Shown here: positions 1 to 64,000 of the stretch, piece by piece
Position numbering within the stretch: position 1 is the stretch's first letter
Layout: the number at the start of each line of letters is the position of its first letter
From: Pseudomonadota bacterium
GTDB lineage: Bacteria > Pseudomonadota > Alphaproteobacteria > Rhizobiales > Beijerinckiaceae
NCBI GenBank assembly: GCA_040756295.1
Contig: JBFLZN010000002.1
Coordinates: 640,102-704,101 of the forward strand
DNA length: 64,000 nt
Reading direction: 5' to 3'
Notes under the pieces: generated by a model
Database searches by the model: none
Seen by the model: only the letters and a program-made list of their open reading frames with translations
What the model was told of the DNA's origin: nothing
Made by a program: the position numbers and the translations under genes

Positions 1-651
1 TTGGCGCGGGCCATGCCGTATTATCGGCCAAGGCCTGGGTTGCACTACGGTCAGGTTCTCGCCTCGATGCTGGGCATCCTGCGTGAGCGGCCCGCAGTGC
101 GCTGGCGGGCGATTTATCAAAGCCTGATGTTCTGCGCCTTCAATCTGTTCTGGACGACGGTGCCGCTTTTGCTCGCGCAAAGATTCAAATTGAGCGAGCA
201 CGCCGTCGCACTCTTTGCGCTCGCCGGCAGCGGCGGGGCGCTGGCGGCGCCGATCGCCGGACATCTCGCTGACCGCGGCCATATCGCCGCCGCCACGGCC
301 GGTGCGATGGCCGTGCTCGCTCTGTCCTTTGCCGGCGCGATTCCGGTCTCCGGCGCCATCGGCCTTGTCTCGCTGACGCTGCTTGCGGTTTTGATCGATG
401 CCGCGGTGCAGATCAATCAGGTGACGGGTCAGCACATCATCTTCAGCGTGCCGGGTGAAATTCGCGGCCGCGTCAACGCAATTTATATGACGACTGTTTT
501 TATAGGCGGCGCCTTCGGCTCGGTGCTCGGCACACTGCTCTATGCCCACGCCGGCTGGACGGCGACAGCCGCCTGCGGCGCGTTCATCGGCGTCTTGGCC
601 TCATCGCTCCACCTGATCGAGCGCGCGCAAGCGCGCGGCGTTCAAGCGTGA
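1..651 (+). CDS. MFS transporter (5'-truncated by window edge)
   Basis: Multiple hydrophobic helices; MFS loop motif GHLADRG; C-terminal half of a YnfM-like MFS (RGRVNAIYMT). Confidence 0.85.
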   Translation: MARAMPYYRPRPGLHYGQVLASMLGILRERPAVRWRAIYQSLMFCAFNLFWTTVPLLLAQRFKLSEHAVALFALAGSGGALAAPIAGHLADRGHIAAATAGAMAVLALSFAGAIPVSGAIGLVSLTLLAVLIDAAVQINQVTGQHIIFSVPGEIRGRVNAIYMTTVFIGGAFGSVLGTLLYAHAGWTATAACGAFIGVLASSLHLIERAQARGVQA

Positions 652-2924
652 CGCGTGATCCTGACCGGCACCGACTTATAGGACGGCGTGCCGCTTTGCG
701 GATCGTGATAGTCGAGCGGCACGAGGCCATTAGCCTCGGGATAATAGGCCGCGATCGAGCCGCGCGCGATATTGTGCGCAATCGCGATGAAGCCGACGAG
801 GCGGCGCGGCGTGCCGGAGGGCAGGACCGTCTCGATGTCGATCGCATCACCGTGCTGGATATTGTGCGCGGCGAGGTCGTCTTTGTGGACGAAGATCACG
901 TCGCGCCGGCCGAAGACGCCGCGATAGCGGTCGTCGAGACCATAGATCGTCGTATTATATTGGTCGTGGCTGCGAATGGTCGTCAGCCGCAGGACCGCGC
1001 CGTCGGCGATGACCGGGTCCTCATTGAGCCCTTGGAAGATGATGAACTCGGCCTTGCCCGACGGCGTCTTCCAGACCCGCTCGGTCGCAGGCAGTGGCAG
1101 ACGAAAGCCGCCCGGCACGCGGATGCGCTGATTGAAATCGCGGAAGTCGGGGAAGACCGATTCGATCTTGTCGCGGATGCGGTCGTAGTCTTCGACGAGC
1201 TCGGCCCAGTTGACCTTGCTCTGCGGCAACGTGGCCGCGGCCATGCCGGCGATGATCGCGGGCTCCGAACGCAAATAGCCGGAAACCGGCGGCAGCTTGC
1301 CGCGCGAGGAATGCACCATCGACATCGAATCTTCGACGGTGACCATCTGCGGACCCGCCGCTTGAATGTCATGCTCGGTGCGGCCGAGGCAGGGCAGGAC
1401 GATCGATTCCTTGCCGACGAGAAGATGCGAGCGATTGAGCTTGGTTGCGACATGCACGGCAAGATCGAGGCCGCACATGGCCGGAAAGCTTTGCTCGGGA
1501 TCGGGCATTGCCACGGCAAGGTTGCCGCCGAGGCAGATCAGCACTTTTGACCGGCCGGCGATGATCGCCTGCAAGGCCGCGACGGCATCATGGCCGTGCG
1601 CGACCGGCGGCTTGAAGCCGAAGGTCGCTTCGATCCGCTGGAGCATGTCGGCCCCGGGCTTTTCGGTGATGCCGACGGTGCGGTCGCCCTGCACGTTGGA
1701 ATGGCCGCGCAGCGGGCAGATGCCGGCGCCGGGCTTGCCGAAATTGCCGCGCATCAGCAGCAGATTGGCGATCTGCTGGACATTGTTGGTGCCGCGGCTG
1801 TGCTGGGTGACGCCCATGCCATAGGGAATGATGGTCGCGTTCGACTGCGCATAGGCGCTGGCGACGGCTTCGAGCGCGCTGCGCGAAAGCCCGCTTGCGG
1901 CCTCGATCTCCGCCCATTCGGTCGCGTCGAGATCGGCGACGAGCGTCTCGAAGCCGCGCGTATGTTCGGCGATGAAGTCGTGATCGATGACCGGCGCATT
2001 GCGTCCCGGGGCGCGGTCGAGCGCGACGAGCGCTTTCATGATGCCCTTGAGCGCCGCGGCGTCGCCGCCAACCTTCACCTGATAATAGGACGAGGCGATG
2101 TTCTCATAGCCGAAGGTCGACATTTCGATCGCGTTTTGCGGATCGGCAAACCGCTCCAAGGCCCGCTCGCGCATCGGATTGAAGACGATGATCGGCACGC
2201 CGCGCTTGGCGCATTCATGCAACGTGCCCATCATGCGCGGATGATTGGTGCCGGGATTGTGGCCGATCGAGATGATCAGATCGCAATGGTCGAAATCATC
2301 GAGCGAGACGGTGCCTTTGCCGAGGCCGATCGACTGCGGCAGGCCGACGCTCGTCGCCTCATGGCACATGTTGGAGCAGTCGGGGAAATTGTTGGTGCCG
2401 TATTCACGGGCGAAGATCTGGTAGAGAAAGGCGGCCTCGTTCGAGGCCCGGCCGGAGGTGTAGAACTCGACGGCATTGGGGTCGGCCTGGGCGCGGAGCA
2501 CTTCGCCGATGCGCTGGAACGCCGCCTCCCAGGAGATCGCCTGATAGCGATCGGTGGCATGGTCGTAGATCAGCGGATGGGTCAGGCGGCCGGCATTCTC
2601 CAGCTCGTAATCGGTCCAGTTCCACAGGTCCGAGACCGTATGGCCTTCGAAGAACTCGGGCGAAACGCGCTTCTTCGTCGCCTCCCAGGTCACCGCCTTG
2701 GCGCCATTCTCGCAGAACTGGAAGGTCGAGGTATGCTCCTTGTCCGGCCAGGCGCAGCCCGGGCAATCGAACCCGTCGGGCTTGTTGGTGCGGAACAGGG
2801 TCACGGCCGCCTCGGCGGTCTCCATCTGCTCGCGGACAGCCTTGGCCGTGGCTTTCAACGCGCCCCAGCCACCCGCCGGCGCGGTATATTTCTTAATGCC
2901 GGGAACGGCGCGCTGCTGAGCCAT
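642..2924 (-). CDS. FdhF/YdeP-family molybdopterin oxidoreductase
   Basis: GFDCPGCAWPD, FCENGAKA, YTSGRASNE, NFPDCSNMCHE, RGHSNVQG and RSHDQYNTTIYG motifs typical of YdeP. Confidence 0.93.
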   Translation of the reverse strand: MAQQRAVPGIKKYTAPAGGWGALKATAKAVREQMETAEAAVTLFRTNKPDGFDCPGCAWPDKEHTSTFQFCENGAKAVTWEATKKRVSPEFFEGHTVSDLWNWTDYELENAGRLTHPLIYDHATDRYQAISWEAAFQRIGEVLRAQADPNAVEFYTSGRASNEAAFLYQIFAREYGTNNFPDCSNMCHEATSVGLPQSIGLGKGTVSLDDFDHCDLIISIGHNPGTNHPRMMGTLHECAKRGVPIIVFNPMRERALERFADPQNAIEMSTFGYENIASSYYQVKVGGDAAALKGIMKALVALDRAPGRNAPVIDHDFIAEHTRGFETLVADLDATEWAEIEAASGLSRSALEAVASAYAQSNATIIPYGMGVTQHSRGTNNVQQIANLLLMRGNFGKPGAGICPLRGHSNVQGDRTVGITEKPGADMLQRIEATFGFKPPVAHGHDAVAALQAIIAGRSKVLICLGGNLAVAMPDPEQSFPAMCGLDLAVHVATKLNRSHLLVGKESIVLPCLGRTEHDIQAAGPQMVTVEDSMSMVHSSRGKLPPVSGYLRSEPAIIAGMAAATLPQSKVNWAELVEDYDRIRDKIESVFPDFRDFNQRIRVPGGFRLPLPATERVWKTPSGKAEFIIFQGLNEDPVIADGAVLRLTTIRSHDQYNTTIYGLDDRYRGVFGRRDVIFVHKDDLAAHNIQHGDAIDIETVLPSGTPRRLVGFIAIAHNIARGSIAAYYPEANGLVPLDYHDPQSGTPSYKSVPVRITRHA

Positions 2925-3063
2925 AATATAGCCTCTGCCTATGGAGCGATTTGCAGGCGCTGGCCTCGCGTTTTACCCGCCAGATCAAGATTTCACGCCT
3001 ACATTGCAACGCACATGTAAGGGCGGAAATGGCCAAAATCCAATGAAAGTCTCCGAACAGTGT

Positions 3064-3078
3064 ATAGATAATATCTAT
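3064..3078. promoter_or_regulatory. Dyad ATAGAT-N3-ATCTAT (T-N11-A, LysR-type operator-like)
   Basis: Perfect inverted repeat in the AT-rich divergent ydeP/doxX intergenic region. Confidence 0.4.
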
Positions 3079-3165
3079 CATTCGGCTGCTTTTTGAGGCA
3101 TGGGGTCAAGCCGGCCGGGTCTATGGTAACGTCGTGTCACGCGGCTCGAGGGGAGGGGATCGACC

Positions 3166-3594
3166 ATGCGCAGCACGTTTGGTGCGGAGACGGTCAGAGA
3201 CGTCGTTTTGCTCGTCGCGCGGATTCTGCTGGTTCTGTTGTTTGTGATCTTCGGCTGGCAGAAGCTCATCGGCTTCGGCGGGACGGTCGCCTACTTCTCT
3301 CACAGCGGCGTCCCGATGCCGTTCCTGGCTGCATTGGTTGCTGTGGCGATGGAATTGGTCGCCGGCATCGCCATCGGGCTTGGTCTCTTCACCCGCCCGC
3401 TTGCCTTGCTGATGGCGCTTTACACGCTCGGCACGGCGCTGCTCGGCCATCCGTTCTGGAACCTCGCCGGCGTGGCGCGGGTGGAGGCCGAAATCAACTT
3501 TCTCAAAAACGTCGGCCTCATCGGCGGCTTTCTGCTGCTCTATGTGACTGGCGCAGGCCGCTATTCGCTCGACGACAAGATCGACGCGATCTAG
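3166..3594 (+). CDS. DoxX family membrane protein
   Basis: Four TM helices; GWQKL, EL..G..I.LGLFTR, HPFW, FLKN..LIGG, GAGRYSLD motifs. Confidence 0.9.
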   Translation: MRSTFGAETVRDVVLLVARILLVLLFVIFGWQKLIGFGGTVAYFSHSGVPMPFLAALVAVAMELVAGIAIGLGLFTRPLALLMALYTLGTALLGHPFWNLAGVARVEAEINFLKNVGLIGGFLLLYVTGAGRYSLDDKIDAI

Positions 3595-4643
3595 TCGTCG
3601 GCTAGTTCTCCGGCGACAGCCGCGCGGACGCGCGGCGCGACCTCGTTGCCCAAAAGTTCGATTGAGCGGGTCATCACCTCATGATCGAGCGCCGCGACGC
3701 TCATCTGCAAGGTGATGCGCGAGACGCCGCCGAGCGCCTCGCTCGCCTTCAACATTTTCTCCGCGACGGTGTCGGGGTCGCCGATCAGATAGGCGCCATG
3801 CGGACCGGCCATGGCGTCGAATTGCGCCCGCGACGGCGGCGACCAGCCGCGTTCGCGGCCGATTGCGCCGAACATGGCGAGCCAGCCGGGGAAGAACATG
3901 TCCTTCGCCGCTTGTGTGGTCTCGGCGACGAAGCCGACCGCATGCAGCCCGACTTTAAGCGTCTCCGCCGCATGACCGGCGCGCAGCCCGGCCTCGCGAT
4001 AAAGATCGACGAGCGGGCGAAAGCGGCGGAACTCGCCGCCGATGATCGCACCCATCAGCGGCAAGCCCAAAGTCCCGGCGCGGGCGAAGGATTGCGGCGT
4101 TCCGCCGACGCCGACCCAGATCGGCAGCTTCTCTTGCAAGGGCCGCGGATAGATGCCCTGGCCTTGGAGCGGCGGCCGGAAGCGGCCAGACCAGGTGATC
4201 TCCGTCGCGTCGCGAATCTTGAGCAGCAGGTCGAGCTTTTCGACGAAGAGATCGTCGTAATCCTCGAAGTCAAAGCCGAAGAGCGGATAGGCTTCGCCGA
4301 ACGAGCCGCGGCCAACGATGATTTCGGCGCGGCCTTGCGAAATGAGATCGAGGGTCGCGAATTCCTGGAAAACGCGCACCGGATCGGCGGCGCTGAGAAC
4401 CGTCACCGCGCTGCCGAGCCTGATCGTGCTGGTGCGCGCGGCCGCGGCGGCGAGGATCACGGCCGGCGCGGAATCGAGGAACTCCGGCCGGTGATGCTCG
4501 CCGATGCCGAACACGTCGAGACCGACGCGGTCGGCGACCAGGATTTCGTCGAGAAGATCGGCCATGCGCGCCGCCGGCGCGACAAGTCTGCCGGTCGCGG
4601 GATCGGGCACATTGGCGGCGAAACTGTCGATGCCGATTTCCAC
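3591..4643 (-). CDS. LLM-class flavin-dependent oxidoreductase
   Basis: FGIGEHHRPEF, IRLGSAVTVLSAADPVRV, GRAEIIVGRGSF motifs. Confidence 0.92.
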   Translation of the reverse strand: MEIGIDSFAANVPDPATGRLVAPAARMADLLDEILVADRVGLDVFGIGEHHRPEFLDSAPAVILAAAAARTSTIRLGSAVTVLSAADPVRVFQEFATLDLISQGRAEIIVGRGSFGEAYPLFGFDFEDYDDLFVEKLDLLLKIRDATEITWSGRFRPPLQGQGIYPRPLQEKLPIWVGVGGTPQSFARAGTLGLPLMGAIIGGEFRRFRPLVDLYREAGLRAGHAAETLKVGLHAVGFVAETTQAAKDMFFPGWLAMFGAIGRERGWSPPSRAQFDAMAGPHGAYLIGDPDTVAEKMLKASEALGGVSRITLQMSVAALDHEVMTRSIELLGNEVAPRVRAAVAGELADD

Positions 4644-4670
4644 GGCAGCTCTCTCGCTAGACGGCGCCGG

Positions 4671-5243
4671 TCATTTGGCGCGCGTCGCCACAATATCGAT
4701 ATCGATGCCGACCTCCAGCGCCACATAATCGCCCGTCGTCCATTGGCCCTGGCCGACGCCGAAGGCGGTGCGGATAAGCGTCGCATGGCCCTTGGCATGG
4801 GCGCTTGCGCCGTTGACGTCGAGCGCGAAGGGCAGCGTGAGCGGATGGGCGGCGCCGCGCAGCGTCAGCGTCCCGGCGGCCTCATAAGTACCGTCCGGCT
4901 TCTTGCGTATGGTGTTCGAGGCGAAGGTCGCTTGCGGGAAATGCGCAATGTCGAACCAATCGTCGCCGGGTAAAGCGGTGTCGCGCTGCTCGTCGCCTGT
5001 TGCGGCGCTCGAAAGATCGACCGCCACTTTGATATGCGACGTTTCGAGATGTGCGGGATCGAAGGCGATCGCCGCGTTGTAGCGCGTAAAACTCCCAGTG
5101 AACGGATCGCCGGTCTGGGTTCCGGAAAAACCGAGCTTGCTTTTCGCAAGGTCGATTGTCCAGTTCGGTGCGTCGGCGGCCGCGGCGCGCACTGTTGCGA
5201 GCGTCGCGACGAGCAAGGCCGCGAGGATTTTTGATCCTGTCAT
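4671..5243 (-). CDS. YceI family periplasmic lipid/polyisoprenoid-binding protein
   Basis: Signal peptide; WTID...S.LGF, WFD...FPQATF, GTLTLRG motifs; ATG overlaps upstream stop (start moved from 5315). Confidence 0.88.
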   Translation of the reverse strand: MTGSKILAALLVATLATVRAAAADAPNWTIDLAKSKLGFSGTQTGDPFTGSFTRYNAAIAFDPAHLETSHIKVAVDLSSAATGDEQRDTALPGDDWFDIAHFPQATFASNTIRKKPDGTYEAAGTLTLRGAAHPLTLPFALDVNGASAHAKGHATLIRTAFGVGQGQWTTGDYVALEVGIDIDIVATRAK

Positions 5244-5839
5244 TGATTTGCTGTTTCCGATTGATGTCTGCGCCCGTGCGGCAACATGCGCGTCAACACG
5301 TCGTCGCGGAGCCAAAGATGATGCCGCAACGCCGCGGCGGCATGCAGCGTGACGAGTGCGATCAGCGCGAAGGCGAGATAATCATGCGTGCGGGCCAGAA
5401 CGTGATCGACCGGCGCCTTGTTGTGCAGCGTCGAGAGGATCGGCAGATGCGGCCAGGGAACGAGGCCATAAAGCACGGTCGGAATATTGAGCGGCGCGGC
5501 CGAGACCACCGCCCAGCCGGTCATGGGCAGCACGAAAAGAAAGCCGTAGAGCAAGAGGTGGCTTGCTCCCGCGGCCTTGCGTTCGAGCGGCGGCATCGCG
5601 GCGGGTAAGGATGGCGGCCGGTGCACCAGCCGCCAGGCGAGGCGCAGAAAAGCCGCGAGCAGGATGGTGATGCCGATCGATTTATGCAGCTGATAGAGCT
5701 TGAACAGATCGTGCGGCTTCAGCTTCACATGCGTCATCGTCAGGCCGATCACGGCGAGGGCGATGATGCCCAGCGCCATGATCCAGTGAAGAAAGATGGC
5801 AACCGCCGTATAGCGGCTGCCGGATTGCGCGGCCGTCAT
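5240..5839 (-). CDS. Cytochrome b561 (YceJ-like)
   Basis: FLHW, HKSIGITILL, H..LY...P.TG, LHAAAALRHH heme-ligand pattern. Confidence 0.9.
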   Translation of the reverse strand: MTAAQSGSRYTAVAIFLHWIMALGIIALAVIGLTMTHVKLKPHDLFKLYQLHKSIGITILLAAFLRLAWRLVHRPPSLPAAMPPLERKAAGASHLLLYGFLFVLPMTGWAVVSAAPLNIPTVLYGLVPWPHLPILSTLHNKAPVDHVLARTHDYLAFALIALVTLHAAAALRHHLWLRDDVLTRMLPHGRRHQSETANQ

Positions 5840-5841
5840 GT

Positions 5842-6459
5842 TTACGGCTTCAGTTCGAACGCGCCGGCGATCGTCAGGCGAACGTCGTCGCCGATATAGG
5901 GGACGTAGGCGCTGACACCGAATTCGCTGCGCTTGATCGTGCCGCTCGCCGAAAAACCGACCGTATAGGCTTTGTCGATCGGATTGACGCCGGCGCCGAC
6001 GAGATGCGCCTTCAAGGTAATCGGCTTCGTCACGCCATGCAGGGTCAAGGTGCCATTGATGATCGCGCTCGCCTTACCGGCGAGGGTCACTTTGGTCGAG
6101 ACGAATTCGGCGGTCGGATATTTCGCCGTATCGAACCATTTCTCGCCCTTCAGCTCGCCGGTGAGCTTCGGCACGGTCGTCAGCACCGAATCGACCGGGA
6201 TCGTCACATCGAGCTTATCGGCGCCGGGATTGGCGGGATCGAGCGTCAGCGCGCCCGACGCGCCGGAAAAGAAGCCGGAATATTCCGTCAGCCCGAAATG
6301 CAGGAGCGAGAAGGCGACCTGCGTATGATAGGGCTCGACCTTGTAGGCGCCGGCCTTGACCGTGGCCGGGTCGCGCGACACCTGGGCGAGGCCCGGCGCG
6401 GCGGCGGCAAAAGCGAGCGCGGCCGTCAGCGCGGACGCGGCAAAGATCTGGGTTTTCAT
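5842..6459 (-). CDS. YceI family protein
   Basis: GGAG RBS before MKTQIF; signal peptide; H.QV.F...HFG, WFD..KYPTA.F, GTLTLHGVTKP, G.IKRSEFG. Confidence 0.9.
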   Translation of the reverse strand: MKTQIFAASALTAALAFAAAAPGLAQVSRDPATVKAGAYKVEPYHTQVAFSLLHFGLTEYSGFFSGASGALTLDPANPGADKLDVTIPVDSVLTTVPKLTGELKGEKWFDTAKYPTAEFVSTKVTLAGKASAIINGTLTLHGVTKPITLKAHLVGAGVNPIDKAYTVGFSASGTIKRSEFGVSAYVPYIGDDVRLTIAGAFELKP

Positions 6460-6587
6460 CGGGATACTCCTGGGGACGCCGGCGCGGCGCGCGGGCGGGA
6501 TGTCCTGTCGCCGGGGGGCCGGCGCAATGGCGGTTCTGCTCTCAGATTGTCGTCCATGTGAATAGCCGTTATATTTCGATCTTATCC

Positions 6588-6602
6588 ATCGCTGGAGCCG
6601 AT
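6588..6602. promoter_or_regulatory. LysR-type binding site ATCG-N7-CGAT
   Basis: T-N11-A dyad immediately upstream of the lysR start, between the divergent lysR and yceI operon. Confidence 0.55.
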
Positions 6603-6607
6603 AGAAC

Positions 6608-7555
6608 ATGTTGGATGGCATTTCGCTCGATCAATTGCGCACCTTCATCGCCGCAGTCGAAGAAGGCAGCTTTTCGGCCGCCGCGCGCAAGCTGCGCCGG
6701 GCGCAATCCGCCGTGAGCGAAATGGTCAGCGCGCTGGAAGAGCAGATCGGCGTGCCGCTCTTCGACCGCAGCGGCCGTTATCCCAGATTGACCGCGGCCG
6801 GCACGGTTCTTCTCGCCGATGCGCGCGGCATCGTCTGCGGGGTCGATTTCATGAAAGCCCGCGCCAGGGGCATGTCGACAGGCCTCGAGCCCGAGCTTTC
6901 GGCGGTCGTCGATGTCTTCTTTCCCATCGCGGCGATCACCGCGTCGGCGAAGGAATTCCGCGAGAAATTTCCCGGCACGCCGCTGCGGCTCTATGTCGAA
7001 GCTCTGGGCGGCGTCTACCAGCCCTTGCTCGACGGGCGCGCCAGCCTTGGCGTCGTCGGCCCGCTACCGCTGATGCCGCCGAATATTTCCGCCGAGCGGC
7101 TGCCCGACATCGGCTTTGCCATCGTCGCCTCGCATGATCATCCATTGGCGATGTTCGGAGGCCCGATTCCGCGCACGGAGCTTGCGAAACATGTCCAGCT
7201 TGTCCTGACCGACCGTTCGGAGCTTTCGGCGGGGCGCGAAGTCGGTGTGCTGTCGCCCGCGACCTGGCGGCTCTCCGATCTTTTTGCCAAACATGCCTTT
7301 CTGCTCAACGGGCTTGGTTTCGGCGGCATGCCCTTGCATACGGTGAAGCCTGATCTCGACAGCGGCAGGCTTGTCACACTCGATATCGAGGATGTGCCGG
7401 CGAGCGGCATGATGCTGCCCATGTATGCCGTCTATCACACGGCGTCACCACCGGGCCCCGCCGGGCGCTGGCTGATCGAGCGGCTGAAAACCTGTCCGAG
7501 CAAGCTGCCGCAAGGTGGGCTTCAAATGGCTCCCGCGTTCTCATTAAATCCCTGA
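6608..7555 (+). CDS. LysR family transcriptional regulator
   Basis: N-terminal HTH LDQLRTF...EEGSFSAAARKL.RAQSAVS..V..LE..IG..LFDR. Confidence 0.95.
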   Translation: MLDGISLDQLRTFIAAVEEGSFSAAARKLRRAQSAVSEMVSALEEQIGVPLFDRSGRYPRLTAAGTVLLADARGIVCGVDFMKARARGMSTGLEPELSAVVDVFFPIAAITASAKEFREKFPGTPLRLYVEALGGVYQPLLDGRASLGVVGPLPLMPPNISAERLPDIGFAIVASHDHPLAMFGGPIPRTELAKHVQLVLTDRSELSAGREVGVLSPATWRLSDLFAKHAFLLNGLGFGGMPLHTVKPDLDSGRLVTLDIEDVPASGMMLPMYAVYHTASPPGPAGRWLIERLKTCPSKLPQGGLQMAPAFSLNP

Positions 7556-7568
7556 GGTCGCGTTTGCA

Positions 7569-7661
7569 GCCAATCACGCATTCGCCAGTTTCCTTCAGCG
7601 CGCGATCGCTGTAATCCCACGGGCCAATGATGCAGCCGATCGGCGGCGCATGCGGCATCAC
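7569..7661 (-). pseudogene. Remnant of a flavin-reductase-like gene
   Basis: Translation PPIGCIIGPWDYSDRALKETGECVI resembles the internal segment of flavin reductase family proteins; no intact gene around it. Confidence 0.55.
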
Positions 7662-7696
7662 GCATTATTCAGCCCCACAAAACCCAGCGGGACTTC

Positions 7697-8308
7697 ATGC
7701 CAAAATATTTGCTGAGCCTGTTTGCGTTCATCGCTTTTGCTTTTGCGGCGTCAGGCGCCGAGGCGCAGCAAAAGTTCAATCTCGTCGAGAGCGTTCTCAA
7801 CGATCCGGCGACGCCGGTCGGCGGCAATCCGAAAGGCGACGTCAGCATTGTCGCCTTCCTCGATTATAATTGCCCCTATTGCCGCAAGGCGACGCCGGAT
7901 CTCGATAAAGTCGTCGCGGCCGACGGGCATGTGAAAGTCATCTACAAGGATTGGCCGATCCTCGCGCCCTCGTCGGTCGTTGCCGCAAAGGTCGCCATCG
8001 CCGCCAATTACCAGGGCAAATATCAAGAAGCGCATGATGCGCTGATGGCGATCAAGCTGCGCCCGGTGACTCTGCCCGCGATCAAGGCGGCCGTTCAATC
8101 TGCCGGCGTCGACATCGCGCAATTGGACAAGGACCTTGCCGCGCATAACGCCGACATCGGTGCCTTATTGCAGCGAAACATCGCCGAGGCCGATGCCTTG
8201 CATCTGCAAGGCACGCCGGTCTTTCTCGTCGGCCCTTATCTGATTGCCGGCGGTCTCGACCAGGCCGGCTTCCGCGGCGCTGTCGCGAAAGCCCGCGCGG
8301 CGAAATAG
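7697..8308 (+). CDS. DsbA family thiol-disulfide oxidoreductase
   Basis: Signal peptide; GNPKGDV, FLDYNCPYCRK (CXXC), GTP cis-Pro loop. Confidence 0.92.
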   Translation: MPKYLLSLFAFIAFAFAASGAEAQQKFNLVESVLNDPATPVGGNPKGDVSIVAFLDYNCPYCRKATPDLDKVVAADGHVKVIYKDWPILAPSSVVAAKVAIAANYQGKYQEAHDALMAIKLRPVTLPAIKAAVQSAGVDIAQLDKDLAAHNADIGALLQRNIAEADALHLQGTPVFLVGPYLIAGGLDQAGFRGAVAKARAAK

Positions 8309-8330
8309 GATTTCGAAAGCGGATCAATAC

Positions 8331-9575
8331 ATGGATGACGTGTTCGATGTTGCCATTGTCGGGGCCGGCGCGGCCGGTCTTGCCGCGGCTTTGGAGCTTC
8401 AACGGGCCGGGCGATCGATCGTCGTGCTCGAGGCGCGCGCACGGGCCGGCGGCCGGGCGCATACATTCGACGCACGCGGCGAATTCCCGCTCGACGCCGG
8501 CTGCGGCTGGGTTCATTCCGCCGATCAAAATGTGCTCGTCCCGCTGATCGAGGACGCCGGTCTTGCGCTCGAAAAGAACGGCGCGAACTGGGGCCGCCAA
8601 TCCGGCAATCAGGGATTCAGCGCTGCGGAGCAGAAAGAATTCGGTGAGGCGTTCGAGGCTTTGGATGCGCGGCTTGCCGCGGCGGCGATCAAGGGCGTCG
8701 ATGCGCCTGCCTCGGATTATCTTGAACCCGGCTGCCGCTGGAACGGCCTGATCGACGCGGTCTCGTCTTATTACAACGGCACCGAAGTCGATCGCGTTTC
8801 GGTGCTCGATTATGCCGCCTATGTCGATAGCGGCGTGAATTGGCGGGTGAAGCAAGGCTATGGTGCTGCGATCACGGCGCTCGCCAAGTCGATCGCGCCG
8901 CATTTTTCTTGCGCGGTCACGGCGATTGACCATCGCAGCGTGCCGGTGCGCCTGACGACGCAGGAGGGCCCAATTGCGGCGCGGGCGGTGATCGTCGCCG
9001 TGCCGACGAACCTTCTTGCCAAAGAGCGGATCGCCTTCACGCCAGGCCTGCCGGACAAGGCCGAAGCCGCGGCCGGCCTGCCGCTCGGCACGGCGGAAAA
9101 GGCCTTCTTCTTTCTTGAGCAACCGAAGGAACTGCCGGTCGAAGGCCACCTTTTCGGCCATATCGACCGCGCCGCGACGGCGTCCTTTCACACCCGGCCC
9201 TTCGGCCGGCCTTACATCGAAGCCTATCTCGGCGGCCGAAATGCCGAAGATTTGATCCGCGAGGGCGAGGGGGCTTTGAGCGCCTTCGCGCTCGACGAAT
9301 TGGCCGCGCTCATCGGCTCGTCCTTCCGCCGCCGCGTCAATCCGATCGCCGAGACCGGCTGGAGTCGCGATCCGTGGGCGCTCGGCTCTTATTCGCACGC
9401 CCTGCCGGGCCATGCCGGGGCCCGGGCTGTGCTCGCCGCGCCCGTGGCGGAGCGGCTTTTCTTCGCCGGCGAGGCGACCCATCCGTCGTTCTTTTCGACG
9501 GTGCATGGGGCTTGGGAGAGCGGCATCCGCGCTGCCGAGGAGGCGCTTGCCGTGCTGCCGGCGCCTGAGCTTTGA
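8331..9575 (+). CDS. Flavin monoamine oxidase family protein
   Basis: VAIVGAGAAGL..A, LEARARAGGR, DAGCGWVH, C-terminal FFAGEAT...TVHGAWESG; start set at ATG 8331. Confidence 0.9.
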   Translation: MDDVFDVAIVGAGAAGLAAALELQRAGRSIVVLEARARAGGRAHTFDARGEFPLDAGCGWVHSADQNVLVPLIEDAGLALEKNGANWGRQSGNQGFSAAEQKEFGEAFEALDARLAAAAIKGVDAPASDYLEPGCRWNGLIDAVSSYYNGTEVDRVSVLDYAAYVDSGVNWRVKQGYGAAITALAKSIAPHFSCAVTAIDHRSVPVRLTTQEGPIAARAVIVAVPTNLLAKERIAFTPGLPDKAEAAAGLPLGTAEKAFFFLEQPKELPVEGHLFGHIDRAATASFHTRPFGRPYIEAYLGGRNAEDLIREGEGALSAFALDELAALIGSSFRRRVNPIAETGWSRDPWALGSYSHALPGHAGARAVLAAPVAERLFFAGEATHPSFFSTVHGAWESGIRAAEEALAVLPAPEL

Positions 9576-9656
9576 CGGCGCCTCGCGCTTAAGGTTCGGA
9601 TAAGCTGTGGTCCCTAGGGTGCGGGCCTTCCCCCGGGGCGGATCGGCATTTGAATC

Positions 9657-10436
9657 ATGAGCTATGCCGTAGCTATTTTGATCATCTTGGCGACGGGTCT
9701 TGGCGCCGCCGGCATCACGCTTTTCGTCCAGAAATTCGTCGCCGCCGACTTGCGGCGCGAGCATCACGAGGTGGGCTCGACCGTCTTCCTGCAGCTTGGC
9801 GTCATCTTCGCCGTCCTGCTTGCTTTCGTCTTCAGCGAGGTGTGGACGGAATATAATACGGCTTCTGCGGCCATCGATCTCGAAGTCGGCGCCATGCACG
9901 GCGCCGCAATGATCGCCGTCACGCTGCCGGCACCGGCGGCGAAGGAAATCCTCACCAAGCAGAAAGCCTATCTCGACAGCGTCGTCCAAAGCGAATGGCC
10001 GGTCATGGCGGCCACCCGCGGCGAGGCTCTCGAGACCGTTCGCAAACAGGAAGATCTGATCCGGGCGGTCGCGAACCTCAGATTGTCCGCCGACCCGGAC
10101 GAAAGCGCCAAGAAACCGGAAATCCTCTCGCTGCTTGCGCAGGCGCATGCGCAGCGCGCAGTGCGGATTTATCAGGCGGGCAGTGGTATTCCCGGCGCAC
10201 TTTGGGCGGTGTTGATCGGCTTAGAGCTGATCCTGGTCGCCTTCGTCGTGCTTTCGGGCCTGCGGTATTGGACATCGGCGGCGCTGGTTTCGGGTGTATT
10301 TACCGCGGCGGTATCGAGTATTCTCGTCGTGGCGCGGCTGCTCGATTATCCGTTCGAGGGGGCGCTGGCCTTGCACCCCACCGATTTCGTCGCGGTCATC
10401 GGCAAGATCACGGACTTGCTGACGCCGATGAGATGA
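9657..10436 (+). CDS. DUF4239-like membrane protein
   Basis: Hydrophobic helices; FAVLLAFVFSEVW and LDYPFEG motifs. Confidence 0.7.
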   Translation: MSYAVAILIILATGLGAAGITLFVQKFVAADLRREHHEVGSTVFLQLGVIFAVLLAFVFSEVWTEYNTASAAIDLEVGAMHGAAMIAVTLPAPAAKEILTKQKAYLDSVVQSEWPVMAATRGEALETVRKQEDLIRAVANLRLSADPDESAKKPEILSLLAQAHAQRAVRIYQAGSGIPGALWAVLIGLELILVAFVVLSGLRYWTSAALVSGVFTAAVSSILVVARLLDYPFEGALALHPTDFVAVIGKITDLLTPMR

Positions 10437-10583
10437 CAAAGCCGGAAAAAAGCCATGGCCGCGGCCTAAAGGTTACGACGGGTTCGGCCGGCGCCAGCGC
10501 CGATACAATAATGTTTACGCAAAAATAAATTGCATTATACGATGGCGGCCGCGGGGAAACGGTGTTTGCCGGAGAGCGGATTT

Positions 10584-12419
10584 ATGGCTGCGGCGGTGTT
10601 CATCACGCATTCCTCCCGCGACTATAAGCAATCGCGTGCCGTCGTCGACGTCCTCGAAAAGAACGGCCTCTCTTGCTGGATCTCCGAACGCGACATCGGG
10701 GCTGGCGACAATTATGGCGATGCGATCGTCGATGCGATCGAGAGCGCCAAAGTCATGGTGCTGGTTTTCTCCGCCAACGCCAATAATTCCGATGAGATCA
10801 AGAAGGAGATTGCGCTCGCGAGTCAGCGCAAGCTGACCGTCGTGCCGATCCGCATCGAGGATGCGACGCCGAGCAAGGCTTTCCGCTACGAATTGGTCAC
10901 GCGCAACTGGATCGATTGCTTCCCGGATTGGAACCAGGGCATGCAGACGCTGGTGCGCCGGGTTTCATCGATCATTGGCGATGCCAAACCGCTCGACGAC
11001 CTGCCGCAGCCAGTGCCGGTTCCCAAACCGCGGATCGAGCCGGCCTGGATTGCCGCGGCTGCGGCCGGCATCGTAGTCATTGCCGGCGGCGCCGCCTATA
11101 GTCTGCGGCCGCAGCCCGCACCCGTCACCATCACCCATAACGACGACAACGGCCAGATTGTCCCCGCCGCCTCGCGGCCGCAACAGGTTGCCGATGCCAC
11201 GGGGAACAAGCCGGCGGCGGGCAACGATGCCGCGACGGGCGACCATCCGGCCGCCGCGCCAAGCCCCGCCGCCGAAGTTCCGGCGCCGAAACCCACACCC
11301 ATCGCGCAGGCCGCCGCGCCAAAACCGGTCTCCATCGCGGAAGCCGACGCGCCGAGACCCGCCCCCGACACACAGGCGGAGGCGCCGAAACCCGCGCCGG
11401 ACACGCAGGCCGCGGCATCGCAGCCGACGCCTGTTGCCCAAGTGATCACACCCAAACCCGCGCCCATCGAACAAACCGCCGCGCCCAAACCGGCGCTCGC
11501 GCCGGCTATACCGAAGAAAACCCAGATCGCCGCGCTTGGCCCGGTCGTGCCGGTTCAGACGATTGCCCCGCCCGTTAAGCCCCTCCCAAGCAAGCCCGCG
11601 GCGCCGGCGATTTCGGACAAGCCGCCGGCGTATAATGCCGCGACGCCGGGCGGGCAGATCTTTCGCGAGTGCAAAGATTGTCCGCAGATGGTGGTGGTGC
11701 CGCGCGGCACGGCGATTTTGGGCTCGCCCGCGGGGGAGCCCGGCCGGCAGTCGAACGAAGCCGCGCCGCATAGCGTGACGATCGACAAGCCCTTTGCCGT
11801 CGGCCGTTATGCCGTGACGTTCGACGATTGGGCGGCCTGCGTCGCCGGTGGCGGCTGCAATGGCTATAAGCCCGACGACAACGGCTTTGGCCGCGGCAGG
11901 CGGCCAGTCATCTTCGTTTCGTGGAATGATGCCAATGCCTATGTCAATTGGCTCAAACACAAGACCGGGCAGCCCTATCGCTTGCTGAGCGAATCGGAAT
12001 GGGAATATGCAGCGCGCGGCTGCACCAAAGCCGATTGTCCCGATACACCGTTCTGGTTCGGCGACATTGCGCCCGATCTCGCAAACTATGATTCGCGCTA
12101 TTCCTATGAAGGCAGCCCGAAGGCGGACCACGAGGTCGCGACGGTGCCCGTCGATCAAGGCAAGCCCAATCCGTTCGGGCTCACCAATATGCTGGGCAAT
12201 GTCCAGCAATGGGTCGACGATTGCTGGAACGCCGATTTGAGCGCGCCGTCCGACGGCAGCGCCCTGCTCACCGGCGATTGCGGCGACCGGGTGATTCGTG
12301 GCGGCTCCTATTCCGACAAGCCGGACGCTCTGCGCGCTTCGGCACGCGCCTGGGACGCCGCGGATGATAGGGAATCACCCAATATTGGTATCCGCGTCGG
12401 ACGTACGCTTGCGCCGTGA
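10584..12419 (+). CDS. TIR domain - TM - Pro/Ala linker - FGE-sulfatase (SUMF1/C-lectin fold) protein
   Basis: GGAGAG RBS; N-term VFITHSSRD...CWISERDI..GD.Y...I.DAIE...FSANANNSDEIKKE (TIR); TM IAAAAAGIVVIAGGAAY; C-term FRECKDCPQMVVVP, LLSESEWEYAAR, NPFGL.NM.GNV.QW, RVIRGGS, IGIRV. Confidence 0.88.
   Translation: MAAAVFITHSSRDYKQSRAVVDVLEKNGLSCWISERDIGAGDNYGDAIVDAIESAKVMVLVFSANANNSDEIKKEIALASQRKLTVVPIRIEDATPSKAFRYELVTRNWIDCFPDWNQGMQTLVRRVSSIIGDAKPLDDLPQPVPVPKPRIEPAWIAAAAAGIVVIAGGAAYSLRPQPAPVTITHNDDNGQIVPAASRPQQVADATGNKPAAGNDAATGDHPAAAPSPAAEVPAPKPTPIAQAAAPKPVSIAEADAPRPAPDTQAEAPKPAPDTQAAASQPTPVAQVITPKPAPIEQTAAPKPALAPAIPKKTQIAALGPVVPVQTIAPPVKPLPSKPAAPAISDKPPAYNAATPGGQIFRECKDCPQMVVVPRGTAILGSPAGEPGRQSNEAAPHSVTIDKPFAVGRYAVTFDDWAACVAGGGCNGYKPDDNGFGRGRRPVIFVSWNDANAYVNWLKHKTGQPYRLLSESEWEYAARGCTKADCPDTPFWFGDIAPDLANYDSRYSYEGSPKADHEVATVPVDQGKPNPFGLTNMLGNVQQWVDDCWNADLSAPSDGSALLTGDCGDRVIRGGSYSDKPDALRASARAWDAADDRESPNIGIRVGRTLAP
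11349..11411 (+). repeat. Imperfect 33-nt tandem duplication (APxPAPDTQA) in TIR-FGE linker
   Basis: GCGCCGAGACCCGCCCCCGACACACAGGCG and GCGCCGAAACCCGCGCCGGACACGCAGGCC, 33 nt apart and in frame. Confidence 0.75.
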
Positions 12420-12467
12420 TGATAAACAGACAAAGCTGGCTTTGACGGGCGGCAAATCGAGAGGTTC

Positions 12468-15191
12468 GTGATGTTGCAATTGCGAATGGGCCAGGCCGTC
12501 GGTGCGCTGGTGTTTTTGGGACTGATGAGTTTTGGCATGCTCGCTTCGGCGAGCAATGCGCAGGCCGAAACGCGCCGCGCCTTCATTCTCGGCATCCAAC
12601 GCTACACCGATGCCAATATCCAGAGCCTGACGCGGTCCAACGCCGATGCAGAGGATCTTGCCGGCGACCTGCAGGATCTCGGCTTCGACAAGAAGAACAT
12701 CACATTGGCCACCGATCTGCGGACGAAGGAGGATTTCGACAAGAAGTTCCAGGCCTTCCTCAAGACGATCGAAGAGGGTGATGACGTCTTCTTCTTCTTC
12801 TCCGGCCACGGCCTGGGGGTCGAGGCGACCGGCACGAATTACCTGCTGCTCGGCAATCTTAAGAGCCTCAAGACCTATACCCGCGCGCAATTGCTCGATT
12901 CCGACCGGCGCGACGACATTATCGCGCTGAAAATGCCGTCCTACGAAGGCCAATACGAAACCGATGAAATTCCGAAGGACGGGGTTTCGGCGTCGGACGT
13001 CATCCAGCAGATCGCCCAGAAGAAGCCCAAGGTCGCCTTCATCGTCCTCGACGCCTGCCGTTCGCTGCCGCCGGCAACGACCGACATCCGCACCTTGAAG
13101 CGCAGCGACACCTCCGGCAGCCGCCTGCTGCCGGATACGGACCTGCCGAACGGTTTCCTGGTGCTTTACTCGGCGTCCTTCGGCGAAACGGCGGTCGAGA
13201 GCTTTGGACCCACCGACAAACGCCGGAACTCCTTGTTCACCGAGGTGCTGCGCCAGGAGATGCAGCGGCCCGGCCAGACCCTGCCGCAATTGGCCGACCG
13301 CGCCAGGCTCGTCGTGCGGGCCTATGCGGCGAAAAACGGCTTCCAGCAGGACCCGGAAAATTTCAACAATCTTGCGACCGCCGGCGATTTCACCTTGGTC
13401 GGCTCGGTCGGTGCCGAGCGTTTCACTCTTTCGCAACAACAATGCGAGGGCGCGCAAGAGGATTGGGAGCAGGTCAGCCAGCGCCCGACGCGCGAGACGC
13501 TGGAACGCCACCGGCGCCGGTTTCGCGATTGCCCGACGGCCGAGCTCGCCCGCCGTGCGCTGGTCAATCTGATCAGCTCGCCGGAAGATACGACGACGAT
13601 CGCCATGCCGCTCAATCGCAATATCGACGATTGCGACCGGCTCGCCGCGGCGGACATCGACACGGCGCGTCCGCCGGAAGTGCCCGGCCTGCCGCTCGGC
13701 AAGATCGATTTCGACGCCGCTATCCCGGCTTGCCAGAAATCGATCGCGCATAACCCGCGGATTGCGCGCTTCCTTTATAATTACGGGCGCGCCGAGGAAG
13801 CCGCAGCGAACTCGATGCGGCCGGACGATCCGGCGCGGCAGGAGAAGCTGCTCGCCGCGCATGCGGCGTTCAAGGACGCCGCCGACCGGGGCTATGTCGC
13901 GGCGCTCTACAGCCTCGCGACACTCTATGATTACACCGAATCCGCGGATCTCGATCAGGACTTGGCCAACAAGGATCTGATCAAGGCGGCGAACCAGGAT
14001 TTCCCCGCCGCAATGTATGAGCTTGGCCTTCGCTATAAGAAGGGCCTGTTCGGCATCCAGGCGGATTTCGCGCAAGCCTATGATTGGATGGCCAAGGCGG
14101 CCGAGGCGGGGTCGGTCGCCGCGATGGTCGATGTCGCCGAGTCGCTTTGGTACGGCCAGGGCGTCAGCCCCAATCCGCGCCGCGCCGTCGAATGGGCGGA
14201 GCGCGCTGCCGACGCCGGTTCCGTCGATGCCAAGGTCGATCTCGGGGTCTTCTATTTCTGGGGCTACAAGATCGTGAACGACAATGGCGACGTCGACGAT
14301 GCCAAAAGCGTCCTGTCCGACGATTCGCTGGCGCTGCTATGGTTCGGGCGTGCGGCGCAGGCCAATAATGCCCAGGCGCAATATTATCTCGCGATCATGA
14401 TGGAGGCGGGCGACGGCCTGCCCATCGCCCAGGCGGAAATCGCGGCGCGCTATTACCGGCTCGCCGCCCATGGCGGCTACGAGGATGCGGAGATCGATCT
14501 TGCCGAGCGGCTGCGCTCGGGCCGGATTCTGGTCAATCCGGAGAATGGCGAGAACGAAGCCGTCGACCTCTTGTCGCGCGCGCTCAGCCAGGGCTCCGCC
14601 CGCGCAGCCTCCTATCTCGCTGAAATCTATCGCAACGGCGAATTTGGCCGGCCGAAGGATCCGCTGAAGGCCATGCAATACGCCTATCAGGCGATCAAGC
14701 TTTCGGTCGAGGCCGATCCGACGACGGAAGACGGCGATCCCTTCTTCGAGATCGATGCCGGCATCCTGCTCGCGGAAATGGCCGTGAACGGCGAGGCCAA
14801 CGATATCAACGGCCATTCCCTGCTGAACCCGGACGAAATCGACCGGCTGCAGAAGTTCTATGGCACAGTCAATCCGGATGTCCGCAAGGTCGAGGTCCGC
14901 AAGCTGGAAGTCCCGCTTGGCTGCAACGGCTATTACAGCCGCCACGGGACGCTCTGGGTCTGGGATTGGGGCCGCAAGGAATCGCCGACGGAGCCGCAGT
15001 TCCGTAGCATCGAGCGCCAGACCGGCTGTTACGACAACGAGACGCTCCGGCGCACGCTGATCGCGAGCTTCCTGGTGGCGCGGAAAACCAAGGTTCCTTT
15101 CGCCGATCTGATCTATCAGCAGATCAAGGAGGCGCGGGAGACGGTCGACAATAGTCAGTCGGCCTCGCCCCGGCGTCACCATCGCTATTGA
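12468..15191 (+). CDS. Exported caspase-like protease (peptidase C14) with Sel1-like repeats
   Basis: Signal peptide (..ASNAQA); RRAFILGIQRY, FFFSGHG (His), VLDACRS (Cys); repeated A...LG..Y..G.G helical Sel1 units; exact start uncertain (GTG 12468/ATG 12471). Confidence 0.9.
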   Translation: MMLQLRMGQAVGALVFLGLMSFGMLASASNAQAETRRAFILGIQRYTDANIQSLTRSNADAEDLAGDLQDLGFDKKNITLATDLRTKEDFDKKFQAFLKTIEEGDDVFFFFSGHGLGVEATGTNYLLLGNLKSLKTYTRAQLLDSDRRDDIIALKMPSYEGQYETDEIPKDGVSASDVIQQIAQKKPKVAFIVLDACRSLPPATTDIRTLKRSDTSGSRLLPDTDLPNGFLVLYSASFGETAVESFGPTDKRRNSLFTEVLRQEMQRPGQTLPQLADRARLVVRAYAAKNGFQQDPENFNNLATAGDFTLVGSVGAERFTLSQQQCEGAQEDWEQVSQRPTRETLERHRRRFRDCPTAELARRALVNLISSPEDTTTIAMPLNRNIDDCDRLAAADIDTARPPEVPGLPLGKIDFDAAIPACQKSIAHNPRIARFLYNYGRAEEAAANSMRPDDPARQEKLLAAHAAFKDAADRGYVAALYSLATLYDYTESADLDQDLANKDLIKAANQDFPAAMYELGLRYKKGLFGIQADFAQAYDWMAKAAEAGSVAAMVDVAESLWYGQGVSPNPRRAVEWAERAADAGSVDAKVDLGVFYFWGYKIVNDNGDVDDAKSVLSDDSLALLWFGRAAQANNAQAQYYLAIMMEAGDGLPIAQAEIAARYYRLAAHGGYEDAEIDLAERLRSGRILVNPENGENEAVDLLSRALSQGSARAASYLAEIYRNGEFGRPKDPLKAMQYAYQAIKLSVEADPTTEDGDPFFEIDAGILLAEMAVNGEANDINGHSLLNPDEIDRLQKFYGTVNPDVRKVEVRKLEVPLGCNGYYSRHGTLWVWDWGRKESPTEPQFRSIERQTGCYDNETLRRTLIASFLVARKTKVPFADLIYQQIKEARETVDNSQSASPRRHHRY

Positions 15192-15271
15192 GGGCGACGC
15201 TGCGGTTGAAGGTATGCACGGCACGGTATAAAACCCTTACGGATTATACTTGCGCGGTTAGGGAGAGTTCC

Positions 15272-16459
15272 ATGGCTGCACGGCGAGCAAATCTTTTGAG
15301 AACATCCAGCCTTGTTGCTGCGTGTACATTTGCGTTGAGCATTTTTGCCGCTGCTGCGCCGACACCGGCGCAGGCGCAGTTCGGCTCCTTCTTCCGTCAT
15401 TTTTTTGGCGGCGGCGGCGGCGGTGGGCACCACCGCTCCCACCACTATGTGCGGCGGCATCGCCCCTCAGGTGGCGGCGAAAATAATAATGATGAGGAGG
15501 ATGATTCGTCTTCATCGGCGCCGTCGGATGCGGATTCGACGCGCGAACTCGCCAAGCTGGCGCCGCCGGCGCGCGAGCAGCTTGCGCTGCTCAAAAACGT
15601 CAACGCCAGCGATTCACTCGGCGCGGTCGGATCGTCGGACGATCAGGACAGTTCCAATTCGGCCAGCAACGAGGCCGATCGCGATTACACCACCATGGTC
15701 GATCAGCTCATTCAGACGCTGAAATCGCGGCTTGGCGATTCCGATCGTGAAGGGGATGTGACCGAGACCGCGGTCATGGATGCGCTCACGGAAGCGATCC
15801 TGCAGGCCAAGCTCGAACGATTCGAGACCTTCATCGGCGAGAACTGGTCGGCCGAGCGCTTGCGCGGCATGATCATCAAGCGCGTCACCGACGAGCTCGG
15901 CGGCCTGTTCGAGGGCAACAATCGCGGCGCGGTCTCGATGGCCGACCTCAGCATGATGATCAAAAAAGCGGCGCGCGAGGTTTATTCCCGCCTGTTCGAG
16001 ACGTCGGAACTGCTCGCCTCGAACCGCAGCGCCACGCTTTTCGTGCAGCGGCTCTATCAGTCGCGCGGCGATCTCGTGAAGGGCGATGTCCGCGAGGATA
16101 CGGAGGAACTGCTGCTGAAGGCGTCCTCGGAGGGGATTGCGCATTTCCGCGACCAGTTCAACCGCGCCGACCATCCCTATACGCTGATCTACCGGGCGCA
16201 GCGGATCATCTTCGATTGCCTTTCCGACAGCGTCGAATCGATCACGGAATCCGGCGCCGGGATGGCCTCGACGGCGGAGATCGAGAAGCGCCTTGTCGAC
16301 AAAGATCAGAAGCAATGCACGAAATGGGTCTCAAACCAGATGATCGGACCTGACGGCGGCCTGAAGAAGCAGGAGCCGATGCCGCTGCGCGTCATCTGGA
16401 CCTCGGGCGGCCCGCAGGAAGACCCGAGCATGTACGGGCACGCGTCGGATCAAAGCTGA
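15272..16459 (+). CDS. Exported hypothetical protein with Gly/His-rich and acidic low-complexity N-region
   Basis: GGGAGAG RBS; signal peptide ending AQA; GGGGGGHHRSHH and NNNDEEDDSSSS tracts; helical remainder. Confidence 0.75.
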   Translation: MAARRANLLRTSSLVAACTFALSIFAAAAPTPAQAQFGSFFRHFFGGGGGGGHHRSHHYVRRHRPSGGGENNNDEEDDSSSSAPSDADSTRELAKLAPPAREQLALLKNVNASDSLGAVGSSDDQDSSNSASNEADRDYTTMVDQLIQTLKSRLGDSDREGDVTETAVMDALTEAILQAKLERFETFIGENWSAERLRGMIIKRVTDELGGLFEGNNRGAVSMADLSMMIKKAAREVYSRLFETSELLASNRSATLFVQRLYQSRGDLVKGDVREDTEELLLKASSEGIAHFRDQFNRADHPYTLIYRAQRIIFDCLSDSVESITESGAGMASTAEIEKRLVDKDQKQCTKWVSNQMIGPDGGLKKQEPMPLRVIWTSGGPQEDPSMYGHASDQS

Positions 16460-16467
16460 TCGGATCG

Positions 16468-16491
16468 GGCGGCGCGCCTAGGCGCGCTGCC
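16468..16491. terminator. GC-rich hairpin between convergent genes
   Basis: GGCGGCGCGCC-TA-GGCGCGCTGCC; no U-tract. Confidence 0.45.
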
Positions 16492-16494
16492 AAT

Positions 16495-17811
16495 CTATCG
16501 CCCGACGGAGATCGACGGCGTCAGCGGCTGCCGCGTCTCGGGTACGGCCTGGATGGTCACAATCTCGTTCAGCAGAGCGAAATTGGCTTTCGAGACGAGA
16601 TCGTCATTGTCGATCCAATACCAGATGCCGCGTTTATTGACCGAGACATAGGCATTTTCCGGCGCCTCGGGGCTTTGTTCCACGATGATGAAGGCGCGGT
16701 GCGTGTCGCGCCAGATCGCCCGGGTGCGGATATCCTGATCGATCCGCGGGAAGAGCGCGTCGGAGAGATACGTGTTCCACATCAGGTTCACTTCATCCTG
16801 CACGAGATGCGGCGGATTGAAGTAGAACATATTCGCATTGACCCGGCAGGGCGCCGCATTGTTCAGCGCGCGGATTTCTGCCGCCTCTTCCGGCGCGGCG
16901 AAATGGATCGCATCGACCTCGCCCTCCTTTAACGCGCCGATGGCGGAGCGGGTGGTGAAGAAGAAATTCGGCGATGCCGCGCCGCGCAGCGTGATCACAT
17001 TCGCTGACGATTCCGGATAAAGCTGCCGCAGCCCGTTCCAAAGCTTGGCGACCGTGACTTCCGGCGCCGGCGCCTGATCCATGAAGGGACAAGCGGGCCC
17101 AGCGATGCCGCGGCTCGGATGCAGGGCTTCGTTGTGCAGGATGACGTTCAAATTTTGCTTTGACGCATCGTCGCTGGCGCCGCGCGCCGGCGGGTCCTCG
17201 GCCTTTGAGCGGCCGTGCCCGCGCCCGCCGGGCATGTCCTCGAGGCCCGCCGCAAGCACGATCGCGCCGAATTGGTCGAGCAGCACCATGCGATCCTGCG
17301 CGACGAAATTGTCCATATAGCCCGGCGCCAGACGGTCGACCGAGAATTCGAGAACATTGGCGAGGCCGAAATCGGAATTGAACATGCGCACGATCGATTC
17401 CGGTGCGATCGGCGAGGAGACCTGCTGGATCAGCGGATAGCCCTGCACCGGGGCGTAGCGGACGAGCGCGGAATCGCCATAGGTGAACGTGCCGGAGACC
17501 GCGCCGACTTGGCCGGCAATCGTTCCAGCGCTGGTCGAATGCAAGCCCGGCTGCGCGCCGAGGCCGGAAAGGCCGCCGTTGACGCCGGTGTTGAACGACA
17601 CCGTCGCATCGGCTTCAGAAACATCGATGAAATTGGGCGTCTCGTAATTCTTCGCCCTGACGATATTCAGCAATAATTGTTCGGACGACGTATCGTGAAT
17701 GACTTCATTATAAAATGTGCGGCTTGCCGTGATCGAAGGCGGTCCGGTCAAGGAGCCGCAGCCCGACATGAGGCTTACGCCGGCCAGCGCAATCCAGCCG
17801 AATTTCCGCAT
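16495..17811 (-). CDS. Putative lipoprotein, unknown function
   Basis: MRK + hydrophobic core + lipobox-like MSG-C; YNEVI...SEQLLLNIVRA...P.FIDV segment. Confidence 0.75.
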   Translation of the reverse strand: MRKFGWIALAGVSLMSGCGSLTGPPSITASRTFYNEVIHDTSSEQLLLNIVRAKNYETPNFIDVSEADATVSFNTGVNGGLSGLGAQPGLHSTSAGTIAGQVGAVSGTFTYGDSALVRYAPVQGYPLIQQVSSPIAPESIVRMFNSDFGLANVLEFSVDRLAPGYMDNFVAQDRMVLLDQFGAIVLAAGLEDMPGGRGHGRSKAEDPPARGASDDASKQNLNVILHNEALHPSRGIAGPACPFMDQAPAPEVTVAKLWNGLRQLYPESSANVITLRGAASPNFFFTTRSAIGALKEGEVDAIHFAAPEEAAEIRALNNAAPCRVNANMFYFNPPHLVQDEVNLMWNTYLSDALFPRIDQDIRTRAIWRDTHRAFIIVEQSPEAPENAYVSVNKRGIWYWIDNDDLVSKANFALLNEIVTIQAVPETRQPLTPSISVGR

Positions 17812-17920
17812 AGCACCCCCCCGCTATACGCACCGCGAACGGAGCCATTCACATGATCGTCCGCGCGGATTTGAGTCAATGGTGCGGAACGTTTTGTCGT
17901 CGTTTGTTGCAATTGTGCAC

Positions 17921-18010
17921 CGGCACGACTTGCGGCACGACTTGGCCGTGTCTTTGGCAGGGCGCGGCTTGACCCGTCTTGTTTGCCGGTTCGGCGCGTG
18001 GCACAACTTG
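17921..18010. promoter_or_regulatory. Three copies of GGCAC(G/A)ACTTG in divergent promoter region
   Basis: Perfect 12-bp tandem CGGCACGACTTG x2 (17921-17944) and GGCACAACTTG (18000-18010). Confidence 0.5.
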
Positions 18011-18076
18011 CCCAAGCTAAACCGTTGCTTACGGTTCGCGCGCGCGGGTTCCAGCGCATGATTGAGGTGAAGAAAG

Positions 18077-20059
18077 ATGCCGCTTTCACCTGAACCCGAT
18101 CACCAGGCCAATGCCGGCGCCAAGCCGCGGCTGGCGTTTCGCGTCGGCGTCACCGGCACGCAGGCTTTGCCCCCCGGCCGGCTCGTCGATCTCACCGCTA
18201 AGGTGAGAGCCGTGCTGCAGCACATTCACAGCGAGATCGCCGCGCTCGCCGATCATCCGGCGCTTGCGCAATATTATGCACGCGAAGGCAGTGCTTTGCA
18301 GCCGCCGCTTTTGCGGATCATCTCGCCGCTCGCGCGCGGCGCCGACCGGCTGGTCGCCAAGGAAGCGCTCGCGCTCGGCTATGCGCTGAATGTGCCGATG
18401 CCGTTTTCGCGCGACGAATATGAGCGCGATTTCAAACCGCCGAATGCGCCGCCGACGGCCGTGTCGGAAAACCTTGAAGAGTTTCGCGCGCTTTTCGCGC
18501 GCGCCGGCGACAATTGGATCGCGCTTGACGGTGACCGCGAAACAGCCGACGCCGCCTATGAGGCGGCCGGCGAATTCGTCGTGCGCAACAGCGATATTGT
18601 CATCGCCATCTGGGATGGCGGCCAGGGAAACGGGCGTGGCGGCACGCGGGATATCGTGCATTTTGCTGCGAAGGCCGGTGTTCCTGTCTGGTGGATCCAC
18701 GCGACGCAAGCCGTCGAGCCGCAATGGATCGCCGACATCCAGGACTTACGCGATCCGGTGATTGGGCCGAAGCCGCGAGACAAGCTCGACGCCTATCTGC
18801 GCCAGCAGATCCGGCCGCCGAAGCCGGTCTTGCGGGAACGCCATTCCTGGCTGTCTGCTTTGGCGTTCCCGCCCGCTGCGGCCGACGATCCCGCCGGCGA
18901 TTATTTCGCCGAGGCGCCGCTGCCGTCCTACGGCGTGTGGAAGCTTTACAGCCGTATGATGCTCTTTGCGTCGGGCTGCAAGCCGCCCTGGACGCCGCCG
19001 GTGAAGCCGCAGAACGAGCCCGGCGCCTACTGGTTTCAATTTTACGCGCCGGCCGATGCGCGCGCCGGCGAATATGCGACGCGCTATCGGTCGAGCTATG
19101 TCTGGGTTTTCCTGCTCGCGACCTGCTCGCTGTTGTTCGGTGCGCTCGCCAGCATGTTCCACGGCCGCGAGGTCGTGCTTTTCTCGATCCTCGGATTTGG
19201 CGTGACCGGCCGCGTCGCTGTTATCGTTTTCGCGATGGCCGAGCTCGTCGCCCTCGTCGCCATATTGACAATCGCGCTCATGGCCTTGCGCGACGACTGG
19301 CATGTGCGTTCGATCGAATATCGTCTGCTTGCCGAGCTTTGCCGCAAGCAACAGGTGCTGGCGCCGCTGGGGCGGGCGCTGTCTTTCGGTGCGGTCCAGC
19401 AGCTCGCGACGCTGATGCGGGACGGCGAGGCGGGTTCCCCGGCGCCGGGGCATGCTAGTCCGTCGGAGCTTGCGGCGGAGGGCGACCGGTCCGGCTGGGT
19501 CAGCTGGCTGTTCATGGCCTATCAGCGCGCCGCCTTGATGCCGCGCGGCACGATCGCCCATCTCTTCTTGCTCGGTGTCCGCAATCAAGACGTGTTGCAC
19601 GATCTTGTCGAAGAGCAGCTCGAATATCATAGTGGCCGCGCCAAAATGGCCGGCGGCGCGGCGAAGTTTTTTGAACATAACGGCGAGCGCATTTTCGGCA
19701 TCGTCCTCTTTTGCGTGTTCTTCAAAATCATCTTGACCTTGCTCGCGAGCTCGCCGCTGACGCCGCTCGACGATTGGGTGACGGCGACCCTCGGTCTTCT
19801 CGGCGTGATCCTGCCAGCTCTGTCCGCTGCGGCGGTCGGCATCGGCAGCTATGCGGAATGGCAGCTTCTGGCCGAGGAATCGAACCACATGCTCGAACTC
19901 TTGAAACTGGCGAAGCAGCGGATCGACCGCATCAATCTGAAGCGTCCGCTGGCCTCGCAGGATTTGGGCGCCGAGGCCGATGCCGTCGCCTCGCTGATGC
20001 TGCAGGATTTGGAAGGCTGGCAACGGCTGTTCCGCGTGAAAATCATCGAGACGCAATGA
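18077..20059 (+). CDS. SLOG (YspA/DprA/LOG-like) domain fused to two SLATT/DUF4231-like transmembrane modules
   Basis: FRVGVTG, SPLARGADRLVA, DIVIAIWDG....GGTRDIV (SLOG); AD..A..YA..YR + TM pair + W....IEYRLLAELCR; second EQLEYH + TM pair + LPALSAA, LM..DL..WQ.LF. Confidence 0.75.
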   Translation: MPLSPEPDHQANAGAKPRLAFRVGVTGTQALPPGRLVDLTAKVRAVLQHIHSEIAALADHPALAQYYAREGSALQPPLLRIISPLARGADRLVAKEALALGYALNVPMPFSRDEYERDFKPPNAPPTAVSENLEEFRALFARAGDNWIALDGDRETADAAYEAAGEFVVRNSDIVIAIWDGGQGNGRGGTRDIVHFAAKAGVPVWWIHATQAVEPQWIADIQDLRDPVIGPKPRDKLDAYLRQQIRPPKPVLRERHSWLSALAFPPAAADDPAGDYFAEAPLPSYGVWKLYSRMMLFASGCKPPWTPPVKPQNEPGAYWFQFYAPADARAGEYATRYRSSYVWVFLLATCSLLFGALASMFHGREVVLFSILGFGVTGRVAVIVFAMAELVALVAILTIALMALRDDWHVRSIEYRLLAELCRKQQVLAPLGRALSFGAVQQLATLMRDGEAGSPAPGHASPSELAAEGDRSGWVSWLFMAYQRAALMPRGTIAHLFLLGVRNQDVLHDLVEEQLEYHSGRAKMAGGAAKFFEHNGERIFGIVLFCVFFKIILTLLASSPLTPLDDWVTATLGLLGVILPALSAAAVGIGSYAEWQLLAEESNHMLELLKLAKQRIDRINLKRPLASQDLGAEADAVASLMLQDLEGWQRLFRVKIIETQ

Positions 20060-21927
20060 CCGGCGAAGCTCCTCCTCACGATGTCGGGGCGGCGCTTGAT
20101 CAAGTCTTTGCCGATCTTGCGGCCAATCGGCCGGAGGCCGGGATCGCCGCGCAATTGCGCAGCCTCGAAGCCTCCTGCCAGGCGCCGCTGCCGATCCGTG
20201 CGCGTTATCTGAATGCCCGCGGCCTGGTGATGAACCGCATGGGCCAGCGCAGCGAGGCGCTCGGCGACCTGCTCGAATCCGCCGCGCTCTACGCGCAAAT
20301 CGGCGACGCGGCGGGCGCCGCGCAAATTCTGCGGGCCATTGCGCTTGTCCATGCCTGGCGCAGCGATGCGCGCGAATCCGCGTTGGCACTTCTGCGTGCG
20401 ATCAGCGAGGCGAGCGACGACCGCGTCAATGTCGCTCTGTCGCTGTTCGAGGCTGGCCGGCTCGAAGTCGAGATCGGACGGCCGCGCGATGCCTATCGCT
20501 TTTTCGAACGCGGGCTTGCGATCGGTGCCGAGGCGCCGCCGCCGCTTGAGCGCGACCGCGCCCGGATCGGCGCCTTGCAGGCGCTTGTCGCGGCGCGCGA
20601 CATTGCCGCCGCGCAAGCCGCTGCGGCGGATTTGAATCTCGATCGTCTTGCGACACCGCGGCTGCAACATCTGGCGCGGATCGAGCGCGCGCGGATTGCT
20701 TTGGCGCAAAGCGATTTCGCCGTGGCGGACTCGATCCTCGCGGAGATCCGCGCCGGCCTGCCGGCAGACCCGGAAAAATTCGAACATGCCGAATATGCCC
20801 ACGCCGAAGCGGAATCGCTCTTCGCGCGCAAATCGTATCCCGACGCGCTGAAGACGATCGGCGCGGTCATCGCCCGTTATGCCGACGACAATCTGCCGGG
20901 GCGCGAGATCAGCGCCCGCTTGCTGGAAAGCCAGATTTTCGATGCGCTCGACCGTGCCGAGGAGGCTGATCGCACTTTGGCAGCGGCGTTACGGCGGGCG
21001 GTCGCGGCCAATCTGCCGGGCCATGCCGATACGGTGCGCGAGCGGCTTGCGGCGCGCGGCCGCTCGCAGAATGTTTGGGCGCCGGGACTGTCTTTGGCCT
21101 CATCCAATCTGAGTTCCGCCGATCGTTTCGTCCGCCGCAAGCCGCTTGGGGCCGGCGGCTTCGGTTCGGTCAGCCGTGCCTATGATCTCGAACTCGGCAC
21201 CGAGGTCGCGCTGAAGAACCTCCGTTTGAAGGCGATCTACGACAGCGCCGTGCTCACGGAACGGCGTCGCGCCGCGGAGATGGAAGTCGCCGCCGCCTCG
21301 CGCATCCAGCATCCGGGCGTCGGGCGCGTCTATGGATTGCTCGATGAGCCCGACGGCGATGCGCTGCTCGCCCGCGAACTCGTCGAAGGCCCGACCTTGC
21401 GCGAGGCGATGCAAACCAAGCTGCATCTTGCCGAGAAGATCGGCCTCATGGCGCAATTGGCGCATTGCCTGGCGGCGATCCACGCGGCGGGGATCGTCCA
21501 TCGCGATTTGAAGCCGGAGAATGTCGTGCTGCGCGACGGCGTCTCGCCGGTCATCATCGATTTCGGCATCAGCGCCATCGGCCATGTCTGGCAGAGCAAG
21601 GATGCGCCGAAGACGCTGAATTATGCGGCGCCGGAACAGACGAAAGCCGGCTGGGCGGACGCGCGCAGCGACATTTATGCGATGGGCGTCATCGCCTATG
21701 AGATTTTGCGAGGGTGCCTGCCGCCGCCCGCGCCCATGGGCCTCGCGTCGGTCTTTGATGGCCGCGGCAAAACCATCGACGGCGATTTGCGCGCGGCCGG
21801 CGCTCCCGCCGCCGTTGCGGGCCTCGTCGCGCAGATGCTGGCGGCATCGCCACGCCGGCGGCCGCAGGCGGCGCGCGACATTGCGCTGGCGCTGCAGACG
21901 GCGCTCGCCGACATCCGGACGGCTTGA
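20056..21927 (+). CDS. Hanks-type Ser/Thr kinase with N-terminal TPR-like helical domain
   Basis: LGAGGFGSV, VALK, HRDLKPEN, DFG, YAAPE, SDIYAMG; ATGA start/stop overlap with upstream gene. Confidence 0.9.
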   Translation: MTGEAPPHDVGAALDQVFADLAANRPEAGIAAQLRSLEASCQAPLPIRARYLNARGLVMNRMGQRSEALGDLLESAALYAQIGDAAGAAQILRAIALVHAWRSDARESALALLRAISEASDDRVNVALSLFEAGRLEVEIGRPRDAYRFFERGLAIGAEAPPPLERDRARIGALQALVAARDIAAAQAAAADLNLDRLATPRLQHLARIERARIALAQSDFAVADSILAEIRAGLPADPEKFEHAEYAHAEAESLFARKSYPDALKTIGAVIARYADDNLPGREISARLLESQIFDALDRAEEADRTLAAALRRAVAANLPGHADTVRERLAARGRSQNVWAPGLSLASSNLSSADRFVRRKPLGAGGFGSVSRAYDLELGTEVALKNLRLKAIYDSAVLTERRRAAEMEVAAASRIQHPGVGRVYGLLDEPDGDALLARELVEGPTLREAMQTKLHLAEKIGLMAQLAHCLAAIHAAGIVHRDLKPENVVLRDGVSPVIIDFGISAIGHVWQSKDAPKTLNYAAPEQTKAGWADARSDIYAMGVIAYEILRGCLPPPAPMGLASVFDGRGKTIDGDLRAAGAPAAVAGLVAQMLAASPRRRPQAARDIALALQTALADIRTA

Positions 21928-22003
21928 ATGCTCTATCGCGCCCGCCGCCGATTTTGCTAGAACGTGACCATTGCTGAGGCAGAACGGCATCGGGAGCCGA
22001 CGC

Positions 22004-23725
22004 TTGCTGACGATCAAGCATATCGATGGGCCGCTGGCCGGTCAGGAGCAGACGATCTCCGACGATCTCGGCCAGGTCACCATCGGTCGCGATCCCGACC
22101 GCTGCCAGATCGTCTATCCGCCGGAGAGCACGATCGTCGGGCGCGTGCATTGCGCGTTGCTGCATCAGCCTTCCGGCGATTGGGCGATTGAGACTTACGG
22201 CGATCATTATGTCGACGTTGACGGCGAGCCGGTCGAGGCGCGCCATGCGCTTTCCAGCGGCGCCAAAATCCGTCTCGGCCGCCGCGACGGACCAAGTTTT
22301 ACAGCGAGCGTCGCACGCGATGCGGCGAGCTCCGATCTCGGTGTCACCGGGGCTCAGCAAAAGCAGGTTTCGGTGCGCCACCTCATCCGCCGCGACGTGC
22401 GGATCGCGATGGGCGTGGTCGCTTTGGCGATCGTCGCCGGTCTTGGCACACTGTTTTACAACAAGGTGCAGAGCGACCGGATTCGCCAGCGGCTCGACCG
22501 TTCGGCCTTCCTTGTCGAAATCCGGCACCGGCCCGATGGCTGTCCGGATTGGGACGCGACCGCCTGGCCGGTCGGCCGCGATCTGCTTGTCACCAATGCG
22601 CATGTCGTCGACGAGGCGGGCAGCGGCACGATGCTGGTGCGCGCGCCCGGACCCGACGGCAAGGAATATGAAGTCATCGGTAGCGCCCTGCATCCGGGTT
22701 ACAAGGCTTTCACCGACTTCGTCCGCAAGCAGGATCTCGTCAAATGGGATGCCGGCCAGATCGAGACGCCGCCCACCGGCCTTGCCTATGATGTCGCGCT
22801 GTTGCGGGTCAAAGGGCCCTTGCCGGAGGATTCGATCCTGCCGCTCGCCGCCCGCAGCGATGTCGAATCCTTGTGGAAGGGGATGCAGATCGAGAGCGAG
22901 GGTTATCCCAGCCAGAATGTTGCTGGCGCAAGCGTGCTGGGTTGCGGCGCGACGCCGAAATACCGCGCCGGGGTGATCGAAAGCCTGACCGATTATTTCT
23001 CCTCGGCGCAGCAGGACCCGAAGGAAACGCTGCTCGTGACGCATAATATCCCGATCACCTGCGGGGCCAGCGGCAGCCCGGTCATCGGCGAGGATGGCAA
23101 AGTCGTTGCCGTCGTCAGCGCCTTCAGTTCGACCGGCGGCCAATGCACACCGAGCGCGGTGCTGATCAATTACGCGCAGCGCGCGGATATTGTCGCCGAT
23201 TTGATCGATGGCCGCGCCGAGGATGCGCTCAATCGCGATCGGCACTATTGGCTATCGCAATTGGCGATGCTGCATGCCGCGGGTTACGAGCCGGGCAACA
23301 AAATCTATATTCCGCTGATCCTGCGAGCCGACAAGGCGAGCGCGGGCGTGGATGCCCATGCCGAACCGGCGCTCGATCTTCGCGCGCCGGGAGTTCTCGC
23401 GGCAGATGCCAAGTTAGGCGCTAACTCCGGAGCGGCAACCGCAGTGACGCCGCTGACGCTCACCGCCGGCCAGCATTATGTGCTCGTCGCTTATGCGGAA
23501 GATGAGACGCCGATTGCGCTGACCTTGCGCGGCAAGAACGGCACCGCCGTCGCCTTCACCGATCCGCTGTCCGCAAACAGCGTCTGGTATCCGTCGCTGA
23601 CTTTTGCGCCGGCGGCCAATGGCCAATATCAGGCGACTGTCAGCGGCGCGACCGCAGGGATCAAATATATCCTGCGGCTTTATCGCTGGACGATACCCGC
23701 CCCGTCAGCCGAAACGCACCGATAG
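22004..23725 (+). CDS. FHA domain - TM - trypsin-like serine protease - C-terminal beta-sandwich (PPC-like)
   Basis: VTIGRDP..C...VGRVHC (FHA-like); TM IAMGVVALAIVAGLGTLFY; triad TNAHVV / YDVALL / CGASGSPV; GGGAG RBS before TTG 22004 (ORF open from 21971). Confidence 0.8.
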   Translation: MLTIKHIDGPLAGQEQTISDDLGQVTIGRDPDRCQIVYPPESTIVGRVHCALLHQPSGDWAIETYGDHYVDVDGEPVEARHALSSGAKIRLGRRDGPSFTASVARDAASSDLGVTGAQQKQVSVRHLIRRDVRIAMGVVALAIVAGLGTLFYNKVQSDRIRQRLDRSAFLVEIRHRPDGCPDWDATAWPVGRDLLVTNAHVVDEAGSGTMLVRAPGPDGKEYEVIGSALHPGYKAFTDFVRKQDLVKWDAGQIETPPTGLAYDVALLRVKGPLPEDSILPLAARSDVESLWKGMQIESEGYPSQNVAGASVLGCGATPKYRAGVIESLTDYFSSAQQDPKETLLVTHNIPITCGASGSPVIGEDGKVVAVVSAFSSTGGQCTPSAVLINYAQRADIVADLIDGRAEDALNRDRHYWLSQLAMLHAAGYEPGNKIYIPLILRADKASAGVDAHAEPALDLRAPGVLAADAKLGANSGAATAVTPLTLTAGQHYVLVAYAEDETPIALTLRGKNGTAVAFTDPLSANSVWYPSLTFAPAANGQYQATVSGATAGIKYILRLYRWTIPAPSAETHR

Positions 23726-23734
23726 GCAGCGCCC

Positions 23735-24001
23735 TTATTGGGGCGCGTGGCTCAGACCGGGATCCGACGCAGAGGTCGCATCCGTGGGCCATGGACGCGC
23801 GCTTTGCCCGGATTTGCCATCGCTCTGCGTCGGCGCCACCGGATTTTTTTGCGCTTGCTTGTCGGTCGGCGCGCTCGCCGACGTACTTGCCGACGCGCTT
23901 GCGCCGGTCTGCGTGGTTTGGGCGTGGCCGACGACCGGGACGCAAAGAAGCGCGACGGCTGCCGCCGCGGCGAGCGGTGAGAGAGAAAATCTTTTGCGCA
24001 T
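23735..24001 (-). CDS. Small secreted low-complexity protein (88 aa)
   Basis: MRKRFSLSPLAAAAAVALLCVPVVGHA signal peptide followed by Ser/Thr/Ala/Gln-rich disordered tail. Confidence 0.65.
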   Translation of the reverse strand: MRKRFSLSPLAAAAAVALLCVPVVGHAQTTQTGASASASTSASAPTDKQAQKNPVAPTQSDGKSGQSARPWPTDATSASDPGLSHAPQ

Positions 24002-24222
24002 GAAAATCATCCAACAATCTGGTTTGTACTTGCCCTTTAGCTGGCATTCGCCCCGACCCCCGTCAAGGCTGTGGCCAGCAAGAAAAAACTGTGGCCGTCG
24101 CGCAGCAAAGATGCGACGCGATCCCTGGGGCGATGCCAAATTGCCCCGCCGCAGGTGACGCACTCTCGTCTTACTTTGTCTGTTACGTCGCGCCGGTTTC
24201 ACTGAGCCTCGCAGGAGTTTCA

Positions 24223-25479
24223 ATGCGATTCCTTCCATATGCACTCACCACATTGCTTTTGTCGGCGCCGGCGTTTGATGTCGCCCGGGCACAATCAACC
24301 GATTGCGGCGTCACCGGTATCAGCGCGGAAGAGGCGCCGCCGCCCTTGCCGGACTACGACCAGCCGCCGGTTCCAGGGCCGGGCTATGTTTGGACGCCGG
24401 GTTATTGGGCTTGGAACAATGTTGATTACTATTGGGTGCCGGGCACGTGGGCCGAACCGCCGCAATCCGATCTCTTATGGACGCCGCCCTATTGGGGCTT
24501 TGCCGATGGCGCCTATGTCTTTCATCGCGGGTATTGGGGCCAGCATGTCGGCTTCTATGGCGGCGTCCCCTATGGCTACGGCTATACGGGCGACGGCTTC
24601 GAAGGGGGGCGCTGGGACCACGGCGCCTTTTACTACAACCGCTCGGTGACAAATCTGAACGGCGTGCAGATCACCAACGTCTATGACAAGACCGTCATCA
24701 TCAATAACAATACCCGTGTCAGCTATAACGGCGGAAGCGGCGGGCTGACGGTGCGGCCGACGCCGGCAGATGAGGCCTTCGCGCGCGAACCGCATGTGCC
24801 GCCGACGCGCCTGCAAACCGAGCATTTGCGTGCGGCGAGCGTGAACGGCTCCGGCTTTGCGTCGTCAAATCACGGCCGCCCCGCAGTCGCGGCGACGGCG
24901 CGGCCCGGCGAGTTCACTGGGCCGGGCGCGACACCCGCGCGTGCCGGCGAACGGCCGGACCATGGCGCCGGCGCGCCGGGCCAGACGCCGCCCGTGGGAA
25001 CGGAAAGACCGGCGGCCACACCGCCGGTGACGCCCGAACACGGTGAAGCGGCCGGGCGGCGCCCGGAGGCGCATGGCGGCGCGGCTGGCGTTCCGGCCAA
25101 CCCGAACCCTGCCGCGACGCCGGGCGAGAACCGGCGGCTGCACGAACAGGCGCCGGGCGCGATGGAGGGTGGCCCGGCGATGATGCGCATGAACGCAAAT
25201 CCGCACGCGCGGCCCGCGACACCCGAGCGGCCCGAGGCCCGCAAGCCGCCGGAGCGGCCGAATGCGCCTCCCGCAGGGGCCATGGCGCATCCCGGCTTCA
25301 GTGGCGGGCCCGCGATGCACGCTCCGGCGCATGCCGCGCCGGCCATGCACGAGGCGCCTCATGGCGCCCCGGCCATGCGTGAAGCGCCTCATGAAGCGCC
25401 TCATGGCGCGCCGGCGATGCATGCGCCACATCCGCCGCGCCCCGAGGGCGGCGGCCATCGCCCCGACGACAAGCGGTAA
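24223..25479 (+). CDS. YXWGXW repeat-containing exported protein
   Basis: AGGAG RBS; signal peptide; APPPLPDYDQPP.PG.GYVWTPGYWAW, YYWVPGTW, WTPPYWG, GYWG repeats; Pro/Ala/His-rich tail. Confidence 0.88.
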   Translation: MRFLPYALTTLLLSAPAFDVARAQSTDCGVTGISAEEAPPPLPDYDQPPVPGPGYVWTPGYWAWNNVDYYWVPGTWAEPPQSDLLWTPPYWGFADGAYVFHRGYWGQHVGFYGGVPYGYGYTGDGFEGGRWDHGAFYYNRSVTNLNGVQITNVYDKTVIINNNTRVSYNGGSGGLTVRPTPADEAFAREPHVPPTRLQTEHLRAASVNGSGFASSNHGRPAVAATARPGEFTGPGATPARAGERPDHGAGAPGQTPPVGTERPAATPPVTPEHGEAAGRRPEAHGGAAGVPANPNPAATPGENRRLHEQAPGAMEGGPAMMRMNANPHARPATPERPEARKPPERPNAPPAGAMAHPGFSGGPAMHAPAHAAPAMHEAPHGAPAMREAPHEAPHGAPAMHAPHPPRPEGGGHRPDDKR

Positions 25480-25501
25480 TTGCGCCGGCGATTACAGGCT
25501 G

Positions 25502-25528
25502 GGCCTCCGGAACTTGCCGCCGGAGGCC
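25502..25528 (+). terminator. Hairpin downstream of YXWGXW gene
   Basis: GGCCTCCGG-N9-CCGGAGGCC perfect 9-bp stem; no clear U-tract. Confidence 0.45.
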
Positions 25529-25588
25529 TAGCAAACCTCTTTCGCATCGCTAGCTATGGTGGGCACAAAGCACATCATGGAGCGTAAA

Positions 25589-26467
25589 ATGGTTCATCTC
25601 GACGCCGGCAAGTCAGGCACGTTCGCCATCGACGGCAAGGTCAAAGTCCATCGGCTCGGCTTTGGCGCGATGCGCGTCACCGGCCCCGGCATATGGGGAC
25701 CGCCGGAAGATCGCGCCGAGGCGCTTCGTACGTTGCGGCGGCTTCCGGAGCTTGGCGTCAATTTTATCGATACCGCCAATTCCTATGGTCCGGATGTCTC
25801 GGAAGAGCTGATCCGCGAGGCATTGCATCCCTATAAGGGGCTTTTTATCGCCACCAAGGGTGGTCTCGAGCGTCCGGGTCCGGATCGGTGGACGCCGAAC
25901 GGCAAGCCGGATTATCTGCGCGCCGAGGCGCATCGAAGCCTTAAAAAGCTTGGCGTCGAACGGATCGATCTTTGGCAATTGCACCGGATCGACCCTTCTA
26001 TCCCGCGCGAGGATCAATTCGCCGCGATCAAATCGCTGCTCGACGAGGGCGTCATCGCCCATGCCGGTTTGAGCGAGGTTTCCGTCGAGCAGATCAAGGC
26101 GGCGCAGAAAGTCTTCAAGGTCGCGACTGTTCAGAATCGTTATAATCTCGTCGACCGCGGCAGTGAGGATGTCCTCGACTATTGCGAGGCTGAGGGGATT
26201 GGCTTCATCCCCTGGTTCCCGCTAGCCGCCGGCAAGCTCACCGAAAGCGGCTCGGTGCTCGACAAGATCGCCAAGGCCCATGACCATGCGCCGAGCCAAG
26301 TGGCGCTCGCCTGGCTGTTGAAGCGCAGCCCCGTCATGCTGCCCATTCCCGGCACGTCGAAAGTCTCGCATCTCGAGGAGAACGTCTCTGCGGTCGAGAT
26401 CACGCTGTCCGACGAGGAATTCGCCGTGCTTGACCGCGCCGGCAAGGCGGAATCGGGCCGCAACTGA
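25589..26467 (+). CDS. Aldo/keto reductase
   Basis: [49 protein letters not shown]; start may be 25556. Confidence 0.93.
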
Positions 26468-26756
26468 CAATCCGACGGATGACTTCGGCACCTTTTCGAA
26501 GTCATCCGTCTGCCTTGATGCGGTCAACTTGCCGTTGAAAGTTGCAACTCATCTTTGGCCGCGCTGACCGCCGTCCCGGCGGGAGCTGATTGCGCTCATG
26601 CGTGGCCTGATCATTGCTTCCTTGATTACAAATGTTTCACGAATGGCTCCGTACAGGCGCCGTTCATGCAGAAGGGATTAGACCGTCTTTTTAGAGAGGA
26701 ACCTCCCTCCCATCCTCTCTGGATTTCATTCTGTGCTCTGCGTGGTGTGAGAGTTC

Positions 26757-28208
26757 ATGAATCAGATTGTCCGCATTGCCAGCCCGGCAAATACCTCCTG
26801 GGTCTCCCGTCGTCTGACCATTTCTTATTACACGGTTGCCGCTTTTGTCGGCGCCGTCGACGGCGTTTTGATCGTTCTGTCGAGTCTCTTCGCGGATTGG
26901 TTCTATAATGTTCTCATCCGCCACGACATCGTACAGACCGATATCGCCCTCGGCATCGGCTTCTGCGGCGGCCTCGGCTATGTCCTGCTCGCCAAGGCGC
27001 TCGGCCTTTACAGCATGCAGGCGACGCTCAATCCGCAAAAGAACGTCTCCAAGACCGTCTTCGTCTGGGGCACGGTGCTTCTGTCGCTGACCGCGGTTCT
27101 CTTCCTGCTGCGGGTCGGCACGATCTTCTCGCGCGGCACGATCATCATTTTCGCCTTCACCGAATTGGCCGTCGTGCTCGGCGCCCGGCTGGTCTCGGCG
27201 CGGCTGATGCGCTCGGTCATCGCCCAGGGCGGCATTGTCGGGCGCCGCGCGGTCATCGTCGGCGAACCGGCCGAGCTCGGCCACCTCAGCGCCAAGAACC
27301 TTCTCATCCATTTCGGTCTCAAGGAACTGGCGCGGGTGACGATCGCCGGCGCCGGCGAAAAGACCGCCGAAGGGCTCGATGTCGCCGCGCTCGATCTGGC
27401 GATCGATGTCGCCCGCCGCCATCACGCCGACGAGCTTGTCATTGCCGTCGATTGGCGCCGGACCGAGGTGATCGAAAAGATCAAAGAGCGCTTCCGCGCC
27501 TCGCCGCTGGCCGTGCGGCTCTTGCCCGACCGCACCGTGCGCGGGACCATCGACCGGCAGGCGGAATTCGCGCCGGAGACGATGCTCTCGGTCGAATTGC
27601 AGCGCGCGCCGCTCACCCATTTCGAGCGCTTCGTCAAGCGCGCCTTCGATACTTTGCTCGCGACGCTCGCGACACTCGCCCTCATGCCGCTGATGCTGCT
27701 GGTGGCGGTCGCCATCAAGCTCGACAGCAAGGGCCCGGTGCTGTTCCGCCAGCAGCGGACCGGCTTCGACGGGCAGAAGTTCCACATCTATAAATTCCGC
27801 ACGATGAACGTCATGGAAGACGGCCCGGTCGTCGTCCAGGCGGCGCGCGGCGACCGCCGCGTCACGCGGGTCGGCGCCTGGCTGCGCCGTACCAGCATCG
27901 ACGAGCTGCCGCAGCTCTTCAATGTCGTCAAAGGCGACATGTCGCTCATCGGGCCGCGCCCGCATGCTCTGGCGCACGACGATCATTACCGGCAGATCAT
28001 CGCCACTTACGCCTTCCGCCACCACGTCAAGCCGGGCATGAGCGGCTGGGCGCAGGTCAATGGTCAGCGCGGCGAGACCGCTAAGGTCGATGACATGCGC
28101 AAGCGTGTCGAGCTTGACCTTTGGTACATCAACAATTGGTCGCTGACGCTCGACTTCAAGATTATCCTGCGCACCTGCCTCGAGATCACCCGCCAGCAGG
28201 CCTATTGA
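26757..28208 (+). CDS. wcaJ: Undecaprenyl-phosphate glucose phosphotransferase (WcaJ-like priming glycosyltransferase)
   Basis: N-terminal TMs; KRAFD, GPVLFRQ.R.G, KFRTM, RRTSIDELPQL.NV.KGDMSLIGPRP, KPG.SGWAQVNG.RG, DLWYI.NWS. Confidence 0.9.
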   Translation: MNQIVRIASPANTSWVSRRLTISYYTVAAFVGAVDGVLIVLSSLFADWFYNVLIRHDIVQTDIALGIGFCGGLGYVLLAKALGLYSMQATLNPQKNVSKTVFVWGTVLLSLTAVLFLLRVGTIFSRGTIIIFAFTELAVVLGARLVSARLMRSVIAQGGIVGRRAVIVGEPAELGHLSAKNLLIHFGLKELARVTIAGAGEKTAEGLDVAALDLAIDVARRHHADELVIAVDWRRTEVIEKIKERFRASPLAVRLLPDRTVRGTIDRQAEFAPETMLSVELQRAPLTHFERFVKRAFDTLLATLATLALMPLMLLVAVAIKLDSKGPVLFRQQRTGFDGQKFHIYKFRTMNVMEDGPVVVQAARGDRRVTRVGAWLRRTSIDELPQLFNVVKGDMSLIGPRPHALAHDDHYRQIIATYAFRHHVKPGMSGWAQVNGQRGETAKVDDMRKRVELDLWYINNWSLTLDFKIILRTCLEITRQQAY

Positions 28209-28236
28209 GGCGCAGCGCTCCTGCCGCCGCGAGACG

Positions 28237-28797
28237 TCAAAAGCGCGGCCGATCCTTCAGCTTCCGCGCGGGATTGCCGGCATAGACCGCCCAGGGCTCG
28301 ATATCGCGGAAAGCGACGCCACGCGCCCCCAGCACCGCGCCTTCGCCGATCGTGACGCCGGGGCCGACAAAGGCTTCCGCCGCCACCCAGGCTTGGGGGC
28401 CGATGCTGATCGGCTTGGCAATCAATTGGAAATCGGGATCGTTGATGTCGTGCGTGCCGGCGCAGAGATGCGCGCCTTGCGAAACGACGGCTTTGGCGCC
28501 GATCGAGATCGGCGCCTGATTGTAGCAATTGACGCCGGGGCCGAGCAGCGCGTGCTCGTCCATCACGAGGTTTGGCGGATACCAGATGCGCGTCTTGCCA
28601 TAGACGCGGGCGCTCGGGGCGATCTCAGCGCCGAAGAGGCGCAGCAGCGCCGTCCGCCAGCCGAAGAGCGGCGGCGGCGTCCAGGCGGCAAGGCCGGCCC
28701 AAGCGACTTGCCAGAGCGCCCGATAGGCGCGGTTGGTGAAGCTGAAGCTCGCGCCGCCTTCGAGCGGCTTGGTCTTCCGCGCATCGAGAATGCTCAT
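28237..28797 (-). CDS. wcaF: WcaF-like O-acetyltransferase (hexapeptide repeat)
   Basis: LAAWTPPPLFGWR..LLRLFGA, SQGAHLCAGTHD, FVGPGVTIGEGAVLGA, AGNPAR. Confidence 0.85.
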   Translation of the reverse strand: MSILDARKTKPLEGGASFSFTNRAYRALWQVAWAGLAAWTPPPLFGWRTALLRLFGAEIAPSARVYGKTRIWYPPNLVMDEHALLGPGVNCYNQAPISIGAKAVVSQGAHLCAGTHDINDPDFQLIAKPISIGPQAWVAAEAFVGPGVTIGEGAVLGARGVAFRDIEPWAVYAGNPARKLKDRPRF

Positions 28798-28804
28798 GAG
28801 GTCA

Positions 28805-29950
28805 TTATATCCCAGCGTGGAGCCGGCGGTAGATCGCGACCCATTGCGCCGCGACCGCCCGGGGCGAGAAGCGGCGCGCGGCGAGGTCGCGGGCGGCGGC
28901 CGACATTTTCTCCCATTCGCTTTCGGTCAGGGCAAAGGCGCGCCGCAGCGCCGCCGCGATGGCCTCCCTGTCCGTCCCGCTGTCGAGCGCCGCACCTTGG
29001 GTGAAACCATCCGGCAGATTGCAGGCGGCCGACATCAAGGTCGGGGTCGCGGTGGCCCAGGCTTCGAGGATCGCCATCGGCAGGCCTTCGCTCAACGAGG
29101 GCAGAATGATGAAACGCGCCTCGCGCAGCAGCTTCTGCTTCGCCTCGCCATAGACCGGGCCGAGGAAATCGATCGACGCGTCGGCGGCGGTGGCGAGCTT
29201 GCTCCGCAGCGCCGCGACATGGGCGGCCTCGCCCCAGCCGGCGATGGCGAGCCGCCAGCCGGCCGGCCCGCCGCCCGCCGCGGTCCAGGCCTCGATCAAG
29301 GGATCGAGGTTCTTCTTCGGATGGATGCGGCCGATATAGAAGACGAGCTTCGAGCGGGGGCTTGGCGCGGCCGCGGCGTCGGCGGCGACATAGTTCGGCA
29401 CGATGGCGATGCGCGCCGCATCAGTGCCGGTCTCCTGCGCAATGTCGGCCGCCTCCGCCGCGGTCAGGGCGTGAAACAAGCGGGCGTCGCGCCAGCTTCG
29501 CCGTTCGTAGCCAAGCCGCGCCAACGTCTTTTTCCAGCGCCCACGCGCCGTAATCCAGGGATCGAGCATGCCATGCGGCGAAATCACATAGGGGCGCCCC
29601 GTCCGCTCCGCCCACAGCGCGCCGCAAAGCGAGGCATATTGCCAAATCCCGTGCAGATGCAGGAGATCGATATCGGCGGCGAGAAGCTGCGCCAGAAGGC
29701 CGGGCGCATAATCGAAGGCCGCCGGGCCACGGCCGGGCACGGTGATCGTCCCGATCGCGCCGAAACGCTTGCGGTCCTCCGCCGTGAACGGATCGGCGGC
29801 GCCGAAGACGATGGGCACGAGACCGCCATGCGCTTCGAGCGCCTGGGCCTCGGCCAGCACCGCCTCGAAGACGCCGCCGCCGCGCCGCGAGACGCGCGCG
29901 GTCAGGAGCCCGACCCTGAGCGGCCGCCCGTTTTTTTCGCCGCCTGTCAT
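28805..29950 (-). CDS. Glycosyltransferase family 4
   Basis: HLHGIW, ISPHGML, FYIGRIHPKKN, LPSLSEGLPMAILEAWA. Confidence 0.9.
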   Translation of the reverse strand: MTGGEKNGRPLRVGLLTARVSRRGGGVFEAVLAEAQALEAHGGLVPIVFGAADPFTAEDRKRFGAIGTITVPGRGPAAFDYAPGLLAQLLAADIDLLHLHGIWQYASLCGALWAERTGRPYVISPHGMLDPWITARGRWKKTLARLGYERRSWRDARLFHALTAAEAADIAQETGTDAARIAIVPNYVAADAAAAPSPRSKLVFYIGRIHPKKNLDPLIEAWTAAGGGPAGWRLAIAGWGEAAHVAALRSKLATAADASIDFLGPVYGEAKQKLLREARFIILPSLSEGLPMAILEAWATATPTLMSAACNLPDGFTQGAALDSGTDREAIAAALRRAFALTESEWEKMSAAARDLAARRFSPRAVAAQWVAIYRRLHAGI

Positions 29951-30024
29951 TTTATCGAACCTGTCACCTGGTGTATCCCAACGCGCCGGAAGGCGAAGAC
30001 CACACCAAATTGGTTGAACGGAAG

Positions 30025-31047
30025 ATGAGCGCTACCGATTACGTGTCAACATGGATGTATGTCGAGTCGCCGCAAGAGGGCGGGCTTTATCCGCAGGTCG
30101 GCGGCCTGACGACGAGCCAGACGACGCAGAACATCTATTGGCGCTGCGTCTATACCTTCTTTTGGAGCGCCAATGCCTTTCTGAAGAAAGGCGAGGTGAG
30201 GCTTCTGCTCTTCACCAATGTTTCGCGGCTGCCTGTCGTCGACGGCATTGACCTCAACAAGGCGCTCGCCGATTTCGGCGTCGAGCTCGTCACTTTGCGC
30301 TACACGTGGGCGCCGGCCGGCACGCGGCGACCCTGGTTCAATCAATATTTCCTGTTCGACATTCTCGACTATGCGGCCGGCCGGCTCGGTGCCGACGATA
30401 CGCTGCTGGTCATGGACAATGATTGCCTGATCGTCGGCGATCTCAGCCCCGCTTTTGCCCTCGCGCGGCGCGACGGCGCCCTGCTCATCACCGTCGATGT
30501 CGGCGCGGATGAGGACGCCAACGGCCTATCGCGCCGGCGCGCGATCGATGTTTATGCCGAAGTCGGCGACGCGCGCCCTGCCTCGCCGCCGGATTATTTC
30601 GGGGGCGAGTTCTACGGTTTGAGCGGCGCTCTGCTGGCGCGCCTGCTGCCGCTTGCCAAGGAGGTGCGGGTCAAGAACGATGCGCTCGCGGCCGCAGGCC
30701 AAGCCTATTTCTCCGACGAGGCGCATTTCTTCAGCTATCTCATGTGGCGGCTGGGCCTGCGGGCGCCGAATGCCAATGCGATTGCCCGGCGAATCTGGAC
30801 GACCTGGAAGCTCAACAATACAGAGGCGGCCGATCTCGACCGGCCGGTCTGGCATCTGCCGTCGGAGAAGACCTACGGTTTCGCCGATCTTTTTGCGCGG
30901 CTGGCGGCGGGCCAGTCCATTCCCGCCGACCCGGCGCGGCGGCGCAGCTGGCTGGCGCGGCAGATGGGCGTCGGCCGCAAAAGCCCGCGCAAGTTCATCG
31001 GGCATTTCTTACGCGCCGCGCGGCGGCGGTTGCGGCGCCCGGCGTGA
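30025..31047 (+). CDS. Hypothetical GT-A fold (GT8-like) glycosyltransferase
   Basis: LLVMDNDCLI (DXD), YFGGEF, DEAHFFS, WHLPSEK; lies within EPS cluster. Confidence 0.55.
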   Translation: MSATDYVSTWMYVESPQEGGLYPQVGGLTTSQTTQNIYWRCVYTFFWSANAFLKKGEVRLLLFTNVSRLPVVDGIDLNKALADFGVELVTLRYTWAPAGTRRPWFNQYFLFDILDYAAGRLGADDTLLVMDNDCLIVGDLSPAFALARRDGALLITVDVGADEDANGLSRRRAIDVYAEVGDARPASPPDYFGGEFYGLSGALLARLLPLAKEVRVKNDALAAAGQAYFSDEAHFFSYLMWRLGLRAPNANAIARRIWTTWKLNNTEAADLDRPVWHLPSEKTYGFADLFARLAAGQSIPADPARRRSWLARQMGVGRKSPRKFIGHFLRAARRRLRRPA

Positions 31048-31087
31048 CTATAGCCGCCGCTTGGCTTAATGAGCGCTCGGCCGGCAC

Positions 31088-32533
31088 ATGAGGGACAATC
31101 GGGACCATATGCGCATATTGAATAAAGATCTCCTGAAACGCCGTAACCTTCTCAAGCTCATTTTCGGCGGCTTTGTCGGCTCCGGCGCCTATGCGCTCGG
31201 CGAGCGCACGGCCGCGGCGGCCGATCCGGATCCCGATCCGCCGCCACTCGCGACGCAGAGCCGGTTCGCGACCCTGTCCGATCTGCGCTCTGTCGAAGAG
31301 CCGCACGACCTTGCCGATATCGATGTCGTCGTTCTCAACCATCATGCCGATAATGATCGCGGCGGCGGCACCTTCCGCTGGGTGGCCAATTCGCAGGCGG
31401 CGGACGACAATGCGGTCTATATCAAGCCGGACAGCGTCGCCGACGGCCAGCCGGGGCGTTTCGCGCGGGTCTTTTCGGGCGACGTGAATGTCTGTTGGTT
31501 TGGCGCCCGCGGCGATGACGACATTGACGACTCGATCGCCTTCCAGGCGGCGATCGATTGGTCCGAGGTGCGCGGTGGCGGCGTCGTGCGCGTGCCGCCC
31601 GGGTCCTATATCTGCAACAACGTGCTCCTGAAGAACGGCGTCACGCTGTCGTCGACTGCGGAGGCTTATGGCTACAGCCCGAGCAAGATTCTCGGCACCG
31701 CTTTGCGCTGCACGCATCCGGGCTTTTGTCTCGACACGCCGGAAAAGGGCGTCACCGCCGCGGCGGTGTCGGGCATCAATTTCCGCGGCGGCGGCCCAAA
31801 CCTTGCCGCTGGCGGCATCCGCCTGCAAAAGGCGAGCTGGTGCGCGATCAAGATCGCGCAATTCGACAATTTTGCCGACGAGGCGATCCTCATCACGAGC
31901 GGCATGGCCTGCGTGATCGAAGACGTGTTGACGACGAATGTCCTGCTCAATCGCGTCCGGCCGAAACTCGCCGGCGCGATCACCATCGGCGGCACGGATC
32001 ATTACCTCAACCGCATCGAGGCCAACACGTCGTTGCACGCGCTGAGCGGCAATGGGTCAGACCGCACGATCGCCGCCTTTCTCATACGCGACGCCAATCA
32101 TTTCATCACCAATTGCGTCGGTGAGATTTCAGACGTCGGCTTTGTCGTCCAAGGGCTTTATCATCGCTTCACCGGCGTTCGCGGCGACCGCAATTTCGGC
32201 GACGGTTTCATCATCGATTGCAAGCTGACGACCTTTTCGAGCTGCACGGCGCTCGACAACAATCATGATCCAAAGGCCAAGGGCTCGGGCTTCGTGATCA
32301 CCGGCCCCGCCAATACTTTGTCGGCCTGCATTGCCGCCTCCAATCGGCTGCCGTCGCTGCAGCTTTTCGGGTTCGACGACCATAACCCGATCGGCGATGT
32401 CGACCGCGACACGCTTTATGCCGCGTGCCGTAGCTCGAACCATCAGATCGCGGCGCAACGCTGCGTGACGGTCAAGAACCAGGAAGTGACGTTCCAAGAC
32501 GTCCAGTCGCGCACCGGCGTTGCGGTGCGCTAG
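31088..32533 (+). CDS. Tat-exported right-handed beta-helix (pectate-lyase-3/tailspike-like) protein
   Basis: KRRNLLK twin-Arg signal; GGGTFRW tailspike-type N-domain; VNVCWFGARGD...DDSIAFQAAID; G.V.VPPGSY; Asn/Gly/Cys ladder repeats. Confidence 0.75.
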   Translation: MRDNRDHMRILNKDLLKRRNLLKLIFGGFVGSGAYALGERTAAAADPDPDPPPLATQSRFATLSDLRSVEEPHDLADIDVVVLNHHADNDRGGGTFRWVANSQAADDNAVYIKPDSVADGQPGRFARVFSGDVNVCWFGARGDDDIDDSIAFQAAIDWSEVRGGGVVRVPPGSYICNNVLLKNGVTLSSTAEAYGYSPSKILGTALRCTHPGFCLDTPEKGVTAAAVSGINFRGGGPNLAAGGIRLQKASWCAIKIAQFDNFADEAILITSGMACVIEDVLTTNVLLNRVRPKLAGAITIGGTDHYLNRIEANTSLHALSGNGSDRTIAAFLIRDANHFITNCVGEISDVGFVVQGLYHRFTGVRGDRNFGDGFIIDCKLTTFSSCTALDNNHDPKAKGSGFVITGPANTLSACIAASNRLPSLQLFGFDDHNPIGDVDRDTLYAACRSSNHQIAAQRCVTVKNQEVTFQDVQSRTGVAVR

Positions 32534-32548
32534 TCTCACGTCCGGATT

Positions 32549-33769
32549 TCAGCTCGCAGGATTAACCGGCGGTTTCGCCTTTCGCATCAGCAGCGCGGGC
32601 TGCCAGCCGGCGGCGGCCGTGTTCGCATGCGCAAAGAGCACGATATAGAACAGGAACGGATACGGATTGATATTGAAGAAACGGTCGTTGAACATCCAGA
32701 AGACCGGAATGCCGAGGAAGCAGAAGAACCATTTCCTGTTGGTGCGATAGAGATCGTAGAGCAGGAAGAAGATCATCCCGTAGATCACAAGCGACAGGAT
32801 GCCGAACTCGGAGAGCCCGAACAAAAAGAAATTATGGATTTCGACGCCGTAGCGGTCAAAGAAGCCGGCGCCATTGCCGATGATCGGGCTCGCCAGAAAC
32901 CAATGCCAGGCCACGCTCCAGAGCTGATCGCGCCCGACAAAGCCCGAGCCGAGGCCGCGATATTTGTCGTGCAGGAGCAGAATTGAATTAAGCAGGGCGG
33001 CGGCTTTGTTGGAGAGAAGCAGCAGCGCCGCGCCGGCGCAGGCCAGCCCGCCGAGGATCAAGGCAAGCCGCTTCTTGTTGTTCCATTCCTCATAGACGAG
33101 CTTGGCGCCGATGGTGATGACCGCGACAACGAAAGCGGCGCGGCCTTCCATCAAATAGATCGCGTAAAGCGACGGCAACGTCACGACAAGGAACAGCGGC
33201 CAGGAGAGCACGCAGGCGGCAAGCACCACCGACATCGCGATGATCTCAGACCCGAGATTAGGATGCGAGTGGTGGAAGTAGGAATAGCGGCCGTAGGTGA
33301 TGTCGATATGGCCCGTTTTCGCCGCGAGCAGATAGATCAGCGTGCTGGCGAAGAGCACACCGACGCAGGTCAGGACATATTTCTGCAAATTGTCGCGCCG
33401 GACCATCGTCAAGGTGATGAAGACATGGGTCATGAACCCAAAAATCTTGACATAGTCGGAGAATTGCGAGCCGCCCGGAACCGACGAAATCAGAATAATC
33501 GAAGTCAAGACGAGCGCCGACATCACGGCGATGCGGCTGATGGAAATATATCGATAATAGACGAGGCACAGAGCCAGCTTGATCGCCAGCGTCGCCGCAT
33601 GCCAATAGTCCGGATAGACGTTGAGAATATACGAAAAAGGGACGAGTGAATCGATGACGCCGAAGATGTAAACGACGGCGTTCGGCGAGGTGTAAAAATC
33701 GTCCGGCCGGGTTTTGTCCTCGGTTCTGACTTCTTGCGACGGCGCGAGCAAAAGATCCTCCGGAACCAA
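32549..33769 (-). CDS. Wzy polymerase / O-antigen-ligase-like membrane protein
   Basis: About 10-11 TMs; HPNLGS, GRAAF, GSGFVGRDQLW, PIIGNG, HNFFL. Confidence 0.8.
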   Translation of the reverse strand: MVPEDLLLAPSQEVRTEDKTRPDDFYTSPNAVVYIFGVIDSLVPFSYILNVYPDYWHAATLAIKLALCLVYYRYISISRIAVMSALVLTSIILISSVPGGSQFSDYVKIFGFMTHVFITLTMVRRDNLQKYVLTCVGVLFASTLIYLLAAKTGHIDITYGRYSYFHHSHPNLGSEIIAMSVVLAACVLSWPLFLVVTLPSLYAIYLMEGRAAFVVAVITIGAKLVYEEWNNKKRLALILGGLACAGAALLLLSNKAAALLNSILLLHDKYRGLGSGFVGRDQLWSVAWHWFLASPIIGNGAGFFDRYGVEIHNFFLFGLSEFGILSLVIYGMIFFLLYDLYRTNRKWFFCFLGIPVFWMFNDRFFNINPYPFLFYIVLFAHANTAAAGWQPALLMRKAKPPVNPAS

Positions 33770-33780
33770 ATTTGGGGCGT

Positions 33781-35034
33781 TTATCCCTTCGTTCCCAAGA
33801 TTTTACCGAGATAGTCCAATACCGCCTTCTGATAGGCGGCGACAGTAAAACCTTCGGCAATGGGTGGCGCGGCCTGCTGCCACGCTTGCAGGAGATCGCG
33901 ATTATCGATCACCGACATGAGCGCCGCATGAACGCTGTCTTCGTCGAGCCGCTCAAGCGCGAGGCCGGCTGCGGGGATGGCGTCGAGGTTCGAATTCTTC
34001 GATTGGACCACGGCGCAGCCGCAGGCGAGCGCCTCGTAGATCGTGATCGGCGAGCCTTCGAAAAAGGTCGGGAAGACGAGACAGTCGGCCTCGCGCAAAT
34101 AGTCGGCGACGGCAGCGCGCGGCACGGTCGGGATCAGGGTCACGAGGTCGGCATATTGGCGGAAAGTTGCGCTCGGCACCTGCATCTGGCCGACGATCGT
34201 CAGCGTCGCGGCATTGCGCGGCAGCCGCGCGAAAGCCTTGAGCAGAAGGTGGATCCCTTTGCGCGGCCCCGCCTGGCCCAGAAAGAGGAAATGCACCGGC
34301 CGGTCCTTCGGCCGCAGCGGCGGCGGACCCGGCTTGAAGAAGACATCGTCGTAGCAATAGGGCAGGACGTCGATCTTGCCGGCGAGGTCCGGACGGGCGA
34401 GCGGATCGAGAATCGTGTCGCGGCAGAAATCGCTGCCGACAACGATGCCGTCGGCGAGGTCGTATTCCTTGTCCTGGATGTCGATGACGGCCTGCGGCAC
34501 GGCGAAGTTGGGGCTCGAGAAGAAGGGCTTATACTCGGCGTAGATCTGCTTCATCAGCGCATTGTAGACGCGCGGATCGCCGATGGTCTTGTCGAGGATG
34601 CGCACGATGCCGCGCTGTTTGGCGAAGGCGAAAACATCGGCCGAAGACGTGTCGTAGCCCCAGACGGCGGCGACCGGCTCGCGCCCGATCAAGCCGCAAA
34701 CCGATTTGGCGAAAACACTATTGCCGGCGGTGTTGACGCGGGCGGCGAGGCGGCGAAGGCCGGCGCGGGTGAAACCGCGCTCGATCCATTCATGCAGGCC
34801 GAAGGTGCGCACCGCCTCCGGCGCGAGGCCCGGGTGATAGAAGCGGCCGAACTCGGCCGTCAGCCTTTCGCGCAGCGTCGCCGGCAGATAGGGCAGCGCG
34901 CGATAGGGCCAGCGGTTGGCGCGATAGAAGATCGAGGTTGCATACCAGCCGAGCCTGCCGGCGCTTTGGAGGGCGCGGGCGGTTTGCCATGAATGCTGTG
35001 TTCCGGGGTGAAAAACCCCCACGTCGTGAGTCAT
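33781..35034 (-). CDS. Glycosyltransferase family 4
   Basis: True start MTHDVGVFHPGTQHS overlapping wzx stop (upstream 824-aa extension is spurious); FLFLGQ..PRKG, FPTFFEGSPITIYEALACG. Confidence 0.88.
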   Translation of the reverse strand: MTHDVGVFHPGTQHSWQTARALQSAGRLGWYATSIFYRANRWPYRALPYLPATLRERLTAEFGRFYHPGLAPEAVRTFGLHEWIERGFTRAGLRRLAARVNTAGNSVFAKSVCGLIGREPVAAVWGYDTSSADVFAFAKQRGIVRILDKTIGDPRVYNALMKQIYAEYKPFFSSPNFAVPQAVIDIQDKEYDLADGIVVGSDFCRDTILDPLARPDLAGKIDVLPYCYDDVFFKPGPPPLRPKDRPVHFLFLGQAGPRKGIHLLLKAFARLPRNAATLTIVGQMQVPSATFRQYADLVTLIPTVPRAAVADYLREADCLVFPTFFEGSPITIYEALACGCAVVQSKNSNLDAIPAAGLALERLDEDSVHAALMSVIDNRDLLQAWQQAAPPIAEGFTVAAYQKAVLDYLGKILGTKG

Positions 35035-36353
35035 ATCACTTCCGAGATCTGGTCTTGGGCGCCCGCCCGGCTTGGCTTCAAGATTTGCGCATGGGCGAGG
35101 CGCATCACAACAACGAACATGAAGCAATCGAGCGCCAGCAGCGCGAGGCCCGCGCCGGTCGCCTGCCACCGCAGCGACAAAGGATAGCAAAGCGCGACGC
35201 TCGCGAGCGCGGCGGCGAGGAAGATGTAGGAATAAGTGGCGTGGCGGTTGGCGGCGAGGATCAGGTTCGACACCGGAAGCCACATGCCATTGACGAACAT
35301 CACCGCGGTCATGACGGCGATAAGATCGAAGCTCGGATGCACCGTGTGATGCGTCCAGAGGACAATGATCTTCTGCCCGAAGAGGAGCATGACCATTGCC
35401 CCGGGCACGAGAATCGCAGCGTCCGTCAAGAAGGTCGCGAACAGGAAATGCCGCTGCAGACGCCCATCGCCGCGCGCCACGGCCATCGAGAATTCCGGCA
35501 TCAGCGCATGGTTCAGCAGCGTCGTGAACTGCACGCCGGCGCGGATCAGCGTGCGCGCGGTGGTGAAGATCGGCACCGTCGCCGCGCTGGTCGCGGCGCC
35601 GAGCATGACCGGCGTTCCTTGCAGGAAGGCGGCCTGGGCGAACGGCAAGGCCATGGCGGCGAAGGCGGGCTTTGCCAGCCGCTTGATCTCGTCGAGATTG
35701 GCGCCGGCAAAACCAAGCCGCAGCCAGGGCACGTTGAAGGTCAGCACCAGTGCCTGGCCGATGACGCAGAGGGTGCGCGCGATGACATAGGCGGAGGCGG
35801 CGGCAAGCAGCGAGCCGCCGCTGAGCACCGTGACGATGCAGGCGCAGCCCTCGGTCAATTGCGTGACCGATTGGCCGACGACGCCGAGCGCATAAAGTTC
35901 GGAGCAGCGGAATCCCGCCATCAATATGCTGCTTGCAAGACAGATCAGCCCATAGGCGACGATCAAGATCAACACGAGCCGGATAGCGCCGGGACCCTCG
36001 GGAATATCGAACGTGATCCAGGGCGTGGGCAGCAGCGTGCAGATCGCCACTGCGATGAGAAAGACCGTTGTCGAGACGAAGGCGATCGCGGCGAGAGCGC
36101 TGTGATAGGTAAGGAGCGTGCCTTCTTTGTCGCCGCGCGCGACCTTCATCGTCATATCCACGCCGGCGGCCGTCGCAAAGCCGAAGTCGCCCAGCGCGAG
36201 ATAGGACGGGATGGTGAACAGCATCAGCCAGATGCCGTAGAGCTTGAGACCCCAATGCGTCGCGAGCACGGGAACAAGCGCCAATTGCAGGCCGATGGTG
36301 ACGATCTGGCTCAGGGCATTCGCGCCGATACCGCGAAGCAGGCGGGCAAACAT
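35031..36353 (-). CDS. Wzx-type polysaccharide flippase
   Basis: About 12 TMs; WG...YGIWL, LALGDFG, P.F..A..RGD motifs. Confidence 0.82.
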   Translation of the reverse strand: MFARLLRGIGANALSQIVTIGLQLALVPVLATHWGLKLYGIWLMLFTIPSYLALGDFGFATAAGVDMTMKVARGDKEGTLLTYHSALAAIAFVSTTVFLIAVAICTLLPTPWITFDIPEGPGAIRLVLILIVAYGLICLASSILMAGFRCSELYALGVVGQSVTQLTEGCACIVTVLSGGSLLAAASAYVIARTLCVIGQALVLTFNVPWLRLGFAGANLDEIKRLAKPAFAAMALPFAQAAFLQGTPVMLGAATSAATVPIFTTARTLIRAGVQFTTLLNHALMPEFSMAVARGDGRLQRHFLFATFLTDAAILVPGAMVMLLFGQKIIVLWTHHTVHPSFDLIAVMTAVMFVNGMWLPVSNLILAANRHATYSYIFLAAALASVALCYPLSLRWQATGAGLALLALDCFMFVVVMRLAHAQILKPSRAGAQDQISEVI

Positions 36354-36412
36354 TCTCGGTTAAATCCTCGCCGCCGGAAATCTGCGGGCGGAAACGCTAA
36401 AGTTCTGGAAAA

Positions 36413-37534
36413 TCATAGCAATTTCATGACGCCGTCGACGAAGGCGGGGGTGTCTGCGCGCGGCAGGAACTGCGCGCAGCCAAGCGCCATGCGCTCCCAA
36501 AGATCCTCGTCTTCGTGCAGCCATTGCATGAAAAACGCAAGGCCGGCGGGATTGTCCGGCTCGACGACGAAACCGTTGACGCCGCTGCGCACGAGCGTTT
36601 CGAGCGCGCCGCAATTATGCGAAATGATGGTCGGCACGCCCATCGCCTGCGCTTCGATGATGACATTGCCGAATTGCTCTTCGATGCTCGGCAGGACGAG
36701 TGCGAGCGATTGTGCGAGCTCATGCGCAATCTCCGGCCGCTGCAAGAAGCCGCGCAGGACCACAAGATCGCCAAGGTTGAGCGCGGCGATTTTCGCCCGC
36801 AATTCGGCTTCGAGTTCGCCGGAGCCGCAGATGTGCAAGGGGCGCGGCGCCGCAACTGCCTGGCGATAGAGCGCATAGGCATCGAGCAACACGGCCAGGT
36901 TCTTTTTCGGCACGAGGCGGGTGATGGCGGTGAAATGGCGCTCGGCATGCGGCGCGCCGCCAGGCGCGGGCGCCGCACCCGCCAGGCTGCGGATTTCGCC
37001 GACCGACAAAGTGTTATGGCCGTAGGCGATCGGCACTTTGTTGCCACGCAGGAAGCGGATGTACTCCTCCGACCGGCCGCGATTGGTCAGGAACCCGGCA
37101 TAGGGGAGCAGGATGAGCGATTTGAAAACTTCCCAGCGGATCTTGCGGTCGTAATCATCGAACTTCGACAGCAGCAGGCCGAAGACGCGCTTGTTCGTCA
37201 GCGCCAGGATCGCCGACGTGATGATGACCACCGGATCATTATAATGGCTGAAGAAAAAGGCATCTGCCTTCGACTTGAGGCAGAACGACAATGTACGCCA
37301 CAGTTTCCGCCGGAAGCCGATCGAGGCCGGCGCGGCGTCGGGAAAGAGCGTGACGAGGCTGAAATTCTTCGCATCCGGCGCGACCCAATCATAGGTCGTG
37401 CTCTTGCCGGTCCATTGGACGCCGACAATCTCCCATTGATCGGCGACGGCGCGCGCCAGCGCGCTCAGCCGATCGACATGCATCGGGCCGAAATTTTCCC
37501 AGAGAAAGACGACCTTCCTGAGCCGCGTCGGCAC
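36413..37534 (-). CDS. Glycosyltransferase family 4
   Basis: FLWENFGPMHVDR, ITRLVPKKN, LPSIEEQFGNVIIEAQAMG. Confidence 0.88.
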   Translation of the reverse strand: MPTRLRKVVFLWENFGPMHVDRLSALARAVADQWEIVGVQWTGKSTTYDWVAPDAKNFSLVTLFPDAAPASIGFRRKLWRTLSFCLKSKADAFFFSHYNDPVVIITSAILALTNKRVFGLLLSKFDDYDRKIRWEVFKSLILLPYAGFLTNRGRSEEYIRFLRGNKVPIAYGHNTLSVGEIRSLAGAAPAPGGAPHAERHFTAITRLVPKKNLAVLLDAYALYRQAVAAPRPLHICGSGELEAELRAKIAALNLGDLVVLRGFLQRPEIAHELAQSLALVLPSIEEQFGNVIIEAQAMGVPTIISHNCGALETLVRSGVNGFVVEPDNPAGLAFFMQWLHEDEDLWERMALGCAQFLPRADTPAFVDGVMKLL

Positions 37535-37537
37535 GTG

Positions 37538-38647
37538 TCAGACGCTCTCGGTCAATCGCCCGACGGAATGGGCAAAGCTTATGGCGTCAGCCTCGGCGGC
37601 GAAGGCGCCCGTGCCGGCTGAGAGCCGTTCCCAGAGCAATTGATCGGAGGCAAGCCGGCCGAGGAAAAAGGCGATGCCCTCGACATTGTCGGACTGGATG
37701 ACAAAGCCATTGACGCCCGAGCGGACGAATTCGTCGCGCGCGCCGCAATTGTCCGAGACGATGACCGGCACGCCCATGGCCAAGGCCTCGACAATGGCGA
37801 AGCCGAATTGTTCTTCCGAGCTCGACTGTATCAGCACGAGAGTCGATCCAAGCGCCTGGCTGACCGCATCGGCCTGCTGAAAGCCCTCGAAGGTGACGAA
37901 TTCGGTCAGGTTCAGCTCGCGCACATGGTCACGCAATTCCTGATCGAGGCCGCCGTCTCCGAAAATCCGCAACCGGCGCGGGTGGTTGGTGCGCGATACA
38001 TACAGCGCAAAGGCATCGACCGCCACAAACAAATTCTTTTTGGCGACGAGGCGCGAGACGATGGTGAAGTGCCGGTCGTGGAAATCGACGCCATCGGGTG
38101 CCGGCGGCACGCCGGCGGCGCGGCGGATGCGTTCGACCGAGATCGTGTCGTAATAATTCTCGATCCGGGCGTTGCTCAGCCCGAGGAAGCTCAAATATTG
38201 CCGGCTGCGGCGCGAACCGACGATGGCGCCGACATAGGGCCAGATCCAGGCGGCTTTCAAAGCCTCGCGCCAGATCGAGCGCGGCCGGTCGTCGAATTTG
38301 GAATCGAGCAGAAGATAGACGCGCTTGCGCATGAGCCGCATCAGCATGGCGGCGATCTGGACGCTTGGCTCGTTATAGTGGCAGAGGAACACGTGCTTGG
38401 CGCCGGCGTTGACGCTGGCACGGACAAGCTCGAAGGCGGTGCGCAGCGCCCCCCAATGGGATTTGCCGTCGCGCAATGTCCGCTTGGTGAAATGCTGTCC
38501 CGTTTCCGGTGTCCAGGCGTAGGTCGTGCTCGCCGGGTTGAGCTCGATGCCGACGATCGACTTGCGCGGCATGGCGCGGGCCACGGCATCGCAACGGTCG
38601 ACATGGGTCGGCCCGAAATTCTCCCAGAAGAACATGATGCAGGTCAC
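37538..38647 (-). CDS. Glycosyltransferase family 4 (paralog of adjacent gene)
   Basis: FFWENFGPTHVDR, VSRLVAKKN, SSEEQFGFAIVEALAMG; GTG start 38647 chosen to avoid overlap. Confidence 0.85.
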   Translation of the reverse strand: MTCIMFFWENFGPTHVDRCDAVARAMPRKSIVGIELNPASTTYAWTPETGQHFTKRTLRDGKSHWGALRTAFELVRASVNAGAKHVFLCHYNEPSVQIAAMLMRLMRKRVYLLLDSKFDDRPRSIWREALKAAWIWPYVGAIVGSRRSRQYLSFLGLSNARIENYYDTISVERIRRAAGVPPAPDGVDFHDRHFTIVSRLVAKKNLFVAVDAFALYVSRTNHPRRLRIFGDGGLDQELRDHVRELNLTEFVTFEGFQQADAVSQALGSTLVLIQSSSEEQFGFAIVEALAMGVPVIVSDNCGARDEFVRSGVNGFVIQSDNVEGIAFFLGRLASDQLLWERLSAGTGAFAAEADAISFAHSVGRLTESV

Positions 38648-38660
38648 GGGTCGTCTCGGT

Positions 38661-39884
38661 CTATCCGGCGCGCGCGCCAACGCCGGGGGTTTTGGCGCAT
38701 GAGGCCAGGATGCTTTCAAAGCGTGCAGCGATCGCGCCGATGTCGAAATTTTCGTCGGCATAGGCGCGGGCCGCTGCGCCGGCTTTCTGCCGCGCCTCCG
38801 GATCTTTCAGGAAGCGCCGGATTGCCGCGACAAAGCCGGCCTCGTCGTCCGGCGCGACAACGGCGCCAGCGCCGGAGCGCATCAAGATTCGTGCCGCGAG
38901 ATTTGCCGCATTGGCGGCGAGCACAATGGCCTTGCCGCCGCTGAGATAGGAGAGAACCTTCGACGGCACGGAATAGATGGCGGCATCGGGTTCGATCATC
39001 GCCAGCATGACGTCGCCGGTCGCGAGAACGGCGCTGTAATCCTGGAAACTCTGGAACGGCAGGACGGTGAGATTGGCAAGTCCGCGCGCTTGCGCCGTCT
39101 CGCGCACCTCGTCGGCATATTTGCCTTCGGAGATGACGACGACGGCAACCTCTGGCTCGGCCTTGAACGCCTCGGCGGTTGCGACAAGCAACGCCGGGTT
39201 ATGTTTGAGGCCAAGCGTTCCCGAATACATCAGCACAAATTTCCCGTTCAAACCGTGCGCGCGGCTCCAATCATTGTCGCGCGGCAGAAGCAAAATCTTG
39301 TCTTTCGGCGCCCAATTCTCGATGACCGAAATGCGTTCGCGCGGCACGTGCCAAGCGATGAGCGGCGCGATGAAATCTTCCGTAATGGCGATGACCTGAT
39401 CCGCGCGCCGCAACAGGCGCTTTTCCAATTCTTCGTACCAAATGCCGATCGCATGTCCAACAACTGGAATTTTCTTCTGCAGGACAGCTTTGATCGCGTT
39501 CGAATAAATGTCCTGAAGCCAGAATACGAAACAAATATTACGCGCGCGGCAATAAGTTTGAATCACCTGCTGCGGATCGAGCGGATTGTTGCAGCCGACG
39601 ACGACATCAGGCTGCCAGTCGGCGATGCGCGCCGTGACGCGGCGGCCGTATTCGATCTCCTGCTGGCGGCGGGCGACGAAATCATATTTCTTGAACGGCT
39701 TGCCGAGGCTGATGGCTTCGACCTCGAACGTTGCAGGATCGTCCGGCTGGCGTGCGAGATCGCCCTTCGGGCTTTGAAAATCGCCGAGCGAAAGATGCAA
39801 AACGTTATGGCCACGCTTGGCAAGTTCGCGCGCCAGTTCGACGGTAAAGGCATGGCCTGAATAATCGTTGAGCAGAATTCTCAT
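38661..39884 (-). CDS. Glycosyltransferase family 4 (WcaI/WbuB-like)
   Basis: FWLQDIY, VIENWA, MYSGTLGLKH, SVPSKVLSYL..GK. Confidence 0.88.
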   Translation of the reverse strand: MRILLNDYSGHAFTVELARELAKRGHNVLHLSLGDFQSPKGDLARQPDDPATFEVEAISLGKPFKKYDFVARRQQEIEYGRRVTARIADWQPDVVVGCNNPLDPQQVIQTYCRARNICFVFWLQDIYSNAIKAVLQKKIPVVGHAIGIWYEELEKRLLRRADQVIAITEDFIAPLIAWHVPRERISVIENWAPKDKILLLPRDNDWSRAHGLNGKFVLMYSGTLGLKHNPALLVATAEAFKAEPEVAVVVISEGKYADEVRETAQARGLANLTVLPFQSFQDYSAVLATGDVMLAMIEPDAAIYSVPSKVLSYLSGGKAIVLAANAANLAARILMRSGAGAVVAPDDEAGFVAAIRRFLKDPEARQKAGAAARAYADENFDIGAIAARFESILASCAKTPGVGARAG

Positions 39885-40006
39885 ATTTTATGCGCGCTCC
39901 TGTCGCCGGCCGCACCCAACAGGGCAAATTTGGCAATTCCAAGCAGGGTCATGGAGTTCCGGCGCGGCCGAAACTCTAATGCGGGCGGTGAACGCCGCCT
40001 GAACGC

Positions 40007-40894
40007 TCAGGGTTTTGGTGCGGTGTGAACCTCGGCGATAGTGCCGCCCGGGAACTGGAAGAAGGCCGTGCGCCGCCCCGCCGCGGCAAAGGGCTCGACG
40101 ACGACGAACACGCCGGCCGCTTCCCCTTTCAGGATCGTCGCATCGAGATCGGCGACTTCGAAGCCCGTGGTCTCGCGTCCCCAGGGATAGGGCAATTGGC
40201 CGTCCGTCGCGAGAACAAGGGTCTTGCCGAAGCGAGATTCGATCAGCACCCGGCGAAAGGTGTGGAACGGCTCGCCGACTTCGATCCCCAGCGCCTTGCG
40301 ATCATCTTGGATGATCTTGCCTTGCGAGAAAGCGAGATAAGCGCGGATGAAGGCATCGGCCTGCTCCGGCGCGATATAGACGCGGTTTTCCGGGATTGTC
40401 GCGAGCGCCGGAGAATGCGGCGGTTGATTGTGCCAATAGAGCTGCATGTTGACGCCGCCCGGCCATTGCACGATCGCATCGCGGCCGATCGCATCTTCGA
40501 ACGGCGCGACGATAAGGCCGGCGCCATCGGCGCGCGCCGCGGCAATCGCGGCATCGAAATCGGCGACGAGAAAGCCGTTGCGCTCGGCGCCGAAGGGCGC
40601 CGGAATCGGCGTCACATAGCCGAAGACCGACAGCGTGCCGACCGGCGAATGGATGAGCTGCGATTTCGTCGTGCTCGGCGTCGGGGTGACATTGGCAATG
40701 ATCTCTTTTGTCGCCGTGCCGCCGAAAGTCGCCAGGAAACTTTTCACGAAGCGCTCGAAATCATCCGAGGCGACGTAGACATGCGTCGTATCGTATTGCG
40801 GGCCGACAGCGATTGCCGGCGCCGCGTCTGCCACGCGTGTTGCGCCGATGAACAGAGCCAGCGCGTTCGCCGCCAAGATCAAAGCCAGTCGCAT
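40007..40894 (-). CDS. Exported glyoxalase/VOC family protein
   Basis: Signal peptide; QYDTTHVYV; paired VOC repeats (QWPGGVNMQLYWH; QFPGG.IAEVH). Confidence 0.78.
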   Translation of the reverse strand: MRLALILAANALALFIGATRVADAAPAIAVGPQYDTTHVYVASDDFERFVKSFLATFGGTATKEIIANVTPTPSTTKSQLIHSPVGTLSVFGYVTPIPAPFGAERNGFLVADFDAAIAAARADGAGLIVAPFEDAIGRDAIVQWPGGVNMQLYWHNQPPHSPALATIPENRVYIAPEQADAFIRAYLAFSQGKIIQDDRKALGIEVGEPFHTFRRVLIESRFGKTLVLATDGQLPYPWGRETTGFEVADLDATILKGEAAGVFVVVEPFAAAGRRTAFFQFPGGTIAEVHTAPKP

Positions 40895-41025
40895 GTCATT
40901 CCTTTCGTGCGCCGCCAGCCGCGCGCTTCTGCGCAGCTGCGATAGCTCGTATTCACAAAAATCCGGGGGGCTAGGCAAGCCTCCGCCTCCTGCGGCGATG
41001 TCGCATGGCCGGCGTAAGAGAGGGG

Positions 41026-42552
41026 TCAGGCTTCGGCGATCAGGGCCTCGAAGCCGGCCTCCGCGATCAGCGATTCACGGTCGCGGCCGAGGGTCGCCAC
41101 GGCGAGCTTTCGGCCCTGGCTGAGATAGGCCACCTGGCAATTCTGGGCGGCGAGGTCGCCGTCGATCACCGTCTGGTCCCACTTTTCGGCATGGCCGACA
41201 TAGCGGATCGAGACATCGTAGTGCTGGCTCCAGAAGAACGGCACATCGTCATAGCGCTGCCGGCGGCCGAGCATGTTCAGCGCCGCGACCTGGCCTTGCC
41301 GTTCGGCGACGACCCAATGTTCGACGCGGATCGCCTGGCCGCTGAGCGGGTCGGGCCAGCGGGCCAGATCACCGGCGGCGAAGATGCCGGGCACGCTCGT
41401 TTCGAGATATGGGTCGACGCTGATGCCGCGGTCGGTCTTGAGCCCCGCCTGTTCGGCGAGCGCCAGCGACGGCCGCACGCCGATGCCGGCGACGACAAGA
41501 TCGGCGGGCAGCGTCGCGCCATTGCCGAGGGTCACGCCGCGCGCATCGATCGCATTGGCGCTGGTGCCGAGATGGAAGATCACGCCGTGCGATTCGTGCA
41601 GGGCGCGGATGAAGTCGCCGATCTCAGGGCCGAGAACCTTTTCGAGCGGCCGCGCTTCGGGGCCCACGACATGGACTTCGAGGCCGCGCTCGCGCAACGA
41701 AGCCGCCGTTTCGAGGCCGATGAAGCTCGCGCCGATGACGACGGCGCGTTTGGCTTTTTCCGCCGCGGCAATGATGGCGCGGCTATCGTCGAGGCTGCGC
41801 AGGTAATGCACCCGATCGGCGCCGGGGATGTTGAGATGCACTGGGTCGGCGCCGGTCGCGAGCAGCAGGCGGTCGTAGACATGCCGCGTGCCGTCGGCGA
41901 GTCGCACTTCTTTCGCCGCAGCGTCGAGACCTGTGACCCGCGCCTTCAGCACGAGATCGATGCCGTGCTTCTTGTAGAAATTGGGCGAGCGTAGCGGAAT
42001 CCACGATTCCTGCGCTTGCCCGGCAAGATAATCCTTGGAGAGGTTCGGCCGGTCGACCGGCCCCGCATCGTCGGCGCTGAGCATGGTGAGGCGGCCGGTA
42101 AAACCCTCCCGGCGCAGCTTTTCCGCTGCGGCATTGGCGGCCGCACCGCCGCCGACGATGACGATGTTTTGCGGTAACTCCGCGCCGGTGAGACCGGGCT
42201 GCGCGGCCGGCGCGATCTTCTCGGTCACATAAAGCGTGCCGTCGCGCTCCGACGTGCGCCAGGCCGGGACGCCGTCAAGCGCCGGCGCGCGCAGTGCCGC
42301 GCCGGTGCGGAGGCTGAAACAAGCATGGTGCAGCGGGCAGCGCACGGTGTCGCCAACGATCAGGCCTTCGGCGAGCGGGCCGTTGTAATGCGTGCAGGTG
42401 GCGCCGATCGCAAAAAATTCGCCGCCGCTGCGGGCGACGATCACCGCCTCGTCGCCGACATGGCCGAGCAACAGATCGCCTTCGGCGATCGTCGTCACAG
42501 GCACGCCGCGGGTGAGATCGGGGCCCTTGGTTTCGCTGCTCGACTCGCTCAT
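41026..42552 (-). CDS. Rieske [2Fe-2S] + FAD-dependent reductase fusion (AIF3-like)
   Basis: CTHYNGPL...CPLHHACF; IVIVGGGAA; VIGASFIGLE; IFAAGD; RVEHW; PFFWSQHY. Confidence 0.9.
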   Translation of the reverse strand: MSESSSETKGPDLTRGVPVTTIAEGDLLLGHVGDEAVIVARSGGEFFAIGATCTHYNGPLAEGLIVGDTVRCPLHHACFSLRTGAALRAPALDGVPAWRTSERDGTLYVTEKIAPAAQPGLTGAELPQNIVIVGGGAAANAAAEKLRREGFTGRLTMLSADDAGPVDRPNLSKDYLAGQAQESWIPLRSPNFYKKHGIDLVLKARVTGLDAAAKEVRLADGTRHVYDRLLLATGADPVHLNIPGADRVHYLRSLDDSRAIIAAAEKAKRAVVIGASFIGLETAASLRERGLEVHVVGPEARPLEKVLGPEIGDFIRALHESHGVIFHLGTSANAIDARGVTLGNGATLPADLVVAGIGVRPSLALAEQAGLKTDRGISVDPYLETSVPGIFAAGDLARWPDPLSGQAIRVEHWVVAERQGQVAALNMLGRRQRYDDVPFFWSQHYDVSIRYVGHAEKWDQTVIDGDLAAQNCQVAYLSQGRKLAVATLGRDRESLIAEAGFEALIAEA

Positions 42553-42564
42553 GTCGCTGCTCCC

Positions 42565-43443
42565 TTAATCGTCCGCGAGCGCCGCGCGGCGGAAGGCAAC
42601 GCGCGCCACCGCCGCCCAATCCTTGTCGCCCTCGCCATGCGCCATGGCATCGACGAAATTGTCGCGGATGACGCTGGCGAACGGCAGCGGCGCGCCGGCC
42701 TTTTCGCTTGCCGCCAGCATCAGCCGCACGTCCTTCAAGCCGAGCGCCAATTTGAATCCGGCCTCGTATTTCCGCTCCAGGATGGCGGCGCTGTAGGTCT
42801 TGTAAGCCGGGGCGGCGAACAAGGTTCCGGTGAGGATTTCGGCGATCGTCTCCGGCGCCACATTCTGGCGTTCGCCGAAGGCGAAGGCCTCAGCCATGGC
42901 CTCGATCGCCGAGACGAGAACGAAATTGGCGGCGAGCTTGGCGACATTGGCGAGATGCGGTTCGTCGCCGACGATCCAGGTCGCCTTGCCGATCGCGTCG
43001 AGCACCGGCTTGGCGCGGGCGATATCGGCCGGCTTGCCGGCGGCAAGCACGTTGAGCTCGCCCTTGGCGGCGACATCCGGCCGGCCGAGCACCGGCGCAC
43101 CGACATAGGCGACGCCGGCGTCGGCATGCAGCTTTTCGAGCCGTTTGGCGAAATCGACCGAGATCGTCGCGGTGACAAGATGAACAAGGCCCGGCCGCGC
43201 ATCCTTGAGCAGGCCGGGCGCGATGATCACCTCTTCGATCACCTCGTCCGAAGCCAGCATGGTGAGCACGGCGTCGGCCTGGAAGGCTTCCGCCGGGTCG
43301 GCGACCGATTGCGCCCCTTCGGCGCGCAATTTATCGACCGCCGCCTGCGACCGGTTCCAAACCAGCACCCGATGCCCCGCCGCGATGATCCGCGAGGCCA
43401 TGGCCGAGCCCATACCGCCAAGTCCGATAAAACCAACGTCCAC
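42565..43443 (-). CDS. NAD(P)-dependent beta-hydroxyacid dehydrogenase family
   Basis: VGFIGLGGMG, VWNRS, APVLGRP, AKLAAN, LKDVRL. Confidence 0.9.
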   Translation of the reverse strand: MDVGFIGLGGMGSAMASRIIAAGHRVLVWNRSQAAVDKLRAEGAQSVADPAEAFQADAVLTMLASDEVIEEVIIAPGLLKDARPGLVHLVTATISVDFAKRLEKLHADAGVAYVGAPVLGRPDVAAKGELNVLAAGKPADIARAKPVLDAIGKATWIVGDEPHLANVAKLAANFVLVSAIEAMAEAFAFGERQNVAPETIAEILTGTLFAAPAYKTYSAAILERKYEAGFKLALGLKDVRLMLAASEKAGAPLPFASVIRDNFVDAMAHGEGDKDWAAVARVAFRRAALADD

Positions 43444-43590
43444 CGCCGTCTCCTATGCTATCATCTTGAGCGGCAGTGGACTTTCGTCCGCATTGCGCCG
43501 CCCGCTTCCGCTGCTTATTTGCGCATGAGGCGCCAATTAGGCTAGGGCCTTGTCGGCCATAAAGGTTTGCCTGCCGGAAGAGGGAGAGAT

Positions 43591-45090
43591 TTGACCCGCC
43601 CCGCTGATTTCGACGACGCCAGCGACTCTTTTGCGACGGACCGCGACGAGAGCCTCGATCCGAAGGATTGGGAGGCCTTTCGCGCCGAGGCGCATCGCGG
43701 CCTCGACATGATGGTCGATTATCTGCGCGACGTCCGCCAGCGCAAGGTCTGGCAGCCGGCGCCGCCGGAGGTGCGGGCCGAATTCAAGACACCGCTGCCG
43801 CGCGAGGGCAAGCCGCTTGCCGCTTTGCTCGATACGTTCGAGACATCCATGCTGCCCTATGCGACGGGCAATACCCATCCGCTCTTCATGGGCTGGGTGC
43901 ATGGCGGCGGCACGCCCGTCGGCATGGTCGCCGAAATGCTGGCAGCGGGCCTCAATTCGAATTGCGGCGGCCGCGATCACATCGCCATCGAGGTCGAGCG
44001 CGAGATCACGCTGTGGCTGGCCGAGGCGTTCGATTTTCCGCGCGAATCCTCCGGCATCTTCGTCACCGGCTCGTCGATGGCGAATATGATTGCGGCGCTG
44101 GTCGCCCGCACCGATGTGCTGGGCGAGGCGGTGCGCACGCACGGCCTGCGGGCGAGCCCGCAGCTTGTCGGCTATGCATCGAGCGAGGCGCATGCCTGCA
44201 TCGAGCGGGCTTTTGAGATGGCCGGGATCGGCTCAGCCGCTTTGCGCCGCATCCCGGTCGACAGCAAACGACAATTGGATGTCGCAGCGTTGCGCGCGGC
44301 GATCGCGCAAGACCGCGCGGCAGGCCTGCAACCCTTCCTTGTCGTCGGCTCTGCTGGAACGGTGAACACCGGCGCGATCGACGATCTTTCAGCGCTCGCC
44401 GATCTCTGCGCGGCGGAAGATATCTGGTTCCATATCGACGGCGCGTTCGGCGCGCTCAGCGTTCTGTCGCCGGATCTGAAGCCGCTGGTGAAAGGCCTCG
44501 AGCGCGCCGATTCCGTGGCGCTCGATTTCCACAAATGGCTGCAGGTGCCATACGATGCCGGCTTCTTCATCTGCCGGCATCCTGATCTCCACCGCCAGAC
44601 CTTCATGAGCACCGCCGCATATCTGGCGCGGGCGCCGCGGGGCTTGGCCGCCGCCGACATCTGGCCTTGCGATCTTGGCCCGGATCTGTCGCGTGGGTTC
44701 CGGGCGCTCAAGACCTGGTTCACCTTCCAGGCTTTCGGGGCCGAGCGGTTGGGGGCGACGCTGGCGCAGACCTGCCGGGTCGCCAAACACCTCGAAAATT
44801 TGATCCGCCGCTCGTCGATCTTCGAGCTCAGCGCCGAGGTGACGCTCAACATCGTCTGCTTCAGCGTCAAGGGCGATACGACCGGCCGGATCAACCGCAC
44901 CATCGTCATGGACCTGCATGAATCCGGCCTTGCCGCGCCGTCGACGACCAAGCTCGGCGGCCGGCCGGTGATCCGTGCGGCGATCGTCAATCACCGGACA
45001 CAGATGCGGGATATGGACGCCTTCGTCGCCGCCGCCGAGGCTTGCGCGGTGCGCGTCCTCGCCGAACAGACAGCGCCTGTCGCCCCTTGA
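43591..45090 (+). CDS. Group II PLP-dependent decarboxylase
   Basis: HPLFMGW, AGTVNTGAIDD, WFHIDGAFG, DFHKWLQVPYDAG (PLP Lys), SRGFRALK; TTG start after GGGAG. Confidence 0.9.
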   Translation: MTRPADFDDASDSFATDRDESLDPKDWEAFRAEAHRGLDMMVDYLRDVRQRKVWQPAPPEVRAEFKTPLPREGKPLAALLDTFETSMLPYATGNTHPLFMGWVHGGGTPVGMVAEMLAAGLNSNCGGRDHIAIEVEREITLWLAEAFDFPRESSGIFVTGSSMANMIAALVARTDVLGEAVRTHGLRASPQLVGYASSEAHACIERAFEMAGIGSAALRRIPVDSKRQLDVAALRAAIAQDRAAGLQPFLVVGSAGTVNTGAIDDLSALADLCAAEDIWFHIDGAFGALSVLSPDLKPLVKGLERADSVALDFHKWLQVPYDAGFFICRHPDLHRQTFMSTAAYLARAPRGLAAADIWPCDLGPDLSRGFRALKTWFTFQAFGAERLGATLAQTCRVAKHLENLIRRSSIFELSAEVTLNIVCFSVKGDTTGRINRTIVMDLHESGLAAPSTTKLGGRPVIRAAIVNHRTQMRDMDAFVAAAEACAVRVLAEQTAPVAP

Positions 45091-45110
45091 GAAGAGCGCC
45101 GAGACCGACC

Positions 45111-45878
45111 ATGCGATTGTTGCGATCGGCGCTTTTCAATCTCTGTTTCTATCTCCTGATCATCGTGCTGATGATCGCGGCGCTGCCGGCTTTGGCGCGC
45201 GGCGGCGAGGCCATCGAAAGCCACGCGCGGCGCTGGGCGCGCTGGTCGATCGTGCTGCTCGAGCGCATCTGCGGCGTCAAAGTCGAATTTCGCGGATTGG
45301 AGAATTTGCCCGCCGGGGCGGCGATTGTCGCGGCCAAGCATCAATCGACGCTCGACGTGCTGGCGCTGATCCTCGCCGTGACGCGCTTCACCTTCATCTA
45401 CAAGCGCGAGCTCGATTTTCTGCCTTTGTTCGGCTCCTACCTGCGCGCCTGCGGGCAGGTTTCGATCGACCGGCGCAAGCGCGCCGGCGTCCTCGGCCAG
45501 ATCGTCGCCGCGGCGAAAGACACGTTCGCCAAGGACCGCCGGCTCATCATTTTTCCCGAGGGCACGCGCCGTCCGGTCGGTGCGCCGCCGCTCTATAAGG
45601 GGGGCGTTGCACGGCTCGTCGAAGCAACCGGCGTCACCTGCGTTCCGGTCGCCCTCAATTCGGGCCTGTTCTGGCCGCGCCGCCGTTTCATGCGCTGGCC
45701 GGGTACAATGGTTGTGGAATTCCTGCCGCCGATCCCGCCGGCTCTCGACAAGGACAAATTCATGCAGACGCTGGAGAGCCGGATCGAATCCGCCAGCGAC
45801 CGGCTGATCGCCGAAGCTCTGGGCAAAGATGCCAGTCTTGCCCCACCCACAGCCGCGGCGGGCCTTTCGCGAGGCTGA
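45111..45878 (+). CDS. Lysophospholipid acyltransferase (PlsC-like)
   Basis: AKHQS..D, FPEGTRR, PVALNSG. Confidence 0.9.
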   Translation: MRLLRSALFNLCFYLLIIVLMIAALPALARGGEAIESHARRWARWSIVLLERICGVKVEFRGLENLPAGAAIVAAKHQSTLDVLALILAVTRFTFIYKRELDFLPLFGSYLRACGQVSIDRRKRAGVLGQIVAAAKDTFAKDRRLIIFPEGTRRPVGAPPLYKGGVARLVEATGVTCVPVALNSGLFWPRRRFMRWPGTMVVEFLPPIPPALDKDKFMQTLESRIESASDRLIAEALGKDASLAPPTAAAGLSRG

Positions 45879-45918
45879 CTTGGTCTCGGCCGTGTGGCTT
45901 GACCCTTTCCCGTGGTTT

Positions 45919-45933
45919 GTTCCAAGTTTGTTC
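45919..45933 (+). promoter_or_regulatory. Candidate alphaproteobacterial LexA (SOS) box
   Basis: GTTC-CAAGTTT-GTTC is an exact GTTC-N7-GTTC match, ending 36 nt upstream of ATG 45970. Confidence 0.65.
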
Positions 45934-45969
45934 TTGCGAATCACTCGATGTTGAGTGAAGGATCAGATC

Positions 45970-46521
45970 ATGACGATCACCAAAGGGCCGCAAGCGGGCC
46001 TCAATCCGAAGTCCGTGAGCGACTGCGGCGACTCCGCCCGAGCCATGTCACTGCTGTTTCTGCTGCGGCGCTGGCGCGCGAAAAATGCCGGCCTGGTTGC
46101 GGCGCCGCGCGCCAAGGCCGACGATGCGCCGGTAAACAATGCGGCGCTCGCGAGCCTTGTCGGCGGCGAATTGTCCGAGCGCTTTCATGCGTGGCGCGGC
46201 CGCTCGGGCCGGCGCTACATCTGTTCGGTTTTTCCGGTCGATCGGCGCGACAGCGAGGCGGGCCTGCCGGATTTCGCCGAGGCGATTGTGATCGCGGTGA
46301 AAGCGGATGCCTTTGGCCAGCGCCGTGTCGTCGGCTTCTGCCAGTGCGAGCATGGCGCGGGCCCCGTCGCCCGCCATGCCTTCGTCAGCGCCGCCATCGC
46401 GGCCGGCGCGCAGCAATGGCACATCCATCTGCTCACGGCCGATCCGCAGAAGCGCCGCGCCGCGATTGAGGATATCGAGGCGCTCTGCCAGCCGGCCGGG
46501 GGCGCACTGGTCCCCGCCTGA
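45970..46521 (+). CDS. Conserved-looking hypothetical protein
   Basis: GAAGGA RBS; RFHAWRGRSGRRYICSVF...WHIHLL; no function recognised. Confidence 0.7.
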   Translation: MTITKGPQAGLNPKSVSDCGDSARAMSLLFLLRRWRAKNAGLVAAPRAKADDAPVNNAALASLVGGELSERFHAWRGRSGRRYICSVFPVDRRDSEAGLPDFAEAIVIAVKADAFGQRRVVGFCQCEHGAGPVARHAFVSAAIAAGAQQWHIHLLTADPQKRRAAIEDIEALCQPAGGALVPA

Positions 46522-46536
46522 TCGCTTGATCGGCGC

Positions 46537-47058
46537 TTAATCCGTCGGGACGAGCTCTTTCGCCAGCCAATCGAGCGTCGCGTCGGCAATGCCGAGTTCG
46601 GCAAGATGGGCCTGCGTGGCGCGGACATAGTCCGGATTGGCGCCGGAGACGCCCTGGCCCTGCGCAACAAGCCGCACGATGGCCTCACGTTCGAGCCGGC
46701 CGGCATATTGGATGTGACGGCGGTCGACCGCATAGCTCAAAGCCGTGACGCTGCCGCCGCCAAGCTCGGCGTTCAGATAGACTTCGCGGTAGACGGACGT
46801 GACCTGCTCGCGCGCCCGCAGATAAGCGATGGTCGCCTCGCGATGTTCGGCCGCGACGCGGAAGGCGATGCCGCGGCAGGAACCGCCCCGGTCAAGCCCC
46901 AGCACAAGGCCCGGCCGCTCCGGCGTGCCGCGGTGGACATGCGAATAGACGCAAAGCGCCCGGTGGTAGCCGCGGATGCGCGCCATTTCGCGCGCTACGA
47001 AAGGAAAGCCCGGCCGCCACATCAGCGAGCCGTAGCCGAAAACCCATAAATCGCTCAT
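46537..47058 (-). CDS. ChaC-like gamma-glutamylcyclotransferase
   Basis: LWVFGYGSLMW, HRGTPERPGLVLGL, YL..REQ, G..G.N..Y. Confidence 0.9.
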   Translation of the reverse strand: MSDLWVFGYGSLMWRPGFPFVAREMARIRGYHRALCVYSHVHRGTPERPGLVLGLDRGGSCRGIAFRVAAEHREATIAYLRAREQVTSVYREVYLNAELGGGSVTALSYAVDRRHIQYAGRLEREAIVRLVAQGQGVSGANPDYVRATQAHLAELGIADATLDWLAKELVPTD

Positions 47059-47159
47059 CGTCTCTGGAATTTAGGCGAGACGCCCGGCGCTGTAACGGCC
47101 GCGCTGCGCCGGACCAACAAAATTCCTCCGAATTTGTGCTTTTCCGCTAATCCTGTGTT

Positions 47160-48245
47160 TTGGCAGAATTGGGAGAAGCCGTATTGGAAAGCCGTTCGAC
47201 CGCTACCGTCGCGCCGACCCGCAAGCCGCCATCCCCGCTGGTCTGGCTTGTGGGTCTCTTGATCGTCGCTGGGCTCGGCTGGTCGGGCTTCTGGGCTTTT
47301 GCCGCCATGCAGACCGGGCAGGCGCTCGAAGCCTGGGTGGCGCGGGAAAAAACCTTCGGCCGCGTCTGGTCCTGCCCCAACCCCAAGATCGGCGGTTATC
47401 CGTTCGCCATCGCCATCACCTGCCCGTCGCCGCGTTTCGACGGGCTGATCTTCGGCCATGATTACAGCGGCACGCTGCAAGGCTTCCATGTGACGGCGCC
47501 GCTGACGCAGCCGCGCGACATTGCCATCGCGGCAGGTTCGCCTTTCGTCGCCGTTTCGAAGGATGACAAGGTCAATTTCCAGCTCGCATGGAGCAATCTG
47601 AACGTACGCCTCAACGGCCTGCCGCAGGACCTTTGGCAGGCTGAAGTCAACGGCCAGGATTTTGTGCTGCATGGCGGCGCCGGCGCGCTCGCCTTCGGCG
47701 GCAAGGTCAACGCGGCCGCGGTGACGGCGGCACAACGCGCCGGCGATGATGGTCCGGCGCTCGATTTCGATGTCGCTCTGACGGGCGCGAACCTGCCGGT
47801 GATCGAACAGATTCTGGGTCCGGGCCTCGCCGCCGATGTCAGCGCGCAAGGCAGCGTGACGAAGACGGATTTCGAGACGGGCCTGACGCCGACACAAAAT
47901 CTCGACCGCTGGACGGCGGCGGGCGGCCGCGTCACGCTCACATCGGTCAGCTTGACGCGCGGCGATACGAAATTCGAGGCGCATGGCACCTTCGCGCTTA
48001 ACGCCGAGCATCGGGTGGACGGCCATTTCGAGACCAAGAGCAGCGGCCTCGAACCCGTCATGCAGCACTACGGCATTGATCCGAGTCTGCTCAGCTTCGG
48101 TGCGCTGCTCGGCAATCTGCTCAGCGGCCATTCGAACGAGCCGCAACAGTCATCGGCGGTGCTGCGTTTGCCGGTCGATCTCGACGGCGGCCGCCTCGTG
48201 GTCGGGCCGATCCGCACCAGCATCAAGCTGCCGCCGGCCTATTAG
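47160..48245 (+). CDS. DUF2125-like membrane-anchored protein
   Basis: N-terminal TM, WSGFW..AA, C....IGGYPF, C-terminal GPI; typical position next to chaC/tyrC in Rhizobiales. Confidence 0.72.
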   Translation: MAELGEAVLESRSTATVAPTRKPPSPLVWLVGLLIVAGLGWSGFWAFAAMQTGQALEAWVAREKTFGRVWSCPNPKIGGYPFAIAITCPSPRFDGLIFGHDYSGTLQGFHVTAPLTQPRDIAIAAGSPFVAVSKDDKVNFQLAWSNLNVRLNGLPQDLWQAEVNGQDFVLHGGAGALAFGGKVNAAAVTAAQRAGDDGPALDFDVALTGANLPVIEQILGPGLAADVSAQGSVTKTDFETGLTPTQNLDRWTAAGGRVTLTSVSLTRGDTKFEAHGTFALNAEHRVDGHFETKSSGLEPVMQHYGIDPSLLSFGALLGNLLSGHSNEPQQSSAVLRLPVDLDGGRLVVGPIRTSIKLPPAY

Positions 48246-48247
48246 CT

Positions 48248-48351
48248 TAGAGCATCGGACCGAAAAGTGCGAAGCGGTTTTCGGACAAATCCGATGCGAT
48301 GAGAAAGACTTAAAAGCGCCGAGTGATTCAATTTGAACGTCCGACGCTCTA
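48248..48351 (+). repeat. MITE-like palindromic repeat, copy A (104 bp)
   Basis: TAGAGCATCGGACC...CGTCCGACGCTCTA terminal inverted repeats; internal CCGAAAA/TTTTCGG stem. Confidence 0.9.
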
Positions 48352-49296
48352 AGCCTCGTCGTCGCGGTGGCGGCCGAAGTCGGGCGCCGCGATCTCCTGG
48401 CCTTCCTGGATGATGCCGCGGCGGATCGCGCGGGTGCGGGTGAAGAGCTTGAACAACCCGTCGCCGTCACCATTGCGGATCATCCGCTGCAAAGCCGTCA
48501 AATCCTCGGTGAACCGGCCGAGCGTTTCGAGCACCGCTTCCTTGTTGTTGAGGAAGACGTCGCGCCACATTGTCGGATCGGAGGCGGCGATGCGGGTGAA
48601 ATCGCGAAAGCCGCCGGCCGAGAATTTGATCACTTCGGATTGGGTGACGGCCTCGAGATCGGCGGCGGTGCCGACGATATTGTAGGCGATCAGATGCGGC
48701 AGATGACTGGTGATCGACAGCACCAGATCGTGATGCTGCGGCGACATGATCTCGACATTGGCGCCGGCGGCGGCCCAGAATTCGGCGAGGCGCTTGACCG
48801 CCTTTGCATCGGCGCCCTCGGGCGGCGTCAGGATGCACCAGCGATTGACGAACAGCGTCGCAAAGCCGGCCGCCGGCCCCGATTCCTCGGTGCCCGCGAC
48901 GGGATGCGCGGGGATGACGTTGGCGTTCGGCAGATGCTTGATGAGCGCCGCGAGCACAGCGCTTTTGACCGAGCCGACATCGGAGACGATGGCGCCCGGT
49001 TTGACCTGCGGCGCGATCTCCTGCGCGACGGCGCTCATCGCGCCGACGGGCACGCAGAGAATGATGAGATCGGCATCGGCGGCGGCCTGCGCCGCTGTCT
49101 CCGTGACCGTATCGGCGAGGCCGAGTTCGGCGACTTTCGCGCGCACGTCCGGCGCGGCATCGCTTGCGACGAGCGTACGCGCCAGCTTTTTGCGTTTGAC
49201 GACGCGCGCCAGCGACGAGCCGATGAGGCCAAGGCCGATCAGCGCAACGCGGTCGAAGAGCGGCGCCGCGAGCGGGGCGCCCAGGCCATCAACCAC
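48349..49296 (-). CDS. tyrC: Prephenate/arogenate (cyclohexadienyl) dehydrogenase
   Basis: [30 protein letters not shown]......[22 protein letters not shown]. Confidence 0.93.
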
Positions 49297-50404
49297 GCCG
49301 CGTATCCTTTACGAAATCGGCGAGCGCGGCGACGACGAGGCGATTGGCTTCTTCCGTGCCGACGGTGAGCCGCAGGCATTGCGGCAGAAAATACGTCTCG
49401 ACCGCCCGCAGGATGAGCCCGCGTCTCGACAAGAAAGCATCTGCCGCGCGGGCGTCGTCGGCGTCCTTGAAATGCAGCAGCAGAAAATTGGCGACGCTCG
49501 GCGTCACCGGAATGCCGAGCGCGGCGATCTCGGCGCTGAGCCAGGCGAGCCATTGCGTGTTGTGGGCGATCGATCGCGCGACATGCGGGGCATCGTTGAC
49601 GGCAGCGATGCCGGCGCGCATTGCCGGCGTGTTGATATTGAACGGGCCGCGCAGACGATTGATCGCGTCGGTGATCGCCGGCGGCGCATAGCACCAGCCG
49701 AGCCGCAAGGCCGCGAGACCATAGATTTTCGAGAAGGTTCGCGTCATCACGACATTGTTGCGCGTGCGGACAAGTTCGAGTCCCGGCTCGTAATCGTCAC
49801 GGGTCACGAATTCCGCATAGGCCGCGTCGAGGATGAGCAGCACATGCGGCGGCAGCGAATCGGCAAGGCGCGCGACCTCGCGCGCCGGCAGATAGGTGCC
49901 GGTCGGATTGTTCGGATTGGCGAGGAAGACGACCTTGGTCCTAGGCGTCACCTTCGCGAGGATCGCATCGACATTGGCGGTGAGATCGACTTCGTCGGCG
50001 ACGATTGGCGTGCCGCCCGCCGCAAGAATGGCGATGCGATAGATCGAGAAGCCATGCTTCGTGTAGATGCCTTCGTCACCGGGGTTCAGAAAGGCATAGG
50101 TCAGCAGGAAGATCAGCTCGTCCGAACCGGCGCCGCAGGTGATCTGCGCCGCATCGACGCCATGACGCGCCGCGATCGCTTCGCGCAGCGCCCGCACCGA
50201 GCCGTCCGGATAGATCGCGAGCCCGTCGGCCGCCGATTTTGCGGCTTCAACAGCGAGCGGGCTCGGCCCGAGCGCCGATTCGTTCGACGAGAGCTTGAAG
50301 ATTCGCGCACTCGTCGCGGCGGCGGCTTTGCCGGGAACATAGGGCTCGATCGCCAGCACGCTCGCGCGGGGCTGCGGCGCTGCGGCGATATCGGAAGACG
50401 TCAT
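49289..50404 (-). CDS. hisC: Histidinol-phosphate aminotransferase
   Basis: [46 protein letters not shown]. Confidence 0.93.
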
Positions 50405-50463
50405 CTTTGCGGGCTCCAAATGGTCGCGCTCCCAATCGCGCGGCGCGGCTCTCAAACGTCGCG

Positions 50464-51306
50464 CTAAATCTCTCTCACAAAATCGAAACGCGCGGCATGG
50501 CTGCCGATTTCCGTCAAACCGGATAGCGCAATATCATGCCCGGCCAAAGTTTCACGCAGCGCCTCGGTCGAAAGCGCGCCCGGCGCGGCGAGGAGCAGGG
50601 CGCTTTGATGCGGTGCTTGGGCGATGATTTCGACGCCAGTCCCGCGTAAGGCCGCATCGATCTCGCGCCAAGCGCCGAGCGTCGCGGCATAGAGCACGAC
50701 ATCGCGCGCGGCGCCGTCCTCGACCGGCTTGGCAATGACGAAGAGCGGCGTGCCGGCCGGATGGTCGTGACGCTCGACGAAGGGCAGGCGGGCGATGATC
50801 TTCGGGGCCGTGGGCGCCGCGAGGTGTTGCCACCAGGCGCCGGCCGCGGGACCCGCTTCGACCGGGACAAGGCCGAGATCGCCCGACGCGTTCGCGACAG
50901 CCGCGACGACCGCGGCCACACCGTGATGCGAGATATAGGGCACGGTGAAGCCGAAATGGAAACGGCAGCCGTCGCGCATCTGCGCGTCGCCGCCGGACAC
51001 GTCGGCATGGACGCTGTAATTCGCCTGCACGAAAGTGAAGGTCGAAATGATGATCCGCCAGATGCTTTCGACTGTGTCGAGCGGCAGGATGCCTTTGTGG
51101 CGTTCGACGAGCCGGCGCATCATCTCGGCCTCGCGGCCGGGGCGGAAGGCGCTGCTGCCGCCGCCGGCGCGGGCCTTCGCCGCGATCAGCCGGTCGATGA
51201 TCTCGCCGCGCTGCATCAGCATTTCATGCAGGCAGGCGTCGATACGGTCGATCTCGTTGCGCAGATCGGCCAAAGTTTCGGGGGCGGGGCGTCTCTCAAG
51301 CATCAT
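50464..51306 (-). CDS. Chorismate mutase with C-terminal extension
   Basis: [25 protein letters not shown]; upstream of hisC-tyrC. Confidence 0.88.
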
Positions 51307-51454
51307 GGCATCGCATCTTTGCGGACTTCTCTTAAAGAGAATCGCGCCGGGGCGAAACGCCTTTCCGGTTGCGGCACCGGCCGGCAAGCTGGCGCCGACG
51401 CTTGGGGATACCTAAATCCGGGACCAGGCGGTTTCGCGCGGCTCGGGGTGCCGC

Positions 51455-51484
51455 TTGACACCCGCGGCGGGCCGCTCCTATAAA
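51455..51484 (+). promoter_or_regulatory. Sigma70-type promoter for metX-metW
   Basis: TTGACA-N18-TATAAA. Confidence 0.65.
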
Positions 51485-51531
51485 CCGGACACGGCGTTCG
51501 TCAAAGCGAACGATGCTTGTGTGAGCTAGCT

Positions 51532-52719
51532 GTGACAATTGTTCCCACCCAAAAGGCGCTGAGCCAGCTGGAAGCGGATGCGCCGCACAGCCTCGTCGTG
51601 CAGTTCGGTGCGGATCAGCCGCTCAAGATGGACGCCGGCGTCGATCTCGGCCCGCTGCAGATCGCCTATCAGACCTATGGAACGCTCAACGCCGCGAAAT
51701 CGAACGCCATCCTGATCTGCCACGCGCTGACCGGCGATCAACACGTCGCGAGCCCGCATCCGACCACCGGCAAGCCTGGCTGGTGGGAGGTGATGATCGG
51801 GCCGGGCAAGCCGATCGACACGGATCGCTATTTCGTCATCGCCTCGAATGTCGTCGGCGGCTGTATGGGCACGACGGGGCCGGCCTCGACCAATCCGGCG
51901 ACGGGGCGCGCCTTCGGCCTCGACCTGCCGCTGGTCACGATCCGCGACATGGTCCGCGCCCAGGCCATGCTGATCGATCACCTCGGCATCGAAAGCCTGT
52001 TCGCGGTCATCGGCGGCTCGATGGGTGGCATGCAAGTTTTGCAATGGGCGGCGAGCTATCCGGACCGCGTCTTTGCCGCCATGCCGATTGCGACCGCGGC
52101 GAAACATTCCTCGCAGAACATCGCCTTCCACGAAGTCGGCCGCCAGGCGGTCATGGCTGATCCCGAATGGCGCCAGGGCCGCTATCTCGATGCCGGCGTC
52201 AGCCCCACCAAGGGCCTCGCCGTGGCGCGGATGGCGGCGCATATCACCTATCTGTCGCAGGACGCCCTGCAGCGGAAGTTCGGCCGCAAGTTCCAGGATC
52301 GCGCCGCGCCGACCTTTTCCTTCGATGCGGATTTCCAGATCGAGAATTATCTGCGCTATCAGGGCACGAGCTTCGTCGATCGTTTCGATGCCAACTCCTA
52401 TCTCTATGTCACCCGCGCCTGCGATTATTTCGATCTCGCCGAGGATTACGGTGGCGCGCTCGCGGCCGCCTTCAAAGGCACGAAGACGCGTTTTTGCGTC
52501 GTCTCGTTCGATTCGGACTGGCTTTATCCGACTGCGGCGTCGCGGGCGATCGTCCATGCGCTGAACGCCGCAGCGGCCTCCGTCTCCTTCGTTGAGATCA
52601 ACACCGACCGCGGCCACGATGCCTTTCTCCTCAATGTGCCGGAGTTTTTCGCCACGACGCGCGGCTTTCTCGAAGCCGCGGCGCGGGCGCGCGGCATTGC
52701 GCCGGCGGCCAAGGAGTAA
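51532..52719 (+). CDS. metX: Homoserine O-acyltransferase (MetX family)
   Basis: CHALTGD, GWW...[12 protein letters not shown] nucleophile, DWLYP, GHDAFL; start approximate (51517-51532). Confidence 0.93.
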
Positions 52720-52721
52720 AC

Positions 52722-53369
52722 GTGGCGGATAACGGCACGCGCACCGCCGTCATGCTCTCGCAGACGGCGCGTATCGATCTTCTCGTCGTTGCCGATATGG
52801 TGGCGCCGAAGAGCCGCGTGCTCGATGTCGGCTGTGGCGACGGCACCTTGCTGCGGCTCCTCGCCGAGGAGCGCGGCGTCGATGCGCGCGGCATCGAGCT
52901 GTCGCAAAGCGGCGTCAATGATTGCGTGGCCAAGGGCCTGTCCGTCGTTCAGGGCGACGCCGATACGGACCTCGCCGATTATCCCGACGATGCCTTCGAT
53001 TATGTGATCCTGTCGCAGACTTTGCAGGCGACGCGACGGCCGCGCGCTGTGCTTGAACATATGCTGCGCATCGGCCGTCACGCGATCGTGTCGTTTCCGA
53101 ATTTCGGCCATTGGCGCATCCGCGCGCAGATCGCGCTTGCCGGGCGAATGCCGGTGACGAAAAGCCTGTCGGCCTCGTGGTACGAGACGCCGAACATCCA
53201 CTTTTGCACCATCCGCGATTTCATCGGCCTCGTCGATGAGATCGGCGCCAAGACGGAGCGCTCGATCGCGCTCGATCACCAGGGCCGTCCGCTGCGTGTC
53301 GGTGCGCCGTGGTGGGTCTTGAACCTGATCGGCGATCAGGCCGTCTTCGAATTATCGCGGAAGAAATAG
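52722..53369 (+). CDS. metW: Methionine biosynthesis protein MetW (methyltransferase fold)
   Basis: VLDVGCGDG, VILSQTLQA, SFPNFGHW, WYETPNIHFCTI. Confidence 0.92.
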   Translation: MADNGTRTAVMLSQTARIDLLVVADMVAPKSRVLDVGCGDGTLLRLLAEERGVDARGIELSQSGVNDCVAKGLSVVQGDADTDLADYPDDAFDYVILSQTLQATRRPRAVLEHMLRIGRHAIVSFPNFGHWRIRAQIALAGRMPVTKSLSASWYETPNIHFCTIRDFIGLVDEIGAKTERSIALDHQGRPLRVGAPWWVLNLIGDQAVFELSRKK

Positions 53370-53376
53370 CGGCGTT

Positions 53377-53480
53377 TAGAGCGTCGAACGTTCAAATTGA
53401 ATCGCTCGGCGCTTTTAAGTCTTTCTCATCGCATCGGATTTGTCCGAAAACCGCTTCGCACTTTTCGGTCCGATGCTTTA
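53377..53480 (-). repeat. MITE-like palindromic repeat, copy B (104 bp, reversed)
   Basis: Near-identical reverse complement of copy A. Confidence 0.9.
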
Positions 53481-54020
53481 GCGCTTTGTCTTCGCCGCCT
53501 TGGCACGCTCGAGTCCGGCGGTGACCAGCGTGCGGCCCTCGGCGGCATCGCCCCAGCGCAGGATCTTCACCCATTTGCCGGGTTCGAGATCCTTATAATG
53601 GCTGAAGAAATGCTCGACCTGCTCGATCGTGATCTGCGGCAGGTCGGTATAATTGTGAATCTTCTCGTAGCGCGTGGTCAGCTTCTGCGACGGCACGGCG
53701 ATGATCTTCTCGTCGCCGCCATGCTCGTCCTGCATCAGCAGCACGCCAACGACGCGGCAGTTCATCACCGCGCCGGGCGCGATGGCGCGCGTATTGACCA
53801 CCACCACATCGCAGGGGTCGCCATCTTCCGACAAAGTGTGCGGGATGAAGCCGTAATTGCCGGGATAGCGCATGGCCGTATAGAGAAAGCGGTCGACGAA
53901 CAGGGCGCCCGAGTCTTTATCCATCTCATATTTAATGGGCTCGCCGCCGATCGGCACTTCGATGACGACATTGATATCGTCAGGCGGGTTCTTGCCGGCG
54001 GGAACGGCATCAAGATTCAT
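53478..54020 (-). CDS. ppa: Inorganic pyrophosphatase (family I)
   Basis: [39 protein letters not shown]. Confidence 0.96.
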
Positions 54021-54100
54021 GGATTGATCCTATTCTTGGGACTTATCTTGGGAATTGGCGCAGGCGCGCGGACGGCGCCGCTCAATACCCGATCGCGCTC

Positions 54101-54607
54101 TTATTGAAAAGCGAAGGCGACGCGCTCGCGCTGTTCGCTGCCGAAGCGCTCGTAGGCGCGGCGCACGACATGGCCGCCAAGGCGGCCGTAGAAGTTGAGC
54201 GCCGGTTCGTTGTCGGCGAGCGCCCAGACGAGGAAGGATGAATAGCCGTGTTCGGCGAGGTCTTTCCGCGCCGCGTTAAACAGCCGCTTGCCGAAGCCGA
54301 GACCCTGGAACTCGGGCGCGATATAAAGCTCGAAAATCTCGCCGCCGAAATTCATCGCCGGAACCCGGTTGCGGCCATAGCTCGCATAGCCGCCGATCGC
54401 ATCGTCGAAATCGAGAACGACAAGCCGCGACCGCCGTTGAATGGCCGAACGCCACCAGCTCGGCCCGCGCCGCGCGATCATCCGCTCCAATTCACGGCCG
54501 GGAATGATGCCACGATAGGCATGCCGCCACGCCGCGTCATGCACTTCGGCGATGGCCTCAGCGTCCATTTCGCGTGCATCGCGGATCGTGATAAGCGTCT
54601 CGGCCAT
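54101..54607 (-). CDS. GNAT family N-acetyltransferase
   Basis: ELYIAPEFQGLGFGKRL, N..A..FY..LGG. Confidence 0.88.
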   Translation of the reverse strand: MAETLITIRDAREMDAEAIAEVHDAAWRHAYRGIIPGRELERMIARRGPSWWRSAIQRRSRLVVLDFDDAIGGYASYGRNRVPAMNFGGEIFELYIAPEFQGLGFGKRLFNAARKDLAEHGYSSFLVWALADNEPALNFYGRLGGHVVRRAYERFGSEQRERVAFAFQ

Positions 54608-54866
54608 AACGCAATGTTAGGCCCGCTTCGCCTCCGCCTGCAAGAACTTCTTCTTGGCGCTGCGGCGCGTTCGAAGCGACGTTGTGGACGCGGGAGCCCA
54701 AGCTGAATTTGCTGGATTTTGCGTCTTCCCGCCGGTCATTTTGCGGGGCACCGCTCACGGCGTAAGGCGGCGATTTTGCGCTTGCGTGTCGCGCCGATGA
54801 CAGTGCGGCCGGAAGGGCTCATGTGAGTCGCGCCGGCCGCATGATTCTGCGTTGTTTTGGCGCGGC

Positions 54867-55016
54867 CTATAACAGGCCAAGGGCGTTAACGACGATCAGA
54901 ATCGCCAATAGGCCTATGCCCAATCCGAGACTGATTCCGATCAGCTTTTTTTCGATCGGCAGAAGCGGTTCGGCCTCTGCGCCGTGCACTTCGGCCTTGA
55001 GATCGATCTGTGCCAT
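54867..55016 (-). CDS. Small single-TM protein (49 aa), not in ORF track
   Basis: AGGAGAG RBS; MAQIDLKAEVHGAEAEPLLPIEKKLIGISLGLGIGLLAILIVVNALGLL; directly downstream of YeiH-like gene. Confidence 0.72.
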   Translation of the reverse strand: MAQIDLKAEVHGAEAEPLLPIEKKLIGISLGLGIGLLAILIVVNALGLL

Positions 55017-55044
55017 TTTTCTCTCCTGAGGGTTGAAATCGGGG

Positions 55045-56526
55045 TCAGCTCACGAGCGGCGGCTTGACCCCGTGGAAGAAGAGCCACGAGATGAAGAGGC
55101 CGACCCAGATGACGAAGCCGAACAGGCTGACGATATAGACGGCGGCGAGCTTGCCGAGGCCGTCCGCCCAGAGGCGGCGGAAGTTGGACAGGACGCCGAT
55201 CGAGAAGAACGTCAGGACGAAGAAGATGACGCGGAAGATCGTCGTCTCGTCGGCGACGGCCTTCAGCGCCGGCGCCTGGCCCTTGAGGGTCAAGGCCGCG
55301 GCAAGGCCGAGGGCGAAGGTCAGCACGAAGCCCAGGATGAACTTCGGAAACCGGTCCCAGATCTCGCTGGCCTTGGCTTTGCCGCCCGGCGTGTTCGGGT
55401 TGATATAGGTTGTCCAGATATGGGCGAGGACGAAGGCCCAGACGCCGATGAAGACGTCGATGAAGACCTTGATCGTCGTCGTCGTGCCGAGGATCCAGCC
55501 CGGCTGGTAATGAACGCCGGCGGCGACGTTTTTTGCATTGATCAAAGCCTCGGTGATGCCGCCCGCCGCGACGGCCGCTCCGTCGGTTTTGACCGCCAGG
55601 CCGATCCAGCTTGCCGCAACGAGCGGCTCATGGGCGAGGAAGGTGCTGGCGAGGAACGGCAGGAGGAAAAGCTCGATCACCGCAAAGACGACGACGAGCG
55701 AGGCGACGAGGACGGCGACTTGCGAGCGCGCCCGGATGGCGCCCCCCGTGGCGATCGCCGCGGCGACCCCGCAAATCGAGATGCCGGAGGCGAGCGGCGC
55801 CGCCGCCTCGCGCGAGAAGCCGAAATATTTGCGGGCGATGAAATAAACCACCGGCCAGTAGATCAGATAGGCTTCGACGATGGCGGCGAGCGAACGCACG
55901 AAGACCGCCGAGGCGAGGTTGAGCTTGCCCGCGACGGTGATGCCGATCGCGCCGCCCAAGAGGACGATGGCGATCTTGACGTAAAGATCCGGCCGGATCG
56001 CCTCATCGAGCCAGGCGGCGACGCCCGGAAAGAAATTGGCGATCAAGAGCCCGGCGATGAGCGCGAGGATATAGCCGCCCTCCGCCGTCAGGTGCAGCGA
56101 CCAGGTCACGCCATATTTCGTCAGCTCGGCCGGTGTTTCGGCGGCGAAATGCGCATAGCCGCCAAGGTTCCAGGCGAGATAGGCGATCCAGAAGACGGCC
56201 GTGAACGTCACCGCAAAACGGCTGACGTTCGCCTTGATGACGGCGGCCGCGGCGCTGAGGACCGCGAGCAGCGCGAGATAGGTGAGGACGAGCGACGGAA
56301 GGCCGCCGAGCCAGGCGTAACTCTTGCCGAAAGGCGCAAGCGATTGCGCCGGATCGGTCCAAATTTTGGATTTTACCGCCCAGCCGAGCAGATCGACGCC
56401 GCTCAATCCAAGCAAAGCCAGGACGAAAACCGCTATTCCGATGATCGCGGCCACCCAATCTTCGTTGAGTTGGACCGTCGCACTCTCAACGTGCGAGGCT
56501 GTCGTGTCAGTCATGATGGAACCCAA
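55045..56526 (-). CDS. YeiH/putative sulfate exporter family transporter
   Basis: Many TMs; SGISICGVAAAIATGGA, GLAVKTDGAAVA, IWDRFPKF. Confidence 0.88.
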   Translation of the reverse strand: MGSIMTDTTASHVESATVQLNEDWVAAIIGIAVFVLALLGLSGVDLLGWAVKSKIWTDPAQSLAPFGKSYAWLGGLPSLVLTYLALLAVLSAAAAVIKANVSRFAVTFTAVFWIAYLAWNLGGYAHFAAETPAELTKYGVTWSLHLTAEGGYILALIAGLLIANFFPGVAAWLDEAIRPDLYVKIAIVLLGGAIGITVAGKLNLASAVFVRSLAAIVEAYLIYWPVVYFIARKYFGFSREAAAPLASGISICGVAAAIATGGAIRARSQVAVLVASLVVVFAVIELFLLPFLASTFLAHEPLVAASWIGLAVKTDGAAVAAGGITEALINAKNVAAGVHYQPGWILGTTTTIKVFIDVFIGVWAFVLAHIWTTYINPNTPGGKAKASEIWDRFPKFILGFVLTFALGLAAALTLKGQAPALKAVADETTIFRVIFFVLTFFSIGVLSNFRRLWADGLGKLAAVYIVSLFGFVIWVGLFISWLFFHGVKPPLVS

Positions 56527-56656
56527 GCTCCCCTATTGTTTTACTTATAGTACATTATTTTGATAGAATTTATGTGTAAATACAATGTTTGACGGTGAAA
56601 TGGCCTCAGGTGGCTGCGGCCTCGAGGTTCAAGGCCTTGGTCTTCAACCTGTTTCC

Positions 56657-57241
56657 CTAAACCTGCGGCGTCACCACCCGCGTCGTCACGGCCAGGGCGC
56701 GAAGGATTCCGACAAGTTTTTCCGCACCCGCGTCTGCCGGGCCAGAATTCTCGATGGTGAAATCGGCGGCGAAGCTCTCCGCGACCTCGCGGTTGCGCGC
56801 GAGCCTGCCGCCGATGTCGGCGCTGGTTTCACGCCCGCGCGCGTTGAGCCGCGCGGCGAGAATATCCACCGGCGCGGTCACGAGAATCGTGGCGATGCGC
56901 GGGAAGCTCACTTTGGCGGCAATGATGGCTTCACGGGAAACATTGCAGGGGACGACATGTCCGGCTTCCAGCGCCGGCAGAACCTCGCTGCCGATGCCAT
57001 AGCCGAGGCCATGCGCCCGCCAGGCCAATGCGAAAAGACCGGCGTGCAGCCCCATCGCGTAATCGGCTTCGCTGAGAACGAGGTGATCTTCACACGTCGA
57101 GGGCGGGCGGGTGACATGGCGGCGGGGAAAGCTGAAGCCCGGTTCGCTGGCGAGTTTTGATTTCGCCAGCCGCAGCAAAGTATCCTTGCCGGCGCCGCTC
57201 GGGCCGACCACACAGACAAAGATGCCGGCCGCTGCAGACAC
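56657..57241 (-). CDS. phnN: Ribose 1,5-bisphosphokinase (PhnN, guanylate-kinase-like)
   Basis: VVGPSGAGKDTL P-loop, RRHVTRP, W.AHGL.YGI, RL.ARGRE; start approximate. Confidence 0.85.
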   Translation of the reverse strand: MSAAAGIFVCVVGPSGAGKDTLLRLAKSKLASEPGFSFPRRHVTRPPSTCEDHLVLSEADYAMGLHAGLFALAWRAHGLGYGIGSEVLPALEAGHVVPCNVSREAIIAAKVSFPRIATILVTAPVDILAARLNARGRETSADIGGRLARNREVAESFAADFTIENSGPADAGAEKLVGILRALAVTTRVVTPQV

Positions 57242-57440
57242 GAAAAGCCCAGAAGAAACAGAGCGAAGCAATGTGCCGACTTTGCGCCAAAAGGCGCCGC
57301 GGCGCCAGCCCCATCTCGGCCCGCGCAAGGGCCCCATCACCCTTGCCGCTACCACTTTATTCATTTCTTTCCGGCATATTTTTCAAAGCGATGCAGGTGC
57401 CGCGGCGGAGACAGCGGCGCACGATTTCAATGGTGATTCC

Positions 57441-57905
57441 ATGGACGAGACGCAGACTGACAAAATGCAAAGGCGCGAACTGATCGCCTTCCGTATCGGC
57501 GCGCAGGAATTCTGCGTGGACATCATGTCGGTCCGCGAAATCCGCGGCTTCACGCCGGCCACGGCGCTGCCGCGGGCGCCGAGCTTCGTGCGCGGCGTCA
57601 TCAACCTGCGCGGCGCGGTGCTGCCGATTGTCGATCTCGCGGCACGGCTGGGCTTTCCGGCGACCGATCCGACGGTGCGTCATGTCATCATGGTCGTGCA
57701 GGTCGATCGCCAGGTCGTCGGCCTTCTCGTCGATGCGGTGCTCGACATCCTGACGGTCGCCGATTCGGATATCCAGCCGACGCCCGATGTCGCCTCCGAG
57801 ATGGCCAAATTGTTCACCCGCGGCGTCTTGGCGATCGACGGGCGGATGATCAGCTGGATCGCGCTCGAACACGTCCTGCCGGCCCAGACGAGCGAAGCGG
57901 CCTGA
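57441..57905 (+). CDS. cheW: Chemotaxis adaptor CheW
   Basis: LIAFRIG.QEFCVDIM.VREIRG, GVINLRG.VLPIVDL..RLG, VGLLVDAV.DIL. Confidence 0.93.
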   Translation: MDETQTDKMQRRELIAFRIGAQEFCVDIMSVREIRGFTPATALPRAPSFVRGVINLRGAVLPIVDLAARLGFPATDPTVRHVIMVVQVDRQVVGLLVDAVLDILTVADSDIQPTPDVASEMAKLFTRGVLAIDGRMISWIALEHVLPAQTSEAA

Positions 57906-57910
57906 TCGCG

Positions 57911-57949
57911 GTTCGTTTGCCCAAGGTTCGTTTGCCCAGTTCGTTTGCC
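57911..57949 (+). repeat. Three direct repeats of GTTCGTTTGCC
   Basis: Copies at 57911, 57926 and 57939, just after cheW stop. Confidence 0.85.
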
Positions 57950-58057
57950 TTTGAGCCGCGGCTGCGCCATATGGCCGGTCGACTCCCCTAAGATTGGGGC
58001 GGGACTTTAGGCGAAAACCTCTATTCGCTTTCGCATCCCGCTCTGGCGAGGCAGGCG

Positions 58058-59869
58058 ATGAACCTTGCCGCTTCGGCGCAAAGTGAGACATCAGGCGAAA
58101 AATCCGGCCCCATTGGTCCGATCGCGCGCTGGCGCGGCCTGGTGCGGCGAAGCGAGCCGGCGCTCATCATCCTGGCGATCGTGGTCGGTGCAATGGCCGC
58201 GTGCCTTGTGGCGCTCACCTCCGATGCCGTCCAGGTCATCCATCAGATTTGTTTCGGCGTGCCGGCCAATGTGCGCCTCAGCGGCGCGGGCGAATTGAGC
58301 TCGCCTTTTATGGCCTTCGTGCCGGCCTTGGGCGGCGCGATTCTGGGCCTGAGCGGTATTTTCATCAAGCGTTGGCGGCCGCGCCGGCCGGTCGATCCGA
58401 TCGAGGCCAACGCCTTGCACGGCGGCCGCATGTCGCTGATCGACAGCCTTCTCATCACCGCGCAGACCATCGTTTCCTCGGGCTTTGGCGCCTCGGTCGG
58501 GCTTGAGGCAGGCTATACGCAGATCGGTGCGGGCTTCGGGTCGATTTGCGGCAGGCTGTTTCGCATGCGTCGCAGCGACATGCGCACGCTCGTCGGCTGC
58601 GGCGCGGCCGGGGCCATTGCCGCGGCGTTTCAGGCGCCGCTGACAGGCGCCTTCTACGGGTTCGAGCTCATCATCGGCACGTACACGTCGTTCGGTTTGG
58701 CGCCGGTCATTGCCGCCGCGATCAGTGCCGTCCTGACGTCGCGTGCGCTGGGGATCGACGCCAATTTCGTCGGCCATTTCGTGCCGGCGGCGCCGATTTC
58801 GGCGGTCGATTTCGGCGCCTTCGTCGTGCTGGCTTTGGTCTGTGCCGCGATTGGCATCGGCGTCATGCGCGGCGTCACCTTCATCGAAAGCCTGTTCAAG
58901 CGCAGCCATTTGCCGGCGGCGCTGCAGCCGATCATCGGCGGCCTTTTGGTCGGCGGCCTGGCTCTGATCACGCCGCATGTTCTGGCGTCGGGCCATGGCG
59001 CCTTGCGCACGCTTTTTCATAACGCGGGGCCAGGGCTGACGATGCTGCTTGTCATCGTCACGGTGAAATCGCTCGCCTCCGCCATTTCGATCGGCTCCGG
59101 CTTTCGCGGCGGCCTGTTCTTCGCCTCGCTCTATATCGGCGGGTTGACGGGCAAGATCGCCAGCATTGTGCTGCCGCTGCTTCTGCCGGGCCTGGCGCCG
59201 GATGCCGCCACTTATACTGTCGTCGGCATGGCCGCGGTTGCCGTCGCCGTCGTTGGCGCGCCGCTGACGATGAGCTTTCTCGCGCTCGAAACGACGGGCG
59301 ATTTCCCGCTGTCGCTCGTCATCTTGATGGTTGCGGCGCTCGTCTCGGTCGTCGTGCGCCGGTCGTTCGGTTATTCCTTCGCAACGTGGCGGCTGCATCT
59401 GCGCGGCGAATCGATCCGCAGCGCGCAAGATATCGGCTGGATGCGCGCCTTGACGGTTGGCCGCATGATGCGCGGCGATCTCGCGGTCACCTCCGCCGAC
59501 CAGAGCCTCAGCGACTTCAAAACCCAGTTTCCGCTCGGCGCGACGAATTGGGTCGCCGCCGTCGATGCCGGCGGGCGCTATCTCGGCCTCATCTCCGTGA
59601 TCGACGCACATCTCGCCGCGGCCGAGACCCATCCGCCGCAGCTCGCGGGACTCATGCGCGAGCCCGAGACGCTCTTGCGGCCGGACTTGAACATCAAGGA
59701 AGCGGCCGACATTTTCGACCGCACGCAAAGCGAGGCGCTGGCCGTGGTGGATGCGGGCCGCAGACCGATCGGCCTCCTGACCGAAGCGCATGTGCTGCGC
59801 CGCTATACGGAGGAGCTCGAACGGGCGCGCCGCGACCTTTCCGGCGAGGAATGGCTCGGCGAAAACTAG
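58058..59869 (+). CDS. ClC-family chloride channel/antiporter with CBS domains
   Basis: SVGLEAG, GAAGAIAAAF.APL.G..Y.FE, GFRGGLFFASL, GAPLT; C-terminal CBS pair. Confidence 0.9.
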   Translation: MNLAASAQSETSGEKSGPIGPIARWRGLVRRSEPALIILAIVVGAMAACLVALTSDAVQVIHQICFGVPANVRLSGAGELSSPFMAFVPALGGAILGLSGIFIKRWRPRRPVDPIEANALHGGRMSLIDSLLITAQTIVSSGFGASVGLEAGYTQIGAGFGSICGRLFRMRRSDMRTLVGCGAAGAIAAAFQAPLTGAFYGFELIIGTYTSFGLAPVIAAAISAVLTSRALGIDANFVGHFVPAAPISAVDFGAFVVLALVCAAIGIGVMRGVTFIESLFKRSHLPAALQPIIGGLLVGGLALITPHVLASGHGALRTLFHNAGPGLTMLLVIVTVKSLASAISIGSGFRGGLFFASLYIGGLTGKIASIVLPLLLPGLAPDAATYTVVGMAAVAVAVVGAPLTMSFLALETTGDFPLSLVILMVAALVSVVVRRSFGYSFATWRLHLRGESIRSAQDIGWMRALTVGRMMRGDLAVTSADQSLSDFKTQFPLGATNWVAAVDAGGRYLGLISVIDAHLAAAETHPPQLAGLMREPETLLRPDLNIKEAADIFDRTQSEALAVVDAGRRPIGLLTEAHVLRRYTEELERARRDLSGEEWLGEN

Positions 59870-59970
59870 AGCATCGAACCGAAAAGTGCGAAGCGGTTTT
59901 CGGACAAATTCGATGCGACGAGAAAGGCCTAAAAGCGCCGAGCGATTCAATTTAAACGTCCGACGCTCTA
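59867..59970 (+). repeat. MITE-like palindromic repeat, copy C (104 bp)
   Basis: TAGAGCATCGAACC...CGTCCGACGCTCTA; ends supply stop codons of both flanking genes. Confidence 0.9.
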
Positions 59971-60903
59971 ATGCCGTGCTGCCAAGTAGACCGATAAGGT
60001 CACGATCGAAAGCAGGGTCGAGACGAGAATGACGCGCGATGTCGTCGCGGCATCGCGTTTGTAAAATTCTGCCAGCATGAACGAGCCGGTGCCGGTCGGC
60101 AGCGCCGCGATGAGGGTCGCGACCTGCGCCTGGAACGCCGGCAAATGGAAAACGAAAACTGCCAACAGCCAGGTGAGCAAAGGCTGCAGCAGGAGTTTGA
60201 TCCCGACAAGCGCGGCTGTGACGCTGGTGCGGCTTTCGCCCTGCGTGCGGCCTTCCGCCAAAAACAAGCCTAAGGCGACGAGCGCGCAGGGCGGCGCCGA
60301 CTGGCCGAGTAATTTGACGAAGGATTCGACCGGCAGCGGCAGGCTGAAGCCGGCGAGGCGCACGATCGCGGCAAGCGCCGGCGCAACGAGAAGCGGATTG
60401 CGCGCCAGCGTGCCTGCGACCCGCAACACGAGCTTGAGGCGGTCTTTTTCCTTTTGCAGGCCGATTTCGATCAGGACGATCGCCAGGGCGAAAACGAGAC
60501 AGACGGTCAGGATCGTCGCGATCAGCACCGGCGCCAGCGAATCGTTGCCGAAGGCCGCGAGCGCCAGCGGAAAGCCCATATAGCCGGTGTTGGCATAGGC
60601 GCCGTTCAGCCCGTCAATGGCGGCGTCGGCGAGAGAGCTTTGCTGGCAGAGGCGAACGGCGACCGTCAGCGCGAAGCAGACGAAGGCGGCAAGCCCGAAG
60701 GCGGCGATGAAACCCGGCTGCCAGATCTCATGCCCACCGGCATGCGCGATCACGTCGAAAAGCAGCGCCGGCAAGGCCAGATAGACGACGTAGCGGTTGA
60801 TCTCTCCGGTCGCGGTCGGCCCAAGGAGATCGAGACGGCGCACCAGCCAGCCCGCGAAGATCACCGCGAAAATCGGCAGGACGACCGAAAGGGTCGAAAT
60901 CAT
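59968..60903 (-). CDS. AEC (auxin efflux carrier) family transporter
   Basis: V.YLALPALLF, NTGYMGFPL, NPLL, KLLLQP, ALPTG. Confidence 0.9.
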   Translation of the reverse strand: MISTLSVVLPIFAVIFAGWLVRRLDLLGPTATGEINRYVVYLALPALLFDVIAHAGGHEIWQPGFIAAFGLAAFVCFALTVAVRLCQQSSLADAAIDGLNGAYANTGYMGFPLALAAFGNDSLAPVLIATILTVCLVFALAIVLIEIGLQKEKDRLKLVLRVAGTLARNPLLVAPALAAIVRLAGFSLPLPVESFVKLLGQSAPPCALVALGLFLAEGRTQGESRTSVTAALVGIKLLLQPLLTWLLAVFVFHLPAFQAQVATLIAALPTGTGSFMLAEFYKRDAATTSRVILVSTLLSIVTLSVYLAARH

Positions 60904-61057
60904 GAATAAGCTTTACCCTGGGGCGGCAGGGCGTCCGCGCCCCATCCAATGATGCTGTCCCTTCTCGAACCAGAAGCGGCGCGAAAGATCAAATGACGGC
61001 AACGTCAAATGCGCGTCACACGGTGCCGGTGTTAAATTCGGCCAGGAATTCGGGGAG

Positions 61058-62602
61058 ATGATTATGAAGGCAATCAGCGCGGTGAGCTTGGCGGGCGCAA
61101 TGATCGGCGTTCTGGCGCAGGCGGCTATACCGGCGCGCGCCGCCGACGGTCTCGATAAGATCGAGACGATCGTCGTCCTCTATGCCGAGAACCGCAGCTT
61201 CGATGCGCTCTACGGCGATTTTCCCGGTGCCAATGGCCTTGCCCATCTTGCCCCGGCGCAGTTCGAGCAGCGCGACCGCGACGGCAAGCTGCTTGCGACC
61301 TTGCCGCCGATCTGGGGCGGCCTGACCGGCAAGCATGTGACGCCGCCGATCCCGCAGGAAAAGACGAAGGGCTTGCCCAACGCGCCTTTCGCCATCGACG
61401 ATCCGAAGGGCTTCAATCTACCGCTCGGCGTCAAGACGCGCGATCTCGTGCATCGCTTCTATCAGAATCAAATGCAGATCGACGGCGGCAAGAACGATCT
61501 CTTTGCCGCCTATAGCGATGCGGGCGGCCTCGTCATGGGCCATTATGACGGGTCGAAACTGCCACTGTGGCAGATCGCCAAGACATATGTGCTGGCCGAC
61601 AATTTCTTCATGGGCGCGTTCGGCGGCTCGTTCCTCAACCATTTCGAGCTGATCTGTGCCTGCGCGCCGGTCTATCCGCATGCCGCCCAGAGCCTCGCCA
61701 GGGACCAGATCTCGGCCGTCACGGCCGATGGCGTCGCCTTGAAGACCGTACCCGGCTCACCGGCTTCGGCTCTGTGCGGAATTCCGAATTTCGTCAACGA
61801 CGGGGCGCTGACGCCGGATTTCTACGCCGTCAACACCATGCAGCCGCCATACCAGCCGAGCGCCAATGCGCCGGAGCCGGGCGGCGATCCGGCACTGGCC
61901 GACGGGCATGCCGCGACGACCTTGCCGCCGCAGACCGAGGCCACGATCGGCGATCTGCTCGACGACAAGAAAATCGGCTGGGCCTGGTATGGGGGCGGCT
62001 GGGGCGCGGCGCTGGCGGCCAAAGACCCGAAGACGGTGAAGGCGCTCATCTTCCATCATCAGCCGTTCAACTATTTCAAATTCCTCGCGCCGGGCACGCC
62101 AGCGCGCACCGAACATCTGCGCGATGCGGGCCTTGCCGGTGAGCTCCTCATCAAAGATATCGATGCCGGCGCGCTGCCGCCGGTGACCTTCTACAAGCCG
62201 CCCGGCAATCTCGACGAACATCCGGGCTATGCCGATGTGCTCGCGGGCGACAAGCATCTCTTCGATCTCGTCGGGCATTTGGAGAAAAGCCCGCAATGGC
62301 CGCATATGGTCGTGATCATCACTTACGATGAGAACGGCGGCTTCTGGGACCATGCCGCGCCGCCGAAGGGCGACCGTTTCGGCCCTGGCACGCGGGTGCC
62401 AACGCTGATCATCTCGCCTTTTGCCAAACGCGGCACCGTCGATCACACGCTCTATGATACGACCTCGATCCTGCGGCTGATCACGCGGCGTTTCCAATTG
62501 CCGGAATTGGCGGGATTGAAGACGCGCGACGATGCCATGGCCAAAGCGGGCGAGCCCAAGCTCGGCGATCTGACCGGCGCGCTCGATCTGTCGGGGAAAT
62601 AG
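61058..62602 (+). CDS. acpA: Exported acid phosphatase / phosphoesterase (AcpA-like)
   Basis: Signal peptide; VVLYAENRSFD, DL.HRFYQ.QMQI, GGSFLNH, TYDENGGFWDH, GPG.RVP.LIISP, YDTTSILR. Confidence 0.88.
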   Translation: MIMKAISAVSLAGAMIGVLAQAAIPARAADGLDKIETIVVLYAENRSFDALYGDFPGANGLAHLAPAQFEQRDRDGKLLATLPPIWGGLTGKHVTPPIPQEKTKGLPNAPFAIDDPKGFNLPLGVKTRDLVHRFYQNQMQIDGGKNDLFAAYSDAGGLVMGHYDGSKLPLWQIAKTYVLADNFFMGAFGGSFLNHFELICACAPVYPHAAQSLARDQISAVTADGVALKTVPGSPASALCGIPNFVNDGALTPDFYAVNTMQPPYQPSANAPEPGGDPALADGHAATTLPPQTEATIGDLLDDKKIGWAWYGGGWGAALAAKDPKTVKALIFHHQPFNYFKFLAPGTPARTEHLRDAGLAGELLIKDIDAGALPPVTFYKPPGNLDEHPGYADVLAGDKHLFDLVGHLEKSPQWPHMVVIITYDENGGFWDHAAPPKGDRFGPGTRVPTLIISPFAKRGTVDHTLYDTTSILRLITRRFQLPELAGLKTRDDAMAKAGEPKLGDLTGALDLSGK

Positions 62603-62638
62603 GCGAGGCCGTTGGCCTCGGGCGATAAAACTGGAGGT

Positions 62639-62743
62639 TAGGGCGTCGGACGTTCAAATTGAATCGCTCGGCGCTTTTTTAGTCTTTCTCATCGCATCGG
62701 ATTGGTCCGAAAACCGCTTCGCACTTTTCGGTCCGATGCTCTG
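62639..62743 (-). repeat. MITE-like palindromic repeat, copy D (105 bp, reversed, slightly decayed ends)
   Basis: Reverse complement of copy A with TAGGGC/GCTCTG end variants and one extra T. Confidence 0.88.
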
Positions 62744-62746
62744 TGT

Positions 62747-63796
62747 TCAGGCCGGTTCGGCGAGATTGGCGAGCTTGATCGGCGCACTCTGGTTCTGCGC
62801 CACCCTGATATTGTCGAAGAACTGGCGGGCGCTTTCCTTCCAGGTGAACTTGGCCGCGTATTTCCGGCAATGCTCGCGCGAAATGTCGAGCGCCCGTAGG
62901 GCGGCCTCGCGCAGGTCGTGGCTCAGGACACCGGTGCCGGAATCACCGATCACATCGAGCGGGCCGGTGACCGGAAAGGCCGCGACCGGGACACCCGAGG
63001 CCAAAGCTTCGAGCAGGACGATGCCGAACGTGTCGGTGCGGCTCGGGAAGACGAAGACATCGGCCGAGGAATAGACCTGCGCCAAGGCCTCGCCGCTGCG
63101 CGCGCCGAGGAAATGCGCCTCAGGATAGGCGGCGGCAAGCCGCGCCTGCAGCGGCCCGTCGCCGACGATGACCTTCGAGCCCGGCAGATCGAGCTTCAGG
63201 AACGCCTCGATATTCTTCTCGACCGCAACCCGGCCGACGAAGAGAAAGATCGGGCCTGGCAGGCCGGCCAGCGCATTCTCCGGCCGCGGCCGGAACAAGG
63301 TGCCATCGACGCCGCGCGACCAGCGCATCAGGTTGCGAAAACCGTGCCCGGCCAGGATGTTTTCGAGGCTCGGGGAGCTGACCATCGTGCCGGCGGCGGC
63401 GCTGTGGAACCGGCGCAAGGCGGCATAGCTCACCCGCATCGGTATAGGCAGCCGCGCGGCGACATATTCCGGAAAGCGGGTGTGATAGCTCGTCGTGAAC
63501 GTGCGCCGGCCGTGCAGGCAGGCGCGCCGTGTGGCGAGGCCGATCGGCCCCTCCGTCGCGATATGGATGAAGTCCGGGTTGAAATCGGCGATGAAGCCCG
63601 CAACCTTGCGCGGATTGGCCAGCGCCAGACGAATCTCGTGATAGCCGGGCAGGGGCAGGGTCCAGAAATCCGTCGGGGTCAAAAACCGGACATTGACACC
63701 GAAGCCCGCCGCATGGGCGGCGATATTTTCGAGAGAACGGACCACGCCATTGATCTGCGGCCCCCAGGCATCGGTGGCAATCAGGAGCTTGGTCAC
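62747..63796 (-). CDS. Glycosyltransferase family 4 (lipid glycosyltransferase-like)
   Basis: TDAW.PQINGVVR, HIATEGPIG, SYHTRFPEY, VGRVAVEKN, FPSRTDTFG.VLLEALASG. Confidence 0.92.
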   Translation of the reverse strand: MTKLLIATDAWGPQINGVVRSLENIAAHAAGFGVNVRFLTPTDFWTLPLPGYHEIRLALANPRKVAGFIADFNPDFIHIATEGPIGLATRRACLHGRRTFTTSYHTRFPEYVAARLPIPMRVSYAALRRFHSAAAGTMVSSPSLENILAGHGFRNLMRWSRGVDGTLFRPRPENALAGLPGPIFLFVGRVAVEKNIEAFLKLDLPGSKVIVGDGPLQARLAAAYPEAHFLGARSGEALAQVYSSADVFVFPSRTDTFGIVLLEALASGVPVAAFPVTGPLDVIGDSGTGVLSHDLREAALRALDISREHCRKYAAKFTWKESARQFFDNIRVAQNQSAPIKLANLAEPA

Positions 63797-64000
63797 GCCG
63801 CGGACGCCTCGATTTCAGGCTGTTGCTGCGCGGCGGCGAGAGCCTCTTTGGCTTCGCGCACTTTGTCGGCCCAGTGGATGATCTCAAACCGGCCGTCGAA
63901 ATGCTCGACCAGGGCGGTGCAACTCTCGACCCAATCGCCGGTGTTCATATAGCGCACGCCAAAGTCGTCGTGGATGACAGCATGGTGAATATGGCCGCAA
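63793..64000 (-). CDS. Metallophosphoesterase (LpxH-like UDP-2,3-diacylglucosamine diphosphatase family), 3' end only
   Basis: Manual translation CGHIHH...YMNTGDWVESCTALVEH.DG.FEII.W; stop overlaps GT start. Confidence 0.8.
   Translation of the reverse strand, partial: CGHIHHAVIHDDFGVRYMNTGDWVESCTALVEHFDGRFEIIHWADKVREAKEALAAAQQQPEIEASAA

Follow-up and report, generated by a model that had tools for sequence, protein, structure and literature searches.

What does a caspase-like protease with a signal peptide do beside a TIR gene? The question is raised by a 64,000-nucleotide stretch of Beijerinckiaceae DNA (the window), in which a first-pass annotation had described the gene at 12468-15191, on the forward strand, as an exported caspase-like protease with a long Sel1 array, lying directly downstream of a TIR gene. 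The reading frame is open throughout this interval and encodes 907 amino acids from GTG 12468 to the TGA stop at 15189-15191. Because homologues begin with methionine and are 905-906 amino acids long, ATG 12471 is the likelier start codon, and the product measures 906-907 amino acids depending on the start. More than 120 full-length homologues (50-97% identity) carry the same three Pfam domains, which define a caspase-Sel1-DUF2610 protein (hereafter, caspase-Sel1); those that are named all come from Hyphomicrobiales. The AF2 model of the whole protein is compact and confident (pLDDT 88.5, pTM 0.86). No biochemical or genetic data for any member of this family were found in the literature searched.

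The claim of export was supported by several features of the sequence. Residues 1-33 (12468-12566, forward strand) form a predicted Sec-type signal peptide with an Arg-bearing n-region, a 17-residue hydrophobic core and A-Q-A ahead of the predicted cleavage site at E34. This n/h/c pattern and the AxA site are kept in all 17 aligned homologues, in which the mature end reads (E/Q)TRRAF, and residues 1-33 have pLDDT values below 50 in the AF2 model. Six cysteines are conserved and fall into natural pairs (326/355, 389/422 and 819/854) that are predicted to form disulfides. In addition, the Sel1 relatives of the protein include the periplasmic MotX, AlgK, HcpC and LpnE. Taken together, these features suggest that caspase-Sel1 is probably exported to the periplasm.

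Residues 36-307 (12573-13388, forward strand) constitute the protease domain. Peptidase_C14 (PF00656) matched residues 36-299 with 73.4 bits against a cut-off of 21.4, and the annotated SGHG/DACR dyad was indeed intact, with His114 (SGHG; 12807-12809, forward strand) and Cys197 (DACR; 13056-13058, forward strand) invariant in 64 homologues. By both profile and dyad, the protein belongs to Peptidase C14 (clan CD). The AF2 model, in which pLDDT is mostly above 90 across residues 36-307, has a caspase/hemoglobinase fold; Foldseek matched it to MALT1 and caspase-9 (E 3e-9 to 1e-6), the best match being MALT1 3v4o_A (E 3e-9, TMt 0.79). A sequence search of the PDB with the caspase half alone returned nothing, and a PDB profile search returned only weak metacaspase matches (TbMCA2 and AtMC4, E about 0.02), whose alignments pair the S1 Asp and the SGHG His with those of caspase-Sel1. 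Asp60 is thereby placed on the Asp of the TbMCA2 'CCND' motif, which we take to be the S1-pocket Asp95 of the MCA2 structure. D195-A-C197 fits the D-x-C motif of metacaspases and MALT1. The candidate residues of an acidic S1 pocket, Asp60, Asp195 and Glu240/Glu244, are likewise invariant in the 64 homologues. From three invariant acidic pocket residues and the TbMCA2 alignment, we infer cleavage after Arg or Lys, and caspase-Sel1 is predicted to be a catalytically competent clan-CD cysteine protease of the orthocaspase/paracaspase type. Assignment to the EACC1-associated caspases (NCBIfam NF047832) was rejected, with 43.8 bits against a cut-off of 140 and a match confined to residues 36-128. 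The PADLOC 'caspase' model matched part of the domain with only 36 bits, and no known-defence model in PADLOC matched strongly.

The remainder of the protein comprises a linker, a repeat solenoid and a small C-terminal domain. The short helical motif of the first-pass annotation, EDWEQV...FRDCPTAELARRAL (13443-13577, forward strand), is present and was modeled by AF2 as a three-helix unit spanning residues 329-370 (helices 329-338, 342-351 and 356-370), flanked by the invariant Cys326 and Cys355. The many Sel1 repeats that had been described were also found: PF08238 scored 87.7 bits against a cut-off of 30.7, and in the AF2 model residues 415-773 (13710-14786, forward strand) form a Sel1-like solenoid of about nine helical hairpins, three of which are scored individually by Pfam. 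A PDB profile search matched it to 6ok3 (E 7.5e-68), and Foldseek retrieved LceB, LpnE and HcpC as relatives. The C-terminal domain (residues 788-899; 14829-15164, forward strand) was modeled as a β-hairpin (811-831) bearing a WVWDWGR motif, followed by three helices. It had been called an unknown domain containing cysteines; the cysteines are there, with Cys819 and Cys854 nearly invariant, but the domain is DUF2610 (PF11020), a named but uncharacterised family, which matched residues 811-890 with 27.6 bits against a cut-off of 21, covering model positions 2-80 of 81 (32.8 bits in the genome scan). It had no sequence match in the PDB. Among 151 genomes of the order scanned for DUF2610, only the copy in the window was found.

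The upstream gene occupies 10584-12419 on the forward strand, probably starting at ATG 10584 because homologues start MAAAVFITHSS, and encodes a TIR domain (TIR_2, 75.8 bits), one transmembrane (TM) helix (residues 169-187 of the long reading frame), a Pro/Ala-rich stalk and a PvdO/FGE-fold domain (FGE-sulfatase, 155 bits; PvdO is the best NCBIfam match, below its cut-off). The FGE domain has no cysteine in the segment where catalytic FGE bears a Cys pair. The predicted topology places the TIR domain in the cytoplasm and the FGE domain in the periplasm. Coordinates confirm that caspase-Sel1 begins 48 nt after the TIR-FGE stop codon (TGA, 12417-12419). This short gap and the conserved gene order suggest that the two genes are probably co-transcribed; a scan for promoters and terminators gave counts no higher than in shuffled sequence and has no bearing on this point.

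Nearly all of the 66 related loci preserve the order FGE-domain gene, caspase-Sel1 gene, 15272-type gene. All 50 FGE partner proteins analyzed with Pfam have FGE-sulfatase, with TIR_2 in 24 and Peptidase_C14 in 26; one of the 26 caspase-bearing partners also has TIR (L040), and one partner (L019) matched neither of our home-built HMMs. In TIR versions there is one internal TM helix, in caspase versions nothing but an N-terminal signal peptide; all of the latter keep xGHG and DACR. Unlike many phage sensors, neither the FGE domain nor the caspase is hypervariable: both are well conserved, with 50-67% identity between families. In three loci from close relatives, caspase-Sel1 and the 15272-type gene occur without any FGE gene, indicating that the pair can persist alone and that FGE was lost in one clade. 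Thus, the link to the upstream gene that had been proposed holds, but TIR is not its constant element: the constant partner of caspase-Sel1 is the PvdO/FGE-fold domain. As the N-terminal module alternates between TIR and caspase, the link to TIR is real but not obligatory, and since a caspase replaces TIR in 26 of 50 partners and FGE is lost in one clade, caspase-Sel1 cannot depend on TIR signalling.

Downstream, the 15272 gene (15272-16459, forward strand) encodes a predicted secreted partner, and a gene of this type adjoins the caspase gene in 62 of the 66 loci. The protein consists of a signal peptide, a disordered spacer with Gly-rich, Arg/His-rich and acidic parts, and a helical-bundle domain of about 250 amino acids with two conserved cysteines; in the AF2 model residues 1-132 are disordered and about 135-390 form confident helices. 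Throughout the family, the signal peptide is followed by GGxxGG-type Gly-rich hydrophobic stretches and then by basic and acidic low-complexity sequence. A script could delimit the spacer in 23 of the 37 aligned sequences; its median content there is 10 Gly and 6 Arg/Lys, and none of them has fewer than four Arg/Lys. Foldseek of the model against the PDB gave no match better than E 0.38, and Pfam gave no significant match even at E up to 5. The same relaxed Pfam search with the 15272 protein, two homologues, the neighbouring lipoprotein and the 18077 protein yielded matches at noise level only; DUF4231 in the 18077 protein (E 2.7) is compatible with SLATT but is not evidence for it. PADLOC had no match for the 15272 protein, the lipoprotein or the 18077 protein. 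We also considered a bacterial gasdermin system with a caspase-like protease and rejected it, as a gasdermin-family gene was absent from the neighbours: neither gasdermin nor any other significant Pfam match was obtained at 15272-16459, 16495-17811 or 18077-20059, even at E up to 5.

Caspase-Sel1 is patchily distributed, being present in 3 of 301 sampled genomes of the order, 6 of 201 of the family and 3 of 6 of the genus. Its tree broadly follows family-level taxonomy, a pattern also compatible with an envelope function that is specific to the lineage and frequently lost, and along the tree the partner switched between TIR and caspase at least three times, once within a Roseiarcus clade with 100% support. 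A neighbouring SLOG-SLATT-effector-like gene is enriched with TIR-class cassettes (9/23 versus 1/25; Fisher p=0.004). The patchy distribution and the repeated swaps suggest an accessory system for conflict or envelope surveillance and not a core envelope function.

The explanation that we favor, at a probability of roughly 55%, is that caspase-Sel1 is a Sec-exported caspase that cuts after Arg or Lys and carries a partner-docking scaffold, working within a conflict or envelope-surveillance cassette. In this three-gene cassette, which would act in the periplasm, caspase-Sel1 and the 15272 protein are the constant elements, and the first gene would provide a non-catalytic, C-type-lectin-like binding domain of PvdO/FGE fold, wired either to a cytoplasmic TIR domain through one TM helix or to a second exported caspase. 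The Sel1/DUF2610 part, joined to the protease by the three-helix linker, is most plausibly a docking surface for partners or substrates; it would hold a cassette partner in the periplasm, where the caspase domain would cut a basic disordered segment. The leading candidate for this substrate is the 15272 protein, at its Gly/Arg-rich N-terminal spacer; the FGE receptor could be cut instead, at its Pro/Ala/Lys stalk. Such a cut may switch the output of the FGE-domain protein on or off. Processing of the receptor ectodomain or of exported neighbours had been suggested in the first-pass annotation, and the circumstantial evidence for it consists of the predicted basic P1 preference and the Arg-rich disordered segments of the 15272 family. 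P1 specificity, docking by Sel1/DUF2610, the substrate and the role of the cassette in conflict are all put forward here as deductions from sequence and gene context.

The alternative that survives best, which we regard as unlikely, is lineage-specific housekeeping in the periplasm: the protease and its Sel1 scaffold would serve the maturation or turnover of some envelope component, such as peptidoglycan-associated or secretion-related proteins, in line with other bacterial Sel1 proteins, and the FGE and 15272 genes would encode ordinary cofactors with no role in conflict. This alternative accords with the strong purifying conservation of caspase-Sel1 (mean column identity of 54-62% along its entire length in homologue alignments), with the largely taxonomic tree, and with the periplasmic scaffolds MotX, AlgK and HcpC among the structural relatives of its Sel1 part; moreover, no mobile-element genes were seen among the genes around the cassette, and no composition shift in the window. 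However, presence in 3 of 301 genomes of the order and in half of the genus is unlike a core envelope function, and housekeeping does not readily explain why modules of death or immune type (TIR or caspase) were swapped at least three times in the partner, or why a SLOG-SLATT-like neighbour accompanies TIR-class cassettes.

Within the favored surveillance reading, the parts can be arranged into a more specific and distinctly speculative pathway, to which we assign a low probability, with a logic like that of Spaetzle and Toll. Caspase-Sel1 would cut the secreted 15272 protein in the periplasm as a pro-ligand, with the disordered Gly/Arg-rich part as pro-region; the product would bind the lectin-like FGE ectodomain of the single-pass receptor, and the cytoplasmic TIR would make a nucleotide signal for the SLOG-SLATT-like membrane effector encoded nearby. 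In sister cassettes, this front end would act on a second periplasmic caspase in place of TIR.

It is improbable that the cassette instead matures a secreted effector for interbacterial antagonism, with the 15272 protein as a pro-toxin or bacteriocin-like molecule with a Gly-zipper-like N-terminus activated by the caspase, and the role of receptor or immunity factor filled by the lectin-like FGE protein. The signal peptide, GGxxGG stretches and basic/acidic low-complexity sequence of the 15272 protein do resemble a pro-peptide layout, and the predicted cleavage sites of the protease follow basic residues. By contrast, no secretion system, immunity-gene pattern or polymorphic C-terminus was seen; the conserved part of the 15272 protein is a helical domain and not a variable toxin tip; a glycine-zipper match was absent from Pfam at E up to 5; and its model matched no toxin fold. 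A non-catalytic role, in which the caspase fold is merely a binding module and the protein an adaptor, is very unlikely. Pseudo-caspases are common in Alphaproteobacteria, and the same genome encodes an exported one (C1:1574266-1574898) with His replaced by Arg and Cys by Gly, but 64 homologues from several families all retain His114, Cys197 and the acidic pocket residues, which is the signature of a functional active site. Least tenable of all is direct activation of caspase-Sel1 by a TIR-made nucleotide, with degradation of cellular proteins as in type IV Thoeris: the TIR_2 gene 48 nt upstream fits the two-gene search rule for that system, and Arg-specificity is predicted or known for both proteases, but the signal peptide and Cys pairs put the caspase across the membrane from TIR, so that a nucleotide made in the cytoplasm could not reach a protease with the predicted export, TIR is absent from half of the cassettes and is here fused to TM-FGE in place of a short soluble protein, and Pfam detects no nucleotide-binding domain in caspase-Sel1.

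The cassette is of interest because the caspase-like proteases with a worked-out immune role in the literature reviewed, such as the type IV Thoeris protease, are cytoplasmic, and caspase-Sel1 is a catalytically intact caspase predicted to act in the periplasm. Furthermore, the output module of its lectin-like partner is either TIR or a caspase, the signature domains of innate immunity and cell death in eukaryotes. If envelope surveillance or trans-envelope signalling is correct, an extracytoplasmic proteolytic step would be added to bacterial TIR signalling, a tractable system of three or four genes would be at hand for studying how signals cross the inner membrane to TIR, and DUF2610 and the 15272 protein family would each gain a first function.

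Among known systems, type IV Thoeris consists of a short TIR protein and a cytoplasmic caspase-like protease, ThsE (Rousset et al., 10.1101/2024.10.24.620036). Like it, our locus has a TIR gene adjoining the gene of a caspase-like protease, here predicted to be Arg-directed. Unlike ThsE, caspase-Sel1 is predicted to be exported and bears Sel1 and DUF2610, and TIR is here the cytoplasmic end of a TM-FGE receptor, swapped for a caspase in half of the cassettes. Identity with type IV Thoeris was rejected: TIR_2 adjacency was found (48 nt), but a shared compartment and obligate pairing with TIR were not, leaving an incompatible topology and TIR-less cassettes.

Prokaryotic orthocaspases and metacaspases are similar to caspase-Sel1 in their Peptidase_C14 domain, His-Cys dyad and predicted basic P1 preference. 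Their commonest accessory domains include Sel1 (6% of sequences) and FGE-sulfatase (4.9%), and their N-terminal hydrophobic helices are likely signal peptides (Asplund-Samuelsson et al. 2012, PMC3501461); cyanobacterial surveys list two orthocaspases each for DUF2610 and Sel1 (PMC7475262, PMC8283722). These three surveys describe domain combinations only; the literature searched contained no mention of the three-gene cassette, of the TIR/caspase alternation in its FGE partner or of the 15272 family. MALT1 (best fold match) and TbMCA2 and AtMC4 (weak profile matches) resemble residues ~36-307 at about 15% sequence identity; caspase-Sel1 differs in being bacterial and predicted to be exported, and in having no death, Ig or p10-linker architectures. 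LpnE, LceB, HcpC, MotX and AlgK share the Sel1 solenoid as a protein-docking scaffold of the envelope, but in none of them is it joined to a protease or DUF2610. Finally, FGS sensor proteins (Kaur et al. 2020, PMC7159879) have the same syntax as the first protein of the cassette, with the effector module always N-terminal to the FGE domain. In contrast to FGS and STAND sensors (PMC7159879, PMC13581612), the cassette has no vWA-MoxR, STAND NTPase or DGR, and its FGE domain is conserved, not hypervariable, and predicted to be periplasmic.

The first-pass annotation had described an exported caspase-like protease carrying a long Sel1 array, encoded directly downstream of a TIR gene, and as a whole this observation was confirmed. 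The ORF at 12468-15191(+) is open over 907 aa and matches Peptidase_C14 (residues 36-299, 73.4 bits), Sel1 (87.7 bits) and DUF2610 (residues 811-890, 27.6 bits against a cut-off of 21) in Pfam. The last match places the Cys-containing C-terminal domain (Cys819 and Cys854), first described as unknown, in a named but uncharacterised family. Both halves of the catalytic dyad, SGHG (His114) and DACR (Cys197), were found in the translation, as was the short helical motif EDWEQV...FRDCPTAELARRAL. The stop codon of the upstream TIR-FGE gene (TGA, 12417-12419) lies 48 nt ahead of the GTG at 12468, in line with the annotated gap; ATG at 12471 is the likelier start, because the homologues begin with methionine and are 905-906 aa long.

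At the N-terminus, a single Arg and a hydrophobic core of 17 residues are followed by A-Q-A just ahead of Glu34. This layout, together with a mature end at (E/Q)TRRAF, is kept in 17 of 17 aligned homologues, which supports the signal peptide originally proposed. In homologue alignments, six cysteines are conserved, four invariant (326, 355, 389 and 422) and two nearly so (819 and 854); they are most naturally read as three pairs, which would fit an oxidising compartment. The N-terminal layout and the conserved cysteines thus argue for export. This exported cassette is rich in Cys, and a DsbA-like thioredoxin gene (7697-8308(+)) is found 4 kb upstream of it; the proximity is probably coincidental, because the synteny is limited to close relatives.

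Using an alignment of 64 homologues as input, AF2 produced a confident, compact model (mean pLDDT 88.5, pTM 0.86) comprising a caspase fold (residues 36-307), three short helices (329-370) that correspond to the EDWEQV motif, about nine Sel1-type hairpins (415-773), matching the many repeats first noticed, and a C-terminal unit composed of a beta-hairpin (811-831, with WVWDWGR) and three helices (841-899). In Foldseek, the Sel1 solenoid matched LceB, LpnE and HcpC, and the top match of the protease domain was the MALT1 paracaspase (3v4o_A, E 3e-9, TMt 0.79). A profile of the protease domain aligned weakly with TbMCA2 (E 0.02) but in register, placing SGHG on YSGHG and Asp60 on the Asp of 'CCND'. 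In MCA2 and MALT1, the S1 pocket is lined by this residue and by a second Asp at position -2 relative to the catalytic Cys, which together confer Arg/Lys specificity. Asp60, Asp195 and Glu240/244 are invariant across the 64 homologues, making a basic P1 preference likely.

More than 120 full-length proteins share the Peptidase_C14, Sel1 and DUF2610 domains at 50-97% identity, the named ones coming from Methylovirgula, Roseiarcus, Alsobacter, Beijerinckiaceae and Bradyrhizobium. Scanning one genome per species yielded 66 loci, all named ones in Hyphomicrobiales. Orthologues are sparse, with 3 of 301 sampled genomes in the order, 6 of 201 in the family (4 of 53 genera) and 3 of 6 in the genus. 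The genome under study carries one copy of the gene, and its sole other C14 protein is an exported pseudo-caspase encoded outside the window (C1:1574266-1574898(-)), with AGRG for SGHG and DGAR for DACR. This pseudo-caspase also has a long Pro/Lys-rich tail and repeats a short helical motif resembling the linker of the caspase-Sel1 protein.

When the window neighbours were searched against the 66 loci by tblastn, just two co-occurred with the caspase-Sel1 gene: an FGE-domain gene immediately upstream (about 58 of 66) and a homologue of the gene at 15272-16459(+) immediately downstream (62 of 66). Flanks outside these genes were common to the closest relatives only. Among 50 extracted upstream ORFs scanned with Pfam, FGE-sulfatase was found in all 50, TIR_2 in 24 and Peptidase_C14 in 26; home-made HMMs confirmed this split, leaving one ORF (locus L019) unassigned. 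The proposed link to the upstream gene is therefore real, but its constant part is the FGE-fold domain; the TIR is interchangeable with a caspase as the output. In TIR-type partners, a single hydrophobic helix separates TIR from FGE. In caspase-type partners, all of which keep xGHG and DACR, the sole hydrophobic segment is an N-terminal signal-type helix, suggesting that the caspase and FGE domains are both exported. At locus L040, a caspase, TIR, one TM helix and FGE apparently share a single frame (4943-7852(+)), which may be an intermediate between the classes or an ORF extended too far. A tree built from 51 caspase-Sel1 proteins required at least three changes of partner class (shuffled mean, 14), one of them between Roseiarcus sister clades with 100% support. 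A Methylovirgula ligni-like clade (three loci) has lost the FGE gene and retained the other two, which lie directly 3' of a bestrophin-like gene as a natural 'partner-less' variant.

The FGE domain in the window (gene 10584-12419(+)) lacks Cys in the RGGSYSDKPDALRASAR segment, the region that holds the Cys pair of catalytic FGEs, and its top NCBIfam match is PvdO, under the cut-off; it is best read as a putative lectin-like binding domain. The FGS domains of conflict systems are likewise viewed as binding, with the variable module always N-terminal (Kaur et al. 2020, PMC7159879), the same order as in the FGE partner.

Members of the downstream family begin with a signal peptide ending ...PxPAxAQ|FG. 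It is followed by a spacer, roughly 50-85 residues long, whose composition shifts from Gly-rich/hydrophobic through Arg/His-rich to acidic/Ser-rich, and then by a conserved domain (about 250 aa) that has two conserved Cys, along with a conserved tail (...RVIW..GP.DDPSMYG). Of 37 aligned sequences, 23 had a spacer delimitable by script; these spacers contain a median of 10 Gly and 6 Arg/Lys (minimum, 4 Arg/Lys). The AF2 model is disordered over residues 1-132 and a confident helical bundle over about 135-390, for which no fold match was found in the PDB and no match in Pfam. The pairing of a disordered basic segment with a protease whose predicted preference is for basic P1 residues makes the spacer the most economical candidate substrate.

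Convergent with the 15272 gene, a lipoprotein gene (16495-17811(-), lipobox LMSGC) had no match in Pfam or PADLOC; it has clear homologues at loci L001 and L005, while those at L035, L037 and L049 are weaker (37-43%). The next gene (18077-20059(+)) encodes a 660-aa membrane protein that reads like a SLOG-like N-terminal domain followed by several SLATT-like C-terminal TM helices; its sole Pfam match, DUF4231, is non-significant (E 2.7). A homologue of this protein is encoded within 8 kb in 9 of 23 cassettes of the TIR class but in just 1 of 25 of the caspase class (Fisher p 0.004; 0.016 with the window's two closest relatives collapsed). This association is compatible with a cytoplasmic TIR-to-SLOG route and shows that such a putative route goes with the TIR partner rather than with the caspase-Sel1 protein. 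A TPR and Ser/Thr kinase gene (19711-21927(+); strong PADLOC PD-T4-6-type kinase matches, E 3.6e-48) is followed by an FHA and trypsin-like protease gene (21971-23725(+)), and this pair is also close to the cassette at L001, L005 and L052.

Taken together, the first-pass interpretation is supported in part. The comparative evidence supports well the reading of the caspase-Sel1 protein as a protease that is exported, probably active, equipped with a docking scaffold and functionally linked to its neighbours; TIR as a fixed partner did not stand. Its substrates and any immunity role are a matter of inference. The high conservation of the protein and its taxonomy-like tree would suit a lineage-specific envelope function, which we keep as an alternative, but the patchy distribution and the swapping of TIR and caspase modules lead us to favour an accessory role in conflict or surveillance.

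In the literature searched, we found neither the cassette nor its TIR/caspase alternation described, nor the downstream family. No gasdermin gene adjoins the caspase-Sel1 gene, and assignment to EACC1-type caspases was rejected (43.8 bits; cut-off, 140). In type IV Thoeris, a short TIR is partnered by a caspase-like protease that is cytoplasmic and Arg-specific and that N7-cADPR activates (Rousset et al., 10.1101/2024.10.24.620036). The window cassette has the same adjacency of a TIR gene and a caspase-like gene, but we rejected membership because the protease is predicted to be exported and the TIR pairing is non-obligate. Surveys of prokaryotic caspase homologues list Sel1, FGE-sulfatase and DUF2610 as accessory domains (PMC3501461, PMC7475262, PMC8283722), so the combination of domains as such is already catalogued.

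Follow-up and report, generated by a model that had tools for sequence, protein, structure and literature searches.

A family of SLOG-fold proteins with paired SLATT-like membrane modules as candidate Thoeris-like effectors linked to TIR genes

The described systems that come closest to the locus reported here are found among the Thoeris systems. An effector class named 'SLOG and 4TM' (also '4TM SLOG') was recently predicted for Thoeris, with a signal made by TIR as its expected trigger (Tables S1 and S2 in Yirmiya et al., bioRxiv 10.64898/2025.12.03.692087, December 2025), and the logic of a SLOG-membrane effector is therefore already present as a prediction in the literature. Two 'SLOG and 4TM' operons, from Streptomyces sp. 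GKU 895 and Ca. Nitrospira nitrosa, were cloned and gave no defence in E. coli, while for TIR combined with SLATT the same study verified a type VII Thoeris whose signal is canonical cADPR (bioRxiv 10.64898/2025.12.03.692087). As for the single domains, SLATT is considered a predicted membrane effector regulated by ADPr-derivatives, and the SLOG clades comprise enzymes as well as sensors, the YpsA-like clade being described as including cADPR sensors (PMC9503650).

The window, i.e. the whole stretch of 64,000 nucleotides that was analysed, contains an ORF whose product, hereafter P0001, combines a SLOG-fold head with two SLATT-like membrane modules (Table 1). With a confidence only a little better than even, we read P0001 as an inner-membrane effector in which the SLOG domain would receive an ADPR-type signal made by a TIR protein and the SLATT pair would breach or depolarize the membrane, following the logic of Thoeris. 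The gene starts with an ATG codon, has a GAGG sequence just 5' of it and is present as a single copy in its own genome. In the full-length structural model (pLDDT 82, pTM 0.83), a linker of 80 residues lies between the 230-residue SLOG domain and the membrane part. No model in Pfam, NCBIfam or PADLOC matched P0001 at threshold; the family, having no model in these collections, is consequently missed by current defence-system finders. Scanning of the locus for promoters and terminators gave nothing above shuffled expectation, and a TGGCAC motif upstream of the gene was discarded as a sigma-54 promoter because its spacing is wrong.

Table 1. Features of the P0001 locus, with positions in the window
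Feature	Position	Strand	Basis
TIR - single TM - Pro/Ala linker - FGE-sulfatase (C-type-lectin fold), candidate signal generator	10530..12419	+	Pfam
Caspase (Peptidase_C14)-Sel1-DUF2610, exported, directly 3' of the TIR gene	12468..15191	+	Pfam
423-aa protein, start overlapping the stop codon of the caspase gene	15188..16459	+	No Pfam/NCBIfam match
Lipoprotein, divergent from the P0001 operon	16495..17811	-	No family match
P0001, SLOG-linker-2x(2TM SLATT-like) protein	18077..20059	+	Open ORF and translation, 660 aa
P0001, predicted SLOG-fold domain, N-terminal, YpsA/DprA-like, cytoplasmic (residues 10-232)	18104..18772	+	Model, Foldseek, Gly-rich motifs
P0001, 2TM module 1, SLATT_3/DUF4231-like (residues about 312-455; TM 342-360, 381-399)	19010..19441	+	hhalign, weak DUF4231, TM helices
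P0001, 2TM module 2, SLATT_1-like (residues about 470-660; TM 539-557, 572-590)	19484..20056	+	hhalign, NCBIfam SLATT_1, PF18181
TPR-like repeats and Hanks Ser/Thr kinase	20056..21927	+	Pfam Pkinase, E 6e-33
FHA - TM - trypsin-like protease	21971..23725	+	Pfam FHA, Trypsin_2

Membership in the SLOG superfamily was understood as a Rossmann-like alpha/beta fold in three layers, in which Gly-rich loops follow strand 1 and precede the last helix; LOG, DprA, YpsA and the MoCo carrier protein share this fold, as does the N-terminal domain of TRPM. The first-pass annotation of this DNA had recognized SLOG-type motifs (GVTG, SPLARGAD and WDG..GGT) at the N-terminus. They are indeed there, as RVGVTG (residues 22-27), SPLARGADR (residues 83-91) and WDGGQGNGRGGT (residues 179-190), and their core residues (G24, T26, G27, S83-P84-L85-A86, G88, D90, W179, G181 and G188-G189-T190) are invariant in an alignment of 36 family sequences. 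The GxTG and GRGGT loops are kept across the family, in which the GGT motif is followed by an acidic residue (cf. LOG enzymes). The SPLA-x-G-x-D arrangement may also resemble the SG-x-A-x-G-x-D of DprA. A structural model of the N-domain was obtained with a pLDDT of 91.7, and the Foldseek search, set as a check of the fold, agreed with it: 18 of the top 18 PDB matches belong to the SLOG superfamily (probability 0.99-1.0). The best of them is YpsA from B. subtilis (2nx2; E 7.7e-6, probability 1.0), and DprA, ShosA, TM1055 and the MoCo carrier protein come next; TRPM N-terminal domains are also among the matches, at low rank. On the basis of the predicted structure, the SLOG fold of the N-domain can be considered confirmed.

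Sequence profiles did not detect this relationship. The Pfam SLOG families YpsA, YAcAr, DNA_processg_A, Lysine_decarbox, LSDAT, TPALS and STALD and the LD clusters gave nothing at E <= 10 with P0001 or its N-domain, and only sub-threshold matches with 48 N-domains of the family, the best being YAcAr (E 0.12) and DNA_processg_A (E 0.21); likewise, PDB sequences searched with a family-wide profile and with one for the N-domain gave no match. It should be noted that the best structural matches, YpsA (2nx2) and DprA (4ljk, 5mll, 3uqz), with E from 7.7e-6 to 1e-3 and TM-score 0.46-0.64, share only 15-17% sequence identity with the N-domain. They are soluble proteins devoid of a membrane module, with roles in cell division or in DNA uptake and RecA loading. 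No ThsA chain was found among the top 50 PDB matches of the model, which, together with the closeness to YpsA and DprA, bears out the earlier caveat that this SLOG looks 'YspA-like'.

The structural proximity to YpsA and DprA, instead of to the gcADPR-binding ThsA, is one of the points in favour of a different reading, according to which the SLOG domain would sense or process a nucleotide not made by any TIR (NAD+ or ADPR levels, a modified base or nucleotide, or the product of another synthase), or would itself be a membrane-anchored enzyme of the LOG or DrHyd type. The acidic residue after GGT, reminiscent of LOG enzymes, the occurrence of enzymes beside sensors in SLOG clades (PMC9503650) and weak matches to Nuc_deoxyrib_tr in two of the 48 N-domains (E 0.009) point in the same direction. 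We nevertheless consider this reading quite unlikely in view of the genomic evidence presented below.

The membrane part of P0001 contains four transmembrane helices, and the 2TM topology of SLATT is found in it twice. As SLATT we considered a 2TM hairpin flanked by conserved helices and belonging to PF18181, PF18183, PF18184, PF18186, PF18160 or PF14015. DUF4231 matched P0001 below threshold (E 0.09, residues 334-424), as did the SLATT_1 model of NCBIfam (NF033634; E 0.04, residues 551-650), while PF18181 matched three of 36 family members (best E 0.0013) and one homologue, P0095, bears the SLATT name in UniRef. In addition, a bona fide tandem family (SLATT_3+SLATT_1) could be aligned collinearly with the C-terminal half of the P0001 family along 264 columns (hhalign E 8.3e-5, probability 61%), a result reached only with a 96-sequence alignment, the probability being 3.5% with the 36-sequence one. 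Module 1 corresponds to positions 22-136 of the tandem family (hhalign E 1.2e-4) and module 2 to positions 178-308 (hhalign E 1.5e-3), the order of the modules being identical in the two families. In Tistrella (L068), the tandem family abuts a ThsB-like TIR gene. Two residues located inside the membrane helices of P0001, E389 in TM2 and K550 in TM3, are invariant in the 36-sequence alignment. The first-pass annotation had proposed two SLATT/DUF4231-like transmembrane modules; the four helices and their division into two modules stood, and the homology to SLATT is supported only moderately by the profile comparisons. The two modules showed no significant similarity to each other by hhalign with either alignment, so that 'SLATT-SLATT' cannot be regarded as the outcome of a recent duplication.

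The P0001 family comprises 5,583 clusters at 50% identity (E <= 1e-3) and at least 534 full-length homologues, its members coming mostly from soil Alphaproteobacteria and Acidobacteriota. The co-occurrence of SLOG-SLATT and TIR genes, which had been set as a check, was clearly observed. Of 67 genome loci, 26 had a TIR ORF no more than 10 kb from the P0001 homologue, and 19 had one no more than 2 kb away. The flanks of the homologues contained 32 TIR ORFs in 1.05 Mb, compared with 187 in 231 Mb genome-wide for 50 of the same genomes, corresponding to an enrichment of about 38-fold. In a separate metagenome sample, a TIR gene was found at most 8 kb away on five of eight contigs. All the TIR neighbours (32 of 32) retain the Glu at the catalytic position. 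Two tight arrangements come from metagenomes: in L073, the SLOG-SLATT gene is followed by a TIR-TPR gene after a gap of 3 nt, in a two-gene cassette located amid housekeeping genes, and in L074 a TIR gene precedes the SLOG-SLATT gene with a gap of 37 nt, the two distances being 4 and 38 nt when counted from stop end to start.

TIR genes lie next to family members in all major clades of the tree. Beyond the TIR domain itself the partners are diverse, with at least 13 non-TIR architectures, and their types include TIR-FGE, TIR-TPR, TIR-NACHT-TPR, SIR2-TIR and TIR plus unknown. The spread over all clades and the variety of partners argue for a repeated association and not for a single inherited accident. 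TIR-STAND proteins are found among the partners together with SIR2-TIR, and both types are usually read as NAD-depleting effectors, not as signal makers. The 100 immediate neighbours of the family are mixed (patatin 9, RyR 7, TIR 6, TrkA_N 5, kinase 4), so that some of the TIR signal could be due to the location of the genes in conflict islands; PADLOC recognized only patatin-type effectors (9 of 100) and kinases (4 of 100) among these neighbours.

About 60% of the loci have no TIR gene within 10 kb, and this would suit a SLOG domain devoted to a non-TIR ligand. However, TIR genes that could act from elsewhere are present in 44 of 50 host genomes, and such a SLOG domain could hardly account for the 38-fold enrichment and the tight two-gene cassettes. 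Moreover, the recurrent neighbours of the family include neither a cyclase nor SMODS nor any other signal synthase.

The TIR protein that the first-pass annotation had placed about 6 kb upstream of P0001 was readily recognized (TIR_2, E 5e-21, residues 23-142), and its gene ends 5.66 kb before the start of P0001. It also contains an FGE-sulfatase domain (E 3e-45, residues 384-623), a single transmembrane helix at about residue 175-193 of the stop-to-stop frame beginning at 10512, and the catalytic-position Glu. TIR-FGE genes are close to P0001 homologues in four further loci, namely L028, L038 (157 nt away), L045 and L046, and thereby recur in several clades other than that of P0001. In the window, the TIR gene belongs to a separate plus-strand operon (TIR-FGE, caspase-Sel1 and the 423-aa protein), and the minus-strand lipoprotein gene stands between this operon and P0001. 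Six further TIR_2 matches were found in the same genome. The caspase-Sel1 and 423-aa genes are kept as neighbours only in L001 and L002; they were not retained as partners at the family level, nor is a type IV (caspase) Thoeris reading of P0001 favoured. Homologues of the lipoprotein gene are near P0001 homologues in L001, L002, L003, L005 and L029.

On its 3' side, P0001 is translationally coupled with the kinase gene, whose start overlaps the P0001 stop by 4 nt (ATGA); the FHA-trypsin gene is separated from the end of the kinase gene by 43 nt. The kinase is directly 3' of P0001 homologues in L001, L002, L004, L006 and L033, and nearby in L005, L015, L053 and L072, while trypsin-domain homologues are near P0001 homologues in eight loci plus L072. 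An exopolysaccharide cluster is located downstream in the window.

This operon structure raises the question whether P0001 might be controlled mainly by phospho-signalling through the TPR-Ser/Thr kinase and the FHA-TM-trypsin protein, the TIR proteins being co-residents of an island of conflict or envelope-signalling genes. Besides the close coupling of the three genes, such a view could draw on three of the five loci with the kinase directly 3', which have no TIR within 10 kb, and on L005, L015 and L072, where the kinase and trypsin genes are reshuffled but present. However, the kinase is near 8 of the 67 loci and FHA or trypsin near 7-8, in one part of the tree, whereas TIR is found at 26 of 67 and in all clades, and the strongly conserved SLOG motifs, of the nucleotide-pocket type, would be left unexplained. 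We regard control by the kinase as an unlikely main explanation. In addition, it is compatible with the TIR reading, kinase and TIR being both present in L072, L005 and L015. The co-transcribed TPR-kinase and FHA-TM-trypsin proteins are probably a regulatory or second-output layer in the clade of P0001.

Finally, P0001 could be a housekeeping membrane protein acting on the envelope or on cell division in the manner of YpsA, its neighbourhood being coincidental and having nothing to do with conflict or signalling. The best structural match, YpsA, regulates cell division in Bacillus (cited in PMC9503650), only housekeeping genes flank the homologues in L075 and L078, and the exopolysaccharide cluster of the window could be seen in the same light. 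Against this stand the patchy distribution of the family and the discordance between its tree and taxonomy, with Acidobacteriota and Gammaproteobacteria nested among Alphaproteobacteria. The neighbourhoods vary, genes for TIR, STAND NTPase, patatin, TPR-S and RyR proteins being frequent in them, and the gene, single-copy and absent from most relatives, has the features of accessory conflict genes. A housekeeping function appears very improbable.

Under the preferred reading of P0001 as a TIR-gated effector, the sequence of events would be as follows. A TIR-domain protein, once its sensor part is triggered, would cleave NAD+ to give a signal derived from ADP-ribose, presumably of the cADPR type; the nearest candidate in the genome is the receptor-like TIR-TM-FGE protein upstream. 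The signal would then be bound by the SLOG domain of P0001, and on binding the SLATT helices would change in conformation or oligomeric state, possibly forming a pore, leading to membrane breach or depolarization and to growth arrest or death. A role of P0001 in phage defence would be consistent with this scheme. If the mechanism is true, bacteria can fuse a Thoeris-type SLOG sensor directly to a SLATT membrane effector, and a single effector type can pair with many TIR sensors, many of which are outward-facing membrane receptors.

A broader and more speculative scheme, to which we attach a low probability, is that SLOG-2xSLATT proteins are the shared receiver for single-pass membrane TIR proteins with the TIR domain inside and a variable ectodomain (FGE/C-type-lectin fold, TPR or other). 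An extracytoplasmic cue would be converted into a TIR nucleotide signal and then into gating of the membrane effector, in a trans-envelope pathway in the style of Toll-like receptors, with the kinase and the FHA-TM-protease as a phospho-dependent second layer in the P0001 clade. Such a pathway, if real, might extend beyond phage defence.

As the concept of a SLOG-membrane effector has been published, the value of the P0001 family is incremental, and consists in a documented candidate family and in specific constructs. In this respect, the cassettes of L073 and L074 are cleaner material than the pair of 'SLOG and 4TM' operons already cloned, neither of which was protective in E. coli.

Compared by description, since only IMG gene ids are given for it, the 'SLOG and 4TM' class shares its effector architecture with P0001 (a SLOG domain and four transmembrane helices, with a link to TIR). 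Its TIR gene is adjacent, whereas P0001 has a kinase as operon partner and its candidate TIR gene at a distance of 5.7 kb; at the level of the family, however, TIR adjacency is found. The TIR domains of the published examples showed only generic similarity to the TIR profile used here, and TIR sequences were therefore not used as a tie to the class. Because its relatives adjoin TIR enzymes far above chance, P0001 is probably a candidate member of this predicted Thoeris-like effector class.

A similar architecture and length are found in the LSDAT_prok-SLATT-SLATT protein (PF18171, PF14015/PF18184 and PF18181; 636 aa, L070:1276-3186, minus strand). Its SLOG domain belongs to a separate clade modelled in Pfam and related to the TRPM N-terminal domain, and no similarity to P0001 was detected by BLASTP or profile comparison, so that homology between the two proteins was not retained.

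Type VII Thoeris (ThsB TIR and SLATT ThsH) would have in common with P0001 the pairing of a TIR protein with a membrane effector of the SLATT type. ThsH is annotated with SLATT alone and was modelled as binding the signal between SLATT protomers; P0001 has the additional 230-residue SLOG domain and 80-residue linker, and falls below the Pfam thresholds for SLATT. ThsA of type I (SIR2-SLOG) and ThsD of type III (SLOG) resemble P0001 in that an ADPR derivative made by TIR is presumed to be received by a domain of the SLOG fold, but the output is a membrane module in P0001 and SIR2 in ThsA. On the preferred reading, P0001 would join a SLOG sensor in the style of types I and III and a SLATT effector in the style of type VII in a single polypeptide.

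The target gene is an uninterrupted ORF, preceded 5' of its ATG by GAGG and showing GC3-rich codon usage like that of the real genes of this 64% GC window; its product, P0001, has 660 amino acids. All three N-terminal motifs pointed out in the first-pass annotation are present (RVGVTG, residues 22-27; SPLARGADR, residues 83-91; WDGGQGNGRGGT, residues 179-190), and their core residues are invariant in an alignment of 36 full-length homologues (42-92% identity) and invariant or nearly so in a 96-sequence alignment (31-45% identity). The family is large and overlooked by current defence finders, with 5,583 clusters (50% identity) at E<=1e-3 and 517 at E<=1e-30. It includes at least 534 full-length matches, all unnamed or called 'hypothetical protein' except the Paracidobacterium homologue P0095, which UniRef names 'SMODS and SLOG-associating 2TM effector domain-containing protein'. 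None of the at least 534 full-length homologues listed carries a precomputed Pfam domain, and P0001 as a whole gave no Pfam or PADLOC match at E<=0.01. The nearest homologue, encoded at locus L001, shares 85% identity by tblastn and 86% over 638 columns of the tree alignment, and it points to a host that is probably a Methylovirgula or another member of Beijerinckiaceae. Within the 265 nt that precede the target gene, GGCACGACTTG occurs as a tandem duplication. This duplication is missing in L001 and in a further homologue locus, L002; a TGGCACAAC motif and the block CATTCACATGA...TTTGAGTCAATGG are kept in the window and in both loci. The motif spacing in the upstream region does not match that of a sigma-54 promoter.

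AlphaFold2 modelled the full-length protein with confidence (pLDDT 82, pTM 0.83), as an alpha/beta domain (residues 20-218), a helical linker and two helical-hairpin membrane modules. When the N-terminal domain was modelled alone (pLDDT 91.7), the top Foldseek match in the PDB was Bacillus subtilis YpsA (2nx2; E 7.7e-6, TM-score 0.52/0.64), followed by DprA from three species, ShosA, TM1055 and a MoCo carrier protein and, at low rank, by YgdH and the N-terminal regions of TRPM5 and TRPM2. All named matches belong to the SLOG superfamily, which bears out the proposed SLOG assignment. A scan of 48 N-domains up to E<=5 gave no family match to the Pfam SLOG families; the best Pfam E values were 0.12 for YAcAr, 0.21 for DNA_processg_A and 0.009 for Nuc_deoxyrib_tr. 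On the strength of the Foldseek order and these scans, the domain is a SLOG fold without a Pfam model, nearest to YpsA and DprA. ThsA was not among the top 50 PDB matches, so that the earlier caveat of a YspA-like SLOG was well founded. It could be argued that such a domain binds a ligand not made by TIR proteins, or that it is an enzyme; we consider this alternative improbable, ranking it after the kinase-centred one discussed below. The YpsA-like SLOG clade is described as including cADPR sensors (Iyer et al. 2022, PMC9503650).

The membrane half contains four transmembrane (TM) segments by hydropathy (residues 342-360, 381-399, 539-557 and 572-590). Relaxed family scans returned only two weak matches, one to DUF4231 (residues 334-424; E 0.09 for the piece scanned separately) and one to NCBIfam SLATT_1 (residues 551-650; E 0.04). 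The family was compared with a SLATT reference alignment composed of a Tistrella 'DUF4231 domain-containing protein' and its relatives, which bear PF18184, PF18181 and PF14015 and are thus tandem 4TM proteins themselves. The match was weak with the 36-sequence alignment and reached an hhalign E of 1.6e-4 with the 96-sequence alignment; for the C-terminal half, E was 8.3e-5 at a probability of 61% across 264 collinear columns. Taken singly, module 1 aligned with the SLATT_3 part (E 1.2e-4) and module 2 with the SLATT_1 part (E 1.5e-3). No similarity was detectable between modules 1 and 2. The two-module architecture put forward earlier stands, with four TM segments. A 'SLATT_3-like plus SLATT_1-like' make-up has moderate support, short of proof, from profile comparison, the direct matches being below threshold. 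In the 36-sequence alignment, Glu E389 within TM2 and Lys K550 within TM3 are invariant, and may represent the sort of buried charge that a gated or pore-lining helix would carry.

Features in the window (genes defined by gene calling and Pfam) and at other loci
Feature	Position	Strand	Basis or remark
TIR (residues 23-142), one TM, Pro/Ala linker, FGE-sulfatase	10530-12419	+	Pfam, gene calling
Caspase-Sel1-DUF2610	12468-15191	+	Pfam, gene calling
Protein without assigned domain	15188-16459	+	Gene calling
Lipoprotein	16495-17811	-	Gene calling
Tandem duplication of GGCACGACTTG	17921-17945, 17996-18010		Upstream of target gene
P0001 (target)	18077-20059	+	ORF
TPR-like repeats and Hanks kinase	20056-21927	+	Start overlaps target stop by 4 nt
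FHA-TM-trypsin	21971-23725	+	Pfam, gene calling
Pro/Ala-rich 462-aa protein with WXXGXW repeat	24091-25479		After FHA-trypsin gene; conservation limited to L001 and L002
607-aa SLOG-SLATT homologue followed by 536-aa TIR-TPR	L073:8001-11438		Two-gene cassette, 3-nt gap (4 nt stop end to start)
TIR, then SLOG-SLATT	L074		37-nt gap (38 nt stop end to start); adjoins patatin and another SLATT protein
Patatin-like phospholipase	L058:1985-3169		PADLOC CBASS-effector-type
RyR-domain protein, about 640 aa	L054:3070-5001	-	Also at L030, L037, L042, L045, L047, L049, L056, L060, L066
nSTAND1/TIR/YbjN/SLOG-SLATT module	L077:3962-9962		Also in one further metagenome context and at L003, L011, L015, L029
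ThsB-like TIR (164 aa) and tandem SLATT (298 aa)	L068:508-1899		TIR gene ends 1002, SLATT gene starts 1003
LSDAT_prok-DUF4231/SLATT_3-SLATT_1, 636 aa	L070:1276-3186	-	Adjoins DDE transposase fragment

In the window, a minus-strand gene lies between the TIR gene and the target, which are therefore in separate plus-strand transcription units; the direct operon partner of the target is the TPR-kinase gene. In the window's clade, the target shares its transcript with the kinase and the FHA-TM-protease, which may be either regulators of P0001 or a parallel output. A reading centred on the kinase is the main rival to a TIR relay. Kinase genes are found at 8 of 67 homologue loci, with trypsin at 8 and FHA at 7, and we regard this reading as unlikely, though the least so of the alternatives.

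Co-occurrence with TIR genes, proposed as a check in the first-pass annotation, is borne out across the family. In 67 loci with homologues from species-representative genomes, spanning Beijerinckiaceae, Acetobacteraceae, other Alphaproteobacteria, Acidobacteriaceae and a few Gammaproteobacteria, six-frame ORFs were searched with a TIR profile built up by iteration. At 26 loci the homologue has a TIR ORF no more than 10 kb away; the distance is at most 5 kb at 24 loci and at most 2 kb at 19. These counts are lower bounds because many contigs end early. The flanks contain 32 TIR ORFs in 1.05 Mb, about 30 per Mb, against 0.8 per Mb genome-wide (187 Pfam TIR_2 matches in 231 Mb from 50 of the sampled genomes), an approximately 38-fold enrichment; since flanks were counted with our own profile and genomes with Pfam, it should be read as more than 10-fold even if the profile is several times more sensitive. 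Nine of ten TIR ORFs checked against Pfam were TIR_2 (E 1e-7 to 1e-29), and the host genome has 7 TIR_2 matches. Among eight metagenome contexts with precomputed Pfam domains, five have a TIR gene within 8 kb. The family also supplies clean cassettes for testing; the two-gene cassette of L073, flanked by housekeeping (dehydrogenase) genes, would be a good construct. A RES-Xre toxin-antitoxin pair is located 1.6 kb upstream of it.

When 56 family members were placed in a maximum-likelihood tree, TIR adjacency turned up here and there in all major clades. The tree is discordant with taxonomy, in keeping with a mobile accessory gene, and the host genome (4.2 Mb, 99.8% complete) has a single copy; a housekeeping role for P0001 appears very improbable. 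Some taxon labels are probably binning errors: L057 and L066, MAGs of the same study labelled Methylocystis and Roseomonas, encode identical SLOG-SLATT proteins, and the 70% GC contig L034, labelled Bifidobacterium, is nested within Acetobacteraceae sequences.

Domain-level searches of the 67 loci also revealed nSTAND1 NTPases (19 loci, 12 of which also have a TIR gene when the locus lists are compared), patatin (14, within 10 kb), TPR-S/MAP3K_TRAF_bd (12), RyR-domain proteins (10), DUF4231 paralogues (6) and FGE (5). TIR is thus the commonest partner, though one among several. Among 100 immediate neighbours, the Pfam tally was patatin 9 (the commonest), RyR 7, TIR_2 6, TrkA_N 5, Pkinase 4 and YbjN 4, and PADLOC recognized only patatin-type effectors and kinases; the RyR-type neighbour also carries TrkA_N. 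On Beijerinckiaceae-type contigs, a recurrent module pairs nSTAND1(-rhodanese) with a TIR gene encoding roughly 520-545 aa, both divergent from a YbjN gene and the SLOG-SLATT gene that follows it, often with an ARPP-1 domain gene downstream. Variable neighbourhoods of this sort were described by Kaur et al. 2020 (PMC7159879), and this variability leaves room for an island effect behind the TIR linkage.

Sorted by what accompanies the TIR domain, the partners form at least 13 classes, including TIR-FGE (window, L001, L002, L028, L038, L045, L046), TIR-TPR, TIR-NACHT/NPHP3-TPR, SIR2-TIR and several types with no known domain besides TIR. The Glu at the catalytic position is kept in all 32 full TIR neighbours. 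Of 21 partners examined, at least 13 have a single TM after the TIR domain, which makes them resemble receptors whose C-terminal domain faces outward. In the window's own TIR protein, a predicted TM helix comes after TIR, then a long linker rich in Pro and Ala, and finally an FGE-sulfatase domain of C-type-lectin fold; this predicted topology is receptor-like and would place TIR inside. The most relevant point for the window itself is that TIR-FGE genes also stand beside homologues of other tree clades, at 157 nt in L038, 0.8 kb in L045 and 2 kb in L028 and L046. This frequent pairing with receptor-like membrane TIR proteins is the most interesting thread of the family.

The SLOG-SLATT-SLATT observation is confirmed, and computation, within its reach, supports the interpretation of P0001 as receiver of a TIR-made signal. 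Fold, TM topology, conservation of pocket-type motifs, TIR linkage, intact TIR catalytic residues and operon structure are what the analysis shows. A Thoeris-like relay is the best-supported mechanism: the TIR protein, set off through its sensor part, would cleave NAD+ to give an ADPR-derived signal, the cytoplasmic SLOG domain would bind it, and the tandem SLATT modules would switch state and compromise the membrane. Presumptive parts of such a relay are ligand binding, the nature of the ligand, assembly into oligomers or a pore, and the biological trigger.

The idea of a SLOG plus 4TM effector is already in the literature, and P0001 represents a new, unmodelled sequence family of a kind predicted there and experimentally unverified. 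SLATT was predicted to be a membrane effector regulated by ADPr derivatives, often beside TIR (Iyer et al. 2022). SLOG effectors belong to Thoeris types I and III; type VII, with a TIR protein, the SLATT effector ThsH and canonical cADPR as signal, has been verified; and 'SLOG and 4TM' or '4TM SLOG' is among 29 predicted effector types (Yirmiya et al., bioRxiv 10.64898/2025.12.03.692087, Dec 2025). In the same preprint, 'SLOG and 4TM' operons from Streptomyces sp. GKU 895 and Ca. Nitrospira nitrosa gave no defence in E. coli; P0001 was compared with these proteins by description, as only IMG ids are given. The LSDAT_prok-SLATT-SLATT protein of L070 has the architecture of P0001, but its SLOG is Pfam-modelled and of a different clade, and no sequence similarity to P0001 was detectable. 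At the Tistrella mobilis-like locus L068, a ThsB-like TIR gene (PF08937, E 6e-24) abuts a standalone tandem SLATT_3 and SLATT_1 gene with at least 1,898 homologues, an arrangement like type VII Thoeris, and it is this SLATT family that the C-terminal half of P0001 resembles.
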